Part shown: in pieces, positions 1-53,250 of the stretch | Position numbering within the stretch: the stretch's first letter is position 1 | Layout: each line of letters begins with the position of its first letter | NCBI GenBank assembly: GCA_031412575.1 | Contig: JANODG010000003.1 | Coordinates: 1 to 53,250, forward strand | Direction: 5' to 3' | DNA: 53,250 nt | Origin: Bdellovibrionales bacterium | GTDB taxonomy: Bacteria; Bdellovibrionota; Bdellovibrionia; Bdellovibrionales; UBA1609 | Position numbers and translations under genes: made by a program | The notes under the pieces: generated by a model | Database searches by the model: none | What the model was told of the DNA's origin: nothing | What the model saw: only the letters and a program-made list of their open reading frames with translations

Positions 1-573
1 CATTGAAGCCGCTAATTGCTGAAGAACAAAACCTTTAACTTTAAGTCCCGCCTGCTCGACACACTTCAACGCATTCGGAAAAAATGATTTATTCCCCGTG
101 ATCATGTGCACATCAACTTCTAAACGCACACCACGAATACCCAGTGGGTTTCTAATTCCACGATAACCATCAATAAAAAATTCTTTTGGCAAAACGTGAA
201 GTACTTGCTGATCATCAGGAAGTACAACCGATTGAGCCGTTTTAATCACACGTTCTAAATCGGATTTAGTCACTTCACCGGATTCAATGGCTAACATTCC
301 GTTAGAATCTACAGAGCGAACATGCATTCCACCACAGCTCACCCATGCAGAAGAGACATATCTTCCCGACATAGATTCTGCGGCTTCTTTCGCAGCCTTG
401 ATAGCTTCAGTAGTCTTGGCTATATCGACAATCGATCCATACTTGATACCTTTGTTGACCGCTTGACCAAGACCGATAATTTTAAATTCTTCAGGAGTAG
501 CTTCTGCTAAAATTGCTGTGACATGTGTTGATCCGATGTCTAATCCGAAGATAAGAGATTTGTGATTTGACAT
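1..573 (-). CDS. ftsA: Cell division protein FtsA, N-terminal 191 codons (3' end lies beyond window start)
   Basis: Absent from the ORF track because it is open at the window edge. My minus-strand translation from ATG (complement of 571-573) reads MSNHKSLIFGLDIGSTHVTAILAEATPEEFKIIGLGQ..., with the actin-fold phosphate-1 motif DIGS. It follows ftsQ in dcw order. Confidence 0.9.
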   Translation of the reverse strand, partial: MSNHKSLIFGLDIGSTHVTAILAEATPEEFKIIGLGQAVNKGIKYGSIVDIAKTTEAIKAAKEAAESMSGRYVSSAWVSCGGMHVRSVDSNGMLAIESGEVTKSDLERVIKTAQSVVLPDDQQVLHVLPKEFFIDGYRGIRNPLGIRGVRLEVDVHMITGNKSFFPNALKCVEQAGLKVKGFVLQQLAASM

Positions 574-864
574 CTGGTTTGGTATCCAAGATTCCATTTT
601 TTGCCTTTTTGCTGCCTAGTCTGTTTATATTTGTCTTAAGTTTTAACTTTAAGATTTTACATAAGATGTGTATCTAAAAAGTGATCTAGCTTTTGCAATC
701 TTAAGAATATGAATTCCCAACACGCGCTACTAAATCGTAAATTTTAAATCTGGCCATGAACGAAATAAAAATCTAGACCAGACTCAAGACCTATAGTGTA
801 TAGGTTAGGAAGCTCAACGCCTATAGACAAGTGTTTTTTTAATCTATTCAAGGGTTTAACGCGC

Positions 865-1596
865 TTAATCTTTTTTAGCTTTGGGTCTGACTAAAATTTT
901 TTGCACGTGTTGTGCATCTATGAATTCGGGAGTTATGTTTTCTTTTTTTAAGTAGGCAATCACATTTGAAATGCGCTGGATCTGAGTGTCAGTATTCATA
1001 TCACTCAAATAAACTTTAAATCCCTCTGATAACAATACGGAAATCCCGCGAGCATCAATATTCAAATCGGAAACAGCGCTGATAGGTATTGGAGAATCTG
1101 CATGTTCAAAAGCCTGAAGGATTTTAATCGTCTTTCCTTTTATTTTTTCGTTTTTAAATAAATCTTCAGATCTCAAGATCGGCAAGTCTAAAGTCTGGCT
1201 TTGACCCACCTTACGAAGTACAGCGCCCTTTTTATTGATCAAGTACCACTGATTGTATTTAAACATCATGAATTTCGGCTCGGAAAGATAGGCTTTAATT
1301 TTAAAAGGTTCTTTGTGATCCCAAGCCCATCTTGCATCTTCTAAAAAATTTAAGTCAGACAACTTATTAAAAATACTTGAGAATTCTGAAACAAAGTTTT
1401 TTGAACTTAGACTGCCGGAAAAGGACTGGCTGATTCTTTCAAACTCTTTTAATTGCTGCGGAGTAAGCGACCATTGATCATGGGCCACCAATTCAACTTT
1501 TGGTTCTAAGCTCATGGTTTTTTTGATTTCAAAGCCACATATCGCAAACACAAGAAGAGTTAAGCCCAAAATAAGAATTCTTTTTATTAGCTTCAT
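865..1596 (-). CDS. ftsQ: Cell division protein FtsQ/DivIB-like (N-terminal TM helix plus periplasmic domain)
   Basis: 243-aa ORF with the TM helix ILILGLTLLVFAICGF. Size and position immediately upstream of ftsA fit FtsQ. The sequence is weakly conserved, so the call rests mostly on synteny. Confidence 0.7.
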   Translation of the reverse strand: MKLIKRILILGLTLLVFAICGFEIKKTMSLEPKVELVAHDQWSLTPQQLKEFERISQSFSGSLSSKNFVSEFSSIFNKLSDLNFLEDARWAWDHKEPFKIKAYLSEPKFMMFKYNQWYLINKKGAVLRKVGQSQTLDLPILRSEDLFKNEKIKGKTIKILQAFEHADSPIPISAVSDLNIDARGISVLLSEGFKVYLSDMNTDTQIQRISNVIAYLKKENITPEFIDAQHVQKILVRPKAKKD

Positions 1597-1988
1597 TCTC
1601 TAAGTTTAATCTTTGAGCATAAGTTTTGACAATGCGGCCGAAGGGCTTGGTAGGAAATTTAAGCAGAATTGCACTTTTAAGGACAAAAGCAAAAAACTGC
1701 TAGAAAATAAGGGCCATTAAAATAGGGTCTTGTTCATGAATTCTATTTGAAGGGTACTACCATTCCAAGATTCGAAAATGATAAAAATAAACAGAAGCAG
1801 CCGACAAAAGAGCGGAAATTATAGCATCAACAAATTCTATTAAATTTAAAAATTCCTATACGATAGTTCCTATAACTTTATGGCAACAACTTTTTAATTT
1901 TGAAACAATAGTTTAATCTTCGATCAAATTTTTTATTGCAATTAGTCTTATTTAAGGAAGAGTATTAATTATGGAATAGGAAGGACGT

Positions 1989-2525
1989 ATGAAGACGTTG
2001 AGAAACATTTCGTTAATTATATTAACAATATTCTTGATACTTAATAATATAACGTATGAATTTTCTGAGTTTTGCGAAGAATATGATAAAAGGGGAATCA
2101 TTTTTTTTCCAAAAAAACTTAAATGTTTGTTTTCGTCTACCTATAGAGATGAATTATTATCAAAAGACATAGTTAATTTCACCAAACTTGTAGAAAAGTT
2201 AAAAGTCGATAATTTTGGAGAGCTTTATTTTGAATCTGGAAAGAAACCAGAAAATGCTAAAAAGTATGTAGAAATAACTTCAATTTATTATGAGAAAATC
2301 TACGCTATCTTTGGAACGGTTAAAATTAAAAATTGCACGATCGATATTAATAACTTTGATGATATTACAAGGGGAGTAATATTTTGTCCAGACGAAGGCT
2401 CATTGAACGAAGGTTTTGAATTTTTACTAAGCGAAATTAAATTGACAGAACGACCAACAATTCCATTTAAAATTGTTAGAGCTTTTTTGAGATACGACGA
2501 AAGACTGCAACCGACGTTTAAATAA
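1989..2525 (+). CDS. Hypothetical exported/anchored protein
   Basis: 178-aa ORF with an N-terminal hydrophobic segment (ISLIILTIFLILNN). It is on the opposite strand to the dcw genes, in a visibly more AT-rich stretch. I recognise no motif. Confidence 0.45.
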   Translation: MKTLRNISLIILTIFLILNNITYEFSEFCEEYDKRGIIFFPKKLKCLFSSTYRDELLSKDIVNFTKLVEKLKVDNFGELYFESGKKPENAKKYVEITSIYYEKIYAIFGTVKIKNCTIDINNFDDITRGVIFCPDEGSLNEGFEFLLSEIKLTERPTIPFKIVRAFLRYDERLQPTFK

Positions 2526-2722
2526 GCTTACTTGCATCCGATTAAGGTAATTGTAAGCCATCCATCTATTTTGTTAGTGAGATTATTTTAAGTTTGCAAA
2601 TAATTCTCGAGATGGAGAACTTTCAATTGTATTAAGGCCAACGTTTTTCAAATTATGCAACGCTATGAAAGTGCAGATATACAAAAGACATTGAAACTAC
2701 ATGCTTTAAAAGTCGTAAATCA

Positions 2723-3268
2723 TCAAACCTGTACAGATATCTTTTTCCAATGATTTTTAAAATTATCTAAATATTCTTCACGTTTTCTGTACCCCCTTTG
2801 TCTTTCGATACGATTCGCTTGAAAGTAAGCCTTAAGCCCTAACATTTCAAAAGACGAAGTCAGCACCCTTGTAAACACTAATCCATCCCAGAATTTACCG
2901 AACTTAAATCCTTTTCTAGCTTTAGTGATTTTTCGGGCTAAAAGCGCGGAAAATGTTCTTAGGAAGTTTTTAAAAAATATTGGGTTTTTGAATCTTACTT
3001 TTAAATGCAAATGATTACCCATGTTTACAAAATCTAAGATTTCTATGAAATATTTTTTTGATCTTTCTTGCAGAACTGACTTTACTAAAAGTCGGTTTTT
3101 GTAAAAACTTAAATTATCTTTAGCTTTTGAAGACTTAAAAACCACGTGTGTGATTTTGCCGGGTACGATTGGACGCGCAACTTTTCGTTTAGATTTTTTA
3201 AGTACACCACCATGAGATAGCATCTTAAAAGACTTTAATTTATTTTTTGGGTCAAGACTCAATTGCAT
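2723..3268 (-). CDS. IS200/IS605-superfamily (COG1943) HUH Y1 transposase-like protein, RAYT-like
   Basis: HUH motif in GNHLHLKV, preceded by ITHVVFKS. FWDGLVFTRV and the C-terminal tyrosine motif YFQANRIE match the layout of single-domain Y1 transposases and REP-associated tyrosine transposases. No IS ends are evident in the flanks. Confidence 0.6.
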   Translation of the reverse strand: MQLSLDPKNKLKSFKMLSHGGVLKKSKRKVARPIVPGKITHVVFKSSKAKDNLSFYKNRLLVKSVLQERSKKYFIEILDFVNMGNHLHLKVRFKNPIFFKNFLRTFSALLARKITKARKGFKFGKFWDGLVFTRVLTSSFEMLGLKAYFQANRIERQRGYRKREEYLDNFKNHWKKISVQV

Positions 3269-3616
3269 TGGGGCAATATAATTTTGTTATCTAAATCATG
3301 CAATTAAAAACACTTCGTGTTAAATAAAATTTATTAACCATTGATGAAGTAAGTGAACAATTTTTCGTGATTAAAATTTTAGTTCTTGTATTACTTGCAG
3401 ACTTTTAAAGAACTTATTTTAACGAATGAATTTCCTATTGCTGAAGTCGAAGCTTTTAAAACAACAATAGTTTATATTCAAAAAAAGAAAATGGATTTTG
3501 AAATAAATAATAGAGGAATAAAAAAATAAAGGATATAAAGGATTACAAATTTTTTATAAGAACGATTTAGTCAAACTTGATTTTTCCCCGATAGAGATAA
3601 ACAGGAGCTAATGTTC

Positions 3617-4147
3617 TCAAAAATATTCCGGAGGTTTAAAACCGGATTTAAATATTTTTCGCTGCTGAATATTACTTTTAAACATACAAGTGGTTGTTTT
3701 GTGATTTTGAAATTCTGATGGTAATTCTGCAAATCCTAATTTTTCGTAAAAGAATTTATCAATATCTGAATAAAGAAAAATGATACAGTCTTTGCTTTCG
3801 AACATAAGCTTATCCACGACCATTTTTAAAATTGTAGAACCATAACCGCACCCACGAAGTGGTACCGAGACTGCGATAGAGCCAATACCAAAAGTTATAT
3901 CATCAAATTTATAGACAATTAAGGACGCCATAAGGTGACTAGTTTGAGCTAAATTTACATCTATGCTATCGGCCAGCATTTTATTTTTCGAATTTTTCAC
4001 TAAAACTTTAAACTGGCCACTTTTATATTTTTCAGAATTATGACATATCAGTAAATACTCTTTTTCATCTAGACCATCTGACCAAACGTCATAGCCCATC
4101 ATAAAAATTTCATTCATTTCGGATTTTTTTGAATTTCTGAGGATCAA
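3617..4147 (-). CDS. GNAT-family N-acetyltransferase
   Basis: Acetyl-CoA binding motif A (VPLRGCGYGSTILKMV) sits in a 176-aa protein of typical GNAT size. The gene starts 6 nt after the ddl stop. Confidence 0.7.
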   Translation of the reverse strand: MILRNSKKSEMNEIFMMGYDVWSDGLDEKEYLLICHNSEKYKSGQFKVLVKNSKNKMLADSIDVNLAQTSHLMASLIVYKFDDITFGIGSIAVSVPLRGCGYGSTILKMVVDKLMFESKDCIIFLYSDIDKFFYEKLGFAELPSEFQNHKTTTCMFKSNIQQRKIFKSGFKPPEYF

Positions 4148-4153
4148 TTTGCT

Positions 4154-5062
4154 CTATCCAGCGTCCAAAGTCGCTTTGTCGATCAACAAACGAATGATGT
4201 CTGTAAACTTATATCCGGCATGTTTAGCGGCCTTTGGTAACAAAGACGTTGGTGTCATACCAGGAAGAGTATTCACTTCAAGGGTAAAAATATTTTCGTC
4301 CTTATCCAACATAAAATCGACACGGGCGTAAGCGCGAAGTTCGAAGTGATTAAATATTTTTTCAGAATAAGATTTTAGAATTTTTATAGTTTCGGGCTTT
4401 AGGGGTGAAGGAATGATGTAATCTGTTTTACCGGCAGTGTATTTATTTTCGTAATTATAAAATCCCTCTTTGGGCTTAATTAAAATGGGTTCTAAAGCTT
4501 CACCGTTTAAAAGTCCAACGGTAACATCATGACCTACGATGAACTGCTCTACGATCAGTTCAGAGAACTTCTTTAAAGCCTCGTTTAAATTTTTTAAATA
4601 CTCGCTTTCGTTTTGACAAATATAAACACCAACACTTGAACCGTCTTGATTAGGTTTAATTAATGCCGGGTAACTTTGAGGGCGTTGGTATTCCTCCGCT
4701 TTTAAATTCTTTTTTCTTAAAATTAAAAATCCTTCAGGTGTGGGAATATTTAAAATTTTAAATTGCTGTTTAGATTTTTCTTTATGAAAAGCCAAGGCCG
4801 AAGCCAGAACACCACTGCCTGAGTAGGGCAACTTTAAATACTCACATAAACTTTGAACAATTCCGTCTTCTCCGTATCTGCCATGAAGTGCAATTAAGAC
4901 TAATCTAAATTTTCTGGATTTTAGATTTTCTACAAGATGATTATCTGCTTCGAAAACTTCAAAGCGCTCGTTCATTTCGGTCAGCGCATCTTGAATAGCT
5001 TTTGATGTGACACGACTAACTGCGGCTTCCGAACTCGGTCCACCTTGAATAACTGCGATCAT
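4154..5062 (-). CDS. ddl: D-alanine--D-alanine ligase
   Basis: ALHGRYGEDGIVQSLCEYLKLPYSGSG and an ATP-grasp C-terminal half (EVNTLPGMT). dcw context. Confidence 0.95.
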   Translation of the reverse strand: MIAVIQGGPSSEAAVSRVTSKAIQDALTEMNERFEVFEADNHLVENLKSRKFRLVLIALHGRYGEDGIVQSLCEYLKLPYSGSGVLASALAFHKEKSKQQFKILNIPTPEGFLILRKKNLKAEEYQRPQSYPALIKPNQDGSSVGVYICQNESEYLKNLNEALKKFSELIVEQFIVGHDVTVGLLNGEALEPILIKPKEGFYNYENKYTAGKTDYIIPSPLKPETIKILKSYSEKIFNHFELRAYARVDFMLDKDENIFTLEVNTLPGMTPTSLLPKAAKHAGYKFTDIIRLLIDKATLDAG

Positions 5063-5076
5063 AAATTCCCCAATGA

Positions 5077-6006
5077 TTAATTATCTAAATGTTCCCATGG
5101 ACCTAAATAAACAACCTCAGTATGTAGAGAAACTTGATTTTTTTCAAAGACTTTGGCCTTCACATGTTCAATAACTCTATGTATGTCCTGTGATGTCGCA
5201 TTACCTGTGTTCACAATAAAGTTAGCGTGTTTATACGAAACTTGCGCTCCGCCGATCTGAAATCCTTTTAAACCTAAACTTTCAATCAACTGACCCGATT
5301 TATAATTGGGTGGGTTCACAAAAACGGATCCGCAACTGGGTTTGTCCCAAGGCTGTTTAAGCTTTCTATTGTTGATTGCTGTCTTTACTTTTTCTGCCAT
5401 GTCTTCGACGGGCTTCATGGGATACGACAAAACTACTTCAAAAATAAATCCAGGCTGCCAATTCTTTGAAGATCGATACGACCAAACCAAATCTTGACCT
5501 TGCAATTCTTTAATTTCAAATTTGGAATCATCCCAAGATAAGACTTTGATCGACTTTACGATTTCACAAAACTCTCGAGGTTCTATGGCTTCGCCAACGC
5601 CGGCATTCATCACAACCCCACCGCCCACATCCCCAGGAATTCCTGACAAAAATAATGCAGGAGATAAGTTATATTTTAAAAACTGGCGCATCACTTTATA
5701 TTTTAAGGCCCCGGCCTGACATTTTAAGACTAACTCATTTTGATCTGACACAACTTCGACGTCTTGAAATTTTTTAGAACATAAAACTAAACCGTGAAAT
5801 CCATCATCGCTGATTAAGGCGTTTGAACCTTGACCTAAAAAACACAAAGGCATATTTTTGGAATTCGCCCATAGTATACAGTCTTTATATTGGTCCAAAT
5901 TTTCGGGTACGGCAAAAAATTGAGCTAAACCACCCGTCTTCCAAGTGTTGTAAGATTTTAAACTTACATTTTCTTGAATCAAGCTTGGTTTCGAAATTTC
6001 TGCCAT
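5077..6006 (-). CDS. murB: UDP-N-acetylenolpyruvoylglucosamine reductase
   Basis: FAD-binding N-terminus (SLKSYNTWKTGGLAQFF, GQGSNALISD), GIPGDVGGGVVMNAG and SCGSVFVNP motifs. Confidence 0.95.
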   Translation of the reverse strand: MAEISKPSLIQENVSLKSYNTWKTGGLAQFFAVPENLDQYKDCILWANSKNMPLCFLGQGSNALISDDGFHGLVLCSKKFQDVEVVSDQNELVLKCQAGALKYKVMRQFLKYNLSPALFLSGIPGDVGGGVVMNAGVGEAIEPREFCEIVKSIKVLSWDDSKFEIKELQGQDLVWSYRSSKNWQPGFIFEVVLSYPMKPVEDMAEKVKTAINNRKLKQPWDKPSCGSVFVNPPNYKSGQLIESLGLKGFQIGGAQVSYKHANFIVNTGNATSQDIHRVIEHVKAKVFEKNQVSLHTEVVYLGPWEHLDN

Positions 6007-6023
6007 TTAATGTATCCTTAAAA

Positions 6024-7397
6024 TTACGAGTAAAATTTTGGTGTAAGCTGGTTAATGCTTCCCGCTCCTAATACAATAACAACATCATCTGCTTTTAAGC
6101 TCGGTTGAATTTTCGCACACACCACATCTAAATCACCTGAAACCCATTCTGCTATTTTTGAACTGGATTCCAAACTAAAAATCTTTGAAATTCCTAAAAC
6201 TAAATTTTCAGTATTCACACCATCAATGGGAATTTCGCCGGCAGAATAAATATCTGTAATATAAATAATATCACAGCGATTAAAACATCCTAAAAATTGC
6301 TCCCAGCAGGATTGCACCCTGGAAAATCTATGAGGTTGAAAAATCCCAATTATTCTTTGATTAGGATATCTTTCTTTGACCGCTTCAAGCACATGGTACA
6401 CTTCAGTAGGGTGGTGAGCGTAGTCATCAATAAAAACCATTGGGATTTTAGTCTGTGGGTGAATTTGAAATCTTCGTCCAACACCTTCAAACGACTCCAC
6501 ACCTTTGGCTGCAGTTTGAAAATCCAAACCTAAACCGTCGATGCCCACAATCAAGCTGGCTAAAGAATTTAAGCCATTGTGTTTGCCCGGAAGACTGGAT
6601 TTAAAGTCACCAATCATTTTTTGATTATGATAAACTTCAAAAACAGAATCACCTTTGGATTTCAAAACATAATCACAATCTTCGCTAAATCCATAAGAAA
6701 TAGATTTTTTTGGGTAATCCGAAAAAATTTCTCTTAAGTCGTTGTCGTCGCCGCAATAAACAAGTCGTCCGTAAAATGGAATTTTATCTGCGAAATTTCT
6801 ATAAGCTAATTTTAAATTTTCGTAGGTGCCATAAAAATCTAAATGATCATTATCAACATTCGTGATGATGGCAATTTCTGGAGAGAGCTTATCAAACGAA
6901 CCGTCGCTTTCATCAGCTTCAGCCACTAACCAATCCCCTTGTCCCCATTTCACGTTTGAATTTAATTTTTTAACAACTCCACCAACGACAACTGTAGGAT
7001 CAAGTCCCGCTTCCATAAGCATGGAAGCCACAAGGCTTGTGGTTGTTGTTTTGCCATGCGTGCCAGCTACTGCGATACCTCGTCGAAGACGCATAAGTTC
7101 TGCCAAAGCTTCTGCACGTCTGATCAAAGGAATTTTATTTTTGAGTGCATATATATATTCTGGATTGGATTTTGAGATAGCACTTGAATACACAACCACA
7201 TCAGGTGTTCCCACATTTTCCTGGTCATGACCTATGTGAACCGTAATTCCTAAATTTCTTAAGTGTGTTGTCATCGATCCTTCTTTGACATCACTTCCAG
7301 AAACTTTTGCACCCAGTGAAAATAAAACTTCAGCCAGGCCACTCATGCCTATGCCGCCCACACCAATAAAATGAAATGTATTTGCAACGATTTTCAA
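6024..7397 (-). CDS. murC: UDP-N-acetylmuramate--L-alanine ligase
   Basis: HFIGVGGIGMSGLAEVL and the Mur ligase P-loop VAGTHGKTTTTSL. The longest ORF reaches 7442. TTG at 7395-7397 has AAGGAA 7 nt upstream and gives a normal N-terminus (LKIVANTFHFIGVGG), so I prefer it. Confidence 0.93.
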   Translation of the reverse strand: MKIVANTFHFIGVGGIGMSGLAEVLFSLGAKVSGSDVKEGSMTTHLRNLGITVHIGHDQENVGTPDVVVYSSAISKSNPEYIYALKNKIPLIRRAEALAELMRLRRGIAVAGTHGKTTTTSLVASMLMEAGLDPTVVVGGVVKKLNSNVKWGQGDWLVAEADESDGSFDKLSPEIAIITNVDNDHLDFYGTYENLKLAYRNFADKIPFYGRLVYCGDDNDLREIFSDYPKKSISYGFSEDCDYVLKSKGDSVFEVYHNQKMIGDFKSSLPGKHNGLNSLASLIVGIDGLGLDFQTAAKGVESFEGVGRRFQIHPQTKIPMVFIDDYAHHPTEVYHVLEAVKERYPNQRIIGIFQPHRFSRVQSCWEQFLGCFNRCDIIYITDIYSAGEIPIDGVNTENLVLGISKIFSLESSSKIAEWVSGDLDVVCAKIQPSLKADDVVIVLGAGSINQLTPKFYS

Positions 7398-7474
7398 AAA
7401 CAGATTCCTTAAATAGATAATGTCGAAGCAAGCGAAAACCAAAATAAAGTTCGTCTTGAATTCAGAACATAAAT

Positions 7475-8593
7475 TTAAATGTTAGTAAAATCCTCGACCA
7501 TATTGTACGTGGCTTTGGGTTTAAAAAAAGCTAACATTTTCTGACTGATTTGTCTTTGTTCAGCTAAAGGTTTATGCCTGAAGCTATTTAAAAAATCTAT
7601 AATGGACTGAACTGACAAGTTCTTTTCTTCGATAAGGCCTGCAGCCCCTCTTTGGCTTAAAGCTAAAGCATTTTTGTACTGATGATTGTCTGATGCTAAG
7701 GCAAATGGCACAAAAAGACAGTTTGAACCTAATGCGGCAAGTTCAGCCAAGGCGCCTGCCCCCGACCGACAAATTATCACGTCCGAGGCTAAATAAAAAT
7801 CTATGATAGGATCCAAAAAGGGCAAAACTGTAAGATTAGAAATGGTCGGATGACCTGACATTTGAGCGATAGATTTTTGTGTAGAGTCAAAGTTTTTTAA
7901 ACCCGTTTGCAATGTAAAATGAAAATCGGGATTTGCTAAGGCGACCTTTGGTATTAAATCATTTAAAACTTTAGCGCCTTGGCTTCCACCAAAAACGAGT
8001 ACATTGAGTGACTGTGGTTTAGAATTTAATTCAGTTTGTGATCGGTTAGCTTCTTCATATCGCAGATCAAAATCGTGCCTAACCGGATAACCGAAACATT
8101 TTGTTTTATCATTAGGGAAAAACTTTAAGCTCTCTTCAAAAACGACATAACATCGTTTGACTACTTTTGATAAAAGCTTATTAGCAATTCCGGGCTGAAC
8201 GTTGGCTTCCCAAACAGCAGTTTTAAAAAATAAAATTGAGGCGATAAATACAATGGGGCCCGAAGCGTATCCGCCAAACCCCATAACACGTTGGGGGCGA
8301 AACGTGATTAAAATCCATAAGCAATGAAGAAAAACGAAAGGAAGAGTAAGAACTGTTTTTATCTGTTCCGCACGACCAACACTTGAATGTAAAGGACCAA
8401 TTTTTAATTTATAAAGTTCGTAACCTTTGTCTGGAATTATTTTTGACTCTAAGCCACGCTGACTGCCGACAAATCTTATGTTCACACCTGGATTTTGTTT
8501 CTTAAATTCTTCAGCCAAAGCTAAGGCGGGATAAATGTGTCCGCCTGTTCCACCGCCTGCTAATAAAATTCTCTTCAAAGGTGTTCGTTTCAT
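7475..8593 (-). CDS. murG: UDP-GlcNAc:lipid I N-acetylglucosaminyltransferase
   Basis: N-terminal GGTGGHIYPALALAEE motif, 372 aa, dcw context. Confidence 0.95.
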   Translation of the reverse strand: MKRTPLKRILLAGGGTGGHIYPALALAEEFKKQNPGVNIRFVGSQRGLESKIIPDKGYELYKLKIGPLHSSVGRAEQIKTVLTLPFVFLHCLWILITFRPQRVMGFGGYASGPIVFIASILFFKTAVWEANVQPGIANKLLSKVVKRCYVVFEESLKFFPNDKTKCFGYPVRHDFDLRYEEANRSQTELNSKPQSLNVLVFGGSQGAKVLNDLIPKVALANPDFHFTLQTGLKNFDSTQKSIAQMSGHPTISNLTVLPFLDPIIDFYLASDVIICRSGAGALAELAALGSNCLFVPFALASDNHQYKNALALSQRGAAGLIEEKNLSVQSIIDFLNSFRHKPLAEQRQISQKMLAFFKPKATYNMVEDFTNI

Positions 8594-8621
8594 AATTTCA
8601 TCCGCCCGATAGATTATGAAA

Positions 8622-9191
8622 TCATAAAAACTTTTGTTCTACAATATATCTCCAAGGCAATAGCGCATCTTCTTCCGCGTAACCAATCCCGATTCTTGGG
8701 GTTGCAGTGTAATTTAATTTTCGTCCATGGTCTTCAAACCAGATGTACTGACTTTCATAAAGTTTATCCCCATTATGATTTACTTTTATTCCCAAGGCCT
8801 GACTTAATTTCCCAGGTCCCGAGGCCAGATCCTGAGATCCTTTTCGTCTTGAGCTTTGGATCTTTAATCCTTCATAAGGTAATACGGCACGGACTAAAAC
8901 AGCCTGTGGCCAATCTTTGGGGCCAGTGATGATATTGAATAAGTGGTGTATCCCGTAACATAGATAAATGTAAGCAAGTCCACCTTCTTCATAAAAAATC
9001 TCAGTTCGCGGAGTTCTTTTTTCCTTGTAGGCATGACAAGCTTTATCTTTAAACCCGCAATAAGCTTCTGTCTCGATAATGATTCCAGATGTATATTGCC
9101 CATCGAAGTTCGTGACTAAGGTTTTACCTAACAGCTTTTGGGCGACTTCATTGACATCTGGATTTTCGAAAAAATGTTTATCAAGTCTCAT
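8622..9191 (-). CDS. mpg: 3-methyladenine (alkylpurine) DNA glycosylase, AAG/Mpg family
   Basis: VAQKLLGKTLV, IIETEAYCG, HAYKEKRTPRTEIFY, GLAYIYLCYGIHHLFNI, VLVRAV and GPGKLSQALGI match the Mpg family along the full length. Confidence 0.9.
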   Translation of the reverse strand: MRLDKHFFENPDVNEVAQKLLGKTLVTNFDGQYTSGIIIETEAYCGFKDKACHAYKEKRTPRTEIFYEEGGLAYIYLCYGIHHLFNIITGPKDWPQAVLVRAVLPYEGLKIQSSRRKGSQDLASGPGKLSQALGIKVNHNGDKLYESQYIWFEDHGRKLNYTATPRIGIGYAEEDALLPWRYIVEQKFL

Positions 9192-9219
9192 GTAAATTTA
9201 GCGCTTTTCCAAAAGAATA

Positions 9220-11876
9220 TTACCCAAGTTTTGCATAAAAATCTTTCCACGGGTCCACTTTTTGTGTTTTTACACGTTTGATCACTTCGGGTATACTAAA
9301 AATTTGAGGGTTTAAATTTTCGTGAACTTCGTTCCAAAACAAGGGCACCGCGACTGGTGCTCCTTCTCTGGCACGAGTGGAATAATTTAATACTGAGGTC
9401 GCCGATTTTGAATTTCTTAAGTAATCGATAAAAATTTTATTCTTCCGTAATTTTAAACTTGAATTCGTAAGATACATATCAGGTTTTGAATCGACCAAAA
9501 TTTTTGCAATGTTTAGCGAGAATTTTTTGGCTTCAGCCCAACCCATACCTTCAACATGAGATAATACATGTAAACCCTTACCGCCGGTTGTCCGAACAAA
9601 CGATTCAAGACCATGTTGTTTTAATATTAATCGAATTATGTGCGCCGTTAATGTCACTGAACTGAATTTTACCCCAGGACCTGGATCAATATCCCACACC
9701 ACATATTGTGGACGATCGGTGTCATGGATAGCGCAATTCCAAGCATGGAACTCCAAAGCTCCAAGTTGAACCATAGATGCAAGATCATCAAAAGAATCAA
9801 AGTAGGAGTAAGGCTTTTTTCCGCTCGATGTTTTTATTTTCGTTTGAAGTGGATGGCCATCATCTGGATCAACATGTTTCTGAAAAAAACAAGTTTTAGA
9901 TTTTCCCCGAGGACAACGTAAGTAACTTAGTGGACGTCTTAAACCCATTTTTTTAAATTCAGGAAAAACTAAGTGGTAATAATCCAATAGATCTTTTTTA
10001 GTGAGTTTAATCTCTTCATAAAAGACGCGCTCAGGATTAGAAAGAATCACTGAAGTTTCATAAGTATTTTGTTGGCTCTTTTCGTTTCCGATATTCATTT
10101 TTTCAATTTTCACGTTAGATTTTAGTCCCTGGGATTTTTTTGGTTTTGAATTTAATTTTTTAGCTTCATAGAATTTATCAGCCCGAAGACCAAGGAATAC
10201 AGGATGGCGAAGTTTCTTTTCTCTACTTTTTTCTGTATAGCGAATCTCTGCAAAGAAATTAGGCTTGATAAAATGAGCAGATTTTTCATCACAGTTTTTT
10301 GCAGGACACTCTTTAATTTTAAGTTTGGAAATTTTCTTAAAAATTGAACTTAATTTTTGATCGTCAAAACCCGTGCCTACTTTACCTCTATAGTGTAGTT
10401 CACCGTCTATTTCCTCAGCCAACAGTAAGGCTCCAAAAAAATCGCGATGACCTTGCGGTTCCGTCCAGCCAATAACGACGTATTCTTCACGGTGACCACA
10501 CTTTAACTTTAACCAGTTTTGCGATCGACTTTGTTGATACGGTGAATGCTTATGTTTTAAGATGACACCTTCATGACCTTCGTCACAAAGTCGATCAAGA
10601 AGTTTTTCCGTCCATTCAAACTCTTCAGAGACTGAAATAACCGGGTTTTCATTATCTTGATTTATTTCTAAAAATAACGCATTTAGTATTTGTCTGCGGA
10701 CATTTTGTTCTAAATGGATGAGTGAATAATGATCCATATAAAAAATATCAAACACTTTAAATGCAAGGCGCGCGACTTCACCATCTTTTAAATAGCCTTG
10801 TAAAGTTTGGAAGCTTTCTCTAGGTGATGGTTTAATTTTAGAATTTGGTTCCGTGGATCGTACAGTTTTACTTCTAGTTTTTTTGACCACGGAAGTTTTT
10901 TTATCATAAGCTATAATTTCACCATCGATGACAATTTGTTCAACTGGTAAGTTTTCAACAGCCTTTTTAATAGGTAAAAACTTTGAGCTCCAGTCGTGCC
11001 CGTTTCTGGTATAGAGATAAACCGAACTTTTTTTTTAAATGCTAAAATGCGATAACCGTCGTACTTGTGCTCGACCGTCCAATCTTTCATATCCAAAGGC
11101 GCTACTTCAGTCAAAGTCGCTAACTGAGGTTTTAATGTTTTAGGAAATTTTGAAGGTTTTAATTGTAAGCATGTACCAAAATCTTTATCAGTACTTTTTT
11201 GATGATCAATGTGTTTTTCGGTTTTTTTGTGAGTGTTTCTTTCGGTTTCTATAATTTCGCTTTCGTCATCTACAAAGTCTTTAAATTGGCGACCTGTGGC
11301 TACGCTGGTTTGCCAAGCTAAACTTATATATGAATCTGAATTAGGGTTTGAATCCAATTTTATCTTTTCAGACCAACCCTCAATGGCATATTTGTCTTTT
11401 TCTTTCACTAAAAGCCATGGCGATTTTGTTGATTTACTTTTTTTATCACCTTTCATTTTAATCAAATTCCAAATGCCTCTTAGCCTTATGCCTTTCATGT
11501 AAAACTTTAGATGACCTTTTTCCAAAGCGACCTTCACGTTTTTAACTAAGGGGCGCCATGTTCCCACATCCCACATCATGGATGGACCAGCGCCATAAGT
11601 GACTTCAGGGATCACACCTTCAAAAGATTTATATTCCACGGGGTGATCTTCCGTTTTAACAGCTAAACGTTTATCTTTTGGATCGAAGGAGGGACCTTTA
11701 GGAACAGCCCATGACAAAAGCACACCTTGCCATTGAAGCCTTAAATCAAAATGTAATCTTTTGGCATCATGGAAATGAATCATAAAATCTTTAGACAGGG
11801 ATTTTGAAGCTGTACCCTTTGGTTCAGACGTTTTTAAAAAATTTCTTTTTTCGTTATAAGAACTTAGTTTTTTCAT
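9220..11876 (-). pseudogene. ligD: Multidomain ATP-dependent DNA ligase LigD (phosphoesterase-ligase-polymerase), split into two ORFs by a frameshift in an A9 run
   Basis: ORF 10911-11876 carries the PE domain (HFHDAKRLHFDLRLQ, WAVPKGPS) and ligase motif I (EHKYDGYR). It goes out of frame right after ILAFKKK. Shifting one base in the A9 tract gives ...KKSSVYLYTRNGHDWSSKFLPIKKAVENLPVEQIVIDGEIIAYD..., which is continuous with ORF 9220-10890. That ORF holds the rest of the ligase/OB domains plus the primase-polymerase domain (DIDPGPG, TTGGKGLHV, IFIDYLRN). Confidence 0.85.
11028..11036 (-). other. A9 homopolymer (T9 on plus strand) at the ligD frameshift point
   Basis: Minus strand reads GCA TTT AAA AAA AAA GTT. 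The downstream frame is closed by TAA immediately 5' of the run, so the two frames can only be joined within these 9 nt. Confidence 0.85.
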
Positions 11877-11969
11877 AAGCAGTAACCCTTCATAGGTTTA
11901 ATTTTTTAAGCGTTTTAAATGAGTAAACTCATCTTTTTTTCGCCAACTATATTCCCTTGATTATTCAAG

Positions 11970-12782
11970 CTACCTGGCTTTATTAATTTTCAAACTTTTT
12001 TCAAGAAGTTCAGTGATATTGATCACATTACTTTTTGGAGTTTCGATAGTTTCTGATTTTTTAGATTTAGAGGTCTTCTTTGAAGATTTCTTTCGGCTTA
12101 AACTCTTTACGTATTTTTTCAAAGCCACTTTGTATTCGTCTTTGAACTCTTCGGGACTCCAAGCACTAGACAAAGAATCCACTAAATCACTGGCAAGCTT
12201 TTGTTCCTTAGTCGAGATCCTTACAGCTTTTACATCTTTGATAAATTCAAATTCAGATAAATCTTTTAAGTCTGGTTTAAATCTCAACAGATTTAAAATA
12301 AGTGCATTTCCCTCTGCAATGATAGCCCCTAAGTGTTCACGGGTCTTTATTGTGACTTTACCTAACGCCGCCTTTTTTTTAGATTCCAAAGTTTTGTATA
12401 ATAAGGAATAGCTTTTTTCGGCTTTTTTGCCAGGAGCTAATACATAAGGCTTATCAAAGTAGTAATAGGGAATTTCCTCGACATCAACAAACTCCGTCAA
12501 TTCTATAGTTTGTGTGGACTTAAGTTGAATACCTTTTAAAGTTTCTTTATCGAGTGTGAGATAAACATCTTCCGAAATTTTATAACCCTTTGTGATATTC
12601 TTCCAAGGCACTTCTTTGCCTGTGTCTGCATTAATCTTTTTATACTGAATTCTTGCCTGGTCGCGACCATCAATCATATTAAGATCAATATTATCTTTTG
12701 TGTTTTGCATTGATAATAATTCAATAGGTATATTAATCAAACCAAAACTTATATTGCCATCCCATATTGCTCTTGCCATCAA
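11970..12782 (-). CDS. ku: Non-homologous end-joining protein Ku
   Basis: N-terminus MARAIWDGNISFGLINIPIELLS and a Lys-rich C-terminal tail (KKSSKKTSKSKK) are typical of bacterial Ku. The gene is adjacent to ligD. Confidence 0.9.
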   Translation of the reverse strand: MMARAIWDGNISFGLINIPIELLSMQNTKDNIDLNMIDGRDQARIQYKKINADTGKEVPWKNITKGYKISEDVYLTLDKETLKGIQLKSTQTIELTEFVDVEEIPYYYFDKPYVLAPGKKAEKSYSLLYKTLESKKKAALGKVTIKTREHLGAIIAEGNALILNLLRFKPDLKDLSEFEFIKDVKAVRISTKEQKLASDLVDSLSSAWSPEEFKDEYKVALKKYVKSLSRKKSSKKTSKSKKSETIETPKSNVINITELLEKSLKINKAR

Positions 12783-12952
12783 AAGAATATAGCAGCAAAT
12801 TATTTAAACTAGTTTCATTTAATATATATAGAATGTGTAGATAAAAACACATTTAAGGTTTTAGTGTTTTTAATCCTGAATTTTAGAATGAAAAATGTTA
12901 CACTTTATAACTCGTAGTACTAATATTTTTTATAGTAAAAGAAGGATTCATT

Positions 12953-13468
12953 ATGATTAAACCAAGTTTAAATGCAGGTGCATTATCGGGCGTTATCGCA
13001 ACTTTTCCGATGAGTGTTGTGATGTTGGCTGGAAAAAGAATATTCCCGAAAACGATTGACAACATTCCACCTGAATCTGTGGCCAAATCTATTTTGGACA
13101 AATCAAGTTTAAATACAGAAACCTTAGAAAAAACTAAATTAGTTGAGCCTATTGTTTGGAGCAGTCACTTCGCCTATGGCATGGCTGCAGGTTCAATGTA
13201 TCCTTTATATAGATCTATATTACCAACAAAAGTAAGCGAGATAAAAGCTGGAGCGTCTTATGGGCTTTTAGTTTGGGCCGCTAGTTATTGGGGTTGGTTG
13301 CCGGCAACACACGTTTTACCAGCTCCTCAGGAAACAAAGGCTTCAGATAACGTCACTAGAATTGTTTCCCATGTTGTATGGGGTGCGGTTTTGGGATTAT
13401 GTTTTAATCTTTTAAGAAGTAAGGTTGAAAAAATTGAACCCTTAAAAGGAAAAGAAAAGTATTTTTAG
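12953..13468 (+). CDS. Hypothetical integral membrane protein
   Basis: 171-aa ORF with several hydrophobic helices (GALSGVIATFPMSVVMLAG, LLVWAASYWGWL, VVWGAVLGLCFNLL). Divergent from ku. Confidence 0.5.
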   Translation: MIKPSLNAGALSGVIATFPMSVVMLAGKRIFPKTIDNIPPESVAKSILDKSSLNTETLEKTKLVEPIVWSSHFAYGMAAGSMYPLYRSILPTKVSEIKAGASYGLLVWAASYWGWLPATHVLPAPQETKASDNVTRIVSHVVWGAVLGLCFNLLRSKVEKIEPLKGKEKYF

Positions 13469-13501
13469 AAGTATCACTTAGACTTTTTACGAATTAAAGG
13501 A

Positions 13502-14620
13502 TTAAGCTTTTTTGCAACTTAAGTTTAACAAAATTCCAAATAGCAAACAGGTGGATAAAAGTGAACTTCCACCGTAACTCATAAAGGGTAAAGATAGTCC
13601 CTTAGTAGGTAATAATCCTAGGACTACACATATATTCAAAAAAACTGAATATGAAAATAAAGTCACAAGGCCAAATGCAATCACTCGACGCTGATCTTCC
13701 ACTTGAGTTAATGTGTTTTGAAGGCCTCTAACGATTAATGTGCCTACTAAAATCATGAAAACTGCGAAACCAAAAAAGCCCCACTCTTCGCCAATGACAG
13801 CCATAGTGAAATCCGTGTGTGCTTCAGGCAGAAAATAAAGTTTCCCTTGGCCCTCGCCCACGCCACGACCAAAAAGACCTCCACTTCTAAAACTTAATAA
13901 ACTTTGAATGATTTGAAATCCAGAGCCTTTAGGATCAGCCCATGGATCCATAAAAGACTGAAGTCGTTTTAAACGATAAGGTTCGGCTCTTAAAAGTAAA
14001 ACAGCAATAAACACAAATGTACTAAACACTGCAATCACTGGCCATAAAGGTCTATAGAAAGTAAATAACAAAATGAGTAAAACCCAACTCATTAAAACAA
14101 AAGATCCGAAATCAGGTTGAAACATAAATAAACCAAAAGGCAAAATCAAAAATAGAATTCGAAATAAATTATTTTCAGAAAAAAACTTTTCCTCTTGAAC
14201 TTTCAAAATCCAAAAACTAAAGGGAAATAAAATAAAAACTTTAATAAATTCCGAAGGCTCGATCCTAAAACCTAAAGGCAAAGACAACCATCGGTGAGCC
14301 CCACCTGCTCTAACGCCAATTCCAGGAATCAAAGTTAGGGCCAAGCCAACTAAAATCAAAAAGTAAGAGTAATAACAAAGCTTAATCAAAGCCGAAGTTT
14401 TTAACTTCACAATAAATAAAATCAATCCCAAGCCAAACAAAGTAAATAACAACTGCTTTTTAACAAAGAACAATCCATCATCTTTTAAATCCGTCGCTAA
14501 GATATAGCTCGAAGAATAAACTTGAATTAATCCAAACCCTAACAGAAAAAAAATCGTCCACAACGACAATCGATCTATCACTTCAAATTCCGAAAACAAT
14601 TTCTTAAAAATAAACGTCAT
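13502..14620 (-). CDS. ftsW: Peptidoglycan glycosyltransferase FtsW (SEDS family)
   Basis: Polytopic SEDS protein with PSEFIKVF, EAHTDF and LPFMSYGGSSLL motifs. dcw context favours FtsW over RodA. Confidence 0.9.
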   Translation of the reverse strand: MTFIFKKLFSEFEVIDRLSLWTIFFLLGFGLIQVYSSSYILATDLKDDGLFFVKKQLLFTLFGLGLILFIVKLKTSALIKLCYYSYFLILVGLALTLIPGIGVRAGGAHRWLSLPLGFRIEPSEFIKVFILFPFSFWILKVQEEKFFSENNLFRILFLILPFGLFMFQPDFGSFVLMSWVLLILLFTFYRPLWPVIAVFSTFVFIAVLLLRAEPYRLKRLQSFMDPWADPKGSGFQIIQSLLSFRSGGLFGRGVGEGQGKLYFLPEAHTDFTMAVIGEEWGFFGFAVFMILVGTLIVRGLQNTLTQVEDQRRVIAFGLVTLFSYSVFLNICVVLGLLPTKGLSLPFMSYGGSSLLSTCLLFGILLNLSCKKA

Positions 14621-14860
14621 ATCCCTATTTAACGACTTTCAAACCCAAAAGACAATTCTAGACCCAAACGAAACAAAGCCAAAAACCCAAACCAAAATAC
14701 TCACCCATCAAATCAAAATCCCAAAAAAACAAAAACCACCTAGACCAAACTCCTAAACTCCCATCCGGCCACAAAAAAATTTAATATTCCCCGAAATCCC
14801 TAATCCTAGAACGGAAGTAAAAGAAATCTTACATCTGTTGAAATTGAATTTTGTCCTTGG

Positions 14861-15076
14861 GTTTTGTTGGGCTTGGGTTTTGTGAGAGTTTGATTTAGCT
14901 TATAGATATATTTCTGAGTTCGGATTGGCGTGCAGTTTGCCCTATGAATAAAAAAAGAGGAACCATTTGGTTCCTCTTTTTTTATTCACTACGTACAAGC
15001 GCATGCCAACCGCATGTCTGAAGAAATAAATCTATAAGCTAAATCAAACTCTCACAAAACCCAAGCCCAACAAAAC
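14861..15076. repeat. 216-bp palindromic element (MITE/REPIN-like) with perfect 46-bp terminal inverted repeats
   Basis: 14861-14906 (GTTTTGTTGGGCTTGGGTTTTGTGAGAGTTTGATTTAGCTTATAGA) is the exact reverse complement of 15031-15076, checked base by base. Imperfect pairing continues inward to a central hairpin. Confidence 0.85.
14950..14983. terminator. Bidirectional intrinsic-terminator-like hairpin
   Basis: AAAAAAAGAGGAACCA-TT-TGGTTCCTCTTTTTTT. The GC core is GAGGAACC/GGTTCCTC, with an A7 run on one side and a T7 run on the other, so a U-tract follows the stem on either strand. It lies at the centre of the palindromic element between murD and ftsW. Confidence 0.7.
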
Positions 15077-15090
15077 TCACAGAACAAAGC

Positions 15091-16476
15091 CTATTTCAAC
15101 TGACGAACGATTTCTTTAAAATAGTTCCCACGTTCACGATAGTCATCAAACATATCAAAGCTCGAAGCCCCTGGTGATAACAGAACAGTGTCGTTGATTC
15201 TAGATTTTGAATAGGCCATGTGAACAGCTTCATCAAAAGTTCCAATCAAGAAAGTTTCACTGTAATCGCCAATGTCTCTGTTGATTTTTTCTTTCACTTC
15301 ACCGTAAAGAATCAAAGTTTTAACTTTCTTTCTAATTTCGTCTTTTAGCGGTGCGTAGTTCAAACTTGTGTCCTTACCACCCATGACTAAAATGATATTT
15401 TCATCAAAGGCTTTAAGTGCGCGCATAACTGCATGCACATTAGTCGCTTTAGAGTCGTTGTAAAATTCAACGCCACCAACTTTTCTGACGTACTCAAGAC
15501 GATGTTCAATACCAGTAAAAGAATCAATCACTTCTTGAATGGCTTCATGGGTTGCTCCATGTTCACGTACCGCAAGAATAGCCGCCATCATATTTTCAAT
15601 GGCATGAAATCCACGAAGCTTGATGTTTTTTACAGAAAACACTTCGATGTCTGGACCTGTTCTGACTTTAATTTCGTCGTTGATTTGAACAGCACCACCA
15701 ATGTTCATGATTTGCGGCTCTAAAGATGATTTTCTAGAAAAATAATAAATCACACCTCTTTGCACTGCCGGGTCACGAGCTAACTCAACCACCGCATTGT
15801 CATCGGCATTTAAGATGCTTGATGTTTCAGAACTCGTGTTAAGAAAAATCTTTCTTTTGGCATTGATGTAATCTTCCATAGATTTATGACGATCTAAATG
15901 GTTTTCCGCTAAGTTCATAAAGACAATATTTTTTGGTGCGAATTCTACAACATGTTCAAGCATAAAACTTGAAGCTTCAACGATCAACACATCTGCTTTT
16001 TGGTCTTCGTTGAAATACGTCACCATTGGTTTTCCGTAATTTCCACCAACCCAAACTTTTTTACCAGACTTTTGAAGCATTTCATGAATTAAAGATACAG
16101 TCGTTGTTTTACCGTTAGTCCCAGTCACAGCGATAATTGGCTCTTGCACGAAGCGAGAAGCGAATTCAAATTCCCCTGTCACTTGTACACCATTGCTTTT
16201 CGCATAATCGAAAATTTTAAGTTGCGGAGAAATTCCTGGGCTTAAAATAATTAAGTCTTGCTGCAAAAATATTTTAGGTGAATGATTTCCTAAATCAAAA
16301 TTGATTTGTAGGTCTTCAATTTCTTCTAAGTGATTAGCTAATTCTGCTTTTGATTTGTGATCGCTCACTGTAACAACAGCACCATTTTTAACTAAAAATC
16401 TAGCTAGGGAAACCCCGGTCTTTGCTAAACCAACAATAAGAATTTTTTTATCTTTTAATTCTGCTAAACTGTGCAT
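15091..16476 (-). CDS. murD: UDP-N-acetylmuramoylalanine--D-glutamate ligase
   Basis: N-terminal Rossmann motif (ILIVGLAKTGVS) and the Mur ligase P-loop VTGTNGKTTTVSL. dcw position. Confidence 0.95.
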   Translation of the reverse strand: MHSLAELKDKKILIVGLAKTGVSLARFLVKNGAVVTVSDHKSKAELANHLEEIEDLQINFDLGNHSPKIFLQQDLIILSPGISPQLKIFDYAKSNGVQVTGEFEFASRFVQEPIIAVTGTNGKTTTVSLIHEMLQKSGKKVWVGGNYGKPMVTYFNEDQKADVLIVEASSFMLEHVVEFAPKNIVFMNLAENHLDRHKSMEDYINAKRKIFLNTSSETSSILNADDNAVVELARDPAVQRGVIYYFSRKSSLEPQIMNIGGAVQINDEIKVRTGPDIEVFSVKNIKLRGFHAIENMMAAILAVREHGATHEAIQEVIDSFTGIEHRLEYVRKVGGVEFYNDSKATNVHAVMRALKAFDENIILVMGGKDTSLNYAPLKDEIRKKVKTLILYGEVKEKINRDIGDYSETFLIGTFDEAVHMAYSKSRINDTVLLSPGASSFDMFDDYRERGNYFKEIVRQLK

Positions 16477-16570
16477 TTGTTATTTACTCCTATAAATAAT
16501 TTTTAATATTGAAAGACTATTTTTAATAAATTTTAAAAAAATGCTTTAATTTAAATACCTTTAACTAATC

Positions 16571-16595
16571 ATTCAGATAAATTATTTATCTGAAT
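16571..16595. promoter_or_regulatory. Perfect 25-bp palindrome in the mraY-murD spacer (candidate operator or RNA hairpin)
   Basis: ATTCAGATAAAT-T-ATTTATCTGAAT: 12 of 12 positions pair around a single central base. Confidence 0.3.
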
Positions 16596-16611
16596 ATTTT
16601 GTCTAAGTTAC

Positions 16612-16645
16612 TTACCTAATTAACTTACCTAAATAATTTACCTAA
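16612..16645. repeat. Three direct repeats of TTACCTAA at an exact 13-bp period
   Basis: Copies at 16612-16619, 16625-16632 and 16638-16645. The last overlaps the mraY stop codon (16638-16640). Confidence 0.6.
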
Positions 16646-17714
16646 GTTTCAAAGTCGCTAGTGACAATACAGCCAACAAAATTGAAATAATCCAAAAGCG
16701 AACAATGATTTTTGATTCTGGCAAACCTTGAAGTTCAAAATGGTGATGTATTGGTGCCATTTTAAAAATACGTTTTTTACGAAGTTTAAAAGAAGCCACT
16801 TGAGTAATCACCGAAAGCGCTTCGACGACAAATACGCCGCCCAACAAAACCATTAGAATTTCATTTTTAGTAAGAACCGCAAGTATTCCTAAGTAACCAC
16901 CTAAACTTAAACTTCCAACATCACCCATAAACACTTGAGCAGGGTAAGAGTTAAACCATAAAAATCCCATTCCAGAAGCAATCAAAGCGGCACCTAAAAT
17001 TGTAAGCTCACTTGCACCTGCTACAAAAGGAATCTGCAAGTATTCAGCAATTTCAGAATGTCCAGCGACATAACTAAAAATCATTAGCGCACTTGCAGAC
17101 ACCATGACCGGCACAATCGCAAGTCCATCTAAACCGTCTGTAAAATTGACGGCGTTCGCACAACCGACAACAACTAATCCAGAAAAGATCACGTAAAACC
17201 AACCCAAATCTAAAGTGACATTTTTAAAAAATGGAAAGTTTAAGACAGAAGTGTTCGGGTCAACATAGACCAATGTACCAACAACTAAAAAAACTGTAGA
17301 GAACTCCGCAAGAAGTCTTATCTTCCCAGATAAACCTTTGGTATTTTTTTTACTCACTTTTAAGTAATCATCAATGTAACCAATCACTCCAAAAATTAAA
17401 GTGACTATGTACACAGCCCAAACCAACGGATTTTTGAGATCTACCCAAAGTAAACTAGGGATAAAAAAACTTACCATGATCAGTCCACCACCCATTGTTG
17501 GTGTACCTTGTTTTTTTAAATGTGACTGTGGCCCGTCGTCACGGATAGATTGCTTTCTTTGCTTGTTAGCAAGACCGCGAATAAAAAAAGGCCCCCAAAT
17601 TAAACAAAGAAAAAATGAACTAAAAAAAGTGACGAATGATCTTGTAGTTACATATCTTAAAACATTGGCCCAACTGTCATCGAGACCAAATGTTTGAATC
17701 AGTTGATAAATCAA
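16638..17714 (-). CDS. mraY: Phospho-N-acetylmuramoyl-pentapeptide transferase
   Basis: [24 protein letters not shown] and APIHHHFEL motifs. Confidence 0.95.
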
Positions 17715-17747
17715 TGGTGTTTCCTTTGAAGAGATTCAAGGGCTACA

Positions 17748-19166
17748 CTAGACAAAGTCTTTAAGGAATTTTTCTAAACCAATTCCTCTTGAAGCTTTTA
17801 ATGCCACCCAATCCTCTGGTTGTAGCATAGATTGATATTTCAATGCAAGCGTTTGTTCATAAGTACTTGATATCATTAGATTTTCTTTGATTTTTGCAAG
17901 GCCAATTGTGGATAAATACCCCTGCTTAAAAACTTCGCACGATGGTCCAATAAACCACACGTTTTTATGTGGTGTTTGACCGACAAGTTGGCCAAGTTCG
18001 TAATGTACATCTTTAGCGTGATCTCCCATTTCTAACATTTCGCCTAAAACAAAATAAGGGGAATCAGATAAATGTTTTGTCTGCGACAAAAAAACTTTCA
18101 TACTTTCGGGATTGGCGTTGTAAGCGTCGAAATATATCGAAACATTATTTTTTGATTTTAAAATTTCACTTCGTCCCCAGACAGGAGCGATCATTTCAAA
18201 ACGTTTCCAAATGTTTTCTGGTTTTAGTCCTGCAATTTTAGAAACGGCAGCGGCTATCGCAACATTAAGTCCGTGATGTTCACCTGCAATATTTATTTTT
18301 GCTTTTCCAGGATAATTAAAAATATGACCTTCGATTTCAAAAGAATTAAATTCAGCGTTGATGATCTTAAAATAAACATCTGCAGTCTTATCTTTTAAAG
18401 AAATCTTGATGATATTGAAATTTGGATCAGATAAATTTCTAGAATATTTTTTTTGATAGTCCTTATAAATTCTTGGGTCATCGATGTTTATAATGTGAGT
18501 CTGACCTTCCTGAAAAATGCTCATCTTTTCGTTCAACACATGTTCGATGGTCCCTACGCCCTCTAAATGACCACGACCAACCATGGTGACCGCTGTGACG
18601 TTAGGTTTCGCTAAGCGCACCAAATTCGAAATTTCACCCGGGTGATTCATGCCTATTTCTATTAAGGCAAGCTTATGTTCTGATTTTAAATCCAGCAAAG
18701 TAAACGGAACACCAATGTGATTATTAAAACTTTTTGGTGAGAAGTAATGCGGCACCAAACCTTCAAGCATTTGATGAGAAAAGTATTTAGCTGATGTTTT
18801 TCCACTTGTTCCCGTGATGGCGACTTTCAAACAATCAAGTTTTGAAGAAGAAGCTACTGAAATCTTTTGTAGGGCTTCAATTGTGTCTTCAACTACAAAG
18901 AAACTAGCTTCGAAATTGTAGGTGGATTTTTTTTGATTGAATGTGGACTCTTTGACTAGGAATCCAAGGGCTCCGTTTTCATACGCCTGATTTAAATAAT
19001 CGTGAGCATCGAAGTTATCCCCTTGAATGGCGATGAATAAAGCACCTTCAGTTTTAAGTCGTGAATCCGTAGACCACGATGACCAATTGTCGTGATCGTT
19101 TAAACCAATTTGGCTTTTGAGTGAATTTCCTAATGCTGATTTAATTTCTAACGTTGTTAAATTCAT
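17748..19166 (-). CDS. murF: UDP-N-acetylmuramoyl-tripeptide--D-alanyl-D-alanine ligase
   Basis: Mur ligase P-loop ITGTSGKTSAKYF, EIGMNHPGEI and DAYNANPESM. dcw position. Confidence 0.92.
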   Translation of the reverse strand: MNLTTLEIKSALGNSLKSQIGLNDHDNWSSWSTDSRLKTEGALFIAIQGDNFDAHDYLNQAYENGALGFLVKESTFNQKKSTYNFEASFFVVEDTIEALQKISVASSSKLDCLKVAITGTSGKTSAKYFSHQMLEGLVPHYFSPKSFNNHIGVPFTLLDLKSEHKLALIEIGMNHPGEISNLVRLAKPNVTAVTMVGRGHLEGVGTIEHVLNEKMSIFQEGQTHIINIDDPRIYKDYQKKYSRNLSDPNFNIIKISLKDKTADVYFKIINAEFNSFEIEGHIFNYPGKAKINIAGEHHGLNVAIAAAVSKIAGLKPENIWKRFEMIAPVWGRSEILKSKNNVSIYFDAYNANPESMKVFLSQTKHLSDSPYFVLGEMLEMGDHAKDVHYELGQLVGQTPHKNVWFIGPSCEVFKQGYLSTIGLAKIKENLMISSTYEQTLALKYQSMLQPEDWVALKASRGIGLEKFLKDFV

Positions 19167-19308
19167 TTATGCCACCTATTAATTAATGGTACTTCATTTG
19201 CCTTAAAGGTAACAGTTCCCTTTTTTGCGGAACATCAAAAAATCTTCTCATTAACCCTTTTAAAAATAAAGCATAATCTTGACGCTGGCTTTGGCAAAAA
19301 GCGAACTG

Positions 19309-20913
19309 TTACCCTTTAGCAATGAGTTTGCTGACTGTATCGTAATCGCTAAATTCTATGGTTTTATCTTTTAGGATTTGGTAATTTTCATGCCCTTTGC
19401 CTGCAATTAAAAGAACGTCATTTGGATCAATAAGATGGTTTAGTCCTAATTGAATGGCTTTCTTACGATCAGGTTCGACATAAATGTGACTGGATTTGAT
19501 ATTGATTGAGGTTTCGAACTTTTCATTTACGTCGAAGGCTTTTAAATCAGTGGGAACATTTTTAAATCCACTTAAAATTTGTTTTAAAATGACATTTGGA
19601 TTTTCACTTCGAGGATTGTCGTTTGTGATAATCTGAAAGTCCGAAAACTCTTCAGCAATTTGACCCATGATTGGCCTTTTTGTGTTGTCTCTGTCCCCGC
19701 CGCAGCCAAATACAACCCCCAACTTACCATTACATACTTGTCTTAAACTTTGTAAAGTTCGCTTAAGCGCATCAGGTGTATGAGCGTAATCCACAAATAC
19801 AGCCTTTGATTTTGTGTTTAAAACTTTTTGAAGTCGACCAGGAACGCCTAAAAAAGTTTTAGAGGAGTTTACAATTTTATCGGAAGGTAAATTTAATGCA
19901 TTTAAGGATAATACGGCCTGACACCAGTTTAACATTTGAAAATGTCCAAGGATTGGAATTTCAAAATCTAATGAATGAGTTTCTTCTTCAGGATTAAAAT
20001 TCAAAATAAGCGAAAATTTAAGTCCATTTAAGTTATGTTTTTTAAGAAAAACCAAGTTAAGTTTGCTGTTTTCATTTTTAGATTTTAACTGATGGTAGAG
20101 GCTAAGAATTTCAGTATTTTTATTAAGAGTTCTTTGGTCGTAAACTTCTAATAGAATTTCAACCTGTCCAAAATCTGGTAAATAATTTTTTACAAAATTG
20201 TCATTGTAATTTAAAACCGAAATTTTATTTTTTTTATTTGAATTCCTAAGAAGCTCTTCAAACAATTTAATTTTACTTAAATAGTAATGCTCCATCGTCT
20301 TGTGATAATCCAGATGATCATTTGTTAAATTAGAAAATATGGCAGCATCTAAAAATAAATCCTTCGCACGATTTTGATCTAAGGCGTGACTTGAGATTTC
20401 TAAGGCTACGGCTTTGGCTCCCGCTTCGCGCATTTGATCCAAGCGAGGGAATAACACGTCAGATCCCGGCGTAGTTAATTCTGTGGGCCATTTCTTCGTT
20501 TGATTTGAAATAGTTAAATGATGATCAATGGTTCCAAGAACTCCGCACGGTAAATTCGAATGATTTAAAATGTGCTCGACCATTAACGAAGTCGAAGTTT
20601 TACCGTTTGTTCCCGTGATCCCAACTAGAAACAAATCTTGATCTGGATTTTGTGATTTCAATTTCCATGCAGATGCCCAAGCTGAGCTAGAATCCTCTAC
20701 AACTAAAATCTCAAAATTATTTAAATCTTCGAAAAAGGAATTATCTTCGACAACAAAACAACTGCAGCCTTGCTGAACTACGGATTTTAAAAAATCATGA
20801 CCGTCGTGTTTCGTTCCACGTAAAGCAAAAAAAACAGAGTTTGAGTCTGCTTTCCTAGAGTCACTTACAAATGACTTGCTCAAATGCGACTTTAAAAAAT
20901 CTAAGCTTTTCAT
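19309..20913 (-). CDS. murE: UDP-N-acetylmuramoyl-L-alanyl-D-glutamate--2,6-diaminopimelate ligase
   Basis: ITGTNGKTSTSLM P-loop, and a DNPR motif (ITNDNPRSENP) indicating meso-DAP specificity. Confidence 0.95.
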   Translation of the reverse strand: MKSLDFLKSHLSKSFVSDSRKADSNSVFFALRGTKHDGHDFLKSVVQQGCSCFVVEDNSFFEDLNNFEILVVEDSSSAWASAWKLKSQNPDQDLFLVGITGTNGKTSTSLMVEHILNHSNLPCGVLGTIDHHLTISNQTKKWPTELTTPGSDVLFPRLDQMREAGAKAVALEISSHALDQNRAKDLFLDAAIFSNLTNDHLDYHKTMEHYYLSKIKLFEELLRNSNKKNKISVLNYNDNFVKNYLPDFGQVEILLEVYDQRTLNKNTEILSLYHQLKSKNENSKLNLVFLKKHNLNGLKFSLILNFNPEEETHSLDFEIPILGHFQMLNWCQAVLSLNALNLPSDKIVNSSKTFLGVPGRLQKVLNTKSKAVFVDYAHTPDALKRTLQSLRQVCNGKLGVVFGCGGDRDNTKRPIMGQIAEEFSDFQIITNDNPRSENPNVILKQILSGFKNVPTDLKAFDVNEKFETSINIKSSHIYVEPDRKKAIQLGLNHLIDPNDVLLIAGKGHENYQILKDKTIEFSDYDTVSKLIAKG

Positions 20914-21041
20914 TGTTTCACATTATCGTTAATTATTAGAGTAATGCAAATTTATCTTTTATCTGGGCGATATTACTCGCTTTTATTAAATATCCGCGAC
21001 TAATTATGACAGGACCTTGAGTTGACAGAAAGCAGTTTCAT

Positions 21042-21578
21042 TTGAATCATTCTAATATGAAGATTTGGTTGTCACTTTCATTTATTTTTTCTATCTGTCA
21101 GCCTTACGTTCAAGCAAATAGCTTTAAACACAATTTAATTAATAAAAAAATGGGAGGCCTTATGGGCGCTATTAGCCCTGTAACCACTGGAACTCTTCAC
21201 AACATCGAGGTTAAAAACATTAATAACGAGCTTATTGGTGAAATTATCATCCAGGGCACGTTTTCTAACCGTGAAGATAACTCTCCCATAAAGCCAAGCG
21301 AATTGCTTGAATATCCACAAAGGCGCGTGATTTCTGAACTGATCTCAGTCTCAGCTTCGGTTCAATTTAAATTCAAAGTGGTAAATATTAAAGCCGAAAT
21401 TATAGCCTCAAAGGATGAGCAAAAGGCATTGAATAGCGTCGCTAACGAGCTGGATAAAAACAAAGGCCTAAAAATATCAAAATCCGAGACTATCGTGCCT
21501 GGTAATCCAGAATTTAAAGCTGCTCTCGTGAAACATTTAAAATCGCAATATAACCTAGCAGCAGAATTCCTGCGATAA
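21042..21578 (+). CDS. Hypothetical secreted protein
   Basis: The ORF opens at TTG 21042. ATG 21057 (MKIWLSLSFIFSICQPYVQA) gives a cleaner signal peptide. No recognisable domain. Confidence 0.45.
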   Translation: MNHSNMKIWLSLSFIFSICQPYVQANSFKHNLINKKMGGLMGAISPVTTGTLHNIEVKNINNELIGEIIIQGTFSNREDNSPIKPSELLEYPQRRVISELISVSASVQFKFKVVNIKAEIIASKDEQKALNSVANELDKNKGLKISKSETIVPGNPEFKAALVKHLKSQYNLAAEFLR

Positions 21579-21767
21579 GGACTTGGTTTCACATGAAATG
21601 CGGCTTTTTAAAACGGACTGAAATGCAAAAAAGCTGACCAAATAAAACCCATCTCGGTAATTTATTCATGAAATCAAAGCGCACTTAGTGAAACTTAAAG
21701 TCCTGGACTATTATGGTTTCTAAGAAATCGGTTAATTTGAATAGAATTTAACTCTAGGAGTAACTTT

Positions 21768-22670
21768 TTGAATATAAAAGACTTTGTAACATTTGGACTA
21801 GTTTTAATTACGAGCGTTTACGCGGTCGGGGCTACTTGTAATACAAAGAAAATTTCTGAACGTGAGATTCTTATTGAGATGGGTGAAAAGAAAATTTTGG
21901 TTTTGGGTTGGAGACACGTTGATCCATCGGGATCTACCCAGGACGATATCCTATCATTATTCAATCAAGCCAATGCCGTTAAAACGTGCGGAGAGTTTTC
22001 AAAGATTATGGAAAATGCTCTAAAGATTTACTCTTCAAATTATGCAGAAGGTGCACGAGTTTTAAAAACCTTAGATCAATTCAATTCATTATACGGGATT
22101 GATTTTATCGGTGACGAACAAGATCCTGAGGATTCGAGATTACAAGCGCAGGCTTTAAAAACCTATGATTCGATCTTTGATATCAGATTGAAATTTTGTC
22201 CCTTATCCGAGCTTGTAAGTCGTGTTCGACTTATTCTACCTGGTCCACGTATGGTCTTTTTGCAACAAAATCCCAAAGTTCAATTGATTGGTTTAGAGGA
22301 TGCTGCACTTAAACAAAAAGCTTCTGATATTATGAGTCAGGAAATGCCCTCCATAGATTTTGCAAAGCTATCGCCGGAAATTTTAGACCTTCTATCAAAT
22401 ATTCAGAACGATATCGTCTCCAATACGATCATTCAAGATTCTAAAATCGAAACTGTTTACAAATTAGCACTCAAAGATGCTCCGGACGCCGCTGAAGATA
22501 TTCTATTTTCTCTTAAACAATACCAAGAATTTATCCAAACTTCTTTTGATCGAAGTATTGCAATGGCAAATAACGCCGCTGCACTTCAGGGAAATGTAGC
22601 TATTGTTGTAGGCGAAGCCCACTCCGGTCAAATCGCTGAGCAAATCTTAAAATCTTGTTTGAAAAATTAA
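21768..22670 (+). CDS. Exported Tiki/TraB/PrgY/GumN-superfamily-like protein (possible lipoprotein)
   Basis: TTG start. The signal peptide ends in VYAVGATC. An N-terminal GxxH-type motif (ILVLGWRHVDPSGS) is paired with a C-terminal DRSIAMANN...VAIVVGEAHSGQIAEQIL, resembling the ERDxxMA...VvGaGHxxG signature of TraB/Tiki enzymes. Confidence 0.5.
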   Translation: MNIKDFVTFGLVLITSVYAVGATCNTKKISEREILIEMGEKKILVLGWRHVDPSGSTQDDILSLFNQANAVKTCGEFSKIMENALKIYSSNYAEGARVLKTLDQFNSLYGIDFIGDEQDPEDSRLQAQALKTYDSIFDIRLKFCPLSELVSRVRLILPGPRMVFLQQNPKVQLIGLEDAALKQKASDIMSQEMPSIDFAKLSPEILDLLSNIQNDIVSNTIIQDSKIETVYKLALKDAPDAAEDILFSLKQYQEFIQTSFDRSIAMANNAAALQGNVAIVVGEAHSGQIAEQILKSCLKN

Positions 22671-22937
22671 TCGAAAAATACAAAAAAAAGCTAGTTGCTT
22701 TTGCCATTTCACTTTGATTATTCGAACTGTCTCATTCTAAGACTAAATCCCAACTTTTTAAAATATCCAATTAAAATTTATTTGTTCGTAACACTTTGGC
22801 CGCTTTTTGATTTTTTGATACCTTTATGTATCAAATTGAATCAGAAATTTACGGTATTCTTTAGGTGACAGTTTTTTGCACCGATCAATTTACATAACGC
22901 AGATAAGTTAATTTGCTTGCAGTAATTTGGAAGTTTT

Positions 22938-23777
22938 ATGTTTAGAGTCCAGCAATTAAAACTGATGAAGCTTTTAATGGTACCTCTTGGGATATCCTTT
23001 TTACTTTTTAGTTTTCAAAACTGTATGCCAGGTTTTCAAAGTGGAGATTTAGCTTTAAGCGTTCCTCTTCCCTCAAATAGCGAAGTACAAACCAAAGCCT
23101 TAGGTATTTTAAGAACCAACTGCCAAACTTGCCATATCAATCAAAGTTTAGGCGGGATTTCTAATATAGCAAACGCCACTCATTTATTATCCACTGGTTT
23201 AATCATTCCAGGAAATATAAATTCCCCACTTATGCGTTCGATTAATGATAACAGTATGCCTCCGTCTGGACCCTTAACAGAAGCTGATAAAATTGATTTA
23301 AGAAACTGGATTTTAGCTTTAGCAGGACAAGGGCCCATCCAAGAACAAATAGATTTAAGTTTTAATTTCAACGTCTCATTTGACCCTTTAATTTTCCCAA
23401 ATCGTTTAAATAAGCTGAACTACGTTATTGGATCCAACCCTGGAACCAGCTTAAACGCTTTGATAAGTAACCGATTTTTATTAGGTGATTATAATTTTTC
23501 TACCAACGTGATTCCAAATTACTCTTGGGGCGCGACCGAAATGCTGAACTGGTCCGAAAACTTACAGTCATTTTGTTCTTCTCCAAATTTTTTAAATCAA
23601 TTCGCTTGGATAACAGCCGCTGAAGTTTTGATGGAACGCGCTTATGGAAGGATGCCTGACAGCCAGGACATGTCTATTTTTAATGAGATCAACACGATTA
23701 ATAATATTAATGATCAAGAGAGAATTCAAATTTTATGTTTAACTCTTTTAACATCCATGGAGTTCATAACAAAATGA
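22938..23777 (+). CDS. Lipoprotein with a planctomycete-type cytochrome c domain plus a DUF1595-like segment; N-terminal half of a split DUF1592-family protein
   Basis: The signal ends in LLFSFQNC. There is a heme c motif CQTCH, with a downstream MPP (DNSMPPSGPLTEADKIDLRNWI). LMERAYGRMPDSQDM...ERIQILCLTLLTSMEFI resembles RAFRRP...ILASPxFLY of the unsplit paralogue at 34831. Confidence 0.65.
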   Translation: MFRVQQLKLMKLLMVPLGISFLLFSFQNCMPGFQSGDLALSVPLPSNSEVQTKALGILRTNCQTCHINQSLGGISNIANATHLLSTGLIIPGNINSPLMRSINDNSMPPSGPLTEADKIDLRNWILALAGQGPIQEQIDLSFNFNVSFDPLIFPNRLNKLNYVIGSNPGTSLNALISNRFLLGDYNFSTNVIPNYSWGATEMLNWSENLQSFCSSPNFLNQFAWITAAEVLMERAYGRMPDSQDMSIFNEINTINNINDQERIQILCLTLLTSMEFITK

Positions 23778-24859
23778 TCAAGCTCATTATTATTTTCTCT
23801 TTTACTTTGTGCTGTCACTTGAACCTTAATCAAGCTTTAGCGCAAACAACGACTCCTCAGCAAGCTTTAAGCTACATGTCTTATTTAAGCTCTAAATTGA
23901 TTAATCGTCCTTTAACTTCGCAAGAATCTTCTTTAATTAGATCGCAAGGTGAAAGAGCTTTTGCGCAAATCATTGATGGCTGGTCCAACGATTCAAGATT
24001 TCATCAAAGCGCAAAACAATTTGTTGAACTTTTACTAGCAACTAACGGATCTTCAAACGGAATTAATTTTGATATTCCTGGGTATCTGGGATTGGACATC
24101 GCGCGAAGAAAGCGACCATACACCGATTTAATCACAGCATCTTCATGCGTAAATGCTCAAGGCGATACTACAGCCTGCGATACAGGGGCCCCGTTTAATG
24201 CAGGTGTCTTAACAACACGAGCGTTTTTAAGAAAAGCTCAAGGGGCTTATAACATTGGTCGCGCTGGGCGAATGATGAGTGAATTTTTATGCACTACCTA
24301 TCCCTTACCCGAAACTCTTGAACCCAGACTTCGCGCACAAGATATGGTTCCTGAATTTGCGACAATGTCAGGAGCAATCACTTTTGGAAATGGAAATAAT
24401 TGTTACAGCTGCCACTCTCAGTTTGGACAGCACACTCAGTTTTTTGTTAAATTTGATTTGGATGGAACCTATAGAGCAGGTGCTACAGGTTTACAAAGTC
24501 CCGGAGCCACCGATGGCTATTCTCAGAATAATCTTTTGGTTTCACACTTGAATGATCCAGTAAGAGCAAGAGACGAAAGTAGCCAAATCCTAGGTCAAAG
24601 AGCCGCAAATTTACAAGAAGCCTCGAGAGTCATTGCGAATAGCACTTTGTTTTTACCCTGTGCTGTAAAACATTTAATGCGTCATTATTTAAAATTAAGC
24701 GATCAAAATATGGCTAGCATTAAACCCGATCTATTTAGAACAATTGCTGAAGAGGCTAAAGTTTTAAATCAAAATCCAAGTTTTTCCCATTTAATCCAAG
24801 CCATTGTAACTAACAAAAGCGTTTTTGAGTCTTTCAAAAAAACAGGAGCTTTACCATGA
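23774..24859 (+). CDS. Exported DUF1592/DUF1588/DUF1585-like protein with CxxCH; C-terminal half of the split family member
   Basis: ATG 23774 overlaps the upstream TGA (ATGA). It has its own signal peptide MIKLIIIFSFTLCCHLNLNQALA. GVLTTRAFL...GRAGRMMSEFLC and NNCYSCHSQFGQHTQFFVKFDLDGTY are collinear with RGGLITHASFL...SRGSWILNNVLC and [24 protein letters not shown] of the 34831 protein. Confidence 0.65.
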   Translation: MIKLIIIFSFTLCCHLNLNQALAQTTTPQQALSYMSYLSSKLINRPLTSQESSLIRSQGERAFAQIIDGWSNDSRFHQSAKQFVELLLATNGSSNGINFDIPGYLGLDIARRKRPYTDLITASSCVNAQGDTTACDTGAPFNAGVLTTRAFLRKAQGAYNIGRAGRMMSEFLCTTYPLPETLEPRLRAQDMVPEFATMSGAITFGNGNNCYSCHSQFGQHTQFFVKFDLDGTYRAGATGLQSPGATDGYSQNNLLVSHLNDPVRARDESSQILGQRAANLQEASRVIANSTLFLPCAVKHLMRHYLKLSDQNMASIKPDLFRTIAEEAKVLNQNPSFSHLIQAIVTNKSVFESFKKTGALP

Positions 24860-26403
24860 AATTACCTGATTTAGAAAATATGCCTCCTTTGGAGCGTCGG
24901 GAATTCTTAAAAAAATTAAGCGCCACACTTGCGACTTCGCCTTTGTTTTCAAACGCAATTAAAGTAACTTTGCTCGATATGCTTTTGGGATCTTCTGCTT
25001 CAGCACAAGTGAACAGTCCGATGAATTTTTTAGAGGTTAATTTTCGTGACCAGTGGGATTTCGGTTCTGTTTTTGTAGCTCCAAGTTTAGCTCGTAATTA
25101 TGAAAATATTCGTAATCAAACATCAATTTTCGAAATGCCAACTGCTGAAAGAAATAATTTTTACTTATCTCCTAGGGCTTCAGAACTTAGGCCTCACTTA
25201 GATCACATTGCCGTCATTGAAACTGGCGAGTGTGTTTTACCAGGAAACTCATCAGTGCACGGGCATGAGGCTGGTAACCCATTACGTTCACCGGGGCGCA
25301 CACAAACTTCTGGTGGTGGGAAAATTGATATGGCCACTGTAGATCGAAGACCCGGAGGAAGAGCTGCGGGGAATGAAGTTTTATACAGTTCGACTCCAAC
25401 TCCTGCAATTTTACACAACTACTATTCAAAAATGCAAAATCCCAACTTGCGAAATGGAACTTTACTTCGAAGTTCAATCAGACCAGACGTACACACGTAC
25501 TATCATTTCGAAGCAAATTTAGCGAATGCTCAATTGACAAGGTATTTTAGTAAAAGCACTTTTTTAAGTGCCTTTCAAAACGTAGGTGGTGTTCCAACTA
25601 GGCCGCCTGTAATAAAGCGCCACGGTAATGTCATTACAAGTATGCTTAAGAAATTAGATCAGCGTTTTATGCAAAGATCTTTGGCTGACACCAATCAAAG
25701 AAATAAACAAAATTTAAGTGTTGATGAATTTGCGAGGTTACTAAATGCCCAACCTGAAGTGATTCAGGTGGATTTAACGGCTGCGGAGTTGGCCGCGTGG
25801 CAAAATAATATTGGACCACAGCTTAATTGCGCCGGTGATGAAGCCTCAAACTGCACTCCAGCCCAAGGTGCATGGGGTGCTGGGGAAATCTTTGCCCACG
25901 CTTTTAAACTCTTCAGATCCGGAACCGTAAGAACAGTTGCTATCGACTTTGACATGACAGATGTACATTCTAATAGAACGCCGCTTTTGATGAACACGCA
26001 AGCTGAGCAAAGCGGAAGAACTTTAGCGCGAATGATTCAAAATTTAAAAGACAGTGGACTTTGGGAAAACACAATTATTGCAATGTACACTTTAGATGGA
26101 AGTCGTTCTCCGGTTTCGAATTCGACTGGTGAAAATACTAAAAACGCAATTGTTCTTGCCGGTGGAAAAATCAGAGGTGGCTATTACGGAGATGTTAGTC
26201 TTTCAACGAATGGCACTGTCACTTACTTTAGACCTAACGATTCTGGCCAACCTATAGCTCAAGGAAATACAGGTCGTGACATGAGAGTTCCTGCTGCTGA
26301 CATTTATAAAACGGTGGCTTCACTTTCGGGTGTTCCAATGAACATGATCGACAGCTTCGCAGATGTGCGCGCTGGGCGCATGTTAAGTTATTTAATACGT
26401 TAG
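24856..26403 (+). CDS. Twin-arginine-exported DUF1552-like protein
   Basis: ATG 24856 overlaps the upstream TGA (ATGA), with AGGAG 7 nt upstream. TAT motif ERREFLKKLSATLA. It is collinear with, but divergent from, the DUF1552 protein at 36523 (AVIETGE...VHGHEAG versus IVSGLQ...AGHHADA, and a C-terminal LAGGKIRGGYYGD versus VAGRGGGFKTGQHH). Confidence 0.6.
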   Translation: MKLPDLENMPPLERREFLKKLSATLATSPLFSNAIKVTLLDMLLGSSASAQVNSPMNFLEVNFRDQWDFGSVFVAPSLARNYENIRNQTSIFEMPTAERNNFYLSPRASELRPHLDHIAVIETGECVLPGNSSVHGHEAGNPLRSPGRTQTSGGGKIDMATVDRRPGGRAAGNEVLYSSTPTPAILHNYYSKMQNPNLRNGTLLRSSIRPDVHTYYHFEANLANAQLTRYFSKSTFLSAFQNVGGVPTRPPVIKRHGNVITSMLKKLDQRFMQRSLADTNQRNKQNLSVDEFARLLNAQPEVIQVDLTAAELAAWQNNIGPQLNCAGDEASNCTPAQGAWGAGEIFAHAFKLFRSGTVRTVAIDFDMTDVHSNRTPLLMNTQAEQSGRTLARMIQNLKDSGLWENTIIAMYTLDGSRSPVSNSTGENTKNAIVLAGGKIRGGYYGDVSLSTNGTVTYFRPNDSGQPIAQGNTGRDMRVPAADIYKTVASLSGVPMNMIDSFADVRAGRMLSYLIR

Positions 26404-26465
26404 GACTTGGAGCGTGATGTCTAGCGTCCTTATTTTCATATAAGATTATCAAAGGGTGTTCTTAT

Positions 26466-27218
26466 ATGAATAATTTCGATTTCAACTCAATTATCGACTT
26501 AGATAAAAATCAAATCGATTTTTATTTTAGCACTAGATTAAAAAACTCTTACGACCAAAAACAAGTTGAATTTATTAGACCATCCGCTGAAGAAATTATT
26601 CAGGCCGTACCTATGGAAACTTTATTTATTCCCTGGAAAGATTTATCGGATGGATTAAGACTAAGCAAATTAAATGATTATCAACCAAGAGTTGTTCAAG
26701 TTCAGCAACGCCGGGCAACTTGGTCTACTCGTCTCAAAAAAGACAATTACAAATCAATTATTGATCAACTGTTTCATTTTATTGAACGAAATCTTGCTGA
26801 CATTTACCGATACAAATTTTTGGAAGAATCTAATCCAAGCTTAGACATGCAAGCTTGCACTGCTTTACTCCAAAGACTTTTTCTGAATCAAGAGCCATTT
26901 CGGTTAATGCCTAAAATCAATCTTCCTGACCAAAAGATTTGCCTTGAAGTGTTTAACAAATACTTTCCTGAGCCTGAGTTTAAGGTTTCATATTACAGTA
27001 ATGAATTTTTAATTCAAAAAAGTGTAGGGGGCTTTCAATTCCTTGAAATTGGAGAACGTGGGGGAATAGAAAAGCAGTTTGAATCTGAAGATCTTCAAGA
27101 AGTGCAATTTGTAGCTTTTAAGAATATGAGTTCGATTGATTATGTGGTTGAAGATCGACAATTTGTTTTTGATTATAATCAGATTTATCATTTGAAGGAG
27201 TTTAGGGAAAAGGATTAG
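26466..27218 (+). CDS. Hypothetical cytoplasmic protein
   Basis: 250-aa ORF with no signal peptide and no motif I recognise. It is the last gene of the plus-strand island. Confidence 0.45.
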   Translation: MNNFDFNSIIDLDKNQIDFYFSTRLKNSYDQKQVEFIRPSAEEIIQAVPMETLFIPWKDLSDGLRLSKLNDYQPRVVQVQQRRATWSTRLKKDNYKSIIDQLFHFIERNLADIYRYKFLEESNPSLDMQACTALLQRLFLNQEPFRLMPKINLPDQKICLEVFNKYFPEPEFKVSYYSNEFLIQKSVGGFQFLEIGERGGIEKQFESEDLQEVQFVAFKNMSSIDYVVEDRQFVFDYNQIYHLKEFREKD

Positions 27219-27227
27219 TGGGTGGGG

Positions 27228-27419
27228 ACACTGTCTAGTTCACTCGTGCGCTTTGCTGTCTAGCACACTCGTGTGCACTTTGGGCGGCTACCGTTCAGTC
27301 CGCTTCGCTGGGACTTCCGTTCGCACGCCCAAGCACACTCGCTGGTGCTTTTCCTCCTGCGGAGGGCGCGCTGGAACTTTTCTTGCTGCGCAAGGCGGAA
27401 CTTTTCCCACTGCGTGGGG
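27228..27419. repeat. GC-rich repeat element, copy A (intergenic, immediately 3' of the ftsI stop)
   Basis: Modules in order: CTGTCTAGTTCACTCGTGCGC (27231-27251), CTGTCTAGCACACTCGTGTGCA (27256-27277), GGGCGGCT, CACTCGCTGG, then three CTTTTC-hairpin units. It stands out sharply against AT-rich flanks. The same module order recurs at 29632-29740. Confidence 0.85.
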
Positions 27420-29330
27420 CTATTCCAGCTGCACTAGAACTTTGGATTTGGAGTGAAGGTTTTCGCCCTCTTGGAAGATGACTTTTGAGACTAAGCCTTG
27501 GCCGTGAAATTTGACTTCGACAGGTTTGTTTTTAAGAATTCGTAAAACTTCACGGACTGTTAATCCATGTAAAGAGTCTGTTGTTGATTTTGCGAGAGGC
27601 GTATATTTACAGTCTTTGTTTTTACAGTCTAATAATTCAGACGGCATAATGTTCGTCGGAATTATGTTTTCTTTGTTCATTAAAAATTGGGCGACCTTTG
27701 AAAACACAGGCGCTGCTGCCTCTGATCCATAGTAATTTTTTTCGGGCTCATCAATTCCTATATAAATAATAAATTTTGGTTTTTCTGCGGGAATCATTCC
27801 TACAAAAGAACTTAAATATTTATCTTGGTGATATCCACCTTTTTCTAAATTCACTTTATTTGCAGTTCCAGTTTTTCCGGCAACTAAGTAGCCCTCGACT
27901 GACGCATTAAATCCTGTGCCCCCGTCTTGAGTCACTTCGGTCAACATGGCTTTTAAAGTTTGCGCAGTTTCTTTAGTCATCACTCGCCGTTGAACTTTTT
28001 CAACTTCTAAATCCATTCCTGAAGCGGCAACTACACTTTCCACCAAGTAAGGCTGTTTCCACATGCCATCACTGGCAATCGCAAGATAAGCTGACGCTAC
28101 TTGAATGGGTGTCGCCGTAAAGCCATGTCCAAAAGATGCTGAAGCCAACATGTGGCTTGGCCATCTTTGCTTACGATATATTCCTTTGGATTCCCCCGGA
28201 AAATCTACTTTGGTTTTTTCCCCAAATCCAAGTTGGTTATAAAACGCACGAGTTTTTTGCTCGCCCACGTTCAAAGCCATTTGAGTTAAAACGACGTTCG
28301 ATGAAACTTTTAATCCTTCGGTTAACGTCATCGTCTGGCACTTAATTTTTTTTGCATCGGAAATAACTCTTCGACCTAATTTAATTTTACCATCAAGGCA
28401 CGCAAATTCACTTCCTGGTCTAAAAACTTTATTTTCTAAAGCGGCGCCAACAGCAAAAGTCTTTATCGTGCTTCCTTGCTCTTGAGCTTCTGTAAAAACT
28501 AAATTCTTTTTAAAAATACCTTTATCATAAATAGCTCGATTTAAATCATAGGTCGGCCACTGTGCCGAAGCCCGCACAGCCCCAGTTTCAACGTCTAAAA
28601 TCAACCCATAGGCAGACTTCGCTTCATGATCTTCCATGGCGCGCTTTAATTGAATTTCCAAAAAACGTTGGTATTCAGAATCTATAGTTAAAAATAAATC
28701 CTGACCCTCTGGAGGCTTATTATATTGTTCGGGGTCCATAAACAGTGGACGACCTTTAGCGTCTCTGGAAACAATAAGTTCCATGTCTTTTCCGGCTAGG
28801 AAATTATTGTACTGATACTCTAGACCCTCTAAGCCTCGCCCATCGGTGCCGACAAACCCAATTACTGAAGATAAAATATCGCGGCCTGGATACTGACGAT
28901 TAGGTTCACTGACAAAATGAATTCCGCTGAAGTTTGCGTTTTCTATTTCTTTTTTTAATTGCGGAGAGATCTTCCGCTTTAACCAAACGAATCTAGATTT
29001 TCTTCGCATCTTATATTCTAATGTTTTCGGATGCGCTTTTAATAGTCTTGCAATTCGACTTGCCGCAAGCCTTGGGTTTTTGATGTTCTGCGGATCTGCA
29101 AAAACAGAATACGTGGGTTCGTTAATGGCGAGTTCTTTGTTCTTTCGATCGTAGATGCGACCTCTGCGTGCTTGAACTTTAACGGTTTTAAAAAACTGGA
29201 TCTTTTTGTATTCGTCTAATCTTTTGTGAGGCAAAATTTGTATATTTGCCCCTTGGCCTAGGATCATGCAAAATATCACAAGCTTGAGTAGAAAAAAAAG
29301 ATGTATGAAATGCTTGATCCTCATACTCAT
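27420..29330 (-). CDS. ftsI: Peptidoglycan D,D-transpeptidase FtsI (class B PBP)
   Basis: N-terminal TM helix plus SxxK (STIK), SxN (SSN) and KTG (AGKTGTA) motifs. dcw position after ftsL. Confidence 0.93.
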   Translation of the reverse strand: MSMRIKHFIHLFFLLKLVIFCMILGQGANIQILPHKRLDEYKKIQFFKTVKVQARRGRIYDRKNKELAINEPTYSVFADPQNIKNPRLAASRIARLLKAHPKTLEYKMRRKSRFVWLKRKISPQLKKEIENANFSGIHFVSEPNRQYPGRDILSSVIGFVGTDGRGLEGLEYQYNNFLAGKDMELIVSRDAKGRPLFMDPEQYNKPPEGQDLFLTIDSEYQRFLEIQLKRAMEDHEAKSAYGLILDVETGAVRASAQWPTYDLNRAIYDKGIFKKNLVFTEAQEQGSTIKTFAVGAALENKVFRPGSEFACLDGKIKLGRRVISDAKKIKCQTMTLTEGLKVSSNVVLTQMALNVGEQKTRAFYNQLGFGEKTKVDFPGESKGIYRKQRWPSHMLASASFGHGFTATPIQVASAYLAIASDGMWKQPYLVESVVAASGMDLEVEKVQRRVMTKETAQTLKAMLTEVTQDGGTGFNASVEGYLVAGKTGTANKVNLEKGGYHQDKYLSSFVGMIPAEKPKFIIYIGIDEPEKNYYGSEAAAPVFSKVAQFLMNKENIIPTNIMPSELLDCKNKDCKYTPLAKSTTDSLHGLTVREVLRILKNKPVEVKFHGQGLVSKVIFQEGENLHSKSKVLVQLE

Positions 29331-29341
29331 AATCGTACACC

Positions 29342-29764
29342 TTATTGTTTGACCATAAAAGATGTAGAGCCAATGTTAATCACTTTACCGACCTGATATC
29401 CTTTAATAGAATATCTGTTCAAAGCTAGACCCGAAATTTCGCGATCTGAAACTTTCTTAGAATAATCGGTATAAAGCGTCCTAAATTCGTCATCATGAAT
29501 TTTAAATTCAGACGATAATTTGTAGATCTCATAAGACTTCCGCTTTAACTCCATTCGAGTAAATAAAACGGACATCATGGAAATTAAAAAAATAAATAAA
29601 GAGAGGAAGAATTTGATGCCGAGTTTATTGTGATCACTGTCTAGTTCACTCGTGCGCATTTTACTTTGATCGCTGTCTAGTTCACTCGTGCGCATTTCGG
29701 GCGGCTTCGCGCGCCCGCGCACTCGCTGGAACTTTTCTTCATTTGTATTTATTTCGTTTTTCAT
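29342..29764 (-). CDS. ftsL: Cell division protein FtsL with a repeat-encoded cytoplasmic tail
   Basis: Small bitopic protein (TM helix FFLSLFIFLISMMSVLF followed by a coiled-coil-like region) between rsmH and ftsI. The ORF opens at TTG 29782. ATG at 29762-29764 has AAGGAG 6 nt upstream, so I prefer it. Confidence 0.75.
   Translation of the reverse strand: MKNEINTNEEKFQRVRGRAKPPEMRTSELDSDQSKMRTSELDSDHNKLGIKFFLSLFIFLISMMSVLFTRMELKRKSYEIYKLSSEFKIHDDEFRTLYTDYSKKVSDREISGLALNRYSIKGYQVGKVINIGSTSFMVKQ
29632..29740. repeat. GC-rich repeat element, copy B (inside the ftsL 5' coding region)
   Basis: CTGTCTAGTTCACTCGTGCGCA at 29637-29658 and again at 29673-29694 (36-bp period), then GGGCGGCT, CACTCGCTGG and AACTTTTCTT. 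Order and orientation match copy A. Confidence 0.85.
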
Positions 29765-30659
29765 TTTTGACTCCTTTTTCAAAAACTCGAAGTTGGGCGC
29801 TTCGTGATCGGATATTACTTTCGACTTCTGATCTTTGAGGCTTTATGACTTTTTTTGTGACCGGAAATCCGATTTGTGAGTTCTTAAAAATATATTTCAC
29901 AATTCGGTCCTCCAGCGAGTGAAAAGTTATCACGAGCAAACGACCATCTTCATTTAAAAATTCCATAATTTCTGGTAGTGATTTTTTTAAGCCTTGGATT
30001 TCATTATTCACAGCCATTCTTAAGGCTAAAAAATATCTGGTGGCAGGATGTGAACCTTTTATTCTCCAACCCTCTTTGACTTCAATTAAGTTTGATAACT
30101 GCAATGTAGTTTTGAAGGGTTGAATCCCGCGTTGTGATATAATTTCTTTCGTCACGCGGTAAGGATTATAGACTTCGCCTAATTCTTTAAAAATTTCATT
30201 TAACTGATCTTCGTCATATTCGTTGATGATATTTTCTGCCGACAACACTTGTGACTGATTCATTCGCATGTCTAATGGACCATCTTTATAAAAACTAAAT
30301 CCACGGTCTTGATCATCTAGCTGGGGTGAACTCACGCCTAGATCCATCATGATCAAATCAAATTTTTGTTTAACATGATTTTTATCTGCAAAAGATTTCC
30401 AATCGTGAAAACTTGAGTGAATAAACTGACTTCGTTCGGATAGACCCAGATCATAAAATTTACTTTGAGTGTCTTTGATCGCTTGAATGTCTTGATCAAC
30501 GCCGAAACAAAATAAATTTTTATATTTATTCATGAAGGCCATCGCATGACCGCCTCGGCCTAAGGTCAGATCTAAATAAGTTTGTGGTTCTGCCTTTAAA
30601 CCTTGAGCTTGTTCTAAACACTCTTCTAATAAAACTGGGATATGTAAGTAACTCATCAC
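29739..30659 (-). CDS. rsmH: 16S rRNA (cytosine1402-N4)-methyltransferase
   Basis: HIPVLLEECLE, DLTLGRGGH, MDLGVSSPQLD and FHSLEDRIVK motifs. Confidence 0.95.
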   Translation of the reverse strand: MMSYLHIPVLLEECLEQAQGLKAEPQTYLDLTLGRGGHAMAFMNKYKNLFCFGVDQDIQAIKDTQSKFYDLGLSERSQFIHSSFHDWKSFADKNHVKQKFDLIMMDLGVSSPQLDDQDRGFSFYKDGPLDMRMNQSQVLSAENIINEYDEDQLNEIFKELGEVYNPYRVTKEIISQRGIQPFKTTLQLSNLIEVKEGWRIKGSHPATRYFLALRMAVNNEIQGLKKSLPEIMEFLNEDGRLLVITFHSLEDRIVKYIFKNSQIGFPVTKKVIKPQRSEVESNIRSRSAQLRVFEKGVKNEKRNKYK

Positions 30660-31114
30660 TTATCCCCTTTTTGTTGAAACTGACTGACGGTTTTTAAAAT
30701 ATCATCGTAGTTGACTGCAATGTCGGAAAAGATTTTTTGCCACGCGCTCTCATTCCATAGTTCAATTTTATGTCCCATACCAATGGCCACAATTTGTGTT
30801 TCAAGTCCCGCGAATTCACGAAGCAAGGTCGGGATTAGAATACGGTCCTGACCATCTTTTTCTAAATTTTGTGCACTTGAAATGTAGAATCTTTGGAACG
30901 CTTGAACATGCGTGTCAAAAACAGGAAGCTTAGACGTCTTTGATTCCAAAGCTTTCCATTCTTTTAAACTATATAGATCTAAGCACTTTTCACCTTTATA
31001 AAGCGAGTTAGTTATGACAAATTCAGCCCCAAGCCCGCCTTGAATGAAGACCGAAGGAAGTCGAATTCTTCCTTTTTGGTCCATTTTCAGATGATGACGT
31101 CCTTGAAAAACCAC
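30656..31114 (-). CDS. mraZ: Transcriptional regulator MraZ
   Basis: Two SpoVT/AbrB-like halves (DQKGRIRLPS and DGQDRILIPT). The longest ORF starts at TTG 31150. GTG at 31112-31114 gives MVFQGRHHLKMDQKGRIRLP, the usual MraZ N-terminus and length (about 152 aa), and it leaves the upstream repeats non-coding. Confidence 0.88.
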   Translation of the reverse strand: MVFQGRHHLKMDQKGRIRLPSVFIQGGLGAEFVITNSLYKGEKCLDLYSLKEWKALESKTSKLPVFDTHVQAFQRFYISSAQNLEKDGQDRILIPTLLREFAGLETQIVAIGMGHKIELWNESAWQKIFSDIAVNYDDILKTVSQFQQKGDK

Positions 31115-31150
31115 AAATCCCTCTTTATTGCCTATAAATTTTAATTTCAA

Positions 31151-31176
31151 CCACTTTTAACCACTTATTTCCACTT
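31151..31176 (-). promoter_or_regulatory. Three direct AAGTGG repeats at a 10-bp period: candidate MraZ operator
   Basis: Plus-strand CCACTT at 31151-31156, 31161-31166 and 31171-31176, about 40-60 nt upstream of the preferred mraZ start. MraZ proteins are known to bind arrays of short GTGG/TGGG-type direct repeats spaced about one helical turn apart upstream of mraZ. Confidence 0.5.
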
Positions 31177-31294
31177 CGGACAACAAGACCGTAAAATTAA
31201 GCATCAACATACAAAACTTTTAAGATCTATGCTTTTCTTAAAAAAAACAGACCTAAGTGTACCCATCCAAAGGCTAGCTTGTTACAGTTTCTAC

Positions 31295-31912
31295 ATGTCG
31301 ACATCGTCAGGACCCTTATACAAAGCCCCTTTTGGATCTATTACCGTGATTACGGGGTGTATGTTCAGTGGAAAAACGGAAGAGCTTATCAAGCGTATAA
31401 AGCGGCATCTGCTTCAAAAACATAGCTATCAAATTTTTAAACCCACCCTAGACACACGCTATGGATTTAGTGACCTTGTAGTTTCACATAACCAACAAAA
31501 ACTTCCCGCCATCAGCATTGATGATCCTAAAGAAATTCTGGTTCAATTAAAAAAGTCTGTGAATGTTGTAGGTATCGATGAAGCTCAGTTTTTTTCAGAA
31601 GACGTTATTTCTGTGATGAATGAACTGACTGAAAATGGAATTGATGTTGTAGCTTCAGGTTTAGATACTGACTGGCAAGGTCGCCCCTTTCATCCAATGC
31701 CCTTGATACTAGCTAATGCTGATTATATTCATAAACTTTATGCCGTTTGCTCGGTCTGCGGCAGTGACGCTACTCGAACACAAAGATTAGTCTCTTCGAA
31801 TAAAACTGTTTTGGTCGGAGCTGGTGAGGTGTATCAAGCCCGATGCCGCACACACTTTGATCCTTTCCAAAAAGATAAAAAAGATTTAATTTTAAAGCCA
31901 GTAGTTATATAG
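31295..31912 (+). CDS. tdk: Thymidine kinase
   Basis: P-loop GCMFSGKTEE, IDEAQFF, and zinc-ribbon cysteines CSVCGSDATRTQR...ARCRTH. The ORF opens at 31229, but ATG 31295 (MSTSSGPLYKAPFGSITVITG) gives the standard N-terminus. Confidence 0.9.
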   Translation: MSTSSGPLYKAPFGSITVITGCMFSGKTEELIKRIKRHLLQKHSYQIFKPTLDTRYGFSDLVVSHNQQKLPAISIDDPKEILVQLKKSVNVVGIDEAQFFSEDVISVMNELTENGIDVVASGLDTDWQGRPFHPMPLILANADYIHKLYAVCSVCGSDATRTQRLVSSNKTVLVGAGEVYQARCRTHFDPFQKDKKDLILKPVVI

Positions 31913-31968
31913 TGCCTCGTGATAGTCGCGAAGATATTTTTAACTTTTGATTAAAGGATAAAATTCCA

Positions 31969-32517
31969 ATGAAATCAGCAAACTTTGAACTTACACCTTT
32001 CATTAACGAAATCGATATCAAGGCCAAAGTTAAACAATTGGCTTCAGTCATCGACAATCAGGTGAAGAACTACAAAGAACCTGCACTAGCTCTTTGTGTG
32101 CTTAAAGGGTCTTTCATTTTTTTCGCGGATCTTATTCGCGAAGTTAAGACCGATTTAAAATGTGATTTTTTAGGATGTTCAAGCTACGGAAATTCAGAAA
32201 GATCTAGTGGCGAAGTTAAACTCACACTTGATCTTGCGAGTTCAGTCAGTGGCCAAAATATCATTTTAATTGAAGATATAGTCGATACTGGATTAACAAT
32301 GGATTTTTTAGTTGAAGCTTTAAAAGCTCGTAGGCCTGAAAGTATCACTACAATCACCTTACTTGATAAACCTTCAGCCCGAAAGAATGATTTTAAGGTT
32401 GATCATAGTGGGTTTGTTATTCCTGACGAATTTGTTGTTGGTTATGGACTCGATTACGCCGAACAATTCAGACAACTTCCATACATCGCAAAACTAGTTA
32501 ACAATAGAATGAACTAG
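31969..32517 (+). CDS. hpt: Hypoxanthine(-guanine) phosphoribosyltransferase
   Basis: PRPP-binding motif ILIEDIVDTGLTM and C-terminal FVVGYGLDYAEQFR. Confidence 0.92.
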   Translation: MKSANFELTPFINEIDIKAKVKQLASVIDNQVKNYKEPALALCVLKGSFIFFADLIREVKTDLKCDFLGCSSYGNSERSSGEVKLTLDLASSVSGQNIILIEDIVDTGLTMDFLVEALKARRPESITTITLLDKPSARKNDFKVDHSGFVIPDEFVVGYGLDYAEQFRQLPYIAKLVNNRMN

Positions 32518-32659
32518 GACGCCAACCACAAAATACCATCTCAAGATTGGTCCAATTTTTAATTTGCGCTTTTAAAAACCGATGCTTTTCAATCATCAAT
32601 AGTATTTAATTAATTTTAGGCCTGTAAAACAATATCGTATACATTGACCTTAACATTAT

Positions 32660-33244
32660 TTGAATATTGGAGTTATTTTGGGAAGTAAAATTGTTTTTGG
32701 TGCGTTCGTACTGGTTGAATTAGTTGTTGTCATCAATTTGATCAATTATATACGATTGATTTTTATTTCAGAAAACCGTCCTTACTTTCAATTACTCTGT
32801 TTAATCATTTTCGGAATTGTCATAGCAGTTGCAACTTCGTTTCTAGTCAAGCTTACGGATCAAACCTGGAGCAGCTATCTTGTTACTGGCTGGAATTTTG
32901 TGAAAACTTATTACATTGCCATAGGGATTTGTTTTTTATTTTCGTTCATAGGTTTGTTGATCATGGGTGCACCTGGGGCAATTGTTGCAACATCGATTGA
33001 TTTTATTCATTCAATGATTGGATTAAAACCAATGACGGGCGGTGAGATGTTAAGCCTAGGGGTTGTATACACACTATTTGCGCCCATATTCACTTTATTT
33101 AGTTTTGCTTACATTAGAAAATTAAATCCTGAACTTAATAGTTTTCTTGTTTTCATTTTGGCATTGGCAATTATTTTAACTTTCTTATTCTGTATTCAAT
33201 CCTTGATGTCTTTAAGTAAAACATTTCTAAGTAGAGCAACTTAA
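32660..33244 (+). CDS. Hypothetical polytopic membrane protein
   Basis: 194-aa ORF (TTG start) that is almost entirely hydrophobic helices. No motif recognised. Confidence 0.45.
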   Translation: MNIGVILGSKIVFGAFVLVELVVVINLINYIRLIFISENRPYFQLLCLIIFGIVIAVATSFLVKLTDQTWSSYLVTGWNFVKTYYIAIGICFLFSFIGLLIMGAPGAIVATSIDFIHSMIGLKPMTGGEMLSLGVVYTLFAPIFTLFSFAYIRKLNPELNSFLVFILALAIILTFLFCIQSLMSLSKTFLSRAT

Positions 33245-34645
33245 TCAGTATTGTAATGCTATACGCTCGGCTAAAAGATCGAATAAATCTGTAGCCCTAC
33301 CTTGCTTCGAAGTTGTTCCATTATAAATAAATGTGAATGCATAAGTGTTACCTTTATCTGAGTGTATGAAACCTGAAAGACCTACAACTCCATTGAGTAA
33401 GCCTGTTTTAGCGCGGATTTTACCTGTAGCTTTGGTCATCCGTTTCTTTATAGTTCCGTCGATGCCAGCTCGAGGAAATGAAGCAACAAACTCGGCATCA
33501 TGTTTGGGATGATTTTTCATGCTAATTAATAGTTCTGTTAAAAAGCTCGTCGACATTTTATTTTCAGTGGATAAGCCAGACGGATTAACAACTATAAATG
33601 GTTTTTTTGAATACTTACTTAAAACTTCAGTCAGATTTTTAACTCCACCTTCTAGCGTCCCAGGTCTATTGTTTTTTTTATGATCAATAAATTTAATTAG
33701 CATTTCAGAAATTAAATTATTTGAAAATTTCATCATCATTTTTATCACTTCATCAATCACGACACTTTCTGTTTTTGCCAATTGAACAGCTTGAGCAGGT
33801 GCTTTTCCAGTTTTAATTTGACCTGTGAGTTCAACACCTTCTTTTTTTAGAAAGTTTAACGCTTGAATCGCAGCTCTTCTGGCAGGTAAGGTGTGACTTC
33901 TATAAACAGAAAATTCGTCTCCAGGCCTGATCTGTCCACCTACCACAATTTGATCAACATCATTTGTTGTAATTCTGTCGACGAGTAAATTTGTAGACTT
34001 CGATGATGTCTTTGCATTATTTCTGATAACGATAGTTTCATCTGGGGGGTCAAGATAAACCCGAGCACTTTGTCCAATTTTATTTGGAAAAATTCTTACC
34101 CAAAGAGAATTCCAATTAAAAGTCAGACCCGATGTTGGTGAACTGTAAGCCCGATGATTTTGGGTTGATCTGCTTTTACTGAATTTAACATCGTCAAAAA
34201 TTGAAGTGTCATAAATAAGATCACCATTTATTTTTTTAACGCCAAGACGATTGAAATCGTGAATAAGAAGCCAAAGTTTTTCAGTCACAAACGTAGGATC
34301 ACCAGAACCTACTAAATAGAGTGGACCGTTTAAAACTCCTGATTCGGGTTTAGCTACAGATTTAAGTTCTGTTACGAATTGATGATTGGCCGGAATTGTT
34401 TCCAGTGCCGCGACGGCTGTAAGAATCTTTGTCAACGAAGCTGGAGTTCTTTGTTGGTCTGGATTTACCGCTAGAAAAGGGGACCAAGTTTCTTCTTTTT
34501 CTAGTTTTAAAAGTGAAATGGAAACTTGATCTTTAGAAATGCCGTGCTGCTGTAATAGCTTATTAAAAATGGGCTGAAAATCAGCATGAACATCATGAAC
34601 ACTTACGAAGGATAAAATAACAAGTGAGAGGATTTTATTTTTCAT
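33245..34645 (-). CDS. dacB: D-alanyl-D-alanine carboxypeptidase/endopeptidase, PBP4 (peptidase S13) type
   Basis: Signal peptide plus SxxK (PASLTKILT), SxN (FSNNLISE) and KTG (RAKTGLL) at S13-like spacing. Confidence 0.85.
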   Translation of the reverse strand: MKNKILSLVILSFVSVHDVHADFQPIFNKLLQQHGISKDQVSISLLKLEKEETWSPFLAVNPDQQRTPASLTKILTAVAALETIPANHQFVTELKSVAKPESGVLNGPLYLVGSGDPTFVTEKLWLLIHDFNRLGVKKINGDLIYDTSIFDDVKFSKSRSTQNHRAYSSPTSGLTFNWNSLWVRIFPNKIGQSARVYLDPPDETIVIRNNAKTSSKSTNLLVDRITTNDVDQIVVGGQIRPGDEFSVYRSHTLPARRAAIQALNFLKKEGVELTGQIKTGKAPAQAVQLAKTESVVIDEVIKMMMKFSNNLISEMLIKFIDHKKNNRPGTLEGGVKNLTEVLSKYSKKPFIVVNPSGLSTENKMSTSFLTELLISMKNHPKHDAEFVASFPRAGIDGTIKKRMTKATGKIRAKTGLLNGVVGLSGFIHSDKGNTYAFTFIYNGTTSKQGRATDLFDLLAERIALQY

Positions 34646-34830
34646 ACCCGTTTAGTCTATCTCAGGATGAACCAATTGCAAGATTGCAGTTTATTTCTTC
34701 TTTATAATACTATCCAGAATGTTGTGTTCTAAAAAACTTTGTGAATAAATTAGTGTCTGTTTTTGAGACGAATCCACTTTAATGACCCTTGCGGTTTTTA
34801 TTTCCTCAGCAATAGCCGATAGATTTATAT

Positions 34831-36519
34831 ATGAAAAACTTGTTTTTTATTAAAAAGAAAACTCTAAAGTCGATGTTTAGTTTAACTCTAATCACATTGA
34901 CGATTCTTTTGTATAATAATTGCGACAGCGGTTTTAATGCAAGCAATGAGTTCTTTAGCGGAAATTCAAACTTCGTATCACAGTGTGAGTCTGGTGCTCC
35001 GCAGGCCAAGATGCAGCTCCACCGTTTAACCAACCAAGAATATATTTACACCATCAAAGATCTTTTCAACGTCGACTTATTAGCATCGAATTTTCCTACA
35101 GCTGATCAAGCCGGAGGAAGTGGCTTTACGAATGAGTACTCACGCATGAACAGAGATACTAATCTTTCTGAAAATGTGACTAACGCTTATTTTGAACTTG
35201 CTATAACAACGGCATCTAGAATCATGACTCAAAATCCAAGTTCGGTTTTAGGTTTAAGTTGCAATACACGATCTGACGCCTGCTACGAGGATTTTTTAAG
35301 AAAATTGAGTCTTAAAGTTTTCAGAAGACCTTTAGTTGAACCTTCAGAAATGACTGCATTTAAAACAATTTTTTCTGCTTACACCAATTTTTCAGAGCCC
35401 GCAGAAGTGGTCTTAGCGACAATGCTAGCTTCACCAAACTACTTATATAAGTCTTATGGTGCGTACTCTGCCCCCGTAAATCAATCTTCTGGCAGAAAAG
35501 TTATATTGAACAATTATGAGCTTGCAACAAGATTGTCTTACCTTCTTTGGGCGTCGGCACCGGATGATGTTTTATTAACAACGGACCTAAGCATATCTGC
35601 AAATTTAGAATCGCAAATCAAACGACTTCTAGCGAGTCCAAAAGCCAGACGTTTATCTTCTGTTTTTGCTGACCAGTGGTTGGATTATTCAAAAGTTGAA
35701 ACCAGTTCTGTTCCAACAGAATTTGCCGTTTCTGCAGCGGTGTTGCAAAGTTCGAAACGTGAAACTGAAGAATTTTTAAATTACGTCATCACGCAAAGTT
35801 CCCGTGCCTTGGATTTATGGGACGCCGATTATTCATTTTTAAATGCAAGTCTTGCAACTCATTACGGAATTTCGGGTGTGACTGGAACCACAATAAATAG
35901 AGTTCCCATTTCAAACTCTAGCAACGGATCTAACCGTGGCGGCTTAATCACTCATGCAAGTTTTTTAATTAACACTTCAGGCGGGACTTTAGAAACTCAT
36001 CCCGTTAGTAGAGGTTCATGGATTTTAAATAACGTACTTTGCGATTCTGTTCCACCACCACCACCGGGCGTAACAGCACTGCCTGATGCAAGTTTAGCAA
36101 GTAGCCCTAGAGAACTTGCAGAACTTCACGCCAGTCAAGTTAGCTGTAAAGCCTGTCACGCACGCATGGACCCCTTGGGTTTTGGTTTAGAGAATTACGA
36201 TGCGAGCGGAAAGTGGATCACAAGTTATAATTTAGGAAAGTGGGCTGGTCGCGGCATTGCCGTAGAAGCTGATGGAATTTTAGATGGGGAAAGATTCAAT
36301 GGCCCAGGAGAACTTAAAAAATTAGTGGCCGAAAATCCCGAAACCAGCATTTGCATGTCACGAAAAATTGTAAGTTATGCTTTAGGCCGCAATATGAATT
36401 CTAAAGACCACTGTCTTTCGGAAGATGTGGGTCTAAATGTAATTTCTAAGGGTGGGTCTTTTGAAGCCGCTTTAAAAAAAATCATTAACAGTCCTTCGTT
36501 TAAAGAAAATGGCAGGTAA
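34831..36519 (+). CDS. Lipoprotein of the DUF1587/DUF1595/DUF1592/DUF1588/DUF1585 multi-domain family
   Basis: The signal ends in LLYNNC. Motifs: HRLTNQEYIYTIKDLF (DUF1587-like), KVFRRPL...MLASPNYLYK (DUF1595/1592), RLSYLLWASAPDD, RGGLITHASFL...SRGSWILNNVLC..PPPPPG (DUF1588), CKACHARMDPLGFGLENYDASGKW (DUF1585). Confidence 0.8.
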   Translation: MKNLFFIKKKTLKSMFSLTLITLTILLYNNCDSGFNASNEFFSGNSNFVSQCESGAPQAKMQLHRLTNQEYIYTIKDLFNVDLLASNFPTADQAGGSGFTNEYSRMNRDTNLSENVTNAYFELAITTASRIMTQNPSSVLGLSCNTRSDACYEDFLRKLSLKVFRRPLVEPSEMTAFKTIFSAYTNFSEPAEVVLATMLASPNYLYKSYGAYSAPVNQSSGRKVILNNYELATRLSYLLWASAPDDVLLTTDLSISANLESQIKRLLASPKARRLSSVFADQWLDYSKVETSSVPTEFAVSAAVLQSSKRETEEFLNYVITQSSRALDLWDADYSFLNASLATHYGISGVTGTTINRVPISNSSNGSNRGGLITHASFLINTSGGTLETHPVSRGSWILNNVLCDSVPPPPPGVTALPDASLASSPRELAELHASQVSCKACHARMDPLGFGLENYDASGKWITSYNLGKWAGRGIAVEADGILDGERFNGPGELKKLVAENPETSICMSRKIVSYALGRNMNSKDHCLSEDVGLNVISKGGSFEAALKKIINSPSFKENGR

Positions 36520-36522
36520 TTT

Positions 36523-38025
36523 ATGAGCAAAAAAAATAACAATAAGTCTTTTAATCGTCGCCAATTTCTTGAAGGTAGTTTCTATGGGATGACTTTAAAA
36601 TTAATGCTGCCCACAATGGTGAGCTTAATTCCTAAAGATTTAAGATCACAAATGGTTCCCAATGCCATGAATTTATTTGTGATGTATTTACCAGATGGCA
36701 CATACCCTCACTCAATCAACCCTAATGGAACTTTAAGATGGGATCGAACCATGTCTAGATGGTATCCCGCGGTTGGTGCTTTACCAACAGTTCTGCCAAC
36801 AATGTTGAATAAATTAAATGGCATGCAAAGTGACTTTTCGATTGTCAGTGGTCTTCAAAATTCGGCAGGTACAACCTGTGCGGGTCATCACGCTGATGCC
36901 ATCGCAAGATATTTAACGGGCAACAGCTTTCAAAACAATTGGTGTACTGATCTTTATTCTGTAAATGACAGTATAGATCAAATCATTGGTAAACATCTTT
37001 CTGGCAGAACTGATGCCTCCTCTATCCAAAAATTTATTTTAAGTGCGAAAATGCGAAATGTCGGTGGAGCAGATATGGGCACTGGCGCTAACCGTGAATG
37101 GGGCCATAACTTATCTTATTTAAATAATAAACCAGCTTACAGTTATACAAATCCAGGACAAATGTTCACGGACACTTTTGGATTACCAACAGACCCACAA
37201 ATTACCGCCGCCTTAAAAAAGCGTAAAAGTGCATTGGACTTTTTACTTCCAGACATTCAAGCCAAACGAGCTTTAGCTTCTGCTGAAGACCGAATTATTT
37301 TAGATCGTTGGTTAACTAATTACGAGGAATTGCAAAGAACTTTAGAGACCACAGGCACAGGCCCTGTATGCACAAGACCAACTGCTCCAGCGGCGACTTT
37401 AGATGCGGCCGCAAATCGAGGACAAGACTACAATGCCATAGTTAGAGCTTATATGGATATAATGCTGGCTTCCATGGAATGTGGAATTAGAAAAGTTGGT
37501 ATTTTACAAATGCAATCGGAAGCTGCCGACATTAACAATTTTTATAATCAAATTGTAGCCACTGAAGATCTTCATTCGGAAGTTGGTCGTACTACTCGAA
37601 TCACCGACATGGCCACAAGTCAGCACATTGGTATGGCCCATTACGGCAGTGATGGCGCCGATATGATCAATTATTTAAAGCTTGTCACATTAAATAATTA
37701 CTATTTAAGACAATACCGTTATTTTGTACAAGGATTAAAAACCCGTGGTCTGTTTAATAATTCGATTGCAACCTATGGTTACGGATTTAAAGATGGGAAT
37801 CACACCAGTGCTCCAGCGGACATGCCATTTTTAGTCGCCGGCAGAGGCGGCGGATTTAAAACAGGTCAGCATCATAGGTTAACGACACTTCGTCCCGAGC
37901 AGACCGGTTATAATTTGTCAGCAATGACTCCACTTCCTAATTTTTGGGCTTCAGTTTTAGGTAAATACGGGATCACTTACAGCCACGCTAATACGAGCGG
38001 AAACACCAATCAACTTTTCGATTAA
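36523..38025 (+). CDS. TAT-signal DUF1552-family protein
   Basis: Starts 3 nt after the upstream stop. Twin-arginine motif NRRQFLEG. SIVSGLQN...CAGHHADAIARYLTGN and C-terminal DGNHTSAPADMPFLVAGRGGGFKTGQHH are typical of DUF1552, the usual partner of DUF1592-family proteins. Confidence 0.8.
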   Translation: MSKKNNNKSFNRRQFLEGSFYGMTLKLMLPTMVSLIPKDLRSQMVPNAMNLFVMYLPDGTYPHSINPNGTLRWDRTMSRWYPAVGALPTVLPTMLNKLNGMQSDFSIVSGLQNSAGTTCAGHHADAIARYLTGNSFQNNWCTDLYSVNDSIDQIIGKHLSGRTDASSIQKFILSAKMRNVGGADMGTGANREWGHNLSYLNNKPAYSYTNPGQMFTDTFGLPTDPQITAALKKRKSALDFLLPDIQAKRALASAEDRIILDRWLTNYEELQRTLETTGTGPVCTRPTAPAATLDAAANRGQDYNAIVRAYMDIMLASMECGIRKVGILQMQSEAADINNFYNQIVATEDLHSEVGRTTRITDMATSQHIGMAHYGSDGADMINYLKLVTLNNYYLRQYRYFVQGLKTRGLFNNSIATYGYGFKDGNHTSAPADMPFLVAGRGGGFKTGQHHRLTTLRPEQTGYNLSAMTPLPNFWASVLGKYGITYSHANTSGNTNQLFD

Positions 38026-38062
38026 GGTTTGCGTATTAGTAAGAAGCTGCTAGATTTTAAGA

Positions 38063-39589
38063 ATGAACAAAAAGTATTTTTTAAAGACAACTTTGATTTT
38101 TCTTAATCTATTATTTATAGCTGGCTGCAATTCTAAAGTTAAAAAAAATCCAACGACTGTAGTAGTAGGCATTAGCGCTATTCCTGCGACACTTGATCCT
38201 AGATTTGCTTTGGATTCGGAAGGTATGAAAATTGGTTCCCTGATCTTTCAATCCTTGATTAAAATCGGACCTGACATGAGTGTGGTTGGGGACGCCGCAG
38301 AAAGTTGGAAGCTAGAATCAGAATTTAATTCGTACTCTTTGACATTTAACTTGAAAAAGAATTTAAAATTTAGCACTGGTGAAGCAGTCACCTGTGACGA
38401 CATTATTTTCTCGATTGAACAGTTTAAATCCGATGACTCCCCTTTTAAATCAGCCTTTAGCAATATCACTAAGACATTTTGTAAAGATCGAAATTTAATC
38501 TTATCATTTAGTGATTATTCAGAAAAAGTATTAAATTCTGACTTGCCTGTGATTAAGATTTTACCAAAAAAATTAATTCTTGAGCAAAATGATAATTTTA
38601 AAAATCTTCTGATTGGATCAGGTGCTTTTAAAATTTCAAAGCTGAAAGAAATTGAAATAAATTTAGAACCAAATCCACATTTTGAAGCAGTCCCGAAAAT
38701 TAAAAACGTTCAATTTAAAGTGATCAAGGATGACTTCACTCGGTTTTTAAAAATGTATCGCGGGGACTTAGATCTTGCCGTATCTAGTTTACCCAAAAAC
38801 AAGATAAAGTCCTTAGAAACTTTAGAACAGTTAGAAGTGATTAAACGTCCCGGTTTAAGCATGGCTTACTTGCTAATCAATCTTAAAAATAAAGAATTAC
38901 AAAAACTTGATCATAGAAAAATATTGTTCGAAGGTATCGACAGAAAAGAAATTATTAAATATAAATTAGAAGGATTAGCTGAACCGGCAACGTCAATTTT
39001 GACGCCATCAAATCCTTATTTTTGGCCTGAATTTTTAAAATCCAACAAAGATTCAAAAGTAGTCACACAAGAAAATTTACGTCAAAAAGTTTTAAACTCT
39101 GACTTATCCAAAATTGTTTTAAGTCTAAAAACTTCGAACACCAGGGAAGCCGTTGAAAATGCAAAGCTGATTGCCACCCAACTTCGAAAAATTGGTCTTA
39201 GGATAAATCACGAAAGCTACGAATGGGGCACGTACTACAAAGATATTAAACAAGGTGAATACGATCTTGCCACTATGACCTGGGTCGGCGCCTATGATCC
39301 GGATATCTATCGCATAGCTTTTGCGAGTAAAGAACTTCCACCTGATGGCAGAAACCGTGGTTACTATTCTAATTCGAACTTAGATAAACTAGTAAATTTA
39401 GGAGCTAAAGAACTAGATCCTGAAAAGCGTAAAGAAATCTACTATCAAGCTCAGAAGATTATTTACGATGACTTAGCAATAATCCCTCTTTGGTATGAAG
39501 ACACCATCACGGTGAAAGATAAGCGAATTAAAAACTATGTGCCTTCGCTAAATGGAGACTATTCGGGTCTGATAAAAGCTAGCCTTTAA
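38063..39589 (+). CDS. ABC-transporter substrate-binding lipoprotein, family 5 (peptide/nickel type)
   Basis: Lipobox LLFIAGC, about 500 aa, with family-5 SBP features (DPRFALDSEG, VTCDDIIFS, PNPHF, AIIPLWY). No permease or ATPase genes are adjacent. Confidence 0.75.
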   Translation: MNKKYFLKTTLIFLNLLFIAGCNSKVKKNPTTVVVGISAIPATLDPRFALDSEGMKIGSLIFQSLIKIGPDMSVVGDAAESWKLESEFNSYSLTFNLKKNLKFSTGEAVTCDDIIFSIEQFKSDDSPFKSAFSNITKTFCKDRNLILSFSDYSEKVLNSDLPVIKILPKKLILEQNDNFKNLLIGSGAFKISKLKEIEINLEPNPHFEAVPKIKNVQFKVIKDDFTRFLKMYRGDLDLAVSSLPKNKIKSLETLEQLEVIKRPGLSMAYLLINLKNKELQKLDHRKILFEGIDRKEIIKYKLEGLAEPATSILTPSNPYFWPEFLKSNKDSKVVTQENLRQKVLNSDLSKIVLSLKTSNTREAVENAKLIATQLRKIGLRINHESYEWGTYYKDIKQGEYDLATMTWVGAYDPDIYRIAFASKELPPDGRNRGYYSNSNLDKLVNLGAKELDPEKRKEIYYQAQKIIYDDLAIIPLWYEDTITVKDKRIKNYVPSLNGDYSGLIKASL

Positions 39590-39671
39590 GGAGTTAGCCC
39601 AAAGCCTAGTTTAGTCGATAACAAGACAATCAGCGCATTAATTTTAATCCCCAAAATGCCGTTTATAAGGT

Positions 39672-40712
39672 GTGAAAAAGAAAGACTGGATACTTATTAC
39701 TTCTCTTATTGTTGCGATCATTGCTGCGGACCAGATTTCAAAAGCTTGGGCACTTACTGAACTTAGAATTTTCGGTCGATGGCTAACGCCGTTTATTGGA
39801 TGTTTTTTACATAAAAATCACGGTGCTATGCTGGGAAGTTTTTCGGATCTTCCACCACTTTTAAGAATTGTAAGTTTGGCCACCGGCGGAGTTTTTCTAA
39901 TATTTATTTTCGCAATCATAATGAGTGTACTGCAACACAGGCTTATCGTTTTACGTACCGGTATGTCCATTCTTTTAGGTGGCATCATGGGCAATGTAAT
40001 TGATCGCATCACCCATGGACCAGTGACGGATTTTATTGTGATCAAAGCTTTTGGTAAATTCAGTCCTGCGTTTAATATCGCAGATGCTACACAATGGGTT
40101 GGATATGTCCTAGTTTGTTATTCTATTTTTAAAGATGGTCACTTAATTTGGCCTGATGACAATAAACGAAATCAGTTTTGGATCGACCGTAAATATCAAC
40201 TTAAATACTGCTTAACCTTTGTGGGTTATTCAGCTGTGTTTTCTTTAATTTTAGGTGTTTACAGTTACACGTTTTTAAAAGTTATTATCACTGAGTCTTT
40301 AAAAAATTCAGTTATGATTTCAAACCAAGCTTTGTTTCCATTTGTCATCGTCTTTACGATAGTAAGTACAACTTTTCTACTTGTGGTTTTTTTACTTGGA
40401 TTAAGATTGTCACACCGAAGTGTAGGACCAGTTTTTGCGTTTAGAAGTTTTATCAACGACGTCAGATCAGGTAAAAATCGCAATTTGAAATTAAGAAGCC
40501 ACGATGAATTTAAATATTTAGAGATTGAAGCTAAGCTTTTAAAGCGCGACTACAGGCACTTTCAAAGACTTAAAAGGTATTCTGAAAAATTAAGATCTCA
40601 AATTGAGATGATTCAAAAGCATGAAGCTTATGCAAATGTAATTCAATTAGAGAATTTCAAAAATCAAGAAGCTGAATCCAAGCACCTTAAAACTGGTAGC
40701 GATCAAGAATAA
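39672..40712 (+). CDS. lspA: Lipoprotein signal peptidase II fused to a C-terminal 2-TM plus HAMP-like/coiled-coil extension
   Basis: GTG start. Residues 1 to about 165 carry LspA motifs (DQISKAWAL, HKNHGAMLGSF, GGIMGNVIDR, VTDFI, FNIADATQWVG). Residues about 170-346 add two TM helices, SHRSVGPVFAFRSFINDVRSGK, and a charged coiled-coil tail. Confidence 0.8.
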   Translation: MKKKDWILITSLIVAIIAADQISKAWALTELRIFGRWLTPFIGCFLHKNHGAMLGSFSDLPPLLRIVSLATGGVFLIFIFAIIMSVLQHRLIVLRTGMSILLGGIMGNVIDRITHGPVTDFIVIKAFGKFSPAFNIADATQWVGYVLVCYSIFKDGHLIWPDDNKRNQFWIDRKYQLKYCLTFVGYSAVFSLILGVYSYTFLKVIITESLKNSVMISNQALFPFVIVFTIVSTTFLLVVFLLGLRLSHRSVGPVFAFRSFINDVRSGKNRNLKLRSHDEFKYLEIEAKLLKRDYRHFQRLKRYSEKLRSQIEMIQKHEAYANVIQLENFKNQEAESKHLKTGSDQE

Positions 40713-40843
40713 AACGAAGGCTATAAAGCCTTACGGAAAGATTCATTTCAGCCAAGAAATACCTTTCGTATCACGTGCAAACATATGGCTTGTCGATCAC
40801 TAGTTTCGCTAGCAAAATAGCTTAAAACTGAGTATTATTAAGT

Positions 40844-42391
40844 ATGAGATTCGGTCAGCTTTCATCTATCCTATTCGCTTTTATTCAGATATTGATTTTT
40901 TCTTTCGCTACACTTGCTAACGAAAATCAAAATTCTAATGAATTTAAAATATTAAAAAATCCGGTTGAAATCACGAATGTAAAATCTGAAAGATCCGAAA
41001 ACGGCCAGCGTAATTTTAAATTGAACATTAAAATTGCTGACGATCATTTTTTGTACACTGAAGATTTAGAAATTATTTCTGAACTTGAAGGGCTAAATAA
41101 TTCCTCTTTTTCAATCACTTCGTCGCCAGTCATTGAGTTTAAAGATAAATTTTCTAATGGCGAAATCAAAAAGGGCATGAAATCCGAAGGGGTCCTAAAT
41201 TTTAATGTGCCTATGGGTTTTAACTACAACTCAAAATTTAAACTTAAATTCCGAGCGTGCACAGAAGAATTCTGTTACCTACACAAATTTATTGAATTTG
41301 ATCATCAGCAGATTGTTGATAATATGGAGACCAAATCTTCATCCTTGTTAAATTTTAGCATTGATTTCGAAAACACATCCGTTTTTTGGATTTTTGTTTT
41401 TGTATTTTTAGCTGGAATTTTAACTTCGTTTACACCTTGTATCTTTCCACTGATTCCGATCACACTGACCTTAATTAGAAATAATGCAAGTTTAGGTCGC
41501 CACCAAAGTTTTTTTAAGACTTTGATTTTTGTATTTGGGATTGCGTTCACTTATGCCATTTTGGGTTTAGTCGCTGCCACAACGGGTACTTTTTTCGGAA
41601 GCTTATTATCAAATGTTTATGTATTAATTGGTATTTCAATTATATATTTCTCGATGGCTTTAAGCATGTTTGGTTTTTTTGAAATACAGTTTTTTTCTAA
41701 ACTACAAAATAAAGTTTCAAAAGTTTCAACTCAATCCAATTTAGGAATTTTTAGTTTTGGTATGGTCACGGGCATTTTTGCAAGTCCATGTGTTGGACCA
41801 GTGTTGGTTGCGGTATTAACGTATGCGGCCCAAACTAAAAATTTAACATTTTCGTTTTTCTTACTTTTCATTTACGCCTTAGGCCTTGGACAAATATTTC
41901 TTATTTTAAGCCTTTTTTCGAACCTCATTGATAAATTACCTAGATCTGGCAATTGGTTAAACGGGATCAAATATGCCCTTGGCATTATGCTTATACTTGC
42001 AGGGGCTTACTTTTTAGTTCCGGCATTTAAAGCCTTAAGTTCAAAGAAGAATGTCAATTACACGGCCTTACTCAATGAGTCCTTAAAGGAAAATAAAATC
42101 GTTATCGTTGATTTTAAAGCTGATTGGTGTGCCGCCTGTAAAGAGCTTGAACTGAATACTTTTTCAGACCCTGAAATTAAGTCGTTCTTAGATAAAAACA
42201 TCTTTATAGCGATAGATGTGACGATCACTAACGACGACACTAACGAACTTTTACAAAAATATGATGTTGTTGGCCTCCCTCACGTTATGTTTTTCGATAA
42301 GAACGGAAATTTGCTTCCAGAATTGACAATTTCAAGCTATATAACCGCTGAAGAAATGTTTAAGAGAATTCAAAAAATTCCTCAAAACTAA
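40844..42391 (+). CDS. dsbD: Thiol:disulfide interchange protein DsbD
   Basis: N-terminal domain with CTEEFCY, a DsbD/CcdA membrane core (TPCIFPLIPI and SPCVGPVL), and a C-terminal thioredoxin fold with WCAAC. Confidence 0.88.
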   Translation: MRFGQLSSILFAFIQILIFSFATLANENQNSNEFKILKNPVEITNVKSERSENGQRNFKLNIKIADDHFLYTEDLEIISELEGLNNSSFSITSSPVIEFKDKFSNGEIKKGMKSEGVLNFNVPMGFNYNSKFKLKFRACTEEFCYLHKFIEFDHQQIVDNMETKSSSLLNFSIDFENTSVFWIFVFVFLAGILTSFTPCIFPLIPITLTLIRNNASLGRHQSFFKTLIFVFGIAFTYAILGLVAATTGTFFGSLLSNVYVLIGISIIYFSMALSMFGFFEIQFFSKLQNKVSKVSTQSNLGIFSFGMVTGIFASPCVGPVLVAVLTYAAQTKNLTFSFFLLFIYALGLGQIFLILSLFSNLIDKLPRSGNWLNGIKYALGIMLILAGAYFLVPAFKALSSKKNVNYTALLNESLKENKIVIVDFKADWCAACKELELNTFSDPEIKSFLDKNIFIAIDVTITNDDTNELLQKYDVVGLPHVMFFDKNGNLLPELTISSYITAEEMFKRIQKIPQN

Positions 42392-42462
42392 GCTCTGATC
42401 TTCTTCCTTTCTCGAAAAGAATGAAACAAAAAAGATCAGAATCAAAAATAGCAGGTGAAAGA

Positions 42463-43188
42463 ATGTCGATTGTAAGACTTAATAAATATATTGCTGACAG
42501 TGGTTTATGCTCGCGAAGAAAAGCTGACGAAATGATTGAAGAAGGCATGGTCACTATCAATGGTCATAAGGTCTCTGAACATGGCGTGAAAGTGGATCCC
42601 ACAACCGACACGGTTAAAGTTTCTGGAAAAGTTATCAGGTCGACATCTAATTTTGTATATTTTATTTTTAATAAGCCGACCCAAGTTTTGACATCAATGT
42701 CTGATCCCAGTGGTCGACCAACGGTTGCAGATTATTTTGCAGAGTACAAAAAGCACAGATTATTTCCTGTGGGTCGATTAGATTGGGACAGTGAAGGTCT
42801 TTTAATCATGACTAACGACGGCGACTACGCTCAAAAGGTCACTCACCCAAAAAATGATATTCCTAAAACATACTTAGTAAAAATCAATAGTCCGCTTAGC
42901 CAAGGCCAAGTAGAAAAACTTAAACGAGGAGTTACAATCGTCGGTGGAAAGGTTTCTGCTAAGCATTTATTACCTGTCAAAAAGTCCGGGAAAGACACCG
43001 AAAACCACTGGGTTTCCGTAACAATCACGGAAGGTAAAAACCGACAGATTCGACGTATGTTTGAAAAAATTGGGATTGATGTTCTAAAGCTTCGTCGGGT
43101 TTCGATTGGTAAACTTCGGATCGCCTCGATCAAGAAAAACGAAATTCGCCAAATCCCCGCCGAGCAAGCCTTTAAGGTCTTTTACTAG
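42463..43188 (+). CDS. rluB: Pseudouridine synthase, RsuA/RluB family
   Basis: S4 domain (RLNKYIADSGLCSRRKAD) and the catalytic motif GRLDWDSEGLLIMTNDG. ATG 42463 has AGGTGA just upstream. The longest ORF opens at 42421. Confidence 0.88.
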   Translation: MSIVRLNKYIADSGLCSRRKADEMIEEGMVTINGHKVSEHGVKVDPTTDTVKVSGKVIRSTSNFVYFIFNKPTQVLTSMSDPSGRPTVADYFAEYKKHRLFPVGRLDWDSEGLLIMTNDGDYAQKVTHPKNDIPKTYLVKINSPLSQGQVEKLKRGVTIVGGKVSAKHLLPVKKSGKDTENHWVSVTITEGKNRQIRRMFEKIGIDVLKLRRVSIGKLRIASIKKNEIRQIPAEQAFKVFY

Positions 43189-43246
43189 TTTGATATTCTA
43201 GACCCAAGTCTGTAACTCTAAGTCATTTTTATACCGATAAAATGGT

Positions 43247-43837
43247 ATGAAATTTGGTCTTAAAAAAAAATTTTGGACTTCCAGTAGCTCGCAGTTTCCT
43301 GCAAAGAAATTTATAGTTTTCGTGTATTTGTCATGTTACTTCGTCACCACTCTTCCTTTGGCTTACTTTCTTTTTAAGAATTATTTAGTTTTAGATGAAA
43401 TTGGTTTTAAATTTTTTCCGACACTTTTAGATATCAATTCCCAAGATAAATTTGCAATTTTAATTTTAGGATTAATTTCTTTTATTGCAGGTTTAACGAT
43501 TCAGATTTATGCCCATAATGTTTTTCTTAAAAAAATATACGGCCCCATAGATCAGTTGCAATCCCATATGGCGGGACTTATTCAAGGTGAATTTGATCAA
43601 CAAAAAATTGCTCTAAAACAAGATCAGTATGTTTATGAACTGATAAAAACTTATAATTATCTTTACAGCTCGCTTCAAACTAATTTAAAGCGTGATATAG
43701 CGTTTTTAAAAGAGCTCGAAGAAAATCAACAATCCAGTTTTAATACCAACTTAATCTTAAATGAAAAGATTCAGCAGCTGCGATTGAATCAAGAGCCTAA
43801 GAAAAAATCTAAATATTCATTTTTAAGATCTGTTTAA
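43247..43837 (+). CDS. Hypothetical 2-TM membrane protein with a HAMP-like juxtamembrane segment
   Basis: Two TM helices followed by KKIYGPIDQLQSHMAGLIQGEFDQQKIALKQDQYVYEL. Its architecture parallels the C-terminal extension of the LspA fusion at 40179-40712. Confidence 0.5.
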   Translation: MKFGLKKKFWTSSSSQFPAKKFIVFVYLSCYFVTTLPLAYFLFKNYLVLDEIGFKFFPTLLDINSQDKFAILILGLISFIAGLTIQIYAHNVFLKKIYGPIDQLQSHMAGLIQGEFDQQKIALKQDQYVYELIKTYNYLYSSLQTNLKRDIAFLKELEENQQSSFNTNLILNEKIQQLRLNQEPKKKSKYSFLRSV

Positions 43838-43908
43838 TTCTTTTTGCTGTTTTAGAAATGTTTACCGTCTTACGAAGATCAAGTCCACTTTCGTGATATA
43901 ATCTAAAT

Positions 43909-44394
43909 GTGCCTTTGAATTACAACCAAGATTTCAAAAAAATCGATTTTAAACTACATCCTGAACTTTACAGAGTTGGGAAGGGCGAACAGGGCGTTCT
44001 CCTTGTTGAGCCTTACAAATCAGAATTGCTGCCCCTGTGGCGTTTTAAAAATGAAGAGCTTGCACGCGCTTCATCTAAAGCGCTTTTTGAAGCCTTTAAT
44101 AAATATAATAAGGATATGGATTTTGCGGGTATGGATATGGCCCGTAAGTATTTGCAGATGGGCTATACCAGAGCCAGAAGGTACGCCAATCACCGCTCGG
44201 GGAAAAAATACCTTGGCGAAATTCCTAAGAATTTAAAAGGTGTCAGTGGAGCTCATGGACGATCGCAATTGCCATTGGACCTTGATTTGGAAAAAGCAGC
44301 ATGTGCTGAAATTTTTAAAAAAGTTTGGGATAAAGTAGAATTAAATCATGTTTACAAAGATCTAAAAAAAGAATGGAAGCTTTGGTACGGTTGA
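43909..44394 (+). CDS. DUF4385-family protein
   Basis: GTG start. DFKLHPELYRVGKGEQGVLLVEPYKSELLPLWRFKN...RKYLQMGYTRARRYANH matches my recollection of DUF4385. Confidence 0.6.
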   Translation: MPLNYNQDFKKIDFKLHPELYRVGKGEQGVLLVEPYKSELLPLWRFKNEELARASSKALFEAFNKYNKDMDFAGMDMARKYLQMGYTRARRYANHRSGKKYLGEIPKNLKGVSGAHGRSQLPLDLDLEKAACAEIFKKVWDKVELNHVYKDLKKEWKLWYG

Positions 44395-44446
44395 ATTAGG
44401 CTTCATTAGAATAATGAATCTTTGAAAGACAACTCTTCTGATGGGT

Positions 44447-44890
44447 TTAAATGCGCTCGCGGCGCATTTGGCGTTCGACATCTTTGGACTTAATGGATTC
44501 GCGCTTGTCGTGGAGTTTTTTACCTTTTCCTAAGCCGATCTCTAGTTTAACTTTGCCGTCTTTAAAATACATTTTTGTCGGAACTACGGTTAAACCCTTT
44601 TCGTCCACTTTACCGCGAATTTTATTAAGTTCATCTTTATGAAGTAAAAGCTTACGTAAACGATCTGGCTCATGGTTGTTGTAGCTACTGGATTTATAAA
44701 CAGAAATAGTTGCTGACTGCAAATAGGCCTCGTGGCCTTTAAATACGATGTAGGATTCTCTTAAAGACACTTGTCCTGCACGAATGGATTTCACTTCGCT
44801 ACCTGTTAATACAAGGCCCGCTTCGTAAGTTTCAACTATCTGATAGTTGAAACGTGCCTTTTTGTTGTCTGAAATGATCTTTATACTCAT
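44447..44890 (-). CDS. smpB: SsrA-binding protein SmpB
   Basis: NKKARFNYQIVETYEAGLVLTGSEVKSIR and a basic C-terminal tail. 147 aa. Confidence 0.95.
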   Translation of the reverse strand: MSIKIISDNKKARFNYQIVETYEAGLVLTGSEVKSIRAGQVSLRESYIVFKGHEAYLQSATISVYKSSSYNNHEPDRLRKLLLHKDELNKIRGKVDEKGLTVVPTKMYFKDGKVKLEIGLGKGKKLHDKRESIKSKDVERQMRRERI

Positions 44891-44978
44891 CGTTTTTCGC
44901 TCTTAAACCAAATTCTCTTTTTATATATTAACACTTATGCGGCTAAATTACTTTCTAAAACTTACAAGTTCTTTGAAG

Positions 44979-45938
44979 CTAAAGCCTTTTTTTACTTTCA
45001 CAAAATAAAAATAGCTCTTTAAAGTCGTTTGGTGATAGCTCTTCGGCTCTCATGTCCAAATTTAAACTTTTGTTTTTACTCTTTTTTCCTGCTGACATAT
45101 CTGGGTCCACGTTCAAAGATTTAGATTCAAAAAAGTCTTTAAATTCTTGCAAAAGACCCAACTTTTTTGCTTTGTTTGAAATCTTTTTTCGACGCTCTAA
45201 AAAGCAATTTTTTACGAACTGAACAAATCCGTCCCGGTTCGTGATGTCTGAATGTTTTCTAGAAAAAGTTAACACTTGGCTGTCGACCTTGGGTTTTGGA
45301 TTAAAACAATTGGGGCTGACAAAAACTAACTTTTTAATGTCCCAAAAGTTTTGGGCTACCACCGATAAAAATCCATAATTCGAATCGGACTTTTGACTTA
45401 AAATTCTATCTGCCACTTCTTTTTGAAACATTAAAACCATTTTTTCAAATTTAGAGTTGATGGAAGTTTCAATCACTATCCGAGAAGATATTTGATAAGG
45501 AAGGTTTGAAACTAAACCAAATTTATCCTCTTCATTACCTTGAAAATGCTCAGCTGGTCTATTTGATTCAGCTTGTTCGCTTTGAATCGTAGAACTACTA
45601 TTTGTTACATTTTCGGAAATCTGACTCCAATCGTATTTTAAGGCGTCGACTTCTATCACATTCAAACCTTGATCTTGCCAATACTTTGCAAAGTAAGAAT
45701 CTAGTTCTATGACTAATTTAAGTTCGTCTTTAAGTTCATCTGTGAGTGATCCAAGCCCGGGCCCAATTTCAATCCATTTCAGTGTAGAATTATGTTTAAC
45801 AAAACCCACAATGTTATCAACGATGGTTTGATCGACTAAAAAGTTTTGTCCTAAGGATTTTTTAGCCGTGACACTTAGCTCTTCAATTCTAGAATTGATT
45901 TTTTCTCTAAGTGTTTGGGCGTTTACATTTTCACTCAT
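44979..45938 (-). CDS. rsmA: 16S rRNA (adenine1518/1519-N6)-dimethyltransferase with an internal insertion and a C-terminal extension
   Basis: KKSLGQNFLVD, IEIGPGLGSLT and SNLPYQISS motifs. At 319 aa it is longer than usual. Confidence 0.88.
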   Translation of the reverse strand: MSENVNAQTLREKINSRIEELSVTAKKSLGQNFLVDQTIVDNIVGFVKHNSTLKWIEIGPGLGSLTDELKDELKLVIELDSYFAKYWQDQGLNVIEVDALKYDWSQISENVTNSSSTIQSEQAESNRPAEHFQGNEEDKFGLVSNLPYQISSRIVIETSINSKFEKMVLMFQKEVADRILSQKSDSNYGFLSVVAQNFWDIKKLVFVSPNCFNPKPKVDSQVLTFSRKHSDITNRDGFVQFVKNCFLERRKKISNKAKKLGLLQEFKDFFESKSLNVDPDMSAGKKSKNKSLNLDMRAEELSPNDFKELFLFCESKKRL

Positions 45939-47032
45939 GATATGCTCACAGTGAAATCTGAATCATAAGATCTAGGCTTCGGCGCAAGACTTTGATCGTC
46001 AACTTTTCCGTTTAAAAAGTTTTTAAGTCCTGCGTACCCAATCATAGCTGCATTATCGGTGCAGTATTTAAGTGGCGGTATCAAGACAGGAATTTTTATA
46101 GCTTCAGATAGCAATTCGGCGCGCTGTCTTAAGTAGGTGTTCGCACTGACACCCCCTGTGATGGCCACCGACTTATAGTTATTTTCTGATAATGCGGATT
46201 CTAACTTTTCAAACAGAATATCAATCACATCTTTTTCGAAGGACGCACACAGGTTATAAATTTCAGAATTGATTTCATCCGAAGACATTTTTTCAAGCTG
46301 TCTTAAGCCTGAAGCTTTTGTTCCTGAGAAACTAAAATTTAAGCCTTGGTTTTTTAATCCTTTAGGAAACTGATAAGCCTTTGGATCACCTTGACGGGCC
46401 CACTGATCAAGCTTGGCACCACCAGGAAATCCAAGCCCAAGTTCTTTGGCAAATTTATCAAGGGCTTCGCCGGCAGCATCGTCGACAGTTTGTCCTAAAA
46501 TTTTGTAATTACCGATATCTGTGATTTCACAAAGATGGGTGTGTCCCCCGCTGACTGCTAAAGCTAAACTTGGAAATGAATTTTCAATTTCAAGCTGGGG
46601 TTGGTATTTTTCATCTTTTAACCAAGGTGCAAGCAAATGCCCTTCGAGATGATTTACACCTACTAAAGGTTTTTTCCATAAAACAGATAAGGTCTTTGCG
46701 GTCACAAGGCCCACTAAGAGTGATCCCACCAAACCCGGTCGGTTAGTGACCGAGATCACGTCAATGTCATTAGGGGTGATCTGATTTGATTTTAAAAGAT
46801 GATCAATTAAGGGAAGTAAACTCAAAGTGTGATTTCTAGATGCGATTTCGGGAACAACGCCACCATAAGGCAAATGCAAAAGATCTTGATTGGCGCTAAG
46901 TAAACCAACAACATACCCATCCGATCGGACTAAAGATACAGATGTGTCATCACAGCTGGTTTCAATAGCCAGGGATAACTTTAATTCACTGATCAAATGG
47001 GGTTTTTCGTCTAAGTAACTTTCTTCGCTCAC
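45935..47032 (-). CDS. tsaD: tRNA N6-adenosine threonylcarbamoyltransferase
   Basis: LAIETSCDDTSVSLV, GVNHLEGHLLAP and VSGGHT motifs. Confidence 0.93.
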   Translation of the reverse strand: MSEESYLDEKPHLISELKLSLAIETSCDDTSVSLVRSDGYVVGLLSANQDLLHLPYGGVVPEIASRNHTLSLLPLIDHLLKSNQITPNDIDVISVTNRPGLVGSLLVGLVTAKTLSVLWKKPLVGVNHLEGHLLAPWLKDEKYQPQLEIENSFPSLALAVSGGHTHLCEITDIGNYKILGQTVDDAAGEALDKFAKELGLGFPGGAKLDQWARQGDPKAYQFPKGLKNQGLNFSFSGTKASGLRQLEKMSSDEINSEIYNLCASFEKDVIDILFEKLESALSENNYKSVAITGGVSANTYLRQRAELLSEAIKIPVLIPPLKYCTDNAAMIGYAGLKNFLNGKVDDQSLAPKPRSYDSDFTVSIS

Positions 47033-47745
47033 TTCAAGTTGTCTAACCTAAATTTAGCAAACTTAGAAGCTTTAGACTTAGGGTAGGACTGAATTACATT
47101 GTTAAAGAAGGTCTTAGCTTCGGATTTTAAACCTAGTTCCTGAAAACAAACCCCAATCTTGTACGTCACAATAGAGATTTCTGGTGATTTCGGATTTTTC
47201 TTTCTGAACTCTTGGAACTCAGTGGCAGCTCGGTCCCATTTGCCTTCAGTAAATAATTTATCGGCCAATTCAAGGCTACCTGACGGTGCCGCAGAAGCTT
47301 CTTGGGCTTCTTTCGCCTCTTTGGCTTTAAGAGCAGTAAGTTGAGCTTGAGCTTCTTGGCCTTCTTTAAGTTCTTTTTTTAACATTTCTTGCTGAACTAA
47401 CATTTCGCTCATGGCTTGTTCTAAATCTTTCACGCGGTCGGCATCGGCTTTTCCAGTGGTGCTGGCTTTAGTTTCAAGCTCTTCGATTCGTCCAAGCATA
47501 GTTCTAAACTGCTCTTCGTAAGATTTAATTTGCGTTTCTAAAACTGCAACTTCTTGATTGGTGCGAGTTTGTGAATTTGCGGCCGCTGGCTTAGGTGCAT
47601 TGTAGGTCTTTGGAACATTATATCTTGTTGCTGGATTTGGGCTTTGACTTAATTCCGAGCGAGTAACCACACACTGATTCAAAAGAAACACACAAGACAT
47701 TAAAAATAAAGTCTGAACAAAAACTGATTTTCTAAATTTAATCAT
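47029..47745 (-). CDS. cpoB: Tol-Pal system protein CpoB/YbgF-like (coiled coil plus TPR)
   Basis: Signal peptide, a central coiled coil (LETQIKSYEEQFRTMLGRIEELE), and a C-terminal TPR-like region (KWDRAATEFQEFRKKNPKSPE...YKIGVCFQELG...AKTFFNNVIQSYPKS). It lies next to pal. Confidence 0.7.
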   Translation of the reverse strand: MIKFRKSVFVQTLFLMSCVFLLNQCVVTRSELSQSPNPATRYNVPKTYNAPKPAAANSQTRTNQEVAVLETQIKSYEEQFRTMLGRIEELETKASTTGKADADRVKDLEQAMSEMLVQQEMLKKELKEGQEAQAQLTALKAKEAKEAQEASAAPSGSLELADKLFTEGKWDRAATEFQEFRKKNPKSPEISIVTYKIGVCFQELGLKSEAKTFFNNVIQSYPKSKASKFAKFRLDNLK

Positions 47746-48053
47746 AAAACGATTTCTCCATTTTTATATTTTTTTATTCTCGCTTTGGTTTCTGCTTTTT
47801 CAGCGATAATACGTGTCTTAATGAAATATTCTTTGGCTTTAGTGTAGTTTCTTTCTTCGTAAAACTTAAGGGCTATTTCATAAAGCTTCTTAGATTGATA
47901 ATCTAATTTAGGTTCTAACTTATCGACCTGAGCTTTTTTAGCATTTTCAAGTGCTGTGATTGCAAACACATAATCTTCTTTTGGTGGAACGCCGGCACAT
48001 GAGATCAGTGCTAAAAAAAAGACGAAAAAAAAGGGAACATGGATCCATTTCAC
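47742..48053 (-). CDS. Small helical lipoprotein (DUF4398-like)
   Basis: Lipobox FLALISC, then a helical region (AITALENAKKAQVDKL...YEIALKFYEERNYTKAKEYF). It has a 4-nt overlap with cpoB. Confidence 0.5.
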   Translation of the reverse strand: MKWIHVPFFFVFFLALISCAGVPPKEDYVFAITALENAKKAQVDKLEPKLDYQSKKLYEIALKFYEERNYTKAKEYFIKTRIIAEKAETKARIKKYKNGEIVL

Positions 48054-48134
48054 GCTATCAGTGTACGTCAGTGATTTTACTGTAGCAACTAACTCAAGTG
48101 AAATTGATTCAAGCTCCCTAGAACTTTTTATTTA

Positions 48135-48665
48135 TTACTGAAGAGGTAAGAAGTTTGCACGTCTATTTCTTGTGTGATCAGATTCTGAATCACCATAAGA
48201 AACAAGTTTTTCTTCACCGTAACTGATTGTTAACATTTGAGCAGGGTTTACACCGATGCTTTGTAAATAGTCTTTAACCGCTTTTGCACGTCTTTCGCCT
48301 AAAGCTAAGTTGTATTCTACAGATCCTCTTTCATCGCAATGACCTTCAATCTGAACATTAACGTTTGGATTTGCATTCATCCAAGCAGCATTGTCGCTTA
48401 AAGATTTTTTTGCGCCTTCAGACAAAGCCGAGTTGTCGTAAGCGAAGTTTATTGATTTTAAACCTGGAATTGAACCTGTGTCGCTTCCTGTTGCACTTGC
48501 ATTCATTGGAGAGTCAGACATATTTGTCGCATCCAATACGCCACCTTGTGCCATCGGATCGCCACCGTCCGCAGACAATGCACTGTCATCCTTTTTTTTG
48601 CTTGCACAATTTGTTAATTGGAAAGCCATTCCTAGTATTAATAACGCTGATAAAATTTTTGTCAT
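48135..48665 (-). CDS. pal: Peptidoglycan-associated lipoprotein Pal (OmpA C-like domain)
   Basis: OmpA-like domain (NFAYDNSAL, IEGHCDERGSVEYNLALGERRAKAV, SYGEEK). The preferred start is ATG 48663-48665, giving the signal MTKILSALLILGMAFQLTNC. The ORF opens at 48680. Confidence 0.88.
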   Translation of the reverse strand: MTKILSALLILGMAFQLTNCASKKKDDSALSADGGDPMAQGGVLDATNMSDSPMNASATGSDTGSIPGLKSINFAYDNSALSEGAKKSLSDNAAWMNANPNVNVQIEGHCDERGSVEYNLALGERRAKAVKDYLQSIGVNPAQMLTISYGEEKLVSYGDSESDHTRNRRANFLPLQ

Positions 48666-48719
48666 GTGAGCTACCCCCATAAAGATTAAGACATTACAAT
48701 TCTATGATGGGATTCGGGG

Positions 48720-51575
48720 ATGTCAATGCATTATTTTTTATTAAGACTGTCAAAAATTAGAGTTTACAGTTCAATCTTAGGGTTGACTGTACTTATTCAG
48801 TTTACTTTTTTAGCATCTTTGTCTGCTAAGGAATGGGTTTCTTATAAATCAAAACACTTTAAATTTATCATTCATGAGTCTCATAGCGACCAAGCGGAGC
48901 ACATTGCTGAACAATCTGAAAATGCTTACTTACAAATTTCTAAAGTTTATAAAGAGCGCCCGAAATCCCCAATATTACTGGTTGTAGATCACCGCACCAA
49001 TTCGTCAAATGGTTCGGCGACTCATTTCCCGTATCCGCATATAGTCATATACCCTGCTTTACCTACTATATACTCTTCTATCGGCGAATATCACCAGTGG
49101 GTTTATGAACTTGTACTGCATGAACTTGTCCATTACCTGACATTTTATCCTACTCACGGGGTTTACAAACCTTTGCAGTGGGTTTTCGGAAATTTATTTG
49201 CGCCGAATTTTATTTTACTTCCGTCATGGTTTCACGAAGGTCTTGCGGTAAGTCTTGAAACTCATCTGACTGAAGGTGGCCGTCTTCGCTCTGAGAATTA
49301 TAAAGAGATGTATAAGCTTCTTGCTATAGATCTTAAGTCGGGCAAAGAAAACCTATCCCGCATTAATGAGCGTTACATTCCAAGCTATCCTTATGGGCAA
49401 AGACCCTACTTTTTTGGTTCGCTGATTTTAAACGAATCGACTAAAAATCAAAAGTCAGAAAACGTAAATGAATTGATTCAAGATTTTTCAAGCGCACTTC
49501 CGCCTTACAATTTGTATTCTAGTGTGAAACGAAACTTCGGAAAATCCTTTCGCGCTGTCAGGAAATCATTAACTGACAGTCCAGTTCAAAATGTAGATCA
49601 CAAAGACTTTTCGTTTCGTGGACATTCACCTATGTGGCTAAATTTTAAAGAGTTTTTAACAGTTCATCAGAGTAAAGATTTATTAACCCAAGTGATCAAA
49701 CATAATGTTGAGACTAAAAAATCAAAAGTGATATTTCAGACTTTAGGTTCAGAACGCGTGCAAATTTCTGGTAACAAAGAAATTCTTATTTACGATCAGT
49801 CCATGGGATTTGAAAGATTATCAAACAGCACGGATCTTTACACATTTAATTTGAAATCCAAAAAACGTAAACGTTTAACTTACGGCGGTAACGTTAGAGA
49901 AGCATCCTTATCTAAAGACAATAAAAAAATAGTGGCGGTACAAACTAATTTAACCTCAACAAAATTAGTTGAATTGAATATGAGTGAGCCTAAGAAAATC
50001 ACCACCTTATATACGCCCGTAAATCACGAAACACGCATTTCGGCTCCTTTTTACTACGTATCTTCGCAAATTATTTTTATAGAAAAAGAAAACGGCAAAG
50101 ATTCAAAAGTTAAAATTCTTGATTTAAAAGATAATAAAATTCAGACTATGGACTTTTCGAATTCTTTCGAGAAGATCTTTTGGATCGAAGCCACTAGAGG
50201 ACAAATCTTACTTCACGCCAAGGAAGCTAAAAAACCTCGACAACATTATTTGTTAGACAAAAATTTTAGACCACAGCAAATCACTTTTGATCCGATTGGA
50301 ACAAGGAGTGCAAGCCTTTATAAAAATAGCATCTTGGTCTCTAGAATCACACCTCAGGACTATAAAACAGCGCATTACTCTGACTTTAAATCTTTAATTT
50401 CTAATGAGCCTTTGTTCGATCACCCTATAGAGCTATCTAAGGGTTTAATTTCCAATCCAGAAAAAGTTCAAAAAACCGCTTTAGTTAAAAAACGGTACTC
50501 AGCGCTTGATTATATGCTTCCGCAGTACTGGTACCCCTTCATTACGCCAAACTATGCCGGGTTTTCTGGGCAAACCTCAGTGAGTATTTCCACAGGATCC
50601 AGCGACCCCTTGGGTTTAAATTCTTATTCTCTATCACTTCAACAGGATACAATTTCTGAAAGACTAAGTGGCGGGTTTAATTATTTTCACGCCAACAAAA
50701 CATTACTTTGGGGCCTTTCGGTTAGCCAAATTGAATCACCACTCACCGATGAATTTTCTAGAACTTTTAAATTTTTAGGTTTGTCCGCACGATACGATTT
50801 TGGCCATCAAAGGTACTTGGGCCACGCGCTTACATTTGGTTTTACTTTTACGGATGCGAAATTAACAATTCCACCAGACACTCAGCAGATTAAAGCCATG
50901 GGTCCACAGGTGACGTATGAGTATAATTCGTTAATTCAGCAGCCTTCGCGAATTGCGCCATCTCGTGGGGTTTTTACAAGTTTGAACTTGGCCCATTATT
51001 TAGAGCAAGACGATTTCTTTTCGTATAATTCTGCTGAAGCTTACTTTGAAACTTACTTTTCGAAGTTTATCTTTCCAGAGACCACATCGCTAAAGATTTT
51101 TACAAAAGTGATTGCATCGGACGAGTCTTTGCCAACGGTGTTTACTCCAGTGAATTTAAGTGGATACTTTACGACATCTCGTCAACAGAACAGTTTTGTG
51201 ATTCGAGGTTATCCTTCGGGATATTTTCAAGCCCGAAACTCTGCTTACACTTTAGGGGTTGAGTATTACTTCCCAATCCTAAACATTTTTAATGGACCGG
51301 AATCTTTACCTTTGTTTTTTAGACGAGTTTACGGAAGCTTGATTGCAGACATGGGAAGTTTTGACGGACTTGTGTATGACGGCATCAGTGACTTCGTAGA
51401 CCATGAATTTACTGAAACGTACGCAGGGGCTGGAGTAGAACTTCATATGGACATCACGATGGCGCACTATGTGCCCTTGAAGTTTAGCATTGGGTATTAT
51501 TCGCCGTTAAAAAAAATCAATGGCATCGAAAACGCGCAAATATTTTTAAACTTAACGACGCCGATGCTGCCTTAA
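48720..51575 (+). CDS. Large exported protein: peptidase-MA-like HExxH domain, possible PD40/TolB-like repeat region, C-terminal beta-barrel-like region
   Basis: Signal/anchor ILGLTVLIQFTFLASLSA. Zinc motif LVLHELVHYL with downstream WFHEGLAVSLE. The centre has alternating beta-strand-like repeats (EASLSKDNKKIVAVQ). The C-terminus has alternating-hydrophobic strands (YAGAGVELHMDI..LKFSIGYYSPL). Confidence 0.55.
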   Translation: MSMHYFLLRLSKIRVYSSILGLTVLIQFTFLASLSAKEWVSYKSKHFKFIIHESHSDQAEHIAEQSENAYLQISKVYKERPKSPILLVVDHRTNSSNGSATHFPYPHIVIYPALPTIYSSIGEYHQWVYELVLHELVHYLTFYPTHGVYKPLQWVFGNLFAPNFILLPSWFHEGLAVSLETHLTEGGRLRSENYKEMYKLLAIDLKSGKENLSRINERYIPSYPYGQRPYFFGSLILNESTKNQKSENVNELIQDFSSALPPYNLYSSVKRNFGKSFRAVRKSLTDSPVQNVDHKDFSFRGHSPMWLNFKEFLTVHQSKDLLTQVIKHNVETKKSKVIFQTLGSERVQISGNKEILIYDQSMGFERLSNSTDLYTFNLKSKKRKRLTYGGNVREASLSKDNKKIVAVQTNLTSTKLVELNMSEPKKITTLYTPVNHETRISAPFYYVSSQIIFIEKENGKDSKVKILDLKDNKIQTMDFSNSFEKIFWIEATRGQILLHAKEAKKPRQHYLLDKNFRPQQITFDPIGTRSASLYKNSILVSRITPQDYKTAHYSDFKSLISNEPLFDHPIELSKGLISNPEKVQKTALVKKRYSALDYMLPQYWYPFITPNYAGFSGQTSVSISTGSSDPLGLNSYSLSLQQDTISERLSGGFNYFHANKTLLWGLSVSQIESPLTDEFSRTFKFLGLSARYDFGHQRYLGHALTFGFTFTDAKLTIPPDTQQIKAMGPQVTYEYNSLIQQPSRIAPSRGVFTSLNLAHYLEQDDFFSYNSAEAYFETYFSKFIFPETTSLKIFTKVIASDESLPTVFTPVNLSGYFTTSRQQNSFVIRGYPSGYFQARNSAYTLGVEYYFPILNIFNGPESLPLFFRRVYGSLIADMGSFDGLVYDGISDFVDHEFTETYAGAGVELHMDITMAHYVPLKFSIGYYSPLKKINGIENAQIFLNLTTPMLP

Positions 51576-51748
51576 AACCTAGACCTAGCGAAATTAATGC
51601 ACCGCCGCCTTTTGCCTATTTTTGGGCGAAAACCGCAGAAATCTTGACTTTCAGTCGGTCCCAAAAAAAAATTGAAGTTGCAGTTAAGTTTTAAAACTTT
51701 TCTTTTTATTTATGTTAAGAACTTAACACGCAGTCGAAGGAGACCCTT

Positions 51749-52258
51749 TTGGATCAAGACAACAATATTGATTGGATCAAAGATTTAGTTCGTGGCGAAC
51801 AACAGATGGAAGAAGCTGGAATCGTTGATTTTTCTCCGGCGTTTGATCCTGCAAATATTTTGCTAAAAGGGACAGTTGAGTTTTTACAAAACATAAAAAC
51901 TCAGTTCATCAGATCGGCAACAGTTTTTAATCAGCTTCGCGGTGGTTCCCAAGGCTTAATTAAAGTTTATGGGATATCTAAAACTCATTGCGACTTTATG
52001 CTTTTCAGAAATGGCTACAAACTTATTTTTTCAATGGCTGAAGCTGGAAAAATTTTAATTCAGTTTCATCATATGGCCACACCATTTATGGCCGAAAGTA
52101 ATTCAAAGACCTCTGGCCCAATGACAGCGCACAGTGTGCTTGAAGCTCAGTGGGGCGCTTTTGGTGAATTGGTTTGGACGAACAAGTCAAAACCAGTAAA
52201 TGAAAGATATCTAGTTAGATATTATTTAAAACATTTCGTTCATAATAGTACGAAATAA
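51749..52258 (+). CDS. Hypothetical protein
   Basis: 169-aa ORF (TTG start) with no signal peptide and no recognisable motif. Confidence 0.35.
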   Translation: MDQDNNIDWIKDLVRGEQQMEEAGIVDFSPAFDPANILLKGTVEFLQNIKTQFIRSATVFNQLRGGSQGLIKVYGISKTHCDFMLFRNGYKLIFSMAEAGKILIQFHHMATPFMAESNSKTSGPMTAHSVLEAQWGAFGELVWTNKSKPVNERYLVRYYLKHFVHNSTK

Positions 52259-52368
52259 TAATCTGTCGTCTAATATTCAAATAAATCCAACTCATATTCA
52301 TTTGAATAAGGTATTTGTTAAATTATATTGAATCTTTTTACCTTGGGACTTTTCTAACTCAAGAACAA

Positions 52369-53067
52369 TCAATTAGTTTTAAATTTAATCTGTTGTTTTT
52401 CCATTTCAATTTTTTTCGACATTAAAACCACGTCTTTAAAGGTTCTGATTTCTTGAACATCAGACACATCGATTTTTAATAAGTTTTCTTTAGCTTCCAG
52501 CACCATGTTCTGTACACCGGTTAAATATTGATCATGATTTTCTGATTTTTTTATGTCGTTATTTTCGCTTATGTGTTTTGAAACTACTGGGATTTCAAGT
52601 TCGCTCATCTCTAAATCTTCAAGAAGGTCTTCTGGTAAACCTAGAACTCTATATTCTGTTTTCGAATTAAAGCTAACTTCAGCCTCTAGTGCGCTGCTGG
52701 ATTCACTCTTTAACTCTTGTCCTATCTCGTGATTCAATTGATTTATTGCAATGTTGTCTATCTTAAGTTCGCTGTCCAATAATGTTGAAGCATTGGCTAA
52801 AACTTCATTCGAAAGAATCGGCATATTCATTTCAGCATCAATGGCCGGTAGCACCGATTCTTGAATTGGTTTTGAATCGATGACACTGGCTTGGACTTTT
52901 TTTAAAACTAAATTGTGTTGGTCTAAAAGATCTTCAAGAACAGTTATTTTTTCACTTATTTTTTTTTCAGTTTTTTTGATTTCTGAAAGTAGACCCTTTT
53001 TATTGTGAAAAACGATCCAGAACATTAAACATGAAAAAATAATAAATGTGTCAGTGATTAAATCCAT
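52369..53067 (-). CDS. Hypothetical membrane-anchored coiled-coil/acidic protein
   Basis: N-terminal TM helix (FIIFSCLMFWIVF), then a coiled coil (EIKKTEKKISEKITVLEDLLDQ) and an acidic serine-rich region. Confidence 0.4.
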   Translation of the reverse strand: MDLITDTFIIFSCLMFWIVFHNKKGLLSEIKKTEKKISEKITVLEDLLDQHNLVLKKVQASVIDSKPIQESVLPAIDAEMNMPILSNEVLANASTLLDSELKIDNIAINQLNHEIGQELKSESSSALEAEVSFNSKTEYRVLGLPEDLLEDLEMSELEIPVVSKHISENNDIKKSENHDQYLTGVQNMVLEAKENLLKIDVSDVQEIRTFKDVVLMSKKIEMEKQQIKFKTN

Positions 53068-53073
53068 TCATAA

Positions 53074-53250
53074 ATTATAGCTCGGAAATAAAACTTTGTA
53101 GCCGCTCTACCGACTTTCGGATGGTCTTTTCATCAGTCGCAAAGCTAAGTCTGATGTAGTCAGCCTGACCAAAGGACTGGCCTGGAACCACAACAACCCC
53201 TTTTGACTCTAGTAAATGGGCGCAAAACTGATCACTGTCCCAACCTTGTT
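53074..53250 (-). CDS. Class I/II (aspartate-type) aminotransferase, C-terminal fragment (5' end beyond window)
   Basis: My minus-strand translation reads ...GWDSDQFCAHLLESKGVVVVPGQSFGQADYIRLSFATDEKTIRKSVERLQSFISEL*, the typical C-terminus of PLP aminotransferases. Stop is the complement of 53074-53076. Confidence 0.7.

Follow-up and report, generated by a model that had tools for sequence, protein, structure and literature searches.

We found that the dcw cluster in the window (the whole 53,250-nt stretch of Bdellovibrionales DNA analysed here) is interrupted between ftsW and murG by a block carrying ku, ligD, and mpg, and we consider it likely that a relocating ku-ligD cassette was inserted at this permissive junction in one species, with co-transcription following passively. 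Overall, the ku-ligD/dcw arrangement looks mostly ordinary, as a one-species insertion at an often-invaded junction. Gene calls, order, strand, and spacing agreed with a preliminary description of this DNA (Table 1; gaps of 93 nt for ku-ligD, 28 nt for ligD-mpg, and 28 nt for mpg-murG), as did the run of murG, murC, murB, ddl, and a GNAT gene that follows on one strand (gaps of 32, 17, 14, and 6 nt). The three repair genes do lie between ftsW and murG as that description stated, but ku does not directly follow ftsW: an opposite-strand gene for a DUF1440-family membrane protein (171 aa) intervenes. It converges on ftsW across a 33-nt gap, diverges from ku, and is part of the inserted block. The ligD domains (3'-phosphoesterase, ligase, OB, and Prim-Pol over positions 9220-11876) were all recovered, but ligD, too, differs from that description in being two ORFs separated by a frameshift rather than a single intact gene.

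Table 1. Features at the interrupted ftsW|murG junction (positions in the window)
Feature	Position	Strand	Remarks
ftsW	13502..14620	-	PF01098, 4.2e-93; final dcw gene ahead of the insert
DUF1440-family membrane protein gene	12953..13468	+	PF07274, 41.6 bits (cut-off 34.7)
Conserved motif TCTACACATT	12832..12841	-	-62 from the ku ATG; candidate regulator site
Extended -10 box TGCTATATT	12786..12794	-	Ends 6 nt ahead of the ku ATG; predicted promoter
ku	11970..12779	-	269 aa from the ATG at 12779; in-frame TTG at 12782
ligD 5' ORF	10911..11876	-	3'-phosphoesterase domain, then the first part of the ligase domain (with motif I, KYDGYR)
A9 homopolymer (T9 on the plus strand)	11028..11036	-	Site of the ligD frame break
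ligD 3' ORF	9220..10890	-	Remaining ligase domain, OB domain, Prim-Pol domain
mpg	8622..9191	-	Alkylpurine (3-methyladenine) DNA glycosylase, AAG/MPG family; PF02245, 2.9e-59
AU-rich hairpin	8588..8629	-	Contains the stop codon of mpg and the start codon of murG
murG	7475..8593	-	PF03033 and PF04101; initial dcw gene past the insert
murC, murB, ddl, GNAT gene	3617..7442	-	Co-directional run

The dcw cluster of this genome retains all expected genes in the canonical order (mraZ-rsmH-ftsL-ftsI-murE-murF-mraY-murD-ftsW-murG-murC-murB-ddl-ftsQ) and on one strand, but differs in its breaks at ftsI|murE (6.5 kb, opposite strand), murD|ftsW (470 nt), ftsW|murG (4.9 kb), and ddl|ftsQ (2.6 kb). Comparison with congeners, whose ftsW orthologues share 64-83% identity, revealed that murG directly follows ftsW in G002, G003, and G004 (gaps of 19, 72, and 106 nt, respectively) and also in G005 of the neighbouring genus, and that the fourth congener (G001) carries a different 1.9-kb insert at the same junction, with two opposite-strand exported ORFs. 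Spacing at further dcw junctions is likewise variable across the genus (ftsI|murE, 1.0-6.5 kb; ddl|ftsQ, 2-3131 nt; murD|ftsW, 152-850 nt). The ftsW-murG pair is a sub-cluster usually kept even in fragmented dcw clusters (PMC9395523), and it is broken in two of five congeners. Across this genus, then, cargo is tolerated within the dcw cluster at defined junctions, the normally retained ftsW-murG pair among them, and therefore each dcw segment must have its own promoters.

We found no direct or inverted repeats or target duplication flanking the insert beyond chance-level AT-rich matches, and no recombinase or integrase gene between positions 8594 and 13501; the insert thus lacks the terminal repeats, target duplication, or border recombinase of a mobile element. 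GC, GC3, and codon usage of the four insert genes fall within the normal range of the genome, which ruled out a foreign composition. The preliminary description had taken strain specificity together with atypical composition as the signature of a passive insertion; the insert proved species-specific, in empty- versus filled-site comparisons made between species and not strains, and its composition is native. A chimeric contig join that placed ku-ligD-mpg in the dcw cluster is very improbable, for although the assembly is fragmented (254 contigs), such an artefact requires two independent misjoins in unique sequence, the borders are without repeats, the insert has native composition and codon usage and gene-like intergenic spacing, and G001 independently shows that cargo is accepted at this junction.

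Ku matched the TIGR02772 Ku_bact equivalog over profile positions 1-259 of 259 (240.6 bits, cut-off 150) and PF02735 (128.9 bits, 2.8e-37), placing it among the bacterial Ku proteins, and both ku and ligD occur at a single locus in the genome. As in the two-component NHEJ operons of the Mycobacterium and Pseudomonas type, ku lies immediately upstream of ligD on one strand, and LigD combines 3'-phosphoesterase, ATP-dependent ligase, and Prim-Pol modules, all matched by NCBIfam/Pfam domain models and in the PE-Lig-Pol order of P. aeruginosa LigD; adjacency (ku stop 93 nt ahead of the ligD start) and module content thus identify a Ku-LigD NHEJ system. In contrast to those operons, this pair lies inside a dcw cluster with mpg following, its ligD is frameshifted in the ligase domain, and its ku has a predicted leaderless-type promoter and a clade-specific -62 motif. 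The mpg product is a full-length match to the AAG/MPG family above curated cut-offs (TIGR00567, 184.9 bits against 116.35; PF02245, 199.9 bits, positions 2-179 of 181), but its gene adjoins ligD and murG in this genome only and is unlinked to both in relatives.

Ku was detected patchily in the order, in 92 of 384 genomes. Whether relatives carry ku/ligD at the dcw position had been proposed as a check, and none did (0/4 congeners; 0/78 other Ku-positive genomes of the order); in none of these 78 genomes did ku and murG share a contig at a distance of 100 kb or less. The Ku homologues closest to this one (85, 78, 74, and 66% identity) reside in four different contexts, none of them the dcw ftsW|murG junction. 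In one of these relatives (L047), the cassette lies co-directionally between trmD and methyltransferase-rplS genes, a site that is empty in the syntenic contig (C143) of the present genome. A conserved three-gene ku-ligD-mpg unit was not found in relatives: in G003, mpg and ku-ligD are unlinked, and for the two closest relatives mpg was found in the same samples on contigs other than those with ku-ligD. The DUF1440 gene was present in one of 40 relatives and lacking in the remaining 39. The ku-ligD cassette, with its conserved, predicted leaderless-type promoter, thus occupies differing sites in close relatives, two of them inside housekeeping operons. Separately, ku adjoins peptidoglycan genes in three other genomes of the family, namely G009 (ku-ligD-pol and then PBP1A, ≤57 nt), G330 (PBP1A 2.1 kb downstream on the same strand), and G296 (dacB-slt-ku with uppP convergent, beside rsmH-ftsI), which leaves some room for a non-random association.

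We further focused on the region upstream of ku. The motif TCTACACATT, in this genome the right-hand arm of the imperfect palindrome AATGTGT-N9-ACACATT, recurs at -62 or -61 in five of five G000-type ku genes despite differing genomic contexts, and was not found upstream of other Bdellovibrionales ku genes. No Shine-Dalgarno sequence precedes ku, and this, together with TGCTATATT, predicts the promoter of a leaderless ku mRNA. Four of the five G000-type cassettes carry TGnTAnnnT at -15 or -16 and the fifth carries TTATAAAAT; across them, the extended -10 box stands 6-7 nt before the ku ATG, and in more distant ku genes its place is taken by AGGAG-type Shine-Dalgarno sequences. Apart from this extended -10 box and the -62 motif, the flanks in the five contexts share nothing. 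Judging from these sequence elements, we infer that the ku promoter is active.

At the other end of the block, the hairpin at the mpg/murG boundary folds as RNA at -11.4 kcal/mol (z = -2.7; 2 of 200 shuffles as stable), and the predicted structure makes translational coupling possible. The preliminary description had noted the absence of terminators in this run, and indeed no canonical one is present in any gap; this absence is nevertheless uninformative, because no part of the window has a surplus of terminator-like sites over shuffled sequence (9 versus 9.6 expected; 17 versus 15.1). No murG promoter shared with congeners was found, as the intergenic regions fail to align, nor was an extended -10 box detected upstream of murG within mpg; the sole Rfam hits were hairpin matches below threshold, at the murD|ftsW palindrome. 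It is plausible that ku-ligD-mpg and murG-ddl are co-transcribed, because the genes share a strand, have tiny gaps and no terminator, and the hairpin spans the mpg stop and murG start codons.

These elements can be assembled into the reading we favour, in which a two-gene NHEJ cassette (ku-ligD) would have inserted into ftsW|murG in one species of a Bdellovibrio-like genus, bringing along an extended -10 box for leaderless ku mRNA and the -62 motif as a promoter-like element of its own. The accessory mpg (downstream) and DUF1440 (upstream, other strand) genes would accompany the cassette, whether they arrived with ku-ligD jointly or separately. The cassette would relocate within the lineage while dcw junctions of the genus repeatedly acquire foreign cargo, and an insertion ahead of essential genes would need a co-directional, tight, and terminator-free layout to survive. 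Transcripts from the ku promoter probably run on into murG-murC-murB-ddl, and ftsW read-through across the antisense DUF1440 gene possibly adds to murG-ddl transcription. Co-transcription with the dcw genes is therefore likely, though as a passive consequence rather than a selected repair-division link.

Selection for such a link would mean that genes of NHEJ and base-excision repair had been drawn into the dcw transcription unit for joint synthesis of their products with division and cell-wall enzymes, so that non-replicating attack-phase progeny with one chromosome copy are pre-loaded with repair proteins. A parallel exists in Bacillus, in which Ku and LigD are expressed specifically in the forespore, and the nearest named relative is a Pseudobdellovibrionaceae MAG, which we take to fit a biphasic predatory life cycle. 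A non-replicative phase, as proposed in the preliminary description, fits this taxon; it would explain why the lineage has NHEJ, but not its placement in the dcw cluster. The single strand, the tiny gaps, and the hairpin over the mpg stop and murG start also suit selected coupling, as do the three family genomes with ku beside peptidoglycan genes and a nominal family-level enrichment (P = 0.004-0.016), which is however post hoc, from a query set partly harvested from positive loci. Against this, the position occurs just once among the order's 384 genomes and is lacking in 4/4 congeners, the closest homologues are in unrelated contexts with mpg unlinked, and order-wide only 4 of 53 ku loci lie near a peptidoglycan gene versus 5.3% expected (P = 0.30). 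Moreover, an opposite-strand gene parts ku from ftsW, ligD is frameshifted, and ku has its own predicted leaderless-type promoter without a Shine-Dalgarno sequence, so that it would be expected to be poorly translated from a dcw read-through transcript. The suggestion that repair is coupled to division genes by selection was thus not borne out, and we regard it as quite improbable; if true, it would mean that a predator with a non-replicating phase ties double-strand-break repair to its division programme.

Analysis of ligD revealed a 1-nt frameshift in the A9 run, right after ligase motif I (KYDGYR). The 5' ORF matched TIGR02777 (191.3 bits, cut-off 144) and NHEJ_ligase_lig at positions 1-40 only, and ends in 43 out-of-frame codons past the break; the 3' ORF matched TIGR02776 (444.3 bits, cut-off 373) and TIGR02778 (250.9 bits, cut-off 214.7). 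TIGR02779 is split between positions 1-40 in the first ORF and 79-297 in the second (176.9 bits, under the 227.75 cut-off), and the motif I lysine is not in one chain with motifs III-V and the OB domain. Replacing A9 by A10 or A7 gives a single 885-aa LigD, and the protein obtained by adding one base in silico retains 149 of the 153 residues invariant in eight relatives (63/65 ahead of the shift and 86/88 past it); the intact LigDs of relatives score alike in a leave-one-out test. In L049, a relative from another sample and genomic context whose Ku shares 74% identity, the ligD frame breaks at this same codon site, in an A11 run.

In the 3.0-Mb assembly, no gene other than ligD is truly interrupted at a homopolymer run, as four other candidate sites proved to be merely adjacent genes. 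Systematic homopolymer assembly error was rejected, given that 713 of 1078 runs of at least 8 nt sit within long ORFs without a frame break. An exact-flank pattern search of metagenome contigs for run length returned no near-identical copies, a Ku search of these contigs gave no relatives above 42% identity, and a search of genome contigs for near-identical copies yielded a 54% relative.

The frameshift bears on a reading of the block as a decaying passenger, a neutral insertion being lost, with ligD a recent pseudogene and murG spared by transcriptional transparency alone. In its favour, no ORF holds a complete ligase domain (NHEJ_ligase_lig is under cut-off in both), this is the sole Ku and LigD locus in the genome, and the patchiness of Ku-LigD in the order implies frequent loss. 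However, the repaired LigD shows no second lesion, ku, mpg, and DUF1440 are intact, the L049 gene is broken at the same site, the A9 run may itself be an assembly miscall, and its length is one at which RNA polymerase slippage is documented (PMC5009743). Decay is thus unlikely in our view.

Full-length LigD would be made only if the run length changes, through a DNA-level change or RNA polymerase slippage, or if the assembly miscalled the run. Transcriptional slippage rescues tssM1 of Citrobacter rodentium at an 11-A run (PMC4256274), and genes interrupted at poly-A runs are also known from endosymbionts (PMC3017870). Like slippage-rescued genes, ligD is otherwise intact, is broken within a run of at least nine A, has frames joinable only inside the run, and is broken at the same site in a second lineage; unlike in them, the run length in ligD may be a miscall or a DNA-level phase variant. 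There is a further reading, to which we give a similarly low probability as to decay: the clade's ku-ligD would be a self-contained unit with its own leaderless promoter and operator-like -62 motif, moving without a recombinase by end-joining capture at double-strand breaks, and surviving preferentially as a transcriptionally transparent, co-directional passenger in essential operons (the dcw cluster in this genome, trmD-rplS in L047, and a site ahead of PBP1A in G009), while the poly-A run past ligase motif I would switch the ligase on and off through slippage or phase variation. With the same ligase-domain poly-A site out of frame in two lineages, ligD would allow slippage or phase variation of a repair gene to be tested cheaply.

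The dcw (division and cell wall) series in the window is canonical and lies on the minus strand, with four non-dcw genes at the ftsW|murG junction: a DUF1440 membrane-protein gene, ku, ligD and mpg (an AAG/MPG-family alkylpurine glycosylase). The preliminary description, which placed ku, ligD and mpg between ftsW and murG on the dcw strand and read this as repair coupled to division, captured a real but incomplete arrangement. The placement held, and the gaps of 93 (ku-ligD), 28 (ligD-mpg) and 28 nt (mpg-murG) were exact on re-measurement; those downstream of murG are, in order, 32, 17, 14 and 6 nt. However, ku does not directly follow ftsW, since the DUF1440 gene intervenes, and ligD, although its domains are present, is not a single ORF but is split at an A9 tract (T9 on the plus strand). 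The DUF1440 gene and ftsW converge, 33 nt apart, and ku lies divergently on the other side (spacer of 170 or 173 nt, by choice of ku start); as the intervening gene is on the opposite strand, an ftsW-derived transcript would need to traverse it antisense. Atypical composition, put forward as a sign of passive insertion, was not seen, as all four inserted genes have a GC content, GC3 and codon usage inside the genome's ordinary range, and no repeats or recombinase genes were found flanking the insert. The best description of the locus is that a relocating ku-ligD cassette (the NHEJ pair), together with two accessory genes, has been inserted in this species alone into a dcw junction where the genus repeatedly accommodates cargo. 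Its components are of known kinds, and its modest interest lies mainly in the cassette's conserved, predicted leaderless-type promoter, its presence within two different housekeeping operons among close relatives, and a recurrent poly-A break in the ligase domain.

Coordinates of the dcw series, the insert and the compared loci (L, loci or contigs of relatives; C143, a contig of this genome)
Sequence	Feature	Position	Strand	Remark
Window	DacB-like (Peptidase_S13-type) gene	33245-34645		about 2 kb from mraZ
Window	mraZ	30656-31150	-	dcw
Window	rsmH	29739-30659	-	dcw
Window	ftsL	29342-29782	-	dcw
Window	ftsI	27420-29330	-	dcw
Window	ftsI|murE interruption	21042-27218	+	about 6.5 kb of ORFs
Window	murE	19309-20913	-	dcw
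Window	murF	17748-19166	-	dcw
Window	mraY	16638-17714	-	dcw
Window	murD	15091-16476	-	dcw
Window	murD|ftsW spacer	14621-15090		470 nt
Window	ftsW	13502-14620	-	dcw, upstream border of insert
Window	DUF1440 gene	12953-13468	+	membrane protein
Window	ku	11970-12779	-	TIGR02772 equivalog, 240.6 bits (cut-off 150)
Window	ligD	9220-11876	-	two ORFs
Window	ligD 5' ORF	10911-11876	-
Window	A9 tract	11028-11036
Window	ligD 3' ORF	9220-10890	-
Window	mpg	8622-9191	-	TIGR00567, 184.9 bits (cut-off 116)
Window	murG	7475-8593	-	dcw, first after insert
Window	murC	6024-7442	-	dcw
Window	murB	5077-6006	-	dcw
Window	ddl	4154-5062	-	dcw
Window	ddl|ftsQ interruption	1597-4153
L034 (G001)	ftsW|murG insert	4920-6798		two ORFs, 177 and 271 aa
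L038 (G003)	AlkB-like gene	11166-11822		convergent
L041 (G009)	ku-ligD-pol, then class A PBP	2463-8361		<=57 nt
L137 (G330)	ku and class A PBP (PBP1A)	840-8652	same	PBP1A 2.1 kb downstream of ku
L102 (G296)	dacB-slt-ku	5208-9600		uppP convergent; 2.3 kb from rsmH-ftsL-ftsI
L047	cassette region	9054-14435
C143	counterpart of L047 region	16365-18164
L049	A11 run	10975-10985		Logan contig SRR32162522_822323

Across the genomes compared, the position of ku-ligD in the dcw cluster is not conserved. In three congeners (G002, G003 and G004) ftsW adjoins murG with gaps of 19, 72 and 106 nt, and in a genome of the next genus the gap is about 63 nt. At exactly the same site the fourth congener (G001) has another, unlike insert of 1.9 kb, with two opposite-strand ORFs that are exported by appearance, so murG must have its own promoter there. 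Ku is present in 92 of the 384 species representatives of the order, and where relatives carry ku-ligD, they carry it elsewhere: neither the four congeners nor the 78 other Ku-positive genomes have it here, in none of the latter do ku and murG lie less than 100 kb apart on one contig, and where the two genes share a contig they are separated by about 200 kb or more. Other dcw junctions also vary across five congeners (ftsI|murE, 1.0-6.5 kb; ddl|ftsQ, 2-3131 nt; murD|ftsW, 152-850 nt), and the dcw cluster of this genus is therefore modular, with differing cargo separating the modules. Here the ftsI|murE junction holds six plus-strand ORFs, which rules out one transcription unit for the whole cluster. 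The ddl|ftsQ interruption holds a GNAT gene, a 181-aa minus-strand ORF and a plus-strand ORF. The murD|ftsW spacer contains a long palindrome, and its only Rfam matches are sub-threshold miRNA hairpins at 14848-15089.

We further compared the cassette with its closest relatives. In public assemblies the nearest Ku proteins share 85, 78, 74 and 66% identity, and each of the four ku genes lies directly upstream of ligD in its own distinct neighbourhood: L044 has the cassette between an fn3/BNR gene and hypothetical genes, L050 has it following ArsC and DUF188 genes, L049 has it in divergent orientation to an Rce1-like gene, and in L047 it is co-directional between trmD and a methyltransferase-rplS pair within the ffh-rpsP-rimM-trmD-rplS-rnhB block. 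This genome has gene-for-gene synteny with L047 on C143, where the methyltransferase gene begins only 70 nt after trmD, and the L047 cassette site is therefore empty here. By their distribution, mpg and DUF1440 are not fellow travellers of the cassette. Of 41 relatives, 16 have mpg, and in G003 it is not linked to ku-ligD; the two samples that supplied its best homologues (68% and 62% identity) also supplied the 85% and 74% Ku proteins, but these homologues lie on contigs other than those of Ku, in unrelated contexts. DUF1440 occurred in one of 40 relatives. The ku-ligD of congener G003 is much more distant (44% identity) and lies on another contig, followed by the gene for an AlkB-like 2OG-Fe(II) oxygenase. 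With it, the genus has a second instance of an alkylation-repair gene beside ku-ligD, though from a family different from that of mpg.

Three other genomes of the family also have ku beside peptidoglycan genes (G009, G330 and G296). Order-wide, 4 of the 53 Ku loci examined were positive, against a null from this genome in which 5.3% of random 3.3-kb sites had a query-set gene within 4 kb (P = 0.30); with the position unconserved as well, coupling of repair to division found no comparative support. Restricting the comparison post hoc to the family, with a query set partly harvested from the positive loci and with G009 and G330 possibly sharing one ancestral context, gave 4 positives among 13-19 distinct contexts (P = 0.004-0.016), and for these reasons we treat an association within the family as a lead and not a result. 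A DacB-like gene lies near mraZ here too, so that dacB, as in G296, may regularly accompany the dcw head in this family.

Alignment of the regions upstream of ku from five different contexts (this genome and four relatives) revealed only two conserved features. One is the motif nCT[A/G]CACA at -62 or -61 from the ku ATG. The other is an extended -10 box, TGnTAnnnT, at -15 or -16 in four of the five; the fifth has TTATAAAAT. The hexamer ends 6-7 nt ahead of the ATG, and none of the five cassettes has a Shine-Dalgarno sequence before ku. More distant Bdellovibrionales ku genes instead carry AGGAG-type Shine-Dalgarno sites. These results suggest that the ku mRNA is leaderless, with a predicted start at or beside the ATG. 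A leaderless start codon is used poorly inside a longer transcript, which counts against ku expression depending on ftsW read-through. In this genome the -62 motif forms the right arm of an imperfect palindrome, AATGTGT-N9-ACACATT, a candidate regulator site.

Incidental co-transcription of the insert into murG-ddl is likely from the layout. The run had been described as lacking terminator-like hairpins, and no gap indeed contains a canonical terminator; this is weak evidence, because the scan of the whole window gave no excess over shuffles (9 vs 9.6 expected and 17 vs 15.1 expected). Between ku and ligD there is just a weak AU-rich hairpin (7 bp). At the mpg-murG junction, a 13-14-bp AU-rich hairpin surrounds the mpg stop and murG start codons (-11.4 kcal/mol, z = -2.7) and would fit translational coupling. 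Immediately before murG this genome shows no promoter-like site, and the congeners' intergenic regions do not align. In what we consider the most economical model, transcripts would initiate at the ku promoter, traverse ligD and mpg and continue into murG-ddl, and the block may have been retained because it is transcriptionally transparent.

The phosphoesterase domain lies in the ligD 5' ORF, as does ligase motif I (KYDGYR), and this ORF leaves frame after the A9 tract; the 3' ORF carries what remains of the ligase domain, together with the OB and Prim-Pol domains. The break may mean that the gene became a pseudogene very recently, that it is phase-variable, that its expression depends on slippage, or that the assembly miscalls the run by 1 nt. 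Homopolymer errors are not a general weakness of this assembly: of its 1078 runs of at least 8 nt, 713 fall inside long ORFs that keep their frame there. Only ligD is truly split at such a run, four other candidates being rejected as simply neighbouring genes. Adding one A in silico (for analysis only) gave an uninterrupted 885-aa LigD that keeps 149 of the 153 residues invariant in eight relatives (63/65 before the shift, 86/88 after), the same score as intact relatives in a leave-one-out test; apart from the frameshift, ligD is undamaged. Runs of 9-11 A are documented sites of transcriptional slippage (PMC5009743), as at the 11-A run of tssM1 (PMC4256274). Relatives with in-frame ligD have A8 (L044), A6 (L050) or no run (L047). 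L049, a metagenome contig of independent origin whose Ku is 74% identical and whose genomic context differs, has a ligD that also goes out of frame at the same codon site after motif I, at an A11 run.

Follow-up and report, generated by a model that had tools for sequence, protein, structure and literature searches.

A 298-bp palindrome between murD and ftsW as a probable local fold-back product in a Bdellovibrionales genome rich in long palindromes

Bacterial chromosomes normally rid themselves of long palindromes. In the bacteria considered here dozens of them persist per genome, each mirroring a gene end beside a hairpin. One lies between murD and ftsW of a Bdellovibrionales bacterium, in a window (the whole stretch of DNA analysed) of 53,250 nucleotides. 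It raises the question of what such a structure is and how it came about: whether it is a copy of a mobile repeat, a selected RNA device, an error of assembly or a structure made on the spot from the sequence of the locus itself.

The murD–ftsW palindrome and its neighbouring genes

In the window murD is followed by ftsW, both on the minus strand, and sense runs from high to low coordinates (Table 1). The 470-nt spacer between them is the longest of the dcw cluster. MurD is 96% identical to its orthologue in the sister species G004, and its C-terminus, KEIVRQLK followed by the stop codon, has equal length and nearly equal residues in G001–G004 and G007. A search for closer relatives returned the exact MurD protein in no other record, and the best metagenome contigs were at most 77% identical. 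The leader of ftsW contains a box, TTTGGTCTAGGT (14738–14749), that is shared with G004 (score 30 versus 20.3 ± 2.5 in shuffles, reached in 0/300), and a promoter-like site, TTGGCT-16-TAGAAT, running from 14682 down to 14655, which is a consensus match only. The same leader is strongly enriched in G/T and poor in C on its sense strand and carries short repeats of the TTGGG type.

Table 1. Coordinates of the features of the murD–ftsW locus in the window, and of the family-3 repeat copies elsewhere (contig:positions)
Feature	Coordinates	Strand	Remarks
murD, UDP-N-acetylmuramoylalanine-D-glutamate ligase, 461 aa	15091..16476	-	Pfam MurD-like_N, Mur_ligase_M, Mur_ligase_C
murD stop codon	15091-15093	-	
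Gene-side (original) arm	15022..15117	-	15091-15117, last 9 murD codons; 15031-15076, exact 46-bp block
Centre	14907..15030	-	Two poorly pairing boxes of ~40 nt (14907-14944, 14989-15030) around the perfect hairpin
Perfect central hairpin, 21-nt arms	14945..14988	-	A7, GAGGAACC, 4-nt loop, GGTTCCTC, U7; same reading on both strands
Far (copied) arm	14820..14915	-	14820-14846, decayed inverted copy of the last 9 murD codons; 14861-14906, exact 46-bp block
Native spacer upstream of ftsW	14621..14819	-	Sense strand G/T-rich; leader box and promoter-like site
ftsW, FtsW/RodA/SpoVE family, 372 aa	13502..14620	-	Pfam FTSW_RODA_SPOVE, E = 4e-93
Family-3 repeat copies, G000	C155:13908-13973, C63:17675-17740, C130:5373-5438, C116:9630-9695		
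Family-3 repeat copies, G000 (further)	C48:4917-4983, C206:17531-17596, C141:14715-14772, C127:35313-35368		

A preliminary description of this DNA had reported a near-perfect palindrome of 216 bp between the two genes. The palindrome is real, but that length is too short: the full element measures 298 bp (14820–15117), with ungapped complementarity between 14820–14915 and 15022–15117 over 96 nt (86%). When re-checked, the two 46-bp inverted repeats at 14861–14906 and 15031–15076 proved exact, as described, and the imperfect inner pairing and the central A7-GAGGAACC/GGTTCCTC-T7 hairpin at 14950–14983 are present as well. In ungapped mirror pairing the element is a mosaic, in which the outer 41 nt match at 29/41 positions, the next block at 46/46, the inner boxes poorly and the centre perfectly; the inner boxes score 12/38, a count lowered by indels, and about 55–60% from a reading of the sequence. 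The mismatches are significantly clustered, as they are in 69/79 palindromes of the genome. Within the distal arm there is also a 16-nt tandem unit (14851–14866 and 14867–14882).

The outermost part of the distal arm (14820–14846) mirrors the last nine murD codons, stop included, at 22/27 positions in register (P = 1.4e-9). Since the MurD C-terminus is conserved among relatives in both sequence and length, the coding arm is the ancestral one. Judged from these alignments, the distal arm is shown to be a local inverted duplicate of host sequence, namely the end of murD and its 3′ UTR. The terminal repeat of a transposon cannot account for such a copy.

A single-copy element without the marks of a mobile repeat

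The preliminary description had likened this architecture to a MITE or REPIN and had pointed to a RAYT-like gene 12 kb away. Under such a reading, a classical non-autonomous element with terminal inverted repeats would have been moved in trans, one candidate being the product of the Y1/RAYT-like gene at 2723–3268, and the palindromic build, the borderline Y1_Tnp open reading frame at that distance and the richness of the genome in repeated palindromic cores are all in its favour. The element is, however, single-copy, which the preliminary description had itself named as evidence against mobility. Blastn against the 3.0-Mb genome of 254 contigs (G000) returned only the self-match; short-word blastn with the arms, the centre and the spacer added nothing but chance 12–19-mers to the self-hits; and DNA searches of 60 relatives and of 109 family genomes gave no match beyond short generic A7/T7 hairpin hits. 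No direct repeat that could be a target-site duplication flanks either candidate pair of ends (14820/15117 or 14861/15076), and the outer arm is conserved host coding sequence. Moreover, the repeat families of this genome share their centre and never their termini, which is the opposite of a MITE.

The proposed link to a RAYT likewise did not hold up. The open reading frame at 2723–3268 barely exceeds the cut-off as a Y1_Tnp match (23.4 versus 23 bits), two palindrome-rich genomes of the same genus, G002 and G003, lack homologues of it, and G001 has six Y1 copies yet no long palindrome in the 137 kb sampled. Thus neither the copy number, nor conserved termini with target duplication, nor a co-occurring transposase marks the element as a MITE or REPIN. 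We regard this reading as already largely refuted and its probability as very low. The Y1_Tnp-like gene itself, on the minus strand and IS200-like, has the GNAT/ddl genes on one side and ftsQ on the other; this genome has one copy, some relatives (G001, G005, G019 and G052) have 6–14, and G002 and G003 have none.

Known families of short palindromic repeats (REP/BIME/REPIN, ERIC, Correia and Rickettsia palindromic elements) resemble the element in being intergenic, hairpin-forming and located beside stop codons, and the repeated cores in the other palindromes of this genome extend the likeness. They differ in that the murD–ftsW element is single-copy, and in that the known families conserve the ends and make no inverted duplicates of host flanks, whereas the families of this genome keep the centre and have ends that are locus-specific mirror copies of host sequence. 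Searches of Rfam, with the locus at E ≤ 1 and with 20 other palindromes at the gathering and E ≤ 0.01 thresholds, brought up nothing but generic hairpin models of plant and animal miRNA precursors, with scores far under the threshold.

A class of palindromes with mirrored gene ends

When the genome was compared by blastn with its own reverse complement, 109 palindromic regions emerged, 79 of at least 100 bp and 61 of at least 200 bp, the longest being 731 bp. The palindromes of at least 100 bp fall into families of 26, 15, 8, 6, 4, 4, 2 and 2 members and 12 singletons, the murD–ftsW palindrome being among the latter. A repeated core flanked by unique, locus-specific arms (32–226 nt, median 71.5) was found in 52 palindromes; median complementarity is 0.92 between the arms and only 0.64 within the cores, which are thus asymmetric, and what the members of a family share is the centre and not the ends. 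The best-defined example is the family-3 core, a discrete 66-nt unit with sharp ends, of which all eight full copies (Table 1) lie exactly central in unique arms and none is naked. This asymmetric repeat consists of TGGATCGATGGCATGAAGCCTTGC, a variable apical hairpin with compensatory changes and GCAAGGCGAATGACAGTCGCTTCTCCA; it matches no Rfam family and is almost confined to this species, the 1.12 Mb of G004 giving a single strong hit. The murD–ftsW palindrome has the locus-specific arms and the inverted gene 3′ end of this class; its centre lacks a repeated asymmetric core, but the layout of box, hairpin and box is nonetheless present.

The palindromes are strongly associated with gene ends. 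Their junctions are convergent in 32 cases, co-directional in 27 and divergent in one, against expectations of 9.6, 40.9 and 9.5 (p = 1e-14), and a gene 3′ end lies within 100 nt of 68 of the 79. By crude open reading frame calls, 35 of the 79 overlap a 3′ coding end by at least 9 nt, six of them on both sides. In these six convergent gene pairs (for example C85:1445-1890, C229:12176-12906, C158:18308-18750 and C16:31131-31375 of G000), the last 9 nt or more, and up to 123 nt, of both genes lie in opposite arms of one palindrome, so that two C-termini are encoded by mutually reverse-complementary DNA; one gene end of each such pair has probably been rewritten.

Several other ideas about the class were considered and set aside. 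Stepwise outward growth of terminators was rejected, as long continuous coreless stems are rare and the outer thirds of the arms pair worse than the inner parts (0.865 versus 0.93). Arm divergence (~8%) is comparable to the divergence between nearest copies of the cores (~13%), and therefore a single event followed by decay suffices and concerted evolution is not a necessity. A G/T-rich 5′ arm, which looked significant among the co-directional cases (20/25), was dropped as a marker of polarity, being a strand-symmetric property that disappears over all 79 palindromes (44 versus 33, p = 0.25). In the literature that we searched, bacterial repeats whose centre is conserved and whose arms mirror host gene ends are not described.

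Could such structures be fold-back chimeras produced by a short-read metagenome assembler? The genome is a metagenome-assembled one in 254 contigs, and 15 of the 109 palindromic hits lie at contig ends. On the other hand, the arms of the murD–ftsW palindrome are imperfect and contain indels, a typical read would be longer than either of its perfect blocks (46 and 44 bp), and the contig runs on into a syntenic ftsW whose leader has the box shared with G004. Other assemblies contain the class as well: the five-contig assembly of G003, an independent one with a 986-kb contig, has 13 palindromes per 400 kb, 10 of the 13 beside a gene 3′ end, and others were found in G002 (10 per 200 kb), in G004 and in two genomes of other genera, G029 (4 per 200 kb) and G007 (1 per 200 kb). 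None was found in 731 kb of dcw loci from other phyla or in a shuffled copy of the genome. An artefact is thus an unlikely explanation of the murD–ftsW palindrome, and we give it next to no weight. Palindromes at contig ends (such as C48:4814-5086, C80:15001-15260, C160:10257-10493, C235:1-281 and C149:1-204) either break short-read assembly or are in part fold-back artefacts themselves, and should not be taken for firm members of the class.

Empty sites and a different palindrome in the sister species

In the 1.12 Mb sampled from G004, whose flanking DNA is 75–80% identical to that of this genome, we found 40 palindromes of at least 100 bp, the same density as here. Both flanks of 22 palindromes of this genome are contained in the G004 sample, and for many of them G004 has an empty site with a gap of 14–140 bp. 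At about nine of these empty sites the homology enters the arm by 10–41 nt on the side of the gene 3′ end only, and G004 has no mirrored copy on the opposite side. These empty orthologous sites identify the gene-side arm as the ancestral one. At C153_23545_24109, for instance, the 11 conserved codons that close the upstream gene form the start of the left arm, and an inverted copy of them forms the end of the right arm; inverted gene-end copies at C153_23545 and at C43_1949 were confirmed against empty G004 sites.

In the murD–ftsW slot itself G001 and G003 have short hairpins only. In G004 the slot holds a different palindrome of ~390 nt, which starts inside the last murD codons and is built on family-3-like cores, and where palindromes occupy the same site in the two species only pieces of the core are in common. 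The arms of the murD–ftsW palindrome align with the spacers of these three relatives no better than shuffles do, the far arm being without a counterpart there, and only the ftsW-proximal box is conserved. The G004 palindrome (L018, G004:C14, about 555–960) is nested, its family-3-like core being split at the apical loop by a second such core with unique arms of its own, of ~50 nt; these inner arms are predicted by neither simple model.

A proposed fold-back origin around a putative terminator centre

We propose that the murD–ftsW feature is a locally made palindrome and not a copy of a mobile repeat, and that it originated by fold-back around a terminator centre; we put the probability of this reading at roughly 60%. 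The last 27 nt of murD and ~100 nt of its 3′ UTR would have been copied in inverted orientation beyond the hairpin-bearing centre (14907–15030), giving the order of murD end and 3′ UTR, centre and mirror copy, followed by the native ftsW leader. For this to happen, a strand, nascent or resected, with its end at or past the hairpin may have snapped back on itself at the DNA level, been extended along its own upstream sequence, by intrastrand template switching or self-primed synthesis, and then rejoined the chromosome. Later patchy correction by template switching could have left the perfect 46-bp and 44-bp blocks among decayed segments. The same construction recurs ~80 times in the genome, and in sister genomes too, mostly around repeated asymmetric cores. 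At murD–ftsW the register and polarity of the copy are shown, and empty alleles are shown at other loci, the spacers of G001, G003 and G004 being unalignable with the murD–ftsW arms.

An RNA-mediated variant, snap-back reverse transcription, was rejected: no RVT_1 reverse transcriptase gene was found in G000, G001, G003 or G004, which favours the DNA route. Template switching at inverted repeats is established in bacteria (PMC5941160), and so are fold-back inversions through single-strand hairpins in yeast (PMC7467729). The products of quasi-palindrome template switching and fold-back duplication (the Ripley model, the thyA and rpsL hotspots of E. coli, and yeast; PMC5941160, PMC7467729) resemble the present case in having an inverted copy in register with a hairpin and patches of perfect complementarity among diverged ones, and in arising at the DNA level with no dedicated element. 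They differ in extent, as the cases known in bacteria involve a few to a few tens of bases and here 130 bp including coding sequence are concerned, and in frequency, as a genome here has fixed the same outcome ~80 times, in most cases at the 3′ end of a gene.

Lack of the SbcCD hairpin nuclease may be what allows the lineage to keep such palindromes. SbcD (TIGR00619) is missing here and in 30/31 Bdellovibrionales relatives and present in 13/14 control genomes. Work from the laboratory of D. Leach reportedly found long palindromes to be inviable in E. coli unless SbcCD is removed, and the occurrence of long palindromes alongside the absence of SbcD in this lineage is in keeping with that. The parallel is incomplete, in that other genera of the order are also without SbcD and G007, sampled at low density, has few palindromes. 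We therefore treat the loss of SbcD as a permissive background, its link to the palindromes being a correlation only.

A rival reading takes the 124-nt centre (14907–15030) for a mobile core of which a single copy exists, inserted downstream of murD, with arms formed by the same insertion-coupled process as at the repeated cores. The architecture is that of the 52 core-bearing palindromes, with an asymmetric centre, an apical hairpin and better-paired unique arms; all eight full family-3 cores are armed; family-3-like cores occupy the same slot in G004; and long coreless hairpins are rare in the genome. Against this, the centre has no second copy in the genome or in the 109 family genomes apart from generic A7/T7 hairpin hits, the family-3 profile gives no nhmmer hit in this contig (C3) even at E ≤ 10, and no transposase is linked to the element, the Y1_Tnp-like gene failing to co-vary with the palindromes. 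An orphan core is, in our judgement, rather unlikely. The notion that a family-3 core lies hidden in the centre was dropped, given the missing nhmmer hit and a shared word, TTGGCATG, that is not significant.

There is a counter-point to fold-back at the level of the class: a simple fold-back at the hairpin of a core should leave that core symmetric, yet the cores stay asymmetric. That asymmetric cores always occur with arms (8/8 in family 3) suggests a more specific, coupled mechanism. We tentatively consider, as a possibility to which we give clearly less than even odds, that the Pseudobdellovibrionaceae have a dedicated way of making palindromes. A hairpin, either a small mobile asymmetric core or, as here, a centre bearing a terminator, would integrate along with an inverted copy of the neighbouring gene end, made in a self-primed, rolling-hairpin-like manner, in a form of transposition or repair that gives inverted instead of direct target duplications, and the murD–ftsW palindrome would be a product with an orphan centre.

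As a coreless case the murD–ftsW palindrome is the informative one, for it shows that arms can be built without any repeated core. This sets a constraint: either any stable hairpin can seed arms, or single-copy cores exist. If a specific mechanism underlies the class, it would be a novel way for genomes to change, through inverted duplication of the target, and the lineage would offer a natural system for palindrome formation and tolerance without SbcCD. In practical terms, such palindromes disrupt assembly from short reads and may pass for MITEs or small-RNA genes.

Terminator, transcription and the fold of the RNA

An intrinsic terminator had been proposed at the tip of the palindrome, and the sequence agrees with this prediction, a GC-rich stem–loop followed by a U-tract being present downstream of the stop codon. 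The putative terminator, canonical in form, has an 8-bp GC-rich stem, GAGGAACC-AAAU-GGUUCCUC, followed by U7 (−12.5 kcal/mol), and lies 103 nt after the murD stop; the whole 44-mer central hairpin folds at −27.3 kcal/mol. A consensus terminator scanner missed it because the scanner extends the stem through the A/T runs. The only other strong intergenic hairpin of the dcw region is at 16571–16595, a perfect AT-rich hairpin with an 11-bp stem in the mraY–murD spacer, which is itself unusually long (161 nt).

The central A7-stem-U7 hairpin is thus the predicted intrinsic terminator of a murE-murF-mraY-murD transcript. The promoter-like site and the conserved box of the ftsW leader suggest that ftsW has a start of its own, and ftsW is probably read from a promoter in this leader. 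The hairpin resembles terminators of the bidirectional type in its 8-bp GC-rich stem, 4-nt loop, U7 tail and matching upstream A7 at 103 nt past the stop. It differs from ordinary intrinsic terminators in being embedded in a 298-bp palindrome, and from bidirectional ones in that both flanking genes point the same way, so that two-way symmetry has no obvious purpose.

The preliminary description had also envisaged a long double-stranded stem in the murD transcript, as a site of attenuation or of cleavage by RNase III that falls exactly between two essential dcw genes. The predicted RNA fold does include a stem of ~140 bp, but this would arise in read-through RNA only, because terminated transcripts never include the 3′ arm. 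RNase III (rnc) is encoded in the genome and could cut the modelled stem of a read-through transcript. As for the placement, the palindrome is located between these genes as claimed, but the genome-wide rule of palindromes at gene 3′ ends explains its position better.

Could the stem nonetheless have evolved or been kept by selection to uncouple the expression of murD and ftsW, through RNase III processing or attenuation? Apart from the terminator at its tip and the presence of RNase III, this idea draws on a very stable fold (−167 kcal/mol versus −63 ± 5 in shuffles, z = −20.6), on hairpins in the murD–ftsW spacer of 4/4 genus relatives examined and on the better pairing of the inner, non-coding parts of the arms as compared with the outer ones. 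However, the two strands fold equally well (sense −166.8 and antisense −165.6 kcal/mol) without any strand bias of G–U pairs, the arms lack conservation between species even where the site is shared, and terminated transcripts would be without the 3′ arm. Moreover, ~80 other palindromes follow unrelated genes, which argues for a mutational process and not for regulation specific to the dcw cluster. Since both strands fold alike, there is no pointer to selection at the level of RNA, which we rejected on this ground, and we consider a selected regulatory device improbable. Palindromes of this kind probably do set operon boundaries, here within an otherwise conserved dcw cluster.

The cluster shows one further peculiarity. 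Its genes (murE, murF, mraY, murD, ftsW ... murG, murC, murB, ddl and ftsQ, all on the minus strand) are interrupted between ftsW and murG by a block at 8622–13468 of the window that encodes DUF1440 (on the plus strand), Ku, a LigD phosphoesterase, a LigD ligase with primase-polymerase and a methylpurine DNA glycosylase, and an end-joining repair module within a dcw cluster is unusual.

Follow-up and report, generated by a model that had tools for sequence, protein, structure and literature searches.

A conserved, translationally coupled three-gene cassette with a DUF1501 partner and a predicted distant kinship to 'planctomycete cytochrome' systems

Few gene families have expanded as much in Planctomycetota and Verrucomicrobiota as those of the PSCyt/PSD proteins and of the DUF1501 or DUF1552 proteins that accompany them; these bacteria carry dozens of PSCyt/PSD copies with extra domains and genetics in them is therefore hard. 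We know of no function assigned to these families since 2004, and the searchable literature holds no biochemical data on any DUF1501, DUF1552, DUF1592 or PSCyt family member. The DUF1592-type 'planctomycete cytochromes', which are paired with DUF1552 proteins, occur in Planctomycetota, Verrucomicrobiota and Acidobacteriota and have the domain order PSCyt1-PSD3-PSD5-PSD4-PSCyt3-PSD2. In Planctomycetes-Verrucomicrobia-Chlamydiae (PVC) bacteria there are also PSCyt1/PSCyt2/PSD1 (DUF1549/DUF1553) modules with DUF1501 (PMC3542564; bioRxiv 10.1101/150078), and a published rule has PSCyt3 pairing with DUF1552 and PSCyt2 with DUF1501 (bioRxiv 10.1101/150078). Published proteins of the DUF1592 and PSCyt2 types often contain carbohydrate-binding modules (PMC3542564; bioRxiv 10.1101/150078). 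DUF1501 genes additionally form pairs with DUF1800 genes in Proteobacteria, and these pairs are conserved and transferred together (Goncalves et al. 2016, PMC5122149).

The cassette described here lies in a window of 53,250 nucleotides (the whole stretch of DNA that was analysed) from a Bdellovibrionales bacterium; the window holds one cassette copy and one canonical DUF1592/DUF1552 pair. The cassette resembles the DUF1592-type systems in that: (i) its homology is collinear from the DUF1595-like part to the C-terminus; (ii) it has an invariant CxxCH in the equal position and, like most DUF1592 members, an N-terminal cytochrome c module and (iii) a gene for a lipoprotein or secreted protein is followed by a twin-arginine partner gene. 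It differs in being far smaller (about 1,150 residues in three genes), very divergent and split into two or three genes, in its mostly Bdellovibrionota and Myxococcota distribution, and in its partner, which is DUF1501 and not DUF1552. The adjacent DUF1552 gene expected from the published PSCyt3 pairing is absent from the cassette in the window; DUF1501 is present there and in all but one related locus. The pairing rule is thus not absolute, as the cassette combines a PSCyt3-like protein with DUF1501. With the PVC modules the cassette shares a Tat-signal DUF1501 gene adjoining a CxxCH-bearing exported partner, but gene 2 is significantly similar to PSCyt3/PSD2 and not to PSCyt2/PSD1, the partner is much shorter and X is an additional subunit. 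The DUF1800/DUF1501 pairs likewise join a helical exported partner to a Tat DUF1501 protein; however, a heme motif is unreported for DUF1800 (PMC5122149), and neither gene 1 nor gene 2 has a DUF1800 match at E up to 1.

Operon layout and the products of genes 1 and 2

ORF calling on the window gave three frames on the forward strand, at 22938-23777 (gene 1), 23774-24859 (gene 2) and 24856-26403 (gene 3), each with an export signal of its own as read from the sequence. Successive genes overlap by ATGA at 23774-23777 and 24856-24859, and GGAG and AGGAG lie approximately 10 nt 5' of the starts of gene 2 and gene 3, respectively. An earlier note on this DNA had reported these frames and overlaps, and its coordinates were confirmed in the sequence. 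Its view that the genes form a translationally coupled operon was borne out by the window together with the related loci, where a 4-nt stop/start overlap with the start codon in frame occurs at 51/54 X/gene-2 junctions and 58/79 gene-2/gene-3 (DUF1501) junctions. Exact overlaps at these frequencies are more than chance.

Gene 1 (279 aa), for which a word search found only 4 close homologues, encodes a signal with an atypical lipobox, a class-I cytochrome c module and a helical domain, X. The signal-like N-terminus (22938-23024) ends FSFQNC at Cys29, and [FY]QNC is conserved in 8/8 orthologues with the cytochrome c-X fusion. Judged by the lipobox rule ([LVI][ASTVI][GAS]C after a hydrophobic signal), FQNC is atypical in having Asn at position -1; other N-termini in the window end YNNC, LNQC and LTNC, and myxobacterial X proteins have the canonical lipobox LAGC. 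We consider this probably a lipoprotein signal, with putative lipidation. The cytochrome c module (residues 48-131; 23079-23330) contains CQTCH at residues 62-66 and SMPPSG at 106-111, where M107 is the putative Met ligand, and the C, C, H and M-P positions are invariant in 11 sequences. All 11 members match Pfam PSCyt1 and Cytochrome_CBB3, although the window's own module scores 18.5 and 13 bits, short of the cut-offs, and the family profile matches the PDB cytochromes c555, CcoP and c6 (E 2e-7 to 1e-3, with c555 and CcoP at 2e-7 to 2e-5). These profile matches identify it as a class-I cytochrome c module of the PSCyt1 type with a predicted heme site, in agreement with the CQTCH...MPP module that the earlier note had recognized.

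Domain X (residues 136-279; 23343-23774) is an unannotated helical unit of about 145 aa with two conserved Cys in a 67-sequence alignment, and its last 55 or so residues correspond to what had been called a DUF1595 (PSD5)-like tail. The 67 members have no significant Pfam match (weak PSD2 in 9/67, PSD5 in 1/67) and no Pfam model of the DUF1592 set is above cut-off in gene 1. In hhalign the X profile alone matches PSD5 weakly (13%, E 0.002), whereas inside the fused-orthologue profile X is aligned with PSD5 within a longer profile-profile match of 97% probability, so that the description of the tail holds in substance. In an AlphaFold2 model of the fused chain domain X has a pLDDT of 91-98.

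Gene 2 (361 aa from the overlap ATG) encodes an exported helical protein with a CxxCH motif; 68 homologues of 330-455 aa were collected, and a HMMER profile search of 1.84 billion proteins returned only 254 representatives of the family. From the overlap ATG the product starts MIKLIIIFSFTLCCHLNLNQALA followed by QTT, with a Sec-type signal peptide (23774-23842) predicted to be cut after ALA, a cleavage site judged by eye. Orthologues keep the same start position and have similar signals, or lipoboxes in the myxobacterial ones, in support of the separate signal peptide that the earlier note gave gene 2; in single-chain orthologues a short linker takes the place of this stretch. The public record gives a 374-aa gene 2 from 23735, a start that we rejected as it has no Shine-Dalgarno sequence and disagrees with the orthologue starts.

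Residues 106-350 of gene 2 (24089-24823) appear homologous to the end of DUF1592, to DUF1588 (PSCyt3) and to DUF1585 (PSD2). By hhalign the gene 2 family matches the family of a DUF1592 protein encoded at 34831 in the window with 94% probability (E 1.4e-7), covering residues 316-557 of that protein, and in Pfam 37/41 members match PSCyt3, 8/41 PSD2 and 2/41, weakly and N-terminally, PSCyt2; PSD4 and PSD5 gave 0 matches at E up to 1 in the 41 sequences. The sole match of the window's gene 2 to the DUF1592 set is PSCyt3 at 22.1 bits (cut-off 27), and no model of the set (PF07631, PF07637, PF07627, PF07624, PF07626) is above its gathering score in gene 1 or gene 2. The DUF1592/1588/1585-like parts once ascribed to gene 2 are therefore upheld by profiles and not by any Pfam model at cut-off. 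Its CYSCH motif (residues 210-214; 24401-24415) sits within FGNGxxCxxCHxQFxxHxQ, where 41 sequences share C210, C213, H214, Q216, F217, H220 and Q222 without exception. Its counterpart in the alignment is the CxxCH that DUF1592 proteins keep invariant, and the Met that these have three residues past the CxxCH His is Phe in gene 2. The AlphaFold2 model (pLDDT 92.3, pTM 0.88) has no match among PDB folds (best E 1.3), and the CxxCH fold is unlike any solved cytochrome. Both X and gene 2 have conserved Cys pairs, an export-type feature. The window also contains a DsbD gene, in keeping with thiol and heme c chemistry in the periplasm.

Among about 58 representative clusters of full length, 14 have X and gene 2 in a single chain, and at least 5 of these begin with a cytochrome c. 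One such orthologue, P0200, is followed by a DUF1501 gene with a 4-nt overlap; its AlphaFold2 model has pLDDT above 90 over X and gene 2 (pTM 0.79), and the X plus gene-2 unit has no relatives in the PDB. We compared these chains with the window's paralogous pair outside the operon, also on the forward strand: a DUF1592-type lipoprotein, PSD3-PSD5-PSD4-PSCyt3-PSD2, at 34831-36519 (all five domains found by Pfam) and a DUF1552 protein at 36523-38025 (E 2.5e-35). The single-chain profile (cytochrome c-X-gene2) matched the 34831 family at 97.4% (E 1.4e-11) over 349 collinear columns, with DUF1595, DUF1592, DUF1588 and DUF1585 in order. The proposal that genes 1 and 2 are collinear with the 34831 protein accordingly stands from PSD5 through PSD2 but does not extend further: gene 1 has no direct similarity to that protein, which is without a cytochrome c module, and nothing equivalent to its DUF1587 part was detected in genes 1 and 2, a difference from DUF1592-type proteins in general. 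On the strength of these profiles, genes 1 and 2 are best described as a compact, very distant relative of DUF1592-type proteins. The direction of change, fission versus fusion, was addressed with a crude neighbour-joining tree that has no support values.

Gene 3 and the conservation of the gene set

Gene 3 (515 aa; 24856-26403) is a Tat-signal protein of the DUF1501 family, which belongs to an alkaline-phosphatase/sulfatase-like superfamily. The earlier note had taken it to be DUF1552-like and this proved wrong: gene 3 matches DUF1501 (PF07394) at E 1.5e-9, its 38 bits exceeding the cut-off of 27 although the match spans just positions 126-335 of the 390 in the model, and 50/53 orthologues match as well, whereas gene 3 and all 53 orthologues gave 0 matches to DUF1552 (HXXSHH, PF07586) at E up to 1, and similarity to the window's own DUF1552 protein was not significant by BLASTP or hhalign. 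The twin-arginine signal predicted in the same note fared better. RREFLKK (24895-24915) is part of ERREFLKK at residues 13-20, in which all 53 orthologues keep R14 and R15 and nearly all keep F17, and 19/53 match Pfam TAT_signal. As in S1 sulfatases and the wider alkaline-phosphatase superfamily, conserved Asp and His are at the expected places, and the gene 3 profile weakly matches PDB sulfatases (E 0.15-0.7) across the DxH and C-terminal metal-ligand (LK..GL..T.I...D.G) motifs; unlike sulfatases, gene 3 is without the C/S-x-P-x-R formylglycine signature, its matches fall short of significance (best E 0.15) and no nucleophile is assigned.

A tblastn scan found gene 2 relatives in 117 species, and the best 80 loci were examined; these are mostly from Bdellovibrionota and Myxococcota, with some from Bradymonadales and Oligoflexales. 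X is present, together with gene 2 and DUF1501, in 73/74 loci where the contig allowed X to be seen. The set is constant but is arranged in more than one way, as X-gene2-DUF1501 in 54 loci and as gene2-DUF1501-X in 16. X and gene 2 are separate genes in 70/73 loci with X found, which makes the split the commonest state across Bdellovibrionota and Myxococcota and not special to the source genome. In a divergent sister system these four modules are also found, each encoded by its own gene and in a different order, and weak N-terminal PSCyt2 matches occur in sister-family members of gene 2 too.

These data bear on the possibility that genes 1 and 2 are a recently frameshifted, decaying DUF1592-type gene. 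The overlap of the gene 1 stop with the gene 2 start and the existence of fused relatives could be read that way, but the two are separate almost everywhere with the 4-nt overlap kept, X is found downstream of DUF1501 in 16 loci, a signal peptide or lipobox is present on gene 2 and on its orthologues, both parts contain many invariant residues and gene 2 folds at pLDDT 92 in AlphaFold2. Given the conservation data we regard decay as refuted and scarcely credible, and the functional split put forward in the earlier note is upheld.

A proposed exported complex and competing readings

Starting from the observed gene set, its conservation, couplings and homologies and the existence of fused forms, we favor the possibility, and hold it to be reasonably probable, that genes 1-3 encode subunits of one exported complex in which a split heme-motif scaffold joins a Tat-exported alkaline-phosphatase-superfamily enzyme in fixed stoichiometry. 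The complex would be periplasmic, probably membrane-anchored, and made in fixed proportions. Gene 1 (the probable lipoprotein with cytochrome c and X) and gene 2 (Sec-exported, with CxxCH) would together rebuild the cytochrome c-X-gene2 single chain of sister lineages, the break falling between the DUF1595-like and DUF1592-like parts, where gene 2 may have gained its signal peptide. The divergent DUF1501 protein of gene 3 would be exported folded via Tat and is the likely catalytic subunit, with the X plus gene-2 scaffold as its obligate partner. Fusions, coupling and co-occurrence make it likely that X assembles physically with gene 2 and with DUF1501. Beyond this we are more tentative: heme c might be attached at both CxxCH sites, the heme(s) might serve electron transfer or redox control, and gene 3 might act on an ester of phosphate or sulfate type, by hydrolysis or transfer, with the envelope, prey or a glycan as substrate. 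Against the redox part, the cytochrome c module is in just 11/80 loci and electron transfer by way of it cannot be a core step, and the gene 2 CxxCH is in a fold unlike solved cytochromes, with Phe at the Met position of the DUF1592 family. The start of a fused orthologue is overlapped by a ricin-B lectin gene, which along with the carbohydrate-binding modules of published relatives is a hint of a glycan substrate.

The cassette might instead be a purely hydrolytic or binding machine, in which the gene 2 CxxCH is heme-free (structural, metal-binding or part of a disulfide), X and gene 2 bind substrate or anchor a DUF1501 hydrolase, and the cytochrome c module is a lineage-specific add-on. We think this unlikely, if worth keeping in mind. 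It is consistent with the absence of the cytochrome c module from 69/80 loci, with a gene 2 fold that resembles no known cytochrome, and with the pairing of DUF1501 with DUF1800, where a heme motif is unreported (PMC5122149); on the other hand, C-x-x-C-H, precisely the signature for attaching heme c, never varies in gene 2, the fused forms or the DUF1592 family, gene 2 is Sec-exported as periplasmic heme attachment requires, and the cytochrome c module has been recruited more than once: as a fused part, as a gene of its own and within the sister system. Conversely, DUF1501 could perform or receive an oxidative step (for example, oxidation of a cofactor or substrate) while the gene 1 and gene 2 hemes shuttle electrons to or from the respiratory chain. 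Precedent for this idea comes from Kamneva et al. 2012, who proposed electron transport for DUF1501/PSCyt modules from motifs alone (PMC3542564), and it would suit the two CxxCH modules of the window operon, the diheme cytochrome genes adjoining the cassette in three loci (L002, L019 and L043) and the fact that Tat export often marks cofactor-bearing redox enzymes. We nevertheless judge it rather improbable: by sequence DUF1501 belongs to a hydrolase/transferase superfamily with no redox cofactor motif seen, and most loci are without a nearby class-I cytochrome.

Returning to the exported complex, a long shot that would extend it is that the cassette is a minimal form of the PSCyt/PSD plus DUF1501/DUF1552 systems that works by a new mechanism, in which the heme-bearing helical scaffold, of a fold as yet unsolved, is no mere anchor but is needed for the enzyme's chemistry, for example because heme activates the enzyme or because ester cleavage is coupled to an oxidative step. 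Irrespective of the chemistry, the cassette is a real, small and tractable version of the 'planctomycete cytochrome' systems, present in more than 100 species, mostly of Bdellovibrio and myxobacteria type. It brings a helical domain, X, and a confidently predicted fold, which have neither a Pfam family nor a solved structure. As some of the cassette-bearing Bdellovibrio-like and myxobacterial lineages are genetically tractable, it offers a practical entry point to these systems.

Layout and surroundings of the operon

The three open reading frames lie on the + strand at 22938-23777 (gene 1, 279 aa), 23774-24859 (gene 2, 361 aa counted from the ATG within the overlap) and 24856-26403 (gene 3, 515 aa). 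As the earlier note had claimed in calling them an operon, they overlap by ATGA at both junctions (23774-23777 and 24856-24859), and GGAG and AGGAG are found approximately 10 nt upstream of the gene 2 and gene 3 starts, respectively. The public record gives gene 2 as 374 aa, with a start 13 codons before the overlap ATG; this earlier start is without a ribosome-binding site and the orthologues use the shorter one. The three export signals that had been proposed were also recovered: gene 1 starts with one that ends in FSFQNC, gene 2 has its own at its start (MIKLIIIFSFTLCCHLNLNQALA) and gene 3 carries the Tat motif RREFLKK, whose RR pair is invariant among 53 orthologues. Scanning for promoters and terminators gave signals no better than in shuffled sequence, an Rfam search of the window gave no RNA match and base composition around the operon showed no anomaly.

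The operon sits inside a block of six + strand genes (21042-27218), the other three of which (21042, 21768 and 26466) have no Pfam family. The - strand genes on its two sides (19309-20913 and 27420-29330) encode a Mur ligase and an FtsI-type penicillin-binding protein with a PASTA domain, and because these lie on the opposite strand either side, the block looks like an insertion within a cell-division/cell-wall gene cluster. Its GC content is not anomalous and its location is not conserved among relatives.

Signal-like N-termini at 22938, 34831, 47745 (-) and 48680 (-) end in FQNC, YNNC, LNQC or LTNC, with Asn or Gln preceding the Cys where Gly, Ala or Ser is usual, and [FY]QNC is kept in 8/8 gene 1 orthologues. 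This ending may be a lineage-specific lipobox. The signal peptidase II gene, lspA (39672-40712, +), encodes 346 aa, of which the Pfam domain accounts for residues 12-153 only; beyond it lie about 190 aa of C-terminal extension, which might have a bearing on the unusual lipobox sequences. The gene at 40844-42391 (+) encodes a full-length DsbD, comprising N-terminal domain, transmembrane domain and thioredoxin. Within a few genes upstream of it are the DUF1592/DUF1552 pair, a gene for a solute-binding lipoprotein and lspA, and its presence is compatible with the reduction of periplasmic thiols that attachment of heme c involves.

Family relationships of the three proteins

Gene 1 consists of two modules, a class-I cytochrome c (residues 48-131, with the motifs CQTCH and SMPP) and a helical domain with two conserved Cys (residues 136-279), here called X, for which we found no Pfam family. 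Pfam gave gene 1 itself only a weak Cytochrome_CBB3 match. The cytochrome assignment of the earlier note is nevertheless well founded: 11/11 related modules match both PSCyt1 and Cytochrome_CBB3, the C, C, H and M-P are invariant across them, and their profile matches c555, CcoP and c6 in the PDB (E 2e-7 to 1e-3).

Gene 2, which bears the motif CYSCH, matches PSCyt3/DUF1588 in Pfam below threshold (22 bits against a cut-off of 27). Its family is small, with 68 clusters by word search and only 254 representatives at E <=0.001 among 1.84 billion proteins when HMMER was run with the family profile. FGNGxxCxxCHxQFxxHxQ and several Cys are invariant in this family, 37/41 members of which match PSCyt3 weakly and 8/41 PSD2. 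AlphaFold2 gave a confident, mainly helical model of gene 2 (pLDDT 92.3, pTM 0.88), and a Foldseek search of the PDB with this model turned up no similar structure (best E 1.3).

The window also holds, on the + strand, a paralogous pair at 34831/36523 whose Pfam domain set (PSD3-PSD5-PSD4-PSCyt3-PSD2 plus DUF1552) is the textbook DUF1592-type plus DUF1552. BLASTP of genes 1 and 3 gave no match to this pair and gene 2 gave nothing stronger than E 0.03; none of the five proteins belongs to an NCBIfam family. No model of the DUF1592 set reached threshold in genes 1 and 2, a point on which the earlier note was overstated. Gene 2 residues 106-350 do align to the end of DUF1592, DUF1588 and DUF1585 in a profile of 40 sequences of the 34831 family (94% probability, E 1.4e-7), in keeping with the DUF1588/1585-like character proposed for it. 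The X profile failed to match the single 34831 sequence (E 0.47), and X alone or the gene 2 N-terminus alone gave weak, non-significant PSD5-region matches to the DUF1592-family profile, which became significant only once orthologues that join X and gene 2 in a single chain formed one profile. Between this single-chain profile and the 34831 family, 349 columns align collinearly (97.4%, E 1.4e-11), beginning at DUF1595 (PSD5), to which the last ~55 residues of X correspond, and continuing through DUF1592, DUF1588 and DUF1585. The proposed collinearity of genes 1 and 2 with the 34831 protein thus holds from the DUF1595-like tail of gene 1 onward, while the first half of gene 1 is without counterpart.

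Gene 3 had been taken for a DUF1552 protein and is instead DUF1501, which Pfam detects at 38 bits (cut-off 27) and in 50/53 orthologues; DUF1552 was found in 0/53, and hhalign gave no significant match between the DUF1501-like family and the DUF1552 protein of the window. The gene 3 family profile gave sulfatase matches in the PDB, all sub-threshold, which cover motifs typical of the alkaline-phosphatase superfamily. In published surveys the partner of PSCyt2-type genes is DUF1501 and that of PSCyt3-type genes is DUF1552 (bioRxiv 10.1101/150078; PMC3542564), and DUF1800 is another partner of DUF1501 (PMC5122149); here, in contrast, a PSCyt3-like protein is paired with DUF1501.

Conservation of the cassette in split and single-chain form

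Scanning one genome per species revealed gene 2 relatives in 117 species. The best 80 loci, nearly all from metagenome-assembled genomes, come mostly from Bdellovibrionota and Myxococcota (Nannocystaceae, Polyangia, Myxococcaceae), with some Bradymonadales and Oligoflexales; the window's nearest relatives are Pseudobdellovibrionaceae/Bdellovibrionales metagenome-assembled genomes. In all but one of these 80 loci gene 2 is followed by DUF1501, and X is present in 73/74 whose contig permits seeing it, directly upstream of gene 2 (54 loci), downstream of DUF1501 (16) or fused to gene 2 (3). The start codon falls exactly at a 4-nt overlap at 51/54 X/gene-2 and 58/79 gene-2/DUF1501 junctions, which makes coupled translation a trait of the family. 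Cytochrome c is rarer than X: it is fused to X in 8 loci, all of the window's own clade, has its own diheme gene in 3, and is lacking within 6 kb in 69 of the best 80. The diheme lipoprotein genes, with two CxxCH (L002 7636-8259, L019 8532-9203 (-) and L043 3284-3928), directly follow DUF1501 in Bdellovibrionales loci where X has no cytochrome module.

A sister family of more distant gene-2 relatives, with weak matches to PSCyt2 and also PSCyt3/PSD2, has the parts as four genes in a different order. On one metagenome contig (L087 1241-5188) these are an X-like lipoprotein (200 aa), a Tat DUF1501-like protein (484 aa, no Pfam hit on record), a cytochrome c (210 aa) whose hydrophobic C-terminal anchor ends in RRRRKK, and, at 395 aa, a gene-2-like protein.

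X and gene 2 form a single chain in 14 of ~58 full-length representative clusters, and in at least five of these the cytochrome c module stands in front, so that the chain corresponds exactly to gene 1 joined to gene 2. The site of the window's gene 2 signal peptide is a short linker in single-chain proteins. The gene for one such chain, P0200 (621 aa), overlaps by 4 nt the DUF1501 gene that comes after it. The AlphaFold2 model of P0200 has pLDDT >90 all through X and gene 2; its pTM is 0.79, although the cytochrome part is modelled poorly, and Foldseek found no match to it in the PDB (best E 0.5).

A frameshifted, decaying pseudogene was considered for genes 1 and 2 and rejected: the X, gene 2 and DUF1501 set and its 4-nt overlaps are kept across loci, as expected of the functional split that the earlier note favored. 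The split is, however, no local event: it is the usual arrangement in an old family. A crude neighbour-joining tree places the window's clade beside a grade of single-chain forms, which would fit fission of a cytochrome c-X-gene 2 ancestor in this lineage. The tree has no support values and the split state dominates elsewhere, so fission rather than fusion is a tentative direction of change.

Possible role of the cassette

The three or four modules travel together, with coupled translation and, in some lineages, fusion. Periplasmic heme attachment needs Sec or lipoprotein-type export of heme-motif parts. Every part of the cassette has a predicted export signal, Sec or lipoprotein for the heme-motif parts and Tat for the enzyme. 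We consider it reasonably probable that X and gene 2 would assemble into a single helical unit that corresponds to the one-chain form, and that this unit would bind DUF1501. More tentatively, both CxxCH sites might bear heme c, and DUF1501 might be an esterase or transferase that depends on metal and whose substrate belongs to the envelope, to prey or to glycans. Electron transfer as the core role is disfavored because most loci lack the class-I cytochrome.

Carbohydrate-binding modules are common among big relatives, and a ricin-B lectin gene (L085 188-685) lies upstream of a fused orthologue, abutting it with a 4-nt overlap. The gene-2 relative P0208 (835 aa) has a C-terminal extension of ~290 aa with repeated Q-x-W-like motifs. 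This extension and the lectin gene hint at carbohydrate ligands.

A CxxCH-bearing exported partner with a Tat DUF1501 or DUF1552 protein is a kind of system already known and uncharacterized; our literature search found no functional or experimental study of DUF1501, DUF1552, DUF1592, DUF1800 or PSCyt proteins. What is new is that the system takes a compact form of three genes, includes a subunit (X) without annotation, pairs a PSCyt3-like protein with DUF1501, is confined mostly to Bdellovibrionota and Myxococcota, and lacks a solved structural relative. The cassette is no surprise in principle, yet it provides a usable handle on a long-standing blank.

Follow-up and report, generated by a model that had tools for sequence, protein, structure and literature searches.

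Two conspicuously GC-rich blocks, here termed copy A and copy B, bracket the division gene ftsI in an otherwise AT-rich window of a Bdellovibrionales genome, the window being the whole stretch of DNA analysed (53,250 nt of contig JANODG010000003.1). An earlier note on this DNA had described the blocks as direct copies of one modular element, and the question raised by the locus is whether they represent a local duplication, substrates for recombination around an essential gene, or members of a dispersed repeat family. The analysis reported here indicates that both blocks are probably insertions of a small, non-autonomous, REP/MITE-like hairpin repeat that was previously undescribed.

Two GC-rich blocks share modules and orientation

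The two blocks lie about 2.4 kb apart in the same orientation with modules in common, and were confirmed as true repeat copies. The earlier description of strikingly GC-rich islands also held, given that copies A and B are the sole stretches of the window with a GC content of at least 62% (measured in 60-nt windows), peaking at 0.67 and 0.68 against 36.5% window-wide. The 21-mer CTGTCTAGTTCACTCGTGCGC occurs exactly at 27231, 29637 and 29673 and with three mismatches at 27256, all on the plus strand, with 0 matches expected from 100 shuffles. The module CACTCGCTGGAACTTTTC is exact at 29720 and recurs with two to three mismatches at 27336 and 27365, while GGGCGGCT is present at two places only in the window, 27282 and 29699. 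The longest exact stretch common to both copies is 23 nt, and a further one of 16 nt is shared. Searching the window with a covariance model gave two arrays in total, A and B; a weak match resembling the 5’ arm at 48114–48128, accompanied by no other module, was set aside as chance. The gene assignments made earlier for ftsI, rsmH, mraZ and ftsL were agreed (Table 1), and the copies share an orientation because both lie behind minus-strand genes of one operon.

Table 1. Coordinates of the repeat modules and neighbouring genes in the window
Feature	Position	Strand	Basis or remark
Convergent ORF, 250 aa	26466..27218	+	homologous 249-aa ORF in L015
Copy A, composite array	27228..27419	-	fills the spacer between two stop codons
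Copy A outer unit 3’ arm, CGAGTGAACTAGACAG	27231..27246	-	motif match and fold
Copy A inner unit	27256..27356	-	covariance model 60.2 bits, E 3e-13
Accessory hairpin CCTCC-GCA-GGAGG (sense strand)	27353..27365	-	copy A
Copy A outer unit 5’ arm, AAAAGTTCCAGCGCG	27367..27381	-	pairs with outer 3’ arm in RNA fold
Accessory hairpin CTTGC-GCA-GCAAG, then AAAAGTTCC (sense strand)	27382..27394	-	copy A
Accessory hairpin CCCAC-GCA-GTGGG	27406..27418	-	begins 1 nt past ftsI stop codon
ftsI (PBP3-type transpeptidase)	27420..29330	-	Pfam PBP_dimer 2e-21, Transpeptidase 3e-70
ftsL, 140 aa	29342..29764	-	alignment of 22 homologues
Copy B tandem duplication	29637..29672	-	TRF period 36, 2.1 copies, 92% matches
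Copy B complete unit	29673..29740	-	covariance model 95.8 bits, E 9e-23; fold
rsmH (mraW)	29739..30659	-	Pfam Methyltransf_5 2e-86; stop TGA (29739–29741) adjoins copy B 5’ end
mraZ	30656..31150	-	

The basic unit is a long imperfect hairpin with covarying stems

Read on the strand of the upstream gene, the unit of about 65 nt opens with AAGAAAAG-[AGTTC]-CA-[GC]-GA-[GTGCGC], continues into an apical GC-rich hairpin and closes with [GCGCAC]-GA-[GT]-[GAACT]-AGACAG. The fold is that of a long imperfect hairpin. Its arms are imperfectly complementary, AGTTCCAGCGAGTGCGC pairing with GCGCACGAGTGAACT except at a 2-nt bulge and a tandem G-A internal loop, both of which are fixed, and its apex is variable. 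The tails, the bulge and the G-A loop are invariant, and the stems covary. Standard pairs occupy 94.1% of pair cells compared to 26–48% with the partners slid, seven of the 20 pairs show changes on both sides, and none of 500 shuffles reached these pairing and covariation values. The outer stem varies from AGTTC/GAACT to AGCAC/GTGCT, and the inner stem is found as GTGCGC/GCGCAC, GTGTGC/GCACAC, GCTGAC/GTCAGC, CCCCAC/GTGGG and CTGT/ACAG. Units fold more stably than their shuffles (z -1.9 to -3.8).

Arrays grow by three routes, namely the addition of 5-bp GCA-loop hairpins followed by AAAAGTTCC, nesting, and tandem duplication, and it is these that give the blocks their modular look. The accessory hairpins of 4–5 bp carry a GCA loop in all eight cases (8/8), on stems that differ yet remain complementary. 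The modules reported earlier as present twice are indeed doubled in both copies, but the doubling arose by nesting in copy A and by tandem duplication in copy B.

The G-A loop was considered as a k-turn, an idea that was dropped because the covarying outer stem of copy A would break such a fold. CRISPR and SECIS readings were also rejected.

Copy A is a nested array in the spacer behind ftsI

Copy A occupies the whole spacer between the ftsI stop codon (27420–27422) and that of the convergent ORF (27216–27218), and contains two 3’ arms because one element is nested within another. The array as a whole folds as RNA with a z score of -2.9, and the inner unit as DNA with a z score of -3.8. Both stems of the inner unit, AGCAC/GTGCT (outer) and GTGTGC/GCACAC (inner), are compensated relative to the consensus, and its apex bears an extra nested hairpin, AGTCC-CA-GCGAAGC-GGACT, with GAACGG on either side. 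TRF detected a period of 29 across 27340–27397, and stop codons are present in every frame of the ftsI strand. The 250-aa convergent ORF gave no family match; its stop is 12 nt from the end of the copy A 3’ arm, and the strand of copy A that faces it is the one presenting a hairpin followed by a T-tract.

Copy B is translated in the FtsL reading frame

The earlier placement of copy B in the 5’ region of ftsL was borne out, with the array (29637–29740) lying directly past the rsmH stop and within the 5’ coding part of ftsL. On translation, the complete unit corresponds to ftsL codons about 9–31, and the in-frame duplication of 36 nt, made up of the 3’ arm and 15 nt of flank, encodes a second MRTSELDSDxxK. 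In total, about 35 extra residues encoded by the element precede the membrane helix in the N-terminal tail of FtsL. The upstream ATG is at 29764, and further ATGs lie inside the element at 29695 and 29659. The assignment as FtsL was made from aligned homologues, one of which, from a JGI relative, carries that name, and gene calling on the public contig gives the same 140-aa product. The site is coding since the insertion, close to a stop codon, hit a downstream gene that overlaps the one before it.

The ftsL copy retains the FtsL reading frame. In both genomes with an ftsL insert, the window and one related assembly (L016), frame 0 is the sole open frame through the element and is the frame in which FtsL is read; the frame of the 5’ arm differs between the two. 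The insert is missing from 20 of the 22 FtsL homologues, among them the sister lineage, and the ftsL start codon and ribosome-binding site are common to the window and the 20 insert-free homologues. AT-rich N-terminal inserts in the FtsL of two others (L017 and L018) were checked as decayed elements and showed no convincing similarity. A search of the six reading frames of the unit against a set of 5.8 billion proteins gave no match, so ORFs through the element, whether spurious or real, are essentially absent from public data save for the FtsL of GFS_9291.

The unit recurs in related genomes and orthologous sites differ in occupancy

Beyond the window, three to four related assemblies carry the unit at seven other loci, or at eight when the orthologous ftsL site is counted. 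In an exact-pattern scan of one genome per species, the Bdellovibrionales MAG GFS_9291 (GCA_043764155.1) had it on four contigs and the Pseudobdellovibrionaceae MAG MFD03250 (MFD03250.bin.2.22) on a single one, and relatives were sampled solely around exact matches. The covariance model identified 14 distinct units in about 180 kb examined, among them an additional L016 copy and a copy in the ENA scaffold BUSI22-1_2468 (L022). Metagenomes yielded 0 matches with either a gapped two-arm pattern or a 19-mer, scans of viral sequences for the unit yielded 0 matches, and Rfam 15 applied to 26000–31500 returned two sub-threshold chance matches alone, neither inside the copies. No repeat families are described for this bacterial group in the full-text literature searched. 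As far as the searches reached, the family is limited to a narrow group of uncultured Bdellovibrionales.

Orthologous sites are filled in some genomes and empty in others. The sister lineage L015, with 93% amino acid identity in FtsI and the same gene order, has neither copy A nor copy B, and its spacer at the position of copy A is 54 nt long and AT-rich. The ftsL site is also occupied in L016, and MFD03250 carries the element elsewhere, yet its FtsL (P0014, on the same 986,402-nt contig) has no insert. These differences in presence and absence suggest that the element is mobile. The unit itself is kept between genomes with about 25% nucleotide divergence in their housekeeping genes.

Arrays abut stop codons and may affect transcription

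Ten of the 11 arrays are intergenic. Co-orientation with the upstream gene is seen in 9/11 arrays, a bias that is statistically weak (one-sided binomial about 0.03) and weaker still with the two ftsL copies treated as one, and eight of these nine begin 0–5 nt past the stop codon. The distance is 0–1 nt for copy B and for L001, L002 and L022, 1–5 nt for copy A, the ftsL site of L016, L014b and L010, and 15 nt for L014a. Within any one array the modules share an orientation, arranged in direct tandem in L001 and L010 and nested in copy A. There is a single inverted pair, around a terminator (L014), and a single head-to-head partial (L002), and two copies are anti-oriented. The 5’ flanks read TGA, TGA, TAA, TAA, CAAA and others, with a final A in common and no fixed tetranucleotide, and no target-site duplication was present in 10 right-hand flanks. 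A lone TGA...TGA case at ftsL, seen when compared to the empty L015 site, may be coincidence.

The earlier proposal of a dispersed REP/BIME-like family can be retained insofar as more copies exist elsewhere, mostly intergenic at gene 3’ ends and sharing a covarying hairpin. Membership in the strict sense does not hold, given that orientation is not alternating and no RAYT gene flanks the copies.

A scan for promoter and terminator consensus sequences found no site in either copy. Behind the hairpin, the sense strand reads AGACAG and has no U-tract; TTTTCTT comes after the closing stem on the antisense strand only. A putative role in stabilising or terminating 3’ ends, as suggested earlier, is plausible. 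As incidental effects, the upstream mRNA might gain a 3’ hairpin, and the hairpin with TTTTCTT might act like a terminator against antisense or convergent transcription.

A RAYT-like gene in the window has no flanking copies

The window encodes a RAYT-like (Y1_Tnp-like) gene at 2723–3268 (Pfam 23.4 bits), whose flanks are AT-rich with no unit within 24 kb. RAYT-like genes in L021, L024 and L025 likewise have no flanking unit, and in L022 a unit 1.3 kb from the gene is separated from it by two genes and is not flanking. At the four loci beyond the window into which it was followed, the RAYT-like gene shows conserved synteny and a conserved leader with no adjacent unit. The gene family is far more widely spread than the element. 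No link between the RAYT-like gene and the element is claimed, because no unit was adjacent at the loci followed.

Alternative explanations

The placement of the arrays could also be read as that of a cis-acting RNA motif, such as a binding or processing site in the 3’ UTR that was gained time and again behind stop codons for its benefit to the upstream mRNA, through stability, 3’-end formation or coupling, rather than as selfish DNA. The prevailing co-orientation with the upstream gene close behind its stop, the invariant tails, bulge and G-A loop alongside covarying stems, and the persistence of the unit despite the divergence of the housekeeping genes all agree with such a signal. However, it finds no match in Rfam, the tandem and nested arrays, the head-to-head partial pair and the two anti-oriented copies represent the behaviour of a mobile repeat, the same genes in sister genomes do without the element, one copy is located within a coding region, and triloops and G-A mismatches are generally known as features of single-stranded DNA, which together make an RNA signal unlikely. 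On another reading the units would be attC sites of the integron type, or remnants of cassettes, which an integrase recombines in single-stranded form. The attC architecture resembles the unit in its imperfect arms, fixed extrahelical bases, central unpaired region, variable terminal structure and position behind stop codons. The attC consensus is RYYYAAC...GTTRRRY, whereas the unit reads GTT...AAC on both strands and its core sites are unfit. With tandem units having no ORF between them, neighbours that are core housekeeping genes in conserved order, and no integrase detected by Pfam in 48 scanned ORFs of at least 110 aa, an integron origin is scarcely credible.

Within the window the motifs occur at two places only, 2.4 kb apart and in the same orientation, and the repeat is translated in ftsL, as would be expected had a one-off local event made copy A a decayed duplicate of the 5’ part of ftsL, or the latter a duplicate of copy A, with RTSELDS being a true repeat of the FtsL protein. 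For the earlier note, an absence of further copies, combined with flanks of ftsI and ftsL free of the element in close relatives with identical gene sequences, was what would have spoken for such a duplication. Instead, the unit is found at unrelated intergenic loci, in both orientations and in other genomes, which was counted as refutation; 20 of 22 FtsL homologues, including the sister lineage, do not have the repeat, copy A carries stops in all frames of the ftsI strand, and the 5’ arm is read in different frames in the window and L016, leaving a local origin almost certainly wrong. The proposal that the direct repeats serve as recombination substrates for ftsI-ftsL copy-number variation draws on the exact stretches of 23 and 16 nt that they share. 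A stretch of 23 nt is at the lower limit for RecA-dependent exchange, and with no longer exact stretch in common, the duplication or deletion envisaged earlier is unsupported. A single ftsL and a single ftsI were present in 4/4 related dcw loci examined, deletion would be lethal by removing two essential division genes, and the arrangement is simply accounted for if the element inserted independently behind each of two genes in the operon, such that a function in copy-number variation is very improbable.

Relationship to known repeat systems

Insertion of a small hairpin repeat, the reading preferred here, invites comparison with several known systems. The element resembles the REP/REPIN-RAYT and BIME repeats of Enterobacteria and Pseudomonas in being a short, GC-rich, imperfect palindrome located mostly extragenically at gene 3’ ends, in forming single-strand hairpins with a mosaic modular organisation, and in a transposase presumed to be of the Y1 HUH type. 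The replicating unit of REPINs is a doublet of two inverted REPs, and their flanks may bear A/T runs suggesting attenuation (PMC3337134). The element described here, in contrast, is a single hairpin of about 65 nt with no REP doublet, and its arms have no palindromic core of their own. Its arrays are mosaic like those of BIMEs, but direct tandem or nested rather than alternating. It also differs from REP/RAYT systems in that no copies flank the RAYT-like gene of the window and in tightly abutting stop codons. REP/REPIN repeats number tens to hundreds per genome, and the single 53-kb contig of this genome that was analysed holds two arrays.

Correia/NEMIS elements of Neisseria and other MITEs are likewise small, non-autonomous, cotranscribed with their neighbours and able to form long hairpins, with inverted-repeat ends. 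MITEs mobilised by DDE enzymes leave target-site duplications (TA for Correia), whereas none was seen here in 10 flanks, and the ends of the present element are unpaired tails, AAGAAAAG and AGACAG. Palindrome-associated elements derived from IS200/IS605 rely on a strand-specific hairpin and go in beside a short target that is not duplicated. The hairpins at their two ends differ from each other and the target is a defined one of 4–5 nt, where the present sites have only the final A in common, often within TAA or TGA. The small loops of the unit are C-G-closed GCA or GAA triloops that occur with tandem C-GA-G mismatches, motifs that typify stable structures in single-stranded DNA and are atypical as RNA loops. 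The strand-specific GNA loops and G-A mismatches of the unit are compatible with a hairpin dependence of the IS200/IS605 type.

Rickettsia palindromic elements (RPEs) are palindromic repeats of an AT-rich genome that can be in frame and translated, and the ftsL copy, in frame in both the window and L016, is similar in this respect. RPEs belong to another taxon and measure about 100–150 nt, and here one site of 11 is coding; no sequence relationship between the unit and RPEs is known. Yeast mitochondrial GC clusters, which are GC-rich palindromic mobile islands in AT-rich DNA and occur singly, in tandem, nested and occasionally in frame, provide an analogy only, being from a eukaryotic organelle with no sequence or mechanistic link.

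Proposed mechanism and implications

In the mechanism proposed, the element would spread as a folded single strand. An enzyme specific for the structure would recognise the fold, the most plausible candidate being a Y1 HUH transposase of the IS200/RAYT type, and selection would retain only those insertions that neither terminate nor disrupt sense transcription. At ftsL, the element would have landed behind the rsmH stop and may persist because the added stretch in the cytoplasmic tail of FtsL is tolerated. A more far-reaching view, put forward tentatively and rather doubtful as a whole, is that the family represents a new class of single-strand hairpin mobile elements inserting at the 3’ edge of stop codons, that two lineages whose closer relatives are empty, those of the window and of GFS_9291, acquired their insertions at the rsmH-stop site in ftsL separately, and that the mover might be the position-conserved, domesticated Y1 transposase in the division/cell-wall cluster of this lineage.

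With these findings, a bacterial group with no repeat family described in the literature searched gains one that is well structured. For annotation, the findings carry the warning that an island of high GC in such AT-rich genomes is a repeat rather than a gene or foreign DNA. Site choice and the enzyme that moves the element can be approached through two features, the closeness of the arrays to stop codons and the hairpin motifs, which are strand-specific and of DNA type. The essential division gene ftsL tolerates a repeat-derived extension of 35 residues, and the N-terminal tail of FtsL is also marked as a general insertion hot spot.

Two hairpin-rich blocks around ftsI

The only GC-rich islands in the window, which has a GC content of 36.5%, are two blocks, copy A behind ftsI and copy B inside the 5' part of ftsL. 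The 21-mer CTGTCTAGTTCACTCGTGCGC recurs on the plus strand at 27231, 27256, 29637 and 29673 (three exact occurrences and one with three mismatches, with none expected by chance in the window) and a second module, CACTCGCTGGAACTTTTC, is found at 27336, 27365 and 29720. The repeat reported in the earlier note is therefore real, and its gene calls for mraZ, rsmH, ftsL and ftsI were also borne out. Copy A occupies all of the 200 nt that separate two stop codons, those of ftsI and of a convergent 250-aa ORF. Copy B starts directly behind the rsmH stop codon; ftsL has already begun within the end of rsmH, and this start is therefore eight codons into ftsL.

Coordinates of the two copies and of the genes discussed
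Feature	Position	Strand	Remarks
Y1_Tnp-like gene (181 aa)	2723-3268	-	Pfam Y1_Tnp 23.4 bits; HUH motif HLH; Tyr in AYFQANR
Copy A	27228-27419	-
ftsI	27420-29330	-
ftsL	29342-29764	-	FtsL homologue
Copy B	29637-29740	-
rsmH	29739-30659	-
mraZ	30656-31150	-

The ftsI-murE segment is variable, and copy A sits at one of its edges. The inserted genes are unrelated, with six plus-strand ORFs including a DUF1588/DUF1501 pair in the window (21042-27218), two ORFs in the sister lineage L015 (12310-14207) and four in L016 of the Bdellovibrionales MAG GFS_9291 (12423-15794); in the related locus L017 (5290-5346) murE directly follows ftsI. The window holds two separate Planctomycete-type gene pairs, DUF1585-1595/DUF1552 and DUF1588/DUF1501 (34831-38025 and 23735-26403), and, in the murG-ftsW gap of the dcw cluster (8622-12782), a DNA-repair block of methylpurine glycosylase, split LigD (ligase and primase-polymerase, with a separate phosphoesterase) and Ku.

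The repeat unit is a long imperfect hairpin with covarying stems

On the sense strand, which reads like the upstream gene and is the minus strand of the window, the unit has the order AAGAAAAG-[AGTTC]-CA-[GC]-GA-[GTGCGC]-apical hairpin-[GCGCAC]-GA-[GT]-[GAACT]-AGACAG, so that the modules listed in the earlier note are the two arms and apex of one long imperfect hairpin. In a model-fitted alignment of 13 units, standard pairs filled 94.1% of pair cells, compared with 26-48% when partners were slid by 1-3 columns, and 7 of 20 pairs showed changes on both sides; none of 500 shuffles reached the observed pairing and covariation values. Covariation is clearest in the inner unit of copy A, with outer stem AGCAC/GTGCT vs AGTTC/GAACT and inner stem GTGTGC/GCACAC vs GTGCGC/GCGCAC. 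Inner stems of other copies read GCTGAC/GTCAGC, CCCCAC/GTGGG or CTGT/ACAG, and the tails, CA bulge and tandem G-A loop are invariant. Arrays also carry small accessory hairpins with AAAAGTTCC behind each; the eight with 4-5-bp stems all have a GCA loop, and their complementary stem sequences differ (CCCAC, CTTGC, CCTCC, CCACC, CCTGC).

Copy A consists of three accessory hairpins and a unit whose apex holds a second, inner unit, with a further small hairpin in the apex of the inner one; copy B consists of one unit with a 36-nt tandem duplication (3' arm plus 15 nt of flank). The doubled module described earlier, shared by both copies, thus has two different origins, nesting and tandem duplication.

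Some units carry a nested apex sub-module, G-T-S-C-CAGCGAAGC-G-S-A-C-TGAACGG (window 27290-27330, L004 1060-1100, L010 6895-6925), with a covarying stem (GTCC/GGAC vs GTGC/GCAC). GAACGG on both sides of it in copy A hints at self-insertion.

A dispersed repeat family

In a search of one genome per species, CTGTCTAGNNCACTCGTG matched four contigs of GFS_9291 and a single place in MFD03250, a Pseudobdellovibrionaceae MAG; scattered single matches in unrelated GC-rich genomes were chance-like. The GFS_9291 and MFD03250 loci share a unit of ~65 nt whose ends are conserved and whose middle varies. It is found alone, in direct tandems of three (L010) or four (L001), as two inverted units on either side of an ordinary terminator (L014), and once head-to-head with an incomplete one (L002). 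A covariance model, based on seven simple units, detected 14 distinct units across about 180 kb of sequence, among them new ones in L016 and in the ENA scaffold L022; neither the window nor six related loci yielded any more. One contig of the window's own genome was covered, and relatives were sampled around matches. No family match came from scans of metagenomes and viral sequences or from a peptide search in all six frames, and among public data the family seems to be rare. In the window, AAAAGTTCTAGGGAG (48114-48128, minus strand), a few nucleotides behind the stop of an OmpA-family gene (48135-48680), matches the 5' arm with two mismatches, probably by chance since other modules are absent there.

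Units on GFS_9291, MFD03250 and L022 contigs rule out a one-off local duplication, and the dispersed family suggested in the earlier note as an alternative was right in substance. Its other suggestion, recombination between A and B around ftsI-ftsL, is unsupported; the longest exact stretch common to both is 23 nt, and ftsL and ftsI are single in related loci. The comparison with related genomes found both copies absent from L015, in which FtsI is 93.4% identical and gene order the same. The more distant GFS_9291 (81%) has the ftsL copy and lacks that downstream of ftsI, and in MFD03250 ftsL is empty and the element located elsewhere. The pattern at the ftsL site thus implies either two separate insertions or a single one followed by clean loss. 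The direct-repeat layout is accounted for by an insertion behind each of two genes in the same operon.

Most arrays lie at upstream stop codons

Nine of 11 arrays are co-oriented with the upstream gene, and eight of these begin at or very near its stop codon. The 5' arm directly follows the stop in window copy B, L001, L002 and L022 (TGA or TAA, then A(A)GAAAAGTTCC), with gaps of 1-5 nt in window copy A, the L016 ftsL copy, L014b and L010, and of 15 nt in L014a. Abutment could reflect a short A-ending target, strong selection where spacers are short, or a true site preference. The sense strand carries AGACAG after the hairpin, and a terminator scan gave no match; the antisense strand has TTTTCTT after the closing stem. 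The unit thus looks terminator-like only toward antisense or convergent transcription. We infer that wrong-way insertions inside operons were mostly removed, which would explain the orientation bias, itself statistically weak (about 0.03). Two copies, in L004 and at L016 393-438, have the opposite orientation. The latter lies in the middle of an extensive AT-rich inverted repeat (L016 300-500, arms about 45 nt), possibly a bidirectional terminator or else another palindromic element of a different kind.

The ftsL copy is part of the reading frame

Among 22 FtsL homologues, 20 have the short tail M-K-N-E-I-N-T-N-x-x-x-K-L-G ahead of the membrane helix, and the element-derived stretch occurs only in the window and GFS_9291. 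In both, the element leaves only a single reading frame of the three open, namely that linking the conserved start codon to the remaining FtsL; the duplication in the window's ftsL is a multiple of three long, and the product called on the public contig is a 140-aa FtsL. Translation of the 5' arm uses a different frame in each genome (EKFQRV vs WKSSSE), indicating remodelling at the DNA level under constraint for an open frame. An ATG replaces the AAG or AGC of other copies just ahead of the 3' arm in both ftsL copies, and so may provide a second internal start. In two further relatives the N-terminal part of FtsL has unrelated AT-rich inserts at the same spot behind the rsmH stop (L017 2863-3000, L018 10001-10130), without convincing similarity to the element, so that insertions in general are tolerated at this spot of the tail.

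A putative single-strand mechanism

The presence/absence differences, nesting and tandem growth, the lack of target duplications (none in ten flanks) and covarying stems beside invariant unpaired bases suggest a non-autonomous element that would be recognised as a folded single strand. The sense strand forms C-G-closed GCA and GAA triloops and a tandem C-GA-G internal loop, and the apex is often GCGAAGC, all classic unusually stable single-stranded DNA motifs. These motifs, with a DNA fold slightly better for the sense strand than for its complement, favour an HUH enzyme of the Y1 type as the putative mover.

The window encodes a Y1_Tnp-like protein, an IS200/RAYT-like Y1 transposase homologue labelled RayT by JGI in relatives, with weak matches to IS608/ISDra2 TnpA. 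It is a candidate only for the transposase of the element. Its gene has AT-rich flanks with no adjoining unit and keeps its place between ddl/GNAT and ftsQ in relatives, inside the division/cell-wall cluster. Since its closest relatives (L024/L025, 81% identity) are found at this position too, the gene behaves as if domesticated and single-copy. Its family (>397 homologues, Bdellovibrio-type where a source name or organism is given) is far wider spread than the element, and not all RAYT groups are repeat-associated (PMC5581495).

About 100 nt upstream of the RAYT-like gene, L021 (1-107) and L022 (1-258) carry 7-nt tandem arrays, (ACTCACG)n and (ACTCATA)n, running to the contig end. The leader AATTTTATTTAACACnAAG between array and gene is conserved, also in the window (about 3316-3336).

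Relation to known repeat systems

Rfam holds no family for the element. In the sequence covered, it lacks the REPIN-RAYT doublet structure and flanking RAYT, the alternating orientation of BIMEs, the target duplication of DDE-type MITEs, and the core sites and integrase of attC systems. It would work in the manner of hairpin repeats of the REP/REPIN, Correia-type or IS200-derived kinds, and its ftsL copy behaves like Rickettsia palindromic elements. The element is classed here as a new family, of a type already known.

Follow-up and report, generated by a model that had tools for sequence, protein, structure and literature searches.

The three mini-hairpins at the 3' end of ftsI are the terminal 3' cassettes of a dispersed mosaic repeat and not a device made for ftsI. 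The hairpins lie in a window of 53,250 nt, which is the whole stretch of DNA analysed here, and the genome that contains it (G000) comprises 3.0 Mb in 254 contigs and is apparently a metagenome-assembled genome (MAG). A census of this genome with BLAST and regular expressions revealed about 70 loci of the repeat, with 93 complete cores running from an A box to an L box. In our estimation, with a probability of roughly 0.6, the three hairpins belong to a single copy of an interspersed repeat of the REP/BIME/BOX/RPE kind that is GC-rich, mosaic and genus-specific; it would have a mobile origin and possibly a secondary role as a 3'-UTR hairpin element.

The repeat forms a family of structured interspersed repeats that had not been described, in a lineage of predatory bacteria known only from metagenomes. 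The case is unusually clean: all four helices covary extensively with the loops fixed, the number of cassettes is variable and neighbouring stems are never shared, and the elements abut genuine stop codons in the gene sense. For annotation, the family explains the GC-rich islands, contig breaks, spurious ORFs (such as 27253-27456) and odd peptide insertions found in the genus, and it warns against taking the ftsI hairpins for a cell-division control element.

The repeat copies at ftsI and ftsL

An earlier note on this DNA had described three CTTTTC-stem-TGC-stem units at the ftsI end, and the sequence matches this description exactly, including the positions (Table 1). Each hairpin has CTTTTC before it and GC after it; the outer C-G pair, the TGC loop and the 5' CTTTTC are the same in all three units, as had been noted. 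The statement that all four inner pairs differ between the units has to be corrected, as the loop-closing C-G pair is identical in the three and only the three middle pairs vary. The pattern CTTTTCNNNNTGCNNNNGGC has three matches in the window versus none in 100 shuffles.

The array was also placed correctly in the convergent gap between ftsI and the gene starting at 26466. This gap is 201 bp long, has a G+C content of ~60% versus 37% for the genome, and is occupied by the repeat in its entirety: the stop of the convergent ORF lies 12 nt before the first A box, and at the other end the native ftsI stop codon abuts the repeat (copy A). The TAG stop (minus strand, 27420-27422) shares one base with the terminal GC of the array, the C at 27420 being the complement of the G in TAG. 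Two plus-strand ORFs, 27253-27456 (67 aa) and 27273-27437 (54 aa), lie wholly inside the GC-rich repeat, whose composition is poor in stops, and have most likely arisen as artefacts of this.

In the plus-strand orientation of the window, the repeat consists of an A box (CTGTCTAGTTCACTCG, also written (C)TGTCTAGTTCACTCG), the helices P0, P1 and P2, an L box (CTCGCTGGAACTTTTC) and zero to three mini-hairpins. The A box is followed by a variable P1 arm, a short linker, P2 (GGGCG, a loop or a nested hairpin, CGCCC), the complementary P1 arm and the L box. P0 is formed by pairing of the A box with the L box (AGTTC with GAACT). The internal loops (ACTCG / CT(T)CGCTG) are conserved, and P1 is wholly different between subfamilies with its complementarity kept. 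A cassette consists of a spacer ending in RRCTTTTC and the hairpin C NNN C-TGC-G NNN G-GC. Copies are arranged singly, in tandem, head to head, nested, or in frame inside ORFs; inserts nested in the P2 loop and chimeric copies were also found. Head-to-head pairs occur on contigs C54, C115, C185 and C171, the majority of copies being single or in direct tandem. In a REPIN, a doublet of inverted REPs is the unit that replicates.

Table 1. Positions of the repeat modules and neighbouring genes in the window, and of ORFs elsewhere in G000 that carry in-frame copies.
Feature	Position	Strand	Description
Convergent ORF	26466..27218	+	250 aa; no Pfam match
Truncated 5' half-unit, copy A	27231..27255	+	A box CTGTCTAGTTCACTCG, P1 5' arm TGCGC, TTTG
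Complete core, copy A	27256..27353	+	covariance model R1: 68.3 bits, E = 1e-13
A box of copy A core	27256-27271	+	variant CTAGCACAC
P0 of copy A	27262-27266 with 27345-27349	+	AGCAC with GTGCT
P1 of copy A	27272-27276 with 27333-27337	+	TGTGC with GCACA
P2 of copy A	27282-27286 with 27326-27330	+	GGGCG with CGCCC
Nested hairpin insert, copy A	27290-27323	+	
L box of copy A	27338-27353	+	CTCGCTGGTGCTTTTC
Mini-hairpin 1	27353..27365	+	CCTCC TGC GGAGG (minus strand CCTCC GCA GGAGG); DNA fold -4.6 kcal/mol
Spacer of unit 2	27366..27381	+	partial L box GCGCGCTGGAACTTTT; 29-nt unit, 29-nt tandem period
Mini-hairpin 2	27382..27394	+	CTTGC TGC GCAAG
Spacer of unit 3	27395..27405	+	GCGGAACTTTT; 24-nt unit
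Mini-hairpin 3 and terminal GC	27406..27420	+	CCCAC TGC GTGGG; commonest stem type genome-wide
ftsI	27420..29330	-	class-B PBP; Transpeptidase and PBP_dimer domains
Copy B	29637..29737	+	A-box half-unit and core 29673-29737, without mini-hairpin; R1 86.8 bits
ORF with in-frame copy	C88:26167-27372		
ORF with in-frame copy	C140:6545-8869		
ORFs with in-frame copies	C111:18447-19628 and 19606-21078		

As for the second copy in the window (copy B), it lies in frame on the minus strand within the N-terminus of ftsL. The 5' region of ftsL (29617-29737) contains a 36-bp tandem duplication of the A-box half, and the peptide MRTSELDSD occurs twice in FtsL. The ftsL copy is shared with the sister species G004, where it is orthologous, and with G001, where it takes the form of an array. 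In the G004 orthologue the 3' half comes from another subfamily, P1 is unpaired and the L box is read in a different frame. What is conserved at ftsL is therefore the nucleic-acid element and not the peptide.

Other in-frame copies were found on the gene-sense strand in two ORFs of contig C111 and mid-protein in ORFs of 401 aa and 774 aa. A single open frame runs through the A box (..SELD..). The Rickettsia palindromic elements (RPE) are palindromic repeats tolerated in frame in protein-coding genes. The mosaic repeat is likewise palindromic and occurs in frame within ORFs, including ftsL, and these copies also lie in otherwise intact protein-coding genes. It differs from RPE in that most copies are intergenic and anchored to stop codons, and in that one A-box frame is open.

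Covariation and occurrence in the genus

Sites of mini-hairpins were collected by their 5' flank (CTTTTC) only. Among the 119 positions that follow the CTTTTC of the element in G000, a TGC loop is present at 98, a perfect 5-bp hairpin at 54, and a hairpin with four of the five pairs at a further 35, so that the stems of other genomic copies, whose failure to pair would have spoken against selection on structure, are for the most part complementary. The perfect hairpins with a TGC loop (63) represent 12 stem types, whereas any other loop sequence yields at most five perfect hairpins.

In the alignment of mini-hairpins, 87.8% of cells are paired versus 63.4% in shuffles, and the covariation score is 0.586 versus 0.130, a value reached by none of 500 shuffles; controls with the alignment slid scored at most 0.125. 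Compensatory changes are present in the three middle pairs; the outer pair is fixed, and so is the loop-closing C-G pair, which is nearly invariant genome-wide. As for the core, the RNAalifold program independently predicts P0, P1 and P2, and the MAFFT-based core alignment gives 91.2% of paired cells (76.3% in shuffles) and a covariation score of 0.309 versus 0.098, again reached by 0 of 500 shuffles. In addition, a covariance model (R1) was built, and 66 R1 hits, mostly copies from sister species, were aligned with it. Here 94% of cells are paired, 12 of 16 pairs show compensatory changes, and the score is 0.406 versus 0.130 (0 of 500 shuffles). Since this last alignment was fitted to the model, it is biased towards the structure; the MAFFT-based result agrees with it. 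The variants of the A box and L box covary as well (TTC/GAA, CAC/GTG, CTC/GAG). Pairing is constrained, and sequence is not, across the whole element. The proposal of the earlier note that selection acts on structure rather than sequence is thereby borne out by the compensatory changes at three pairs and by genome-wide scores above those of the controls.

Variants of the flank travel with particular stems, for example GGAGCTTTTC with GTCC. Therefore, much of the stem diversity comes from the copying, as whole units, of several old sub-lineages, rather than from numerous independent double mutations made in place. Among the 23 pairs of adjacent cassettes in the genome, including those of the window (27353-27418), none has the same stem in both members, with 3.3 expected (p about 0.03). 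Selection against mis-pairing or slippage between units could account for neighbours with different stems.

The repeat is restricted to one genus. The model R1 matches 4 of 109 genomes of the family, all of them in one uncultured Bdellovibrionales genus (4 of its 5 species), and none of 104 other genomes of the family. The exact L box is present in 57, 22, 5, 4 and 0 copies in the five species of the genus, the sister species without the element being G002, and is absent from 36 genomes of 34 other genera. G000 and G004 each carry roughly 50-90 copies of the element. Among 185,579 species, the pattern running from A box to L box was found only in the Bdellovibrionales MAGs GFS_9291 and JTS-AC215. 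Searches with this pattern gave no matches in metagenome contigs or viral contigs, a search with the 29-mer of the ftsI end gave none in metagenome contigs, and the same FtsI protein was not found in other assemblies. According to the Rfam analysis, the window contains no match at the gathering score, and the element matches no Rfam family; at E <= 10, the region 27150-27500 gives only a chance snoRNA hit, which lies outside the element. A literature search on REP-like repeats of Bdellovibrio returned nothing relevant, and no description of the mosaic repeat family was found.

Mini-hairpins are also present in the sister species G004 (12), G003 (3) and G001 (1), and their stem types are shared; therefore, the cassette is ancestral and was expanded in G000. 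At least five G004 copies (L047, L051, L055, L056, L060) have the module CAAC(T/G)TTTGCAAGGCGAATGACAAGGCTTG after the L box, which occupies in G004 the place that mini-hairpins hold in G000.

The copy at ftsI is not shared within the genus. The C-terminus of FtsI ends at the same residue (QLE* or QLD*) in the three closest of the four sister species, and no element is present downstream of ftsI in any of the four. The earlier description of the hairpins as an ftsI-associated array thus fails on two counts, these bare ftsI ends and the 93 cores dispersed in G000. A similar situation was found at pnp. In G000 (C171:2755-3010) the TAA stop of this gene is directly followed by two elements, head to head at their A boxes; the pnp 3' ends of the four sister species have no element, and the spacers that follow them are AT-rich, one containing a normal terminator. 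The final codon of pnp encodes Ala in G000 and His in the three closest sisters, the change lying exactly at the junction. Orthologous ftsI and pnp 3' ends thus show presence/absence polymorphism and, since these ends lack the element in the sisters, copy A is a lineage-specific insertion. The mobility of the element is read from presence and absence only, as the comparison yielded no empty site alignable on both sides, the downstream neighbours being different.

Placement at gene ends and the likely folding strand

The position of the elements relative to genes was assessed with ORFs of at least 90 aa as gene proxies. In 67 of 87 elements the gene next to the hairpin/L end lies on the opposite strand, with its stop codon towards the element (p = 4e-7), and in 26 of these 67 the gap between element and stop is no more than 2 nt. 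The strand that reads GAAAAG, which is the minus strand in the window, is the sense strand of the abutted gene in 77% of copies, the remaining 20 of 87 having the opposite orientation. Abutting junctions read TAA followed by a GC-hairpin, TAG followed by a C-hairpin, or TA followed by GAAAAG. The same bias was detected in a sample of 34 elements of G004 (25 versus 8), in which nine elements lie within 6 nt of a stop codon, most of them without mini-hairpins. In convergent gaps the element takes up all of the space, as on contigs C3, C233, C96 and C5.

The TA or TAA of these junctions is a genuine stop in 21 of 26 cases overall and in 17 of 20 at hairpin ends, and among the 59 elements without an abutting ORF a TA-type junction is present in only 5. 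Stop usage is also shifted: TAG terminates 46% of the element-abutting genes versus 22% of genes genome-wide (p = 0.006), and TGA terminates 2 of the 58 genes with an element within 120 nt versus 15% genome-wide. A plain TA/TAA target site combined with purifying selection was considered as a cause and rejected, TA junctions being nearly confined to real stops. Since this model fails, the abutment of stop codons points either to function or to an unrecognised way of recognising gene ends. Should the anchoring turn out to have a mechanism behind it, the family would offer a tractable example of how repeats reach gene ends or are retained there.

The earlier note had also suggested a terminator or 3'-stabiliser array, and the two halves of this suggestion fared differently. 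As a canonical intrinsic terminator the array fails, because no T-run follows the hairpins on either strand. A scan of positions 26300-30000 for intrinsic terminators found no site in the element (27219-27419) on either strand, and what comes after the hairpins on the ftsI strand is GAAAAG. A role as a 3'-UTR stabiliser or barrier is possible, as it would fit the family-wide placement right after stop codons in the gene sense. In the family as a whole, GC-rich hairpins just after stop codons resemble intrinsic terminators, as does the plus-strand P0-P2 hairpin followed by CTTTTC (or by CTTTTCTTT in G004), but no U-run follows any gene-sense hairpin, and in 77% of copies the U-rich side points in the wrong direction. 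Canonical terminators are often located beside elements. Terminator-like motifs were detected downstream of 12% of genes with an element and 10% of genes without, figures that are uninformative as to whether the element replaces terminators.

As for the strand that folds, the loops on the gene-sense strand (minus in the window) are GCA, GAA or GTA closed by C-G, and the count of C(GNA)G triloops is 85 for the GAAAAG strand versus 3 for the other. The G.T wobbles in mini-hairpins favour the GAAAAG strand by 20 to 5 in copies that are not independent, and the wobble pairs of P1 show no strand bias (7 versus 7). It has been shown that d(GNA) loops closed by C-G form exceptionally stable DNA mini-hairpins (PMC3201870, PMC13037366). 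The loops of the element on the GAAAAG strand are of this d(GCGAAGC)/d(GNA) type; the motif in these papers is a physico-chemical one and not a genetic element, and its relevance to the repeat is our inference. Together, the asymmetries of triloops and mini-hairpin wobbles hint at a single-stranded DNA form.

Origin and possible role of the repeat

The preferred reading of the repeat as an element of mobile origin can be set out as follows. The element would spread, or would once have spread, as DNA through a folded single strand, likely the one with C(GCA)G and C(GAA)G triloops. The covariation would then have arisen because several old master lineages were under selection to stay foldable as they were copied. 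At ftsI, a lineage-specific insertion would have occurred directly after the native stop codon, and copy A would now be transcribed as the 3' UTR of the mraZ-rsmH-ftsL-ftsI unit. There the hairpins would probably act as a barrier to 3'-to-5' exonucleases or to read-through between the convergent units; this would be a secondary role and not the reason for their being. Such a role at ftsI is plausible, judged from the arrangement of the sequence, because the array would be both the 3' UTR and the only structured sequence between the two convergent units.

A different weight is given to the same placement by the main rival explanation, which we regard as rather unlikely. It holds that the family is primarily a functional cis-acting RNA, namely a 3'-UTR signal after stop codons (a factor-dependent terminator, a site of RNase processing or stabilisation, or a hairpin tuning translation or ribosome release), which was multiplied because it is useful, the ftsI array being one working instance. 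This explanation is kept alive by the orientation bias (77% of copies in the gene sense, 26 of 67 within 2 nt of the stop, and the repetition of the bias in G004), by TA junctions that are nearly always genuine stops, and by conserved internal loops between covarying helices, which resemble a structure recognised by protein or RNA. Unpaired loops that are conserved next to hypervariable helices characterise functional RNAs or structures bound by protein more than they do a decaying MITE, and speak against the mobile reading. The filled convergent gaps also favour a functional signal, as does the gap between ftsI and the 26466 gene, which has no canonical terminator. In E. coli, about half of the REPs are reported to be no more than 15 nt from a stop codon and to modulate translation. 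On the other hand, gene-sense hairpins have no U-tract after them, elements often adjoin canonical terminators and do not replace them, and terminator-like motifs are about equally frequent with and without an element. The absence of copies from orthologous gene ends of sister species, and of any element from one species of the genus, also weakens the case, as do the copies in frame inside ORFs, the 20 of 87 in the opposite orientation, and the GNA triloops, which are a motif of DNA stability.

A more specific proposal, which seems to us quite unlikely, is that of a stop-anchored system. In it, GNA-triloop cassettes with interchangeable stems would be added or kept at the 3' boundary of coding sequences, in the gene sense, by a mechanism that recognises the end of a gene and not a DNA word. 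This mechanism would be either a transcription- or translation-coupled insertion of single strands, or a genus-specific, factor-dependent process, for forming 3' ends or releasing ribosomes, in which the conserved ACUCG / CUCGCUG loops serve as a protein handle.

Mobilisation by a known kind of transposase was also considered. PATE, which are derived from IS200/IS605, have similar subterminal hairpins at both ends, produce no target-site duplication, insert 3' of a fixed short target and have a TnpA partner. In the mosaic element the two ends differ (mini-hairpins versus the P0-P2 hairpin), and a partner TnpA was not found. It is improbable that the repeat belongs to either of two such types, namely REP/REPIN families that a RAYT mobilises or PATE whose single-stranded hairpins are acted on by a Y1 HUH transposase. 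GC-rich hairpins beside a conserved short flank, the head-to-head doublets, the lack of target-site duplications and the strand asymmetry of the loops, which suits a single-stranded substrate, would all be expected of such a family. Moreover, Y1_Tnp-like ORFs number 2 in G000, 5 in G004 and 8 in G001, and are missing from G002, which also has no element. However, G003 contains the element and gives no Y1 hit, and three helices with conserved internal loops are unlike the single hairpin of a REP. Searches for terminal inverted repeats, target-site duplications and a linked transposase of the mosaic element found none.

The search with PF01797 gave two hits in G000, and neither gene is flanked by the mosaic element. 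One of them, a Y1_Tnp/RAYT-like ORF at 4047-4685 of contig C123 (locus L012, 3945-4715), lies between inverted copies of GGTGCCAGGTTCCGAATGCTGG, a 22-nt repeat with 39 copies in G000 and none in the window. This ORF and GGTGCCAGGTTCCGAATGCTGG are a classical REP-RAYT pair, separate from the mosaic element. The only Y1/RAYT-like gene found with repeats on its flanks thus has a repeat of its own, and no RAYT gene lying between copies of the mosaic element, as the REPIN/RAYT class would have, was found. Mosaic elements directly adjoin the GGTGCCAGGTTCCGAATGCTGG repeat at least twice (C208, C34). The other hit, the Y1_Tnp-like ORF 2723-3268 in the window (minus strand, 181 aa), scores 23.4 bits with PF01797 and 17-18 bits with the NCBIfam IS200 and REP-tyrosine-transposase models, far below their cut-offs of 55-80, and no flanking repeats were seen around it.

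Among known families, REP/BIME and REPIN/RAYT are short, GC-rich, hairpin-forming interspersed repeats with mosaic modules located at gene 3' ends (PMC3116915, PMC3337134). The mosaic repeat resembles them in its single, tandem and inverted-doublet copies, in its mostly intergenic location at gene 3' ends and in its vertical inheritance within a lineage. It differs in lacking a RAYT flanked by its copies, in having three helices, conserved loops and hypervariable stems instead of one imperfect palindrome, and in starting at the stop codon itself.

The repeat can also be compared with the BOX elements of Streptococcus pneumoniae, which have the structure boxA-(boxB)n-boxC. Each of the two is built of modules, a small one of which, internal or terminal, varies in number; each folds stably, lies between genes and lacks a known transposase. 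There is no sequence relation between them, and in the mosaic repeat the module of variable number is a hairpin of 13 nt with a stem that changes from one unit to the next.

A terminator or stabiliser evolved specifically for ftsI would suit the position right after the ftsI stop in a convergent gap with no other terminator-like motif, but it is contradicted by the genome-wide census, with identical cassettes at dozens of unrelated genes, and by sister-species ftsI ends without cassettes, and is scarcely tenable. It is equally hard to credit that the array arose in the assembly of a fragmented MAG, as an artefact or through a chimeric join between repeat copies: several of the 254 contigs do break inside the repeat, but the array lies mid-way in the longest contig between intact ORFs, and the same modules are present in independent assemblies of sister species.

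In addition, the window contains at 14820-15117 an inverted repeat whose arms of 96 nt have 86% complementarity and are separated by 106 nt; it has no relation to the mosaic repeat.
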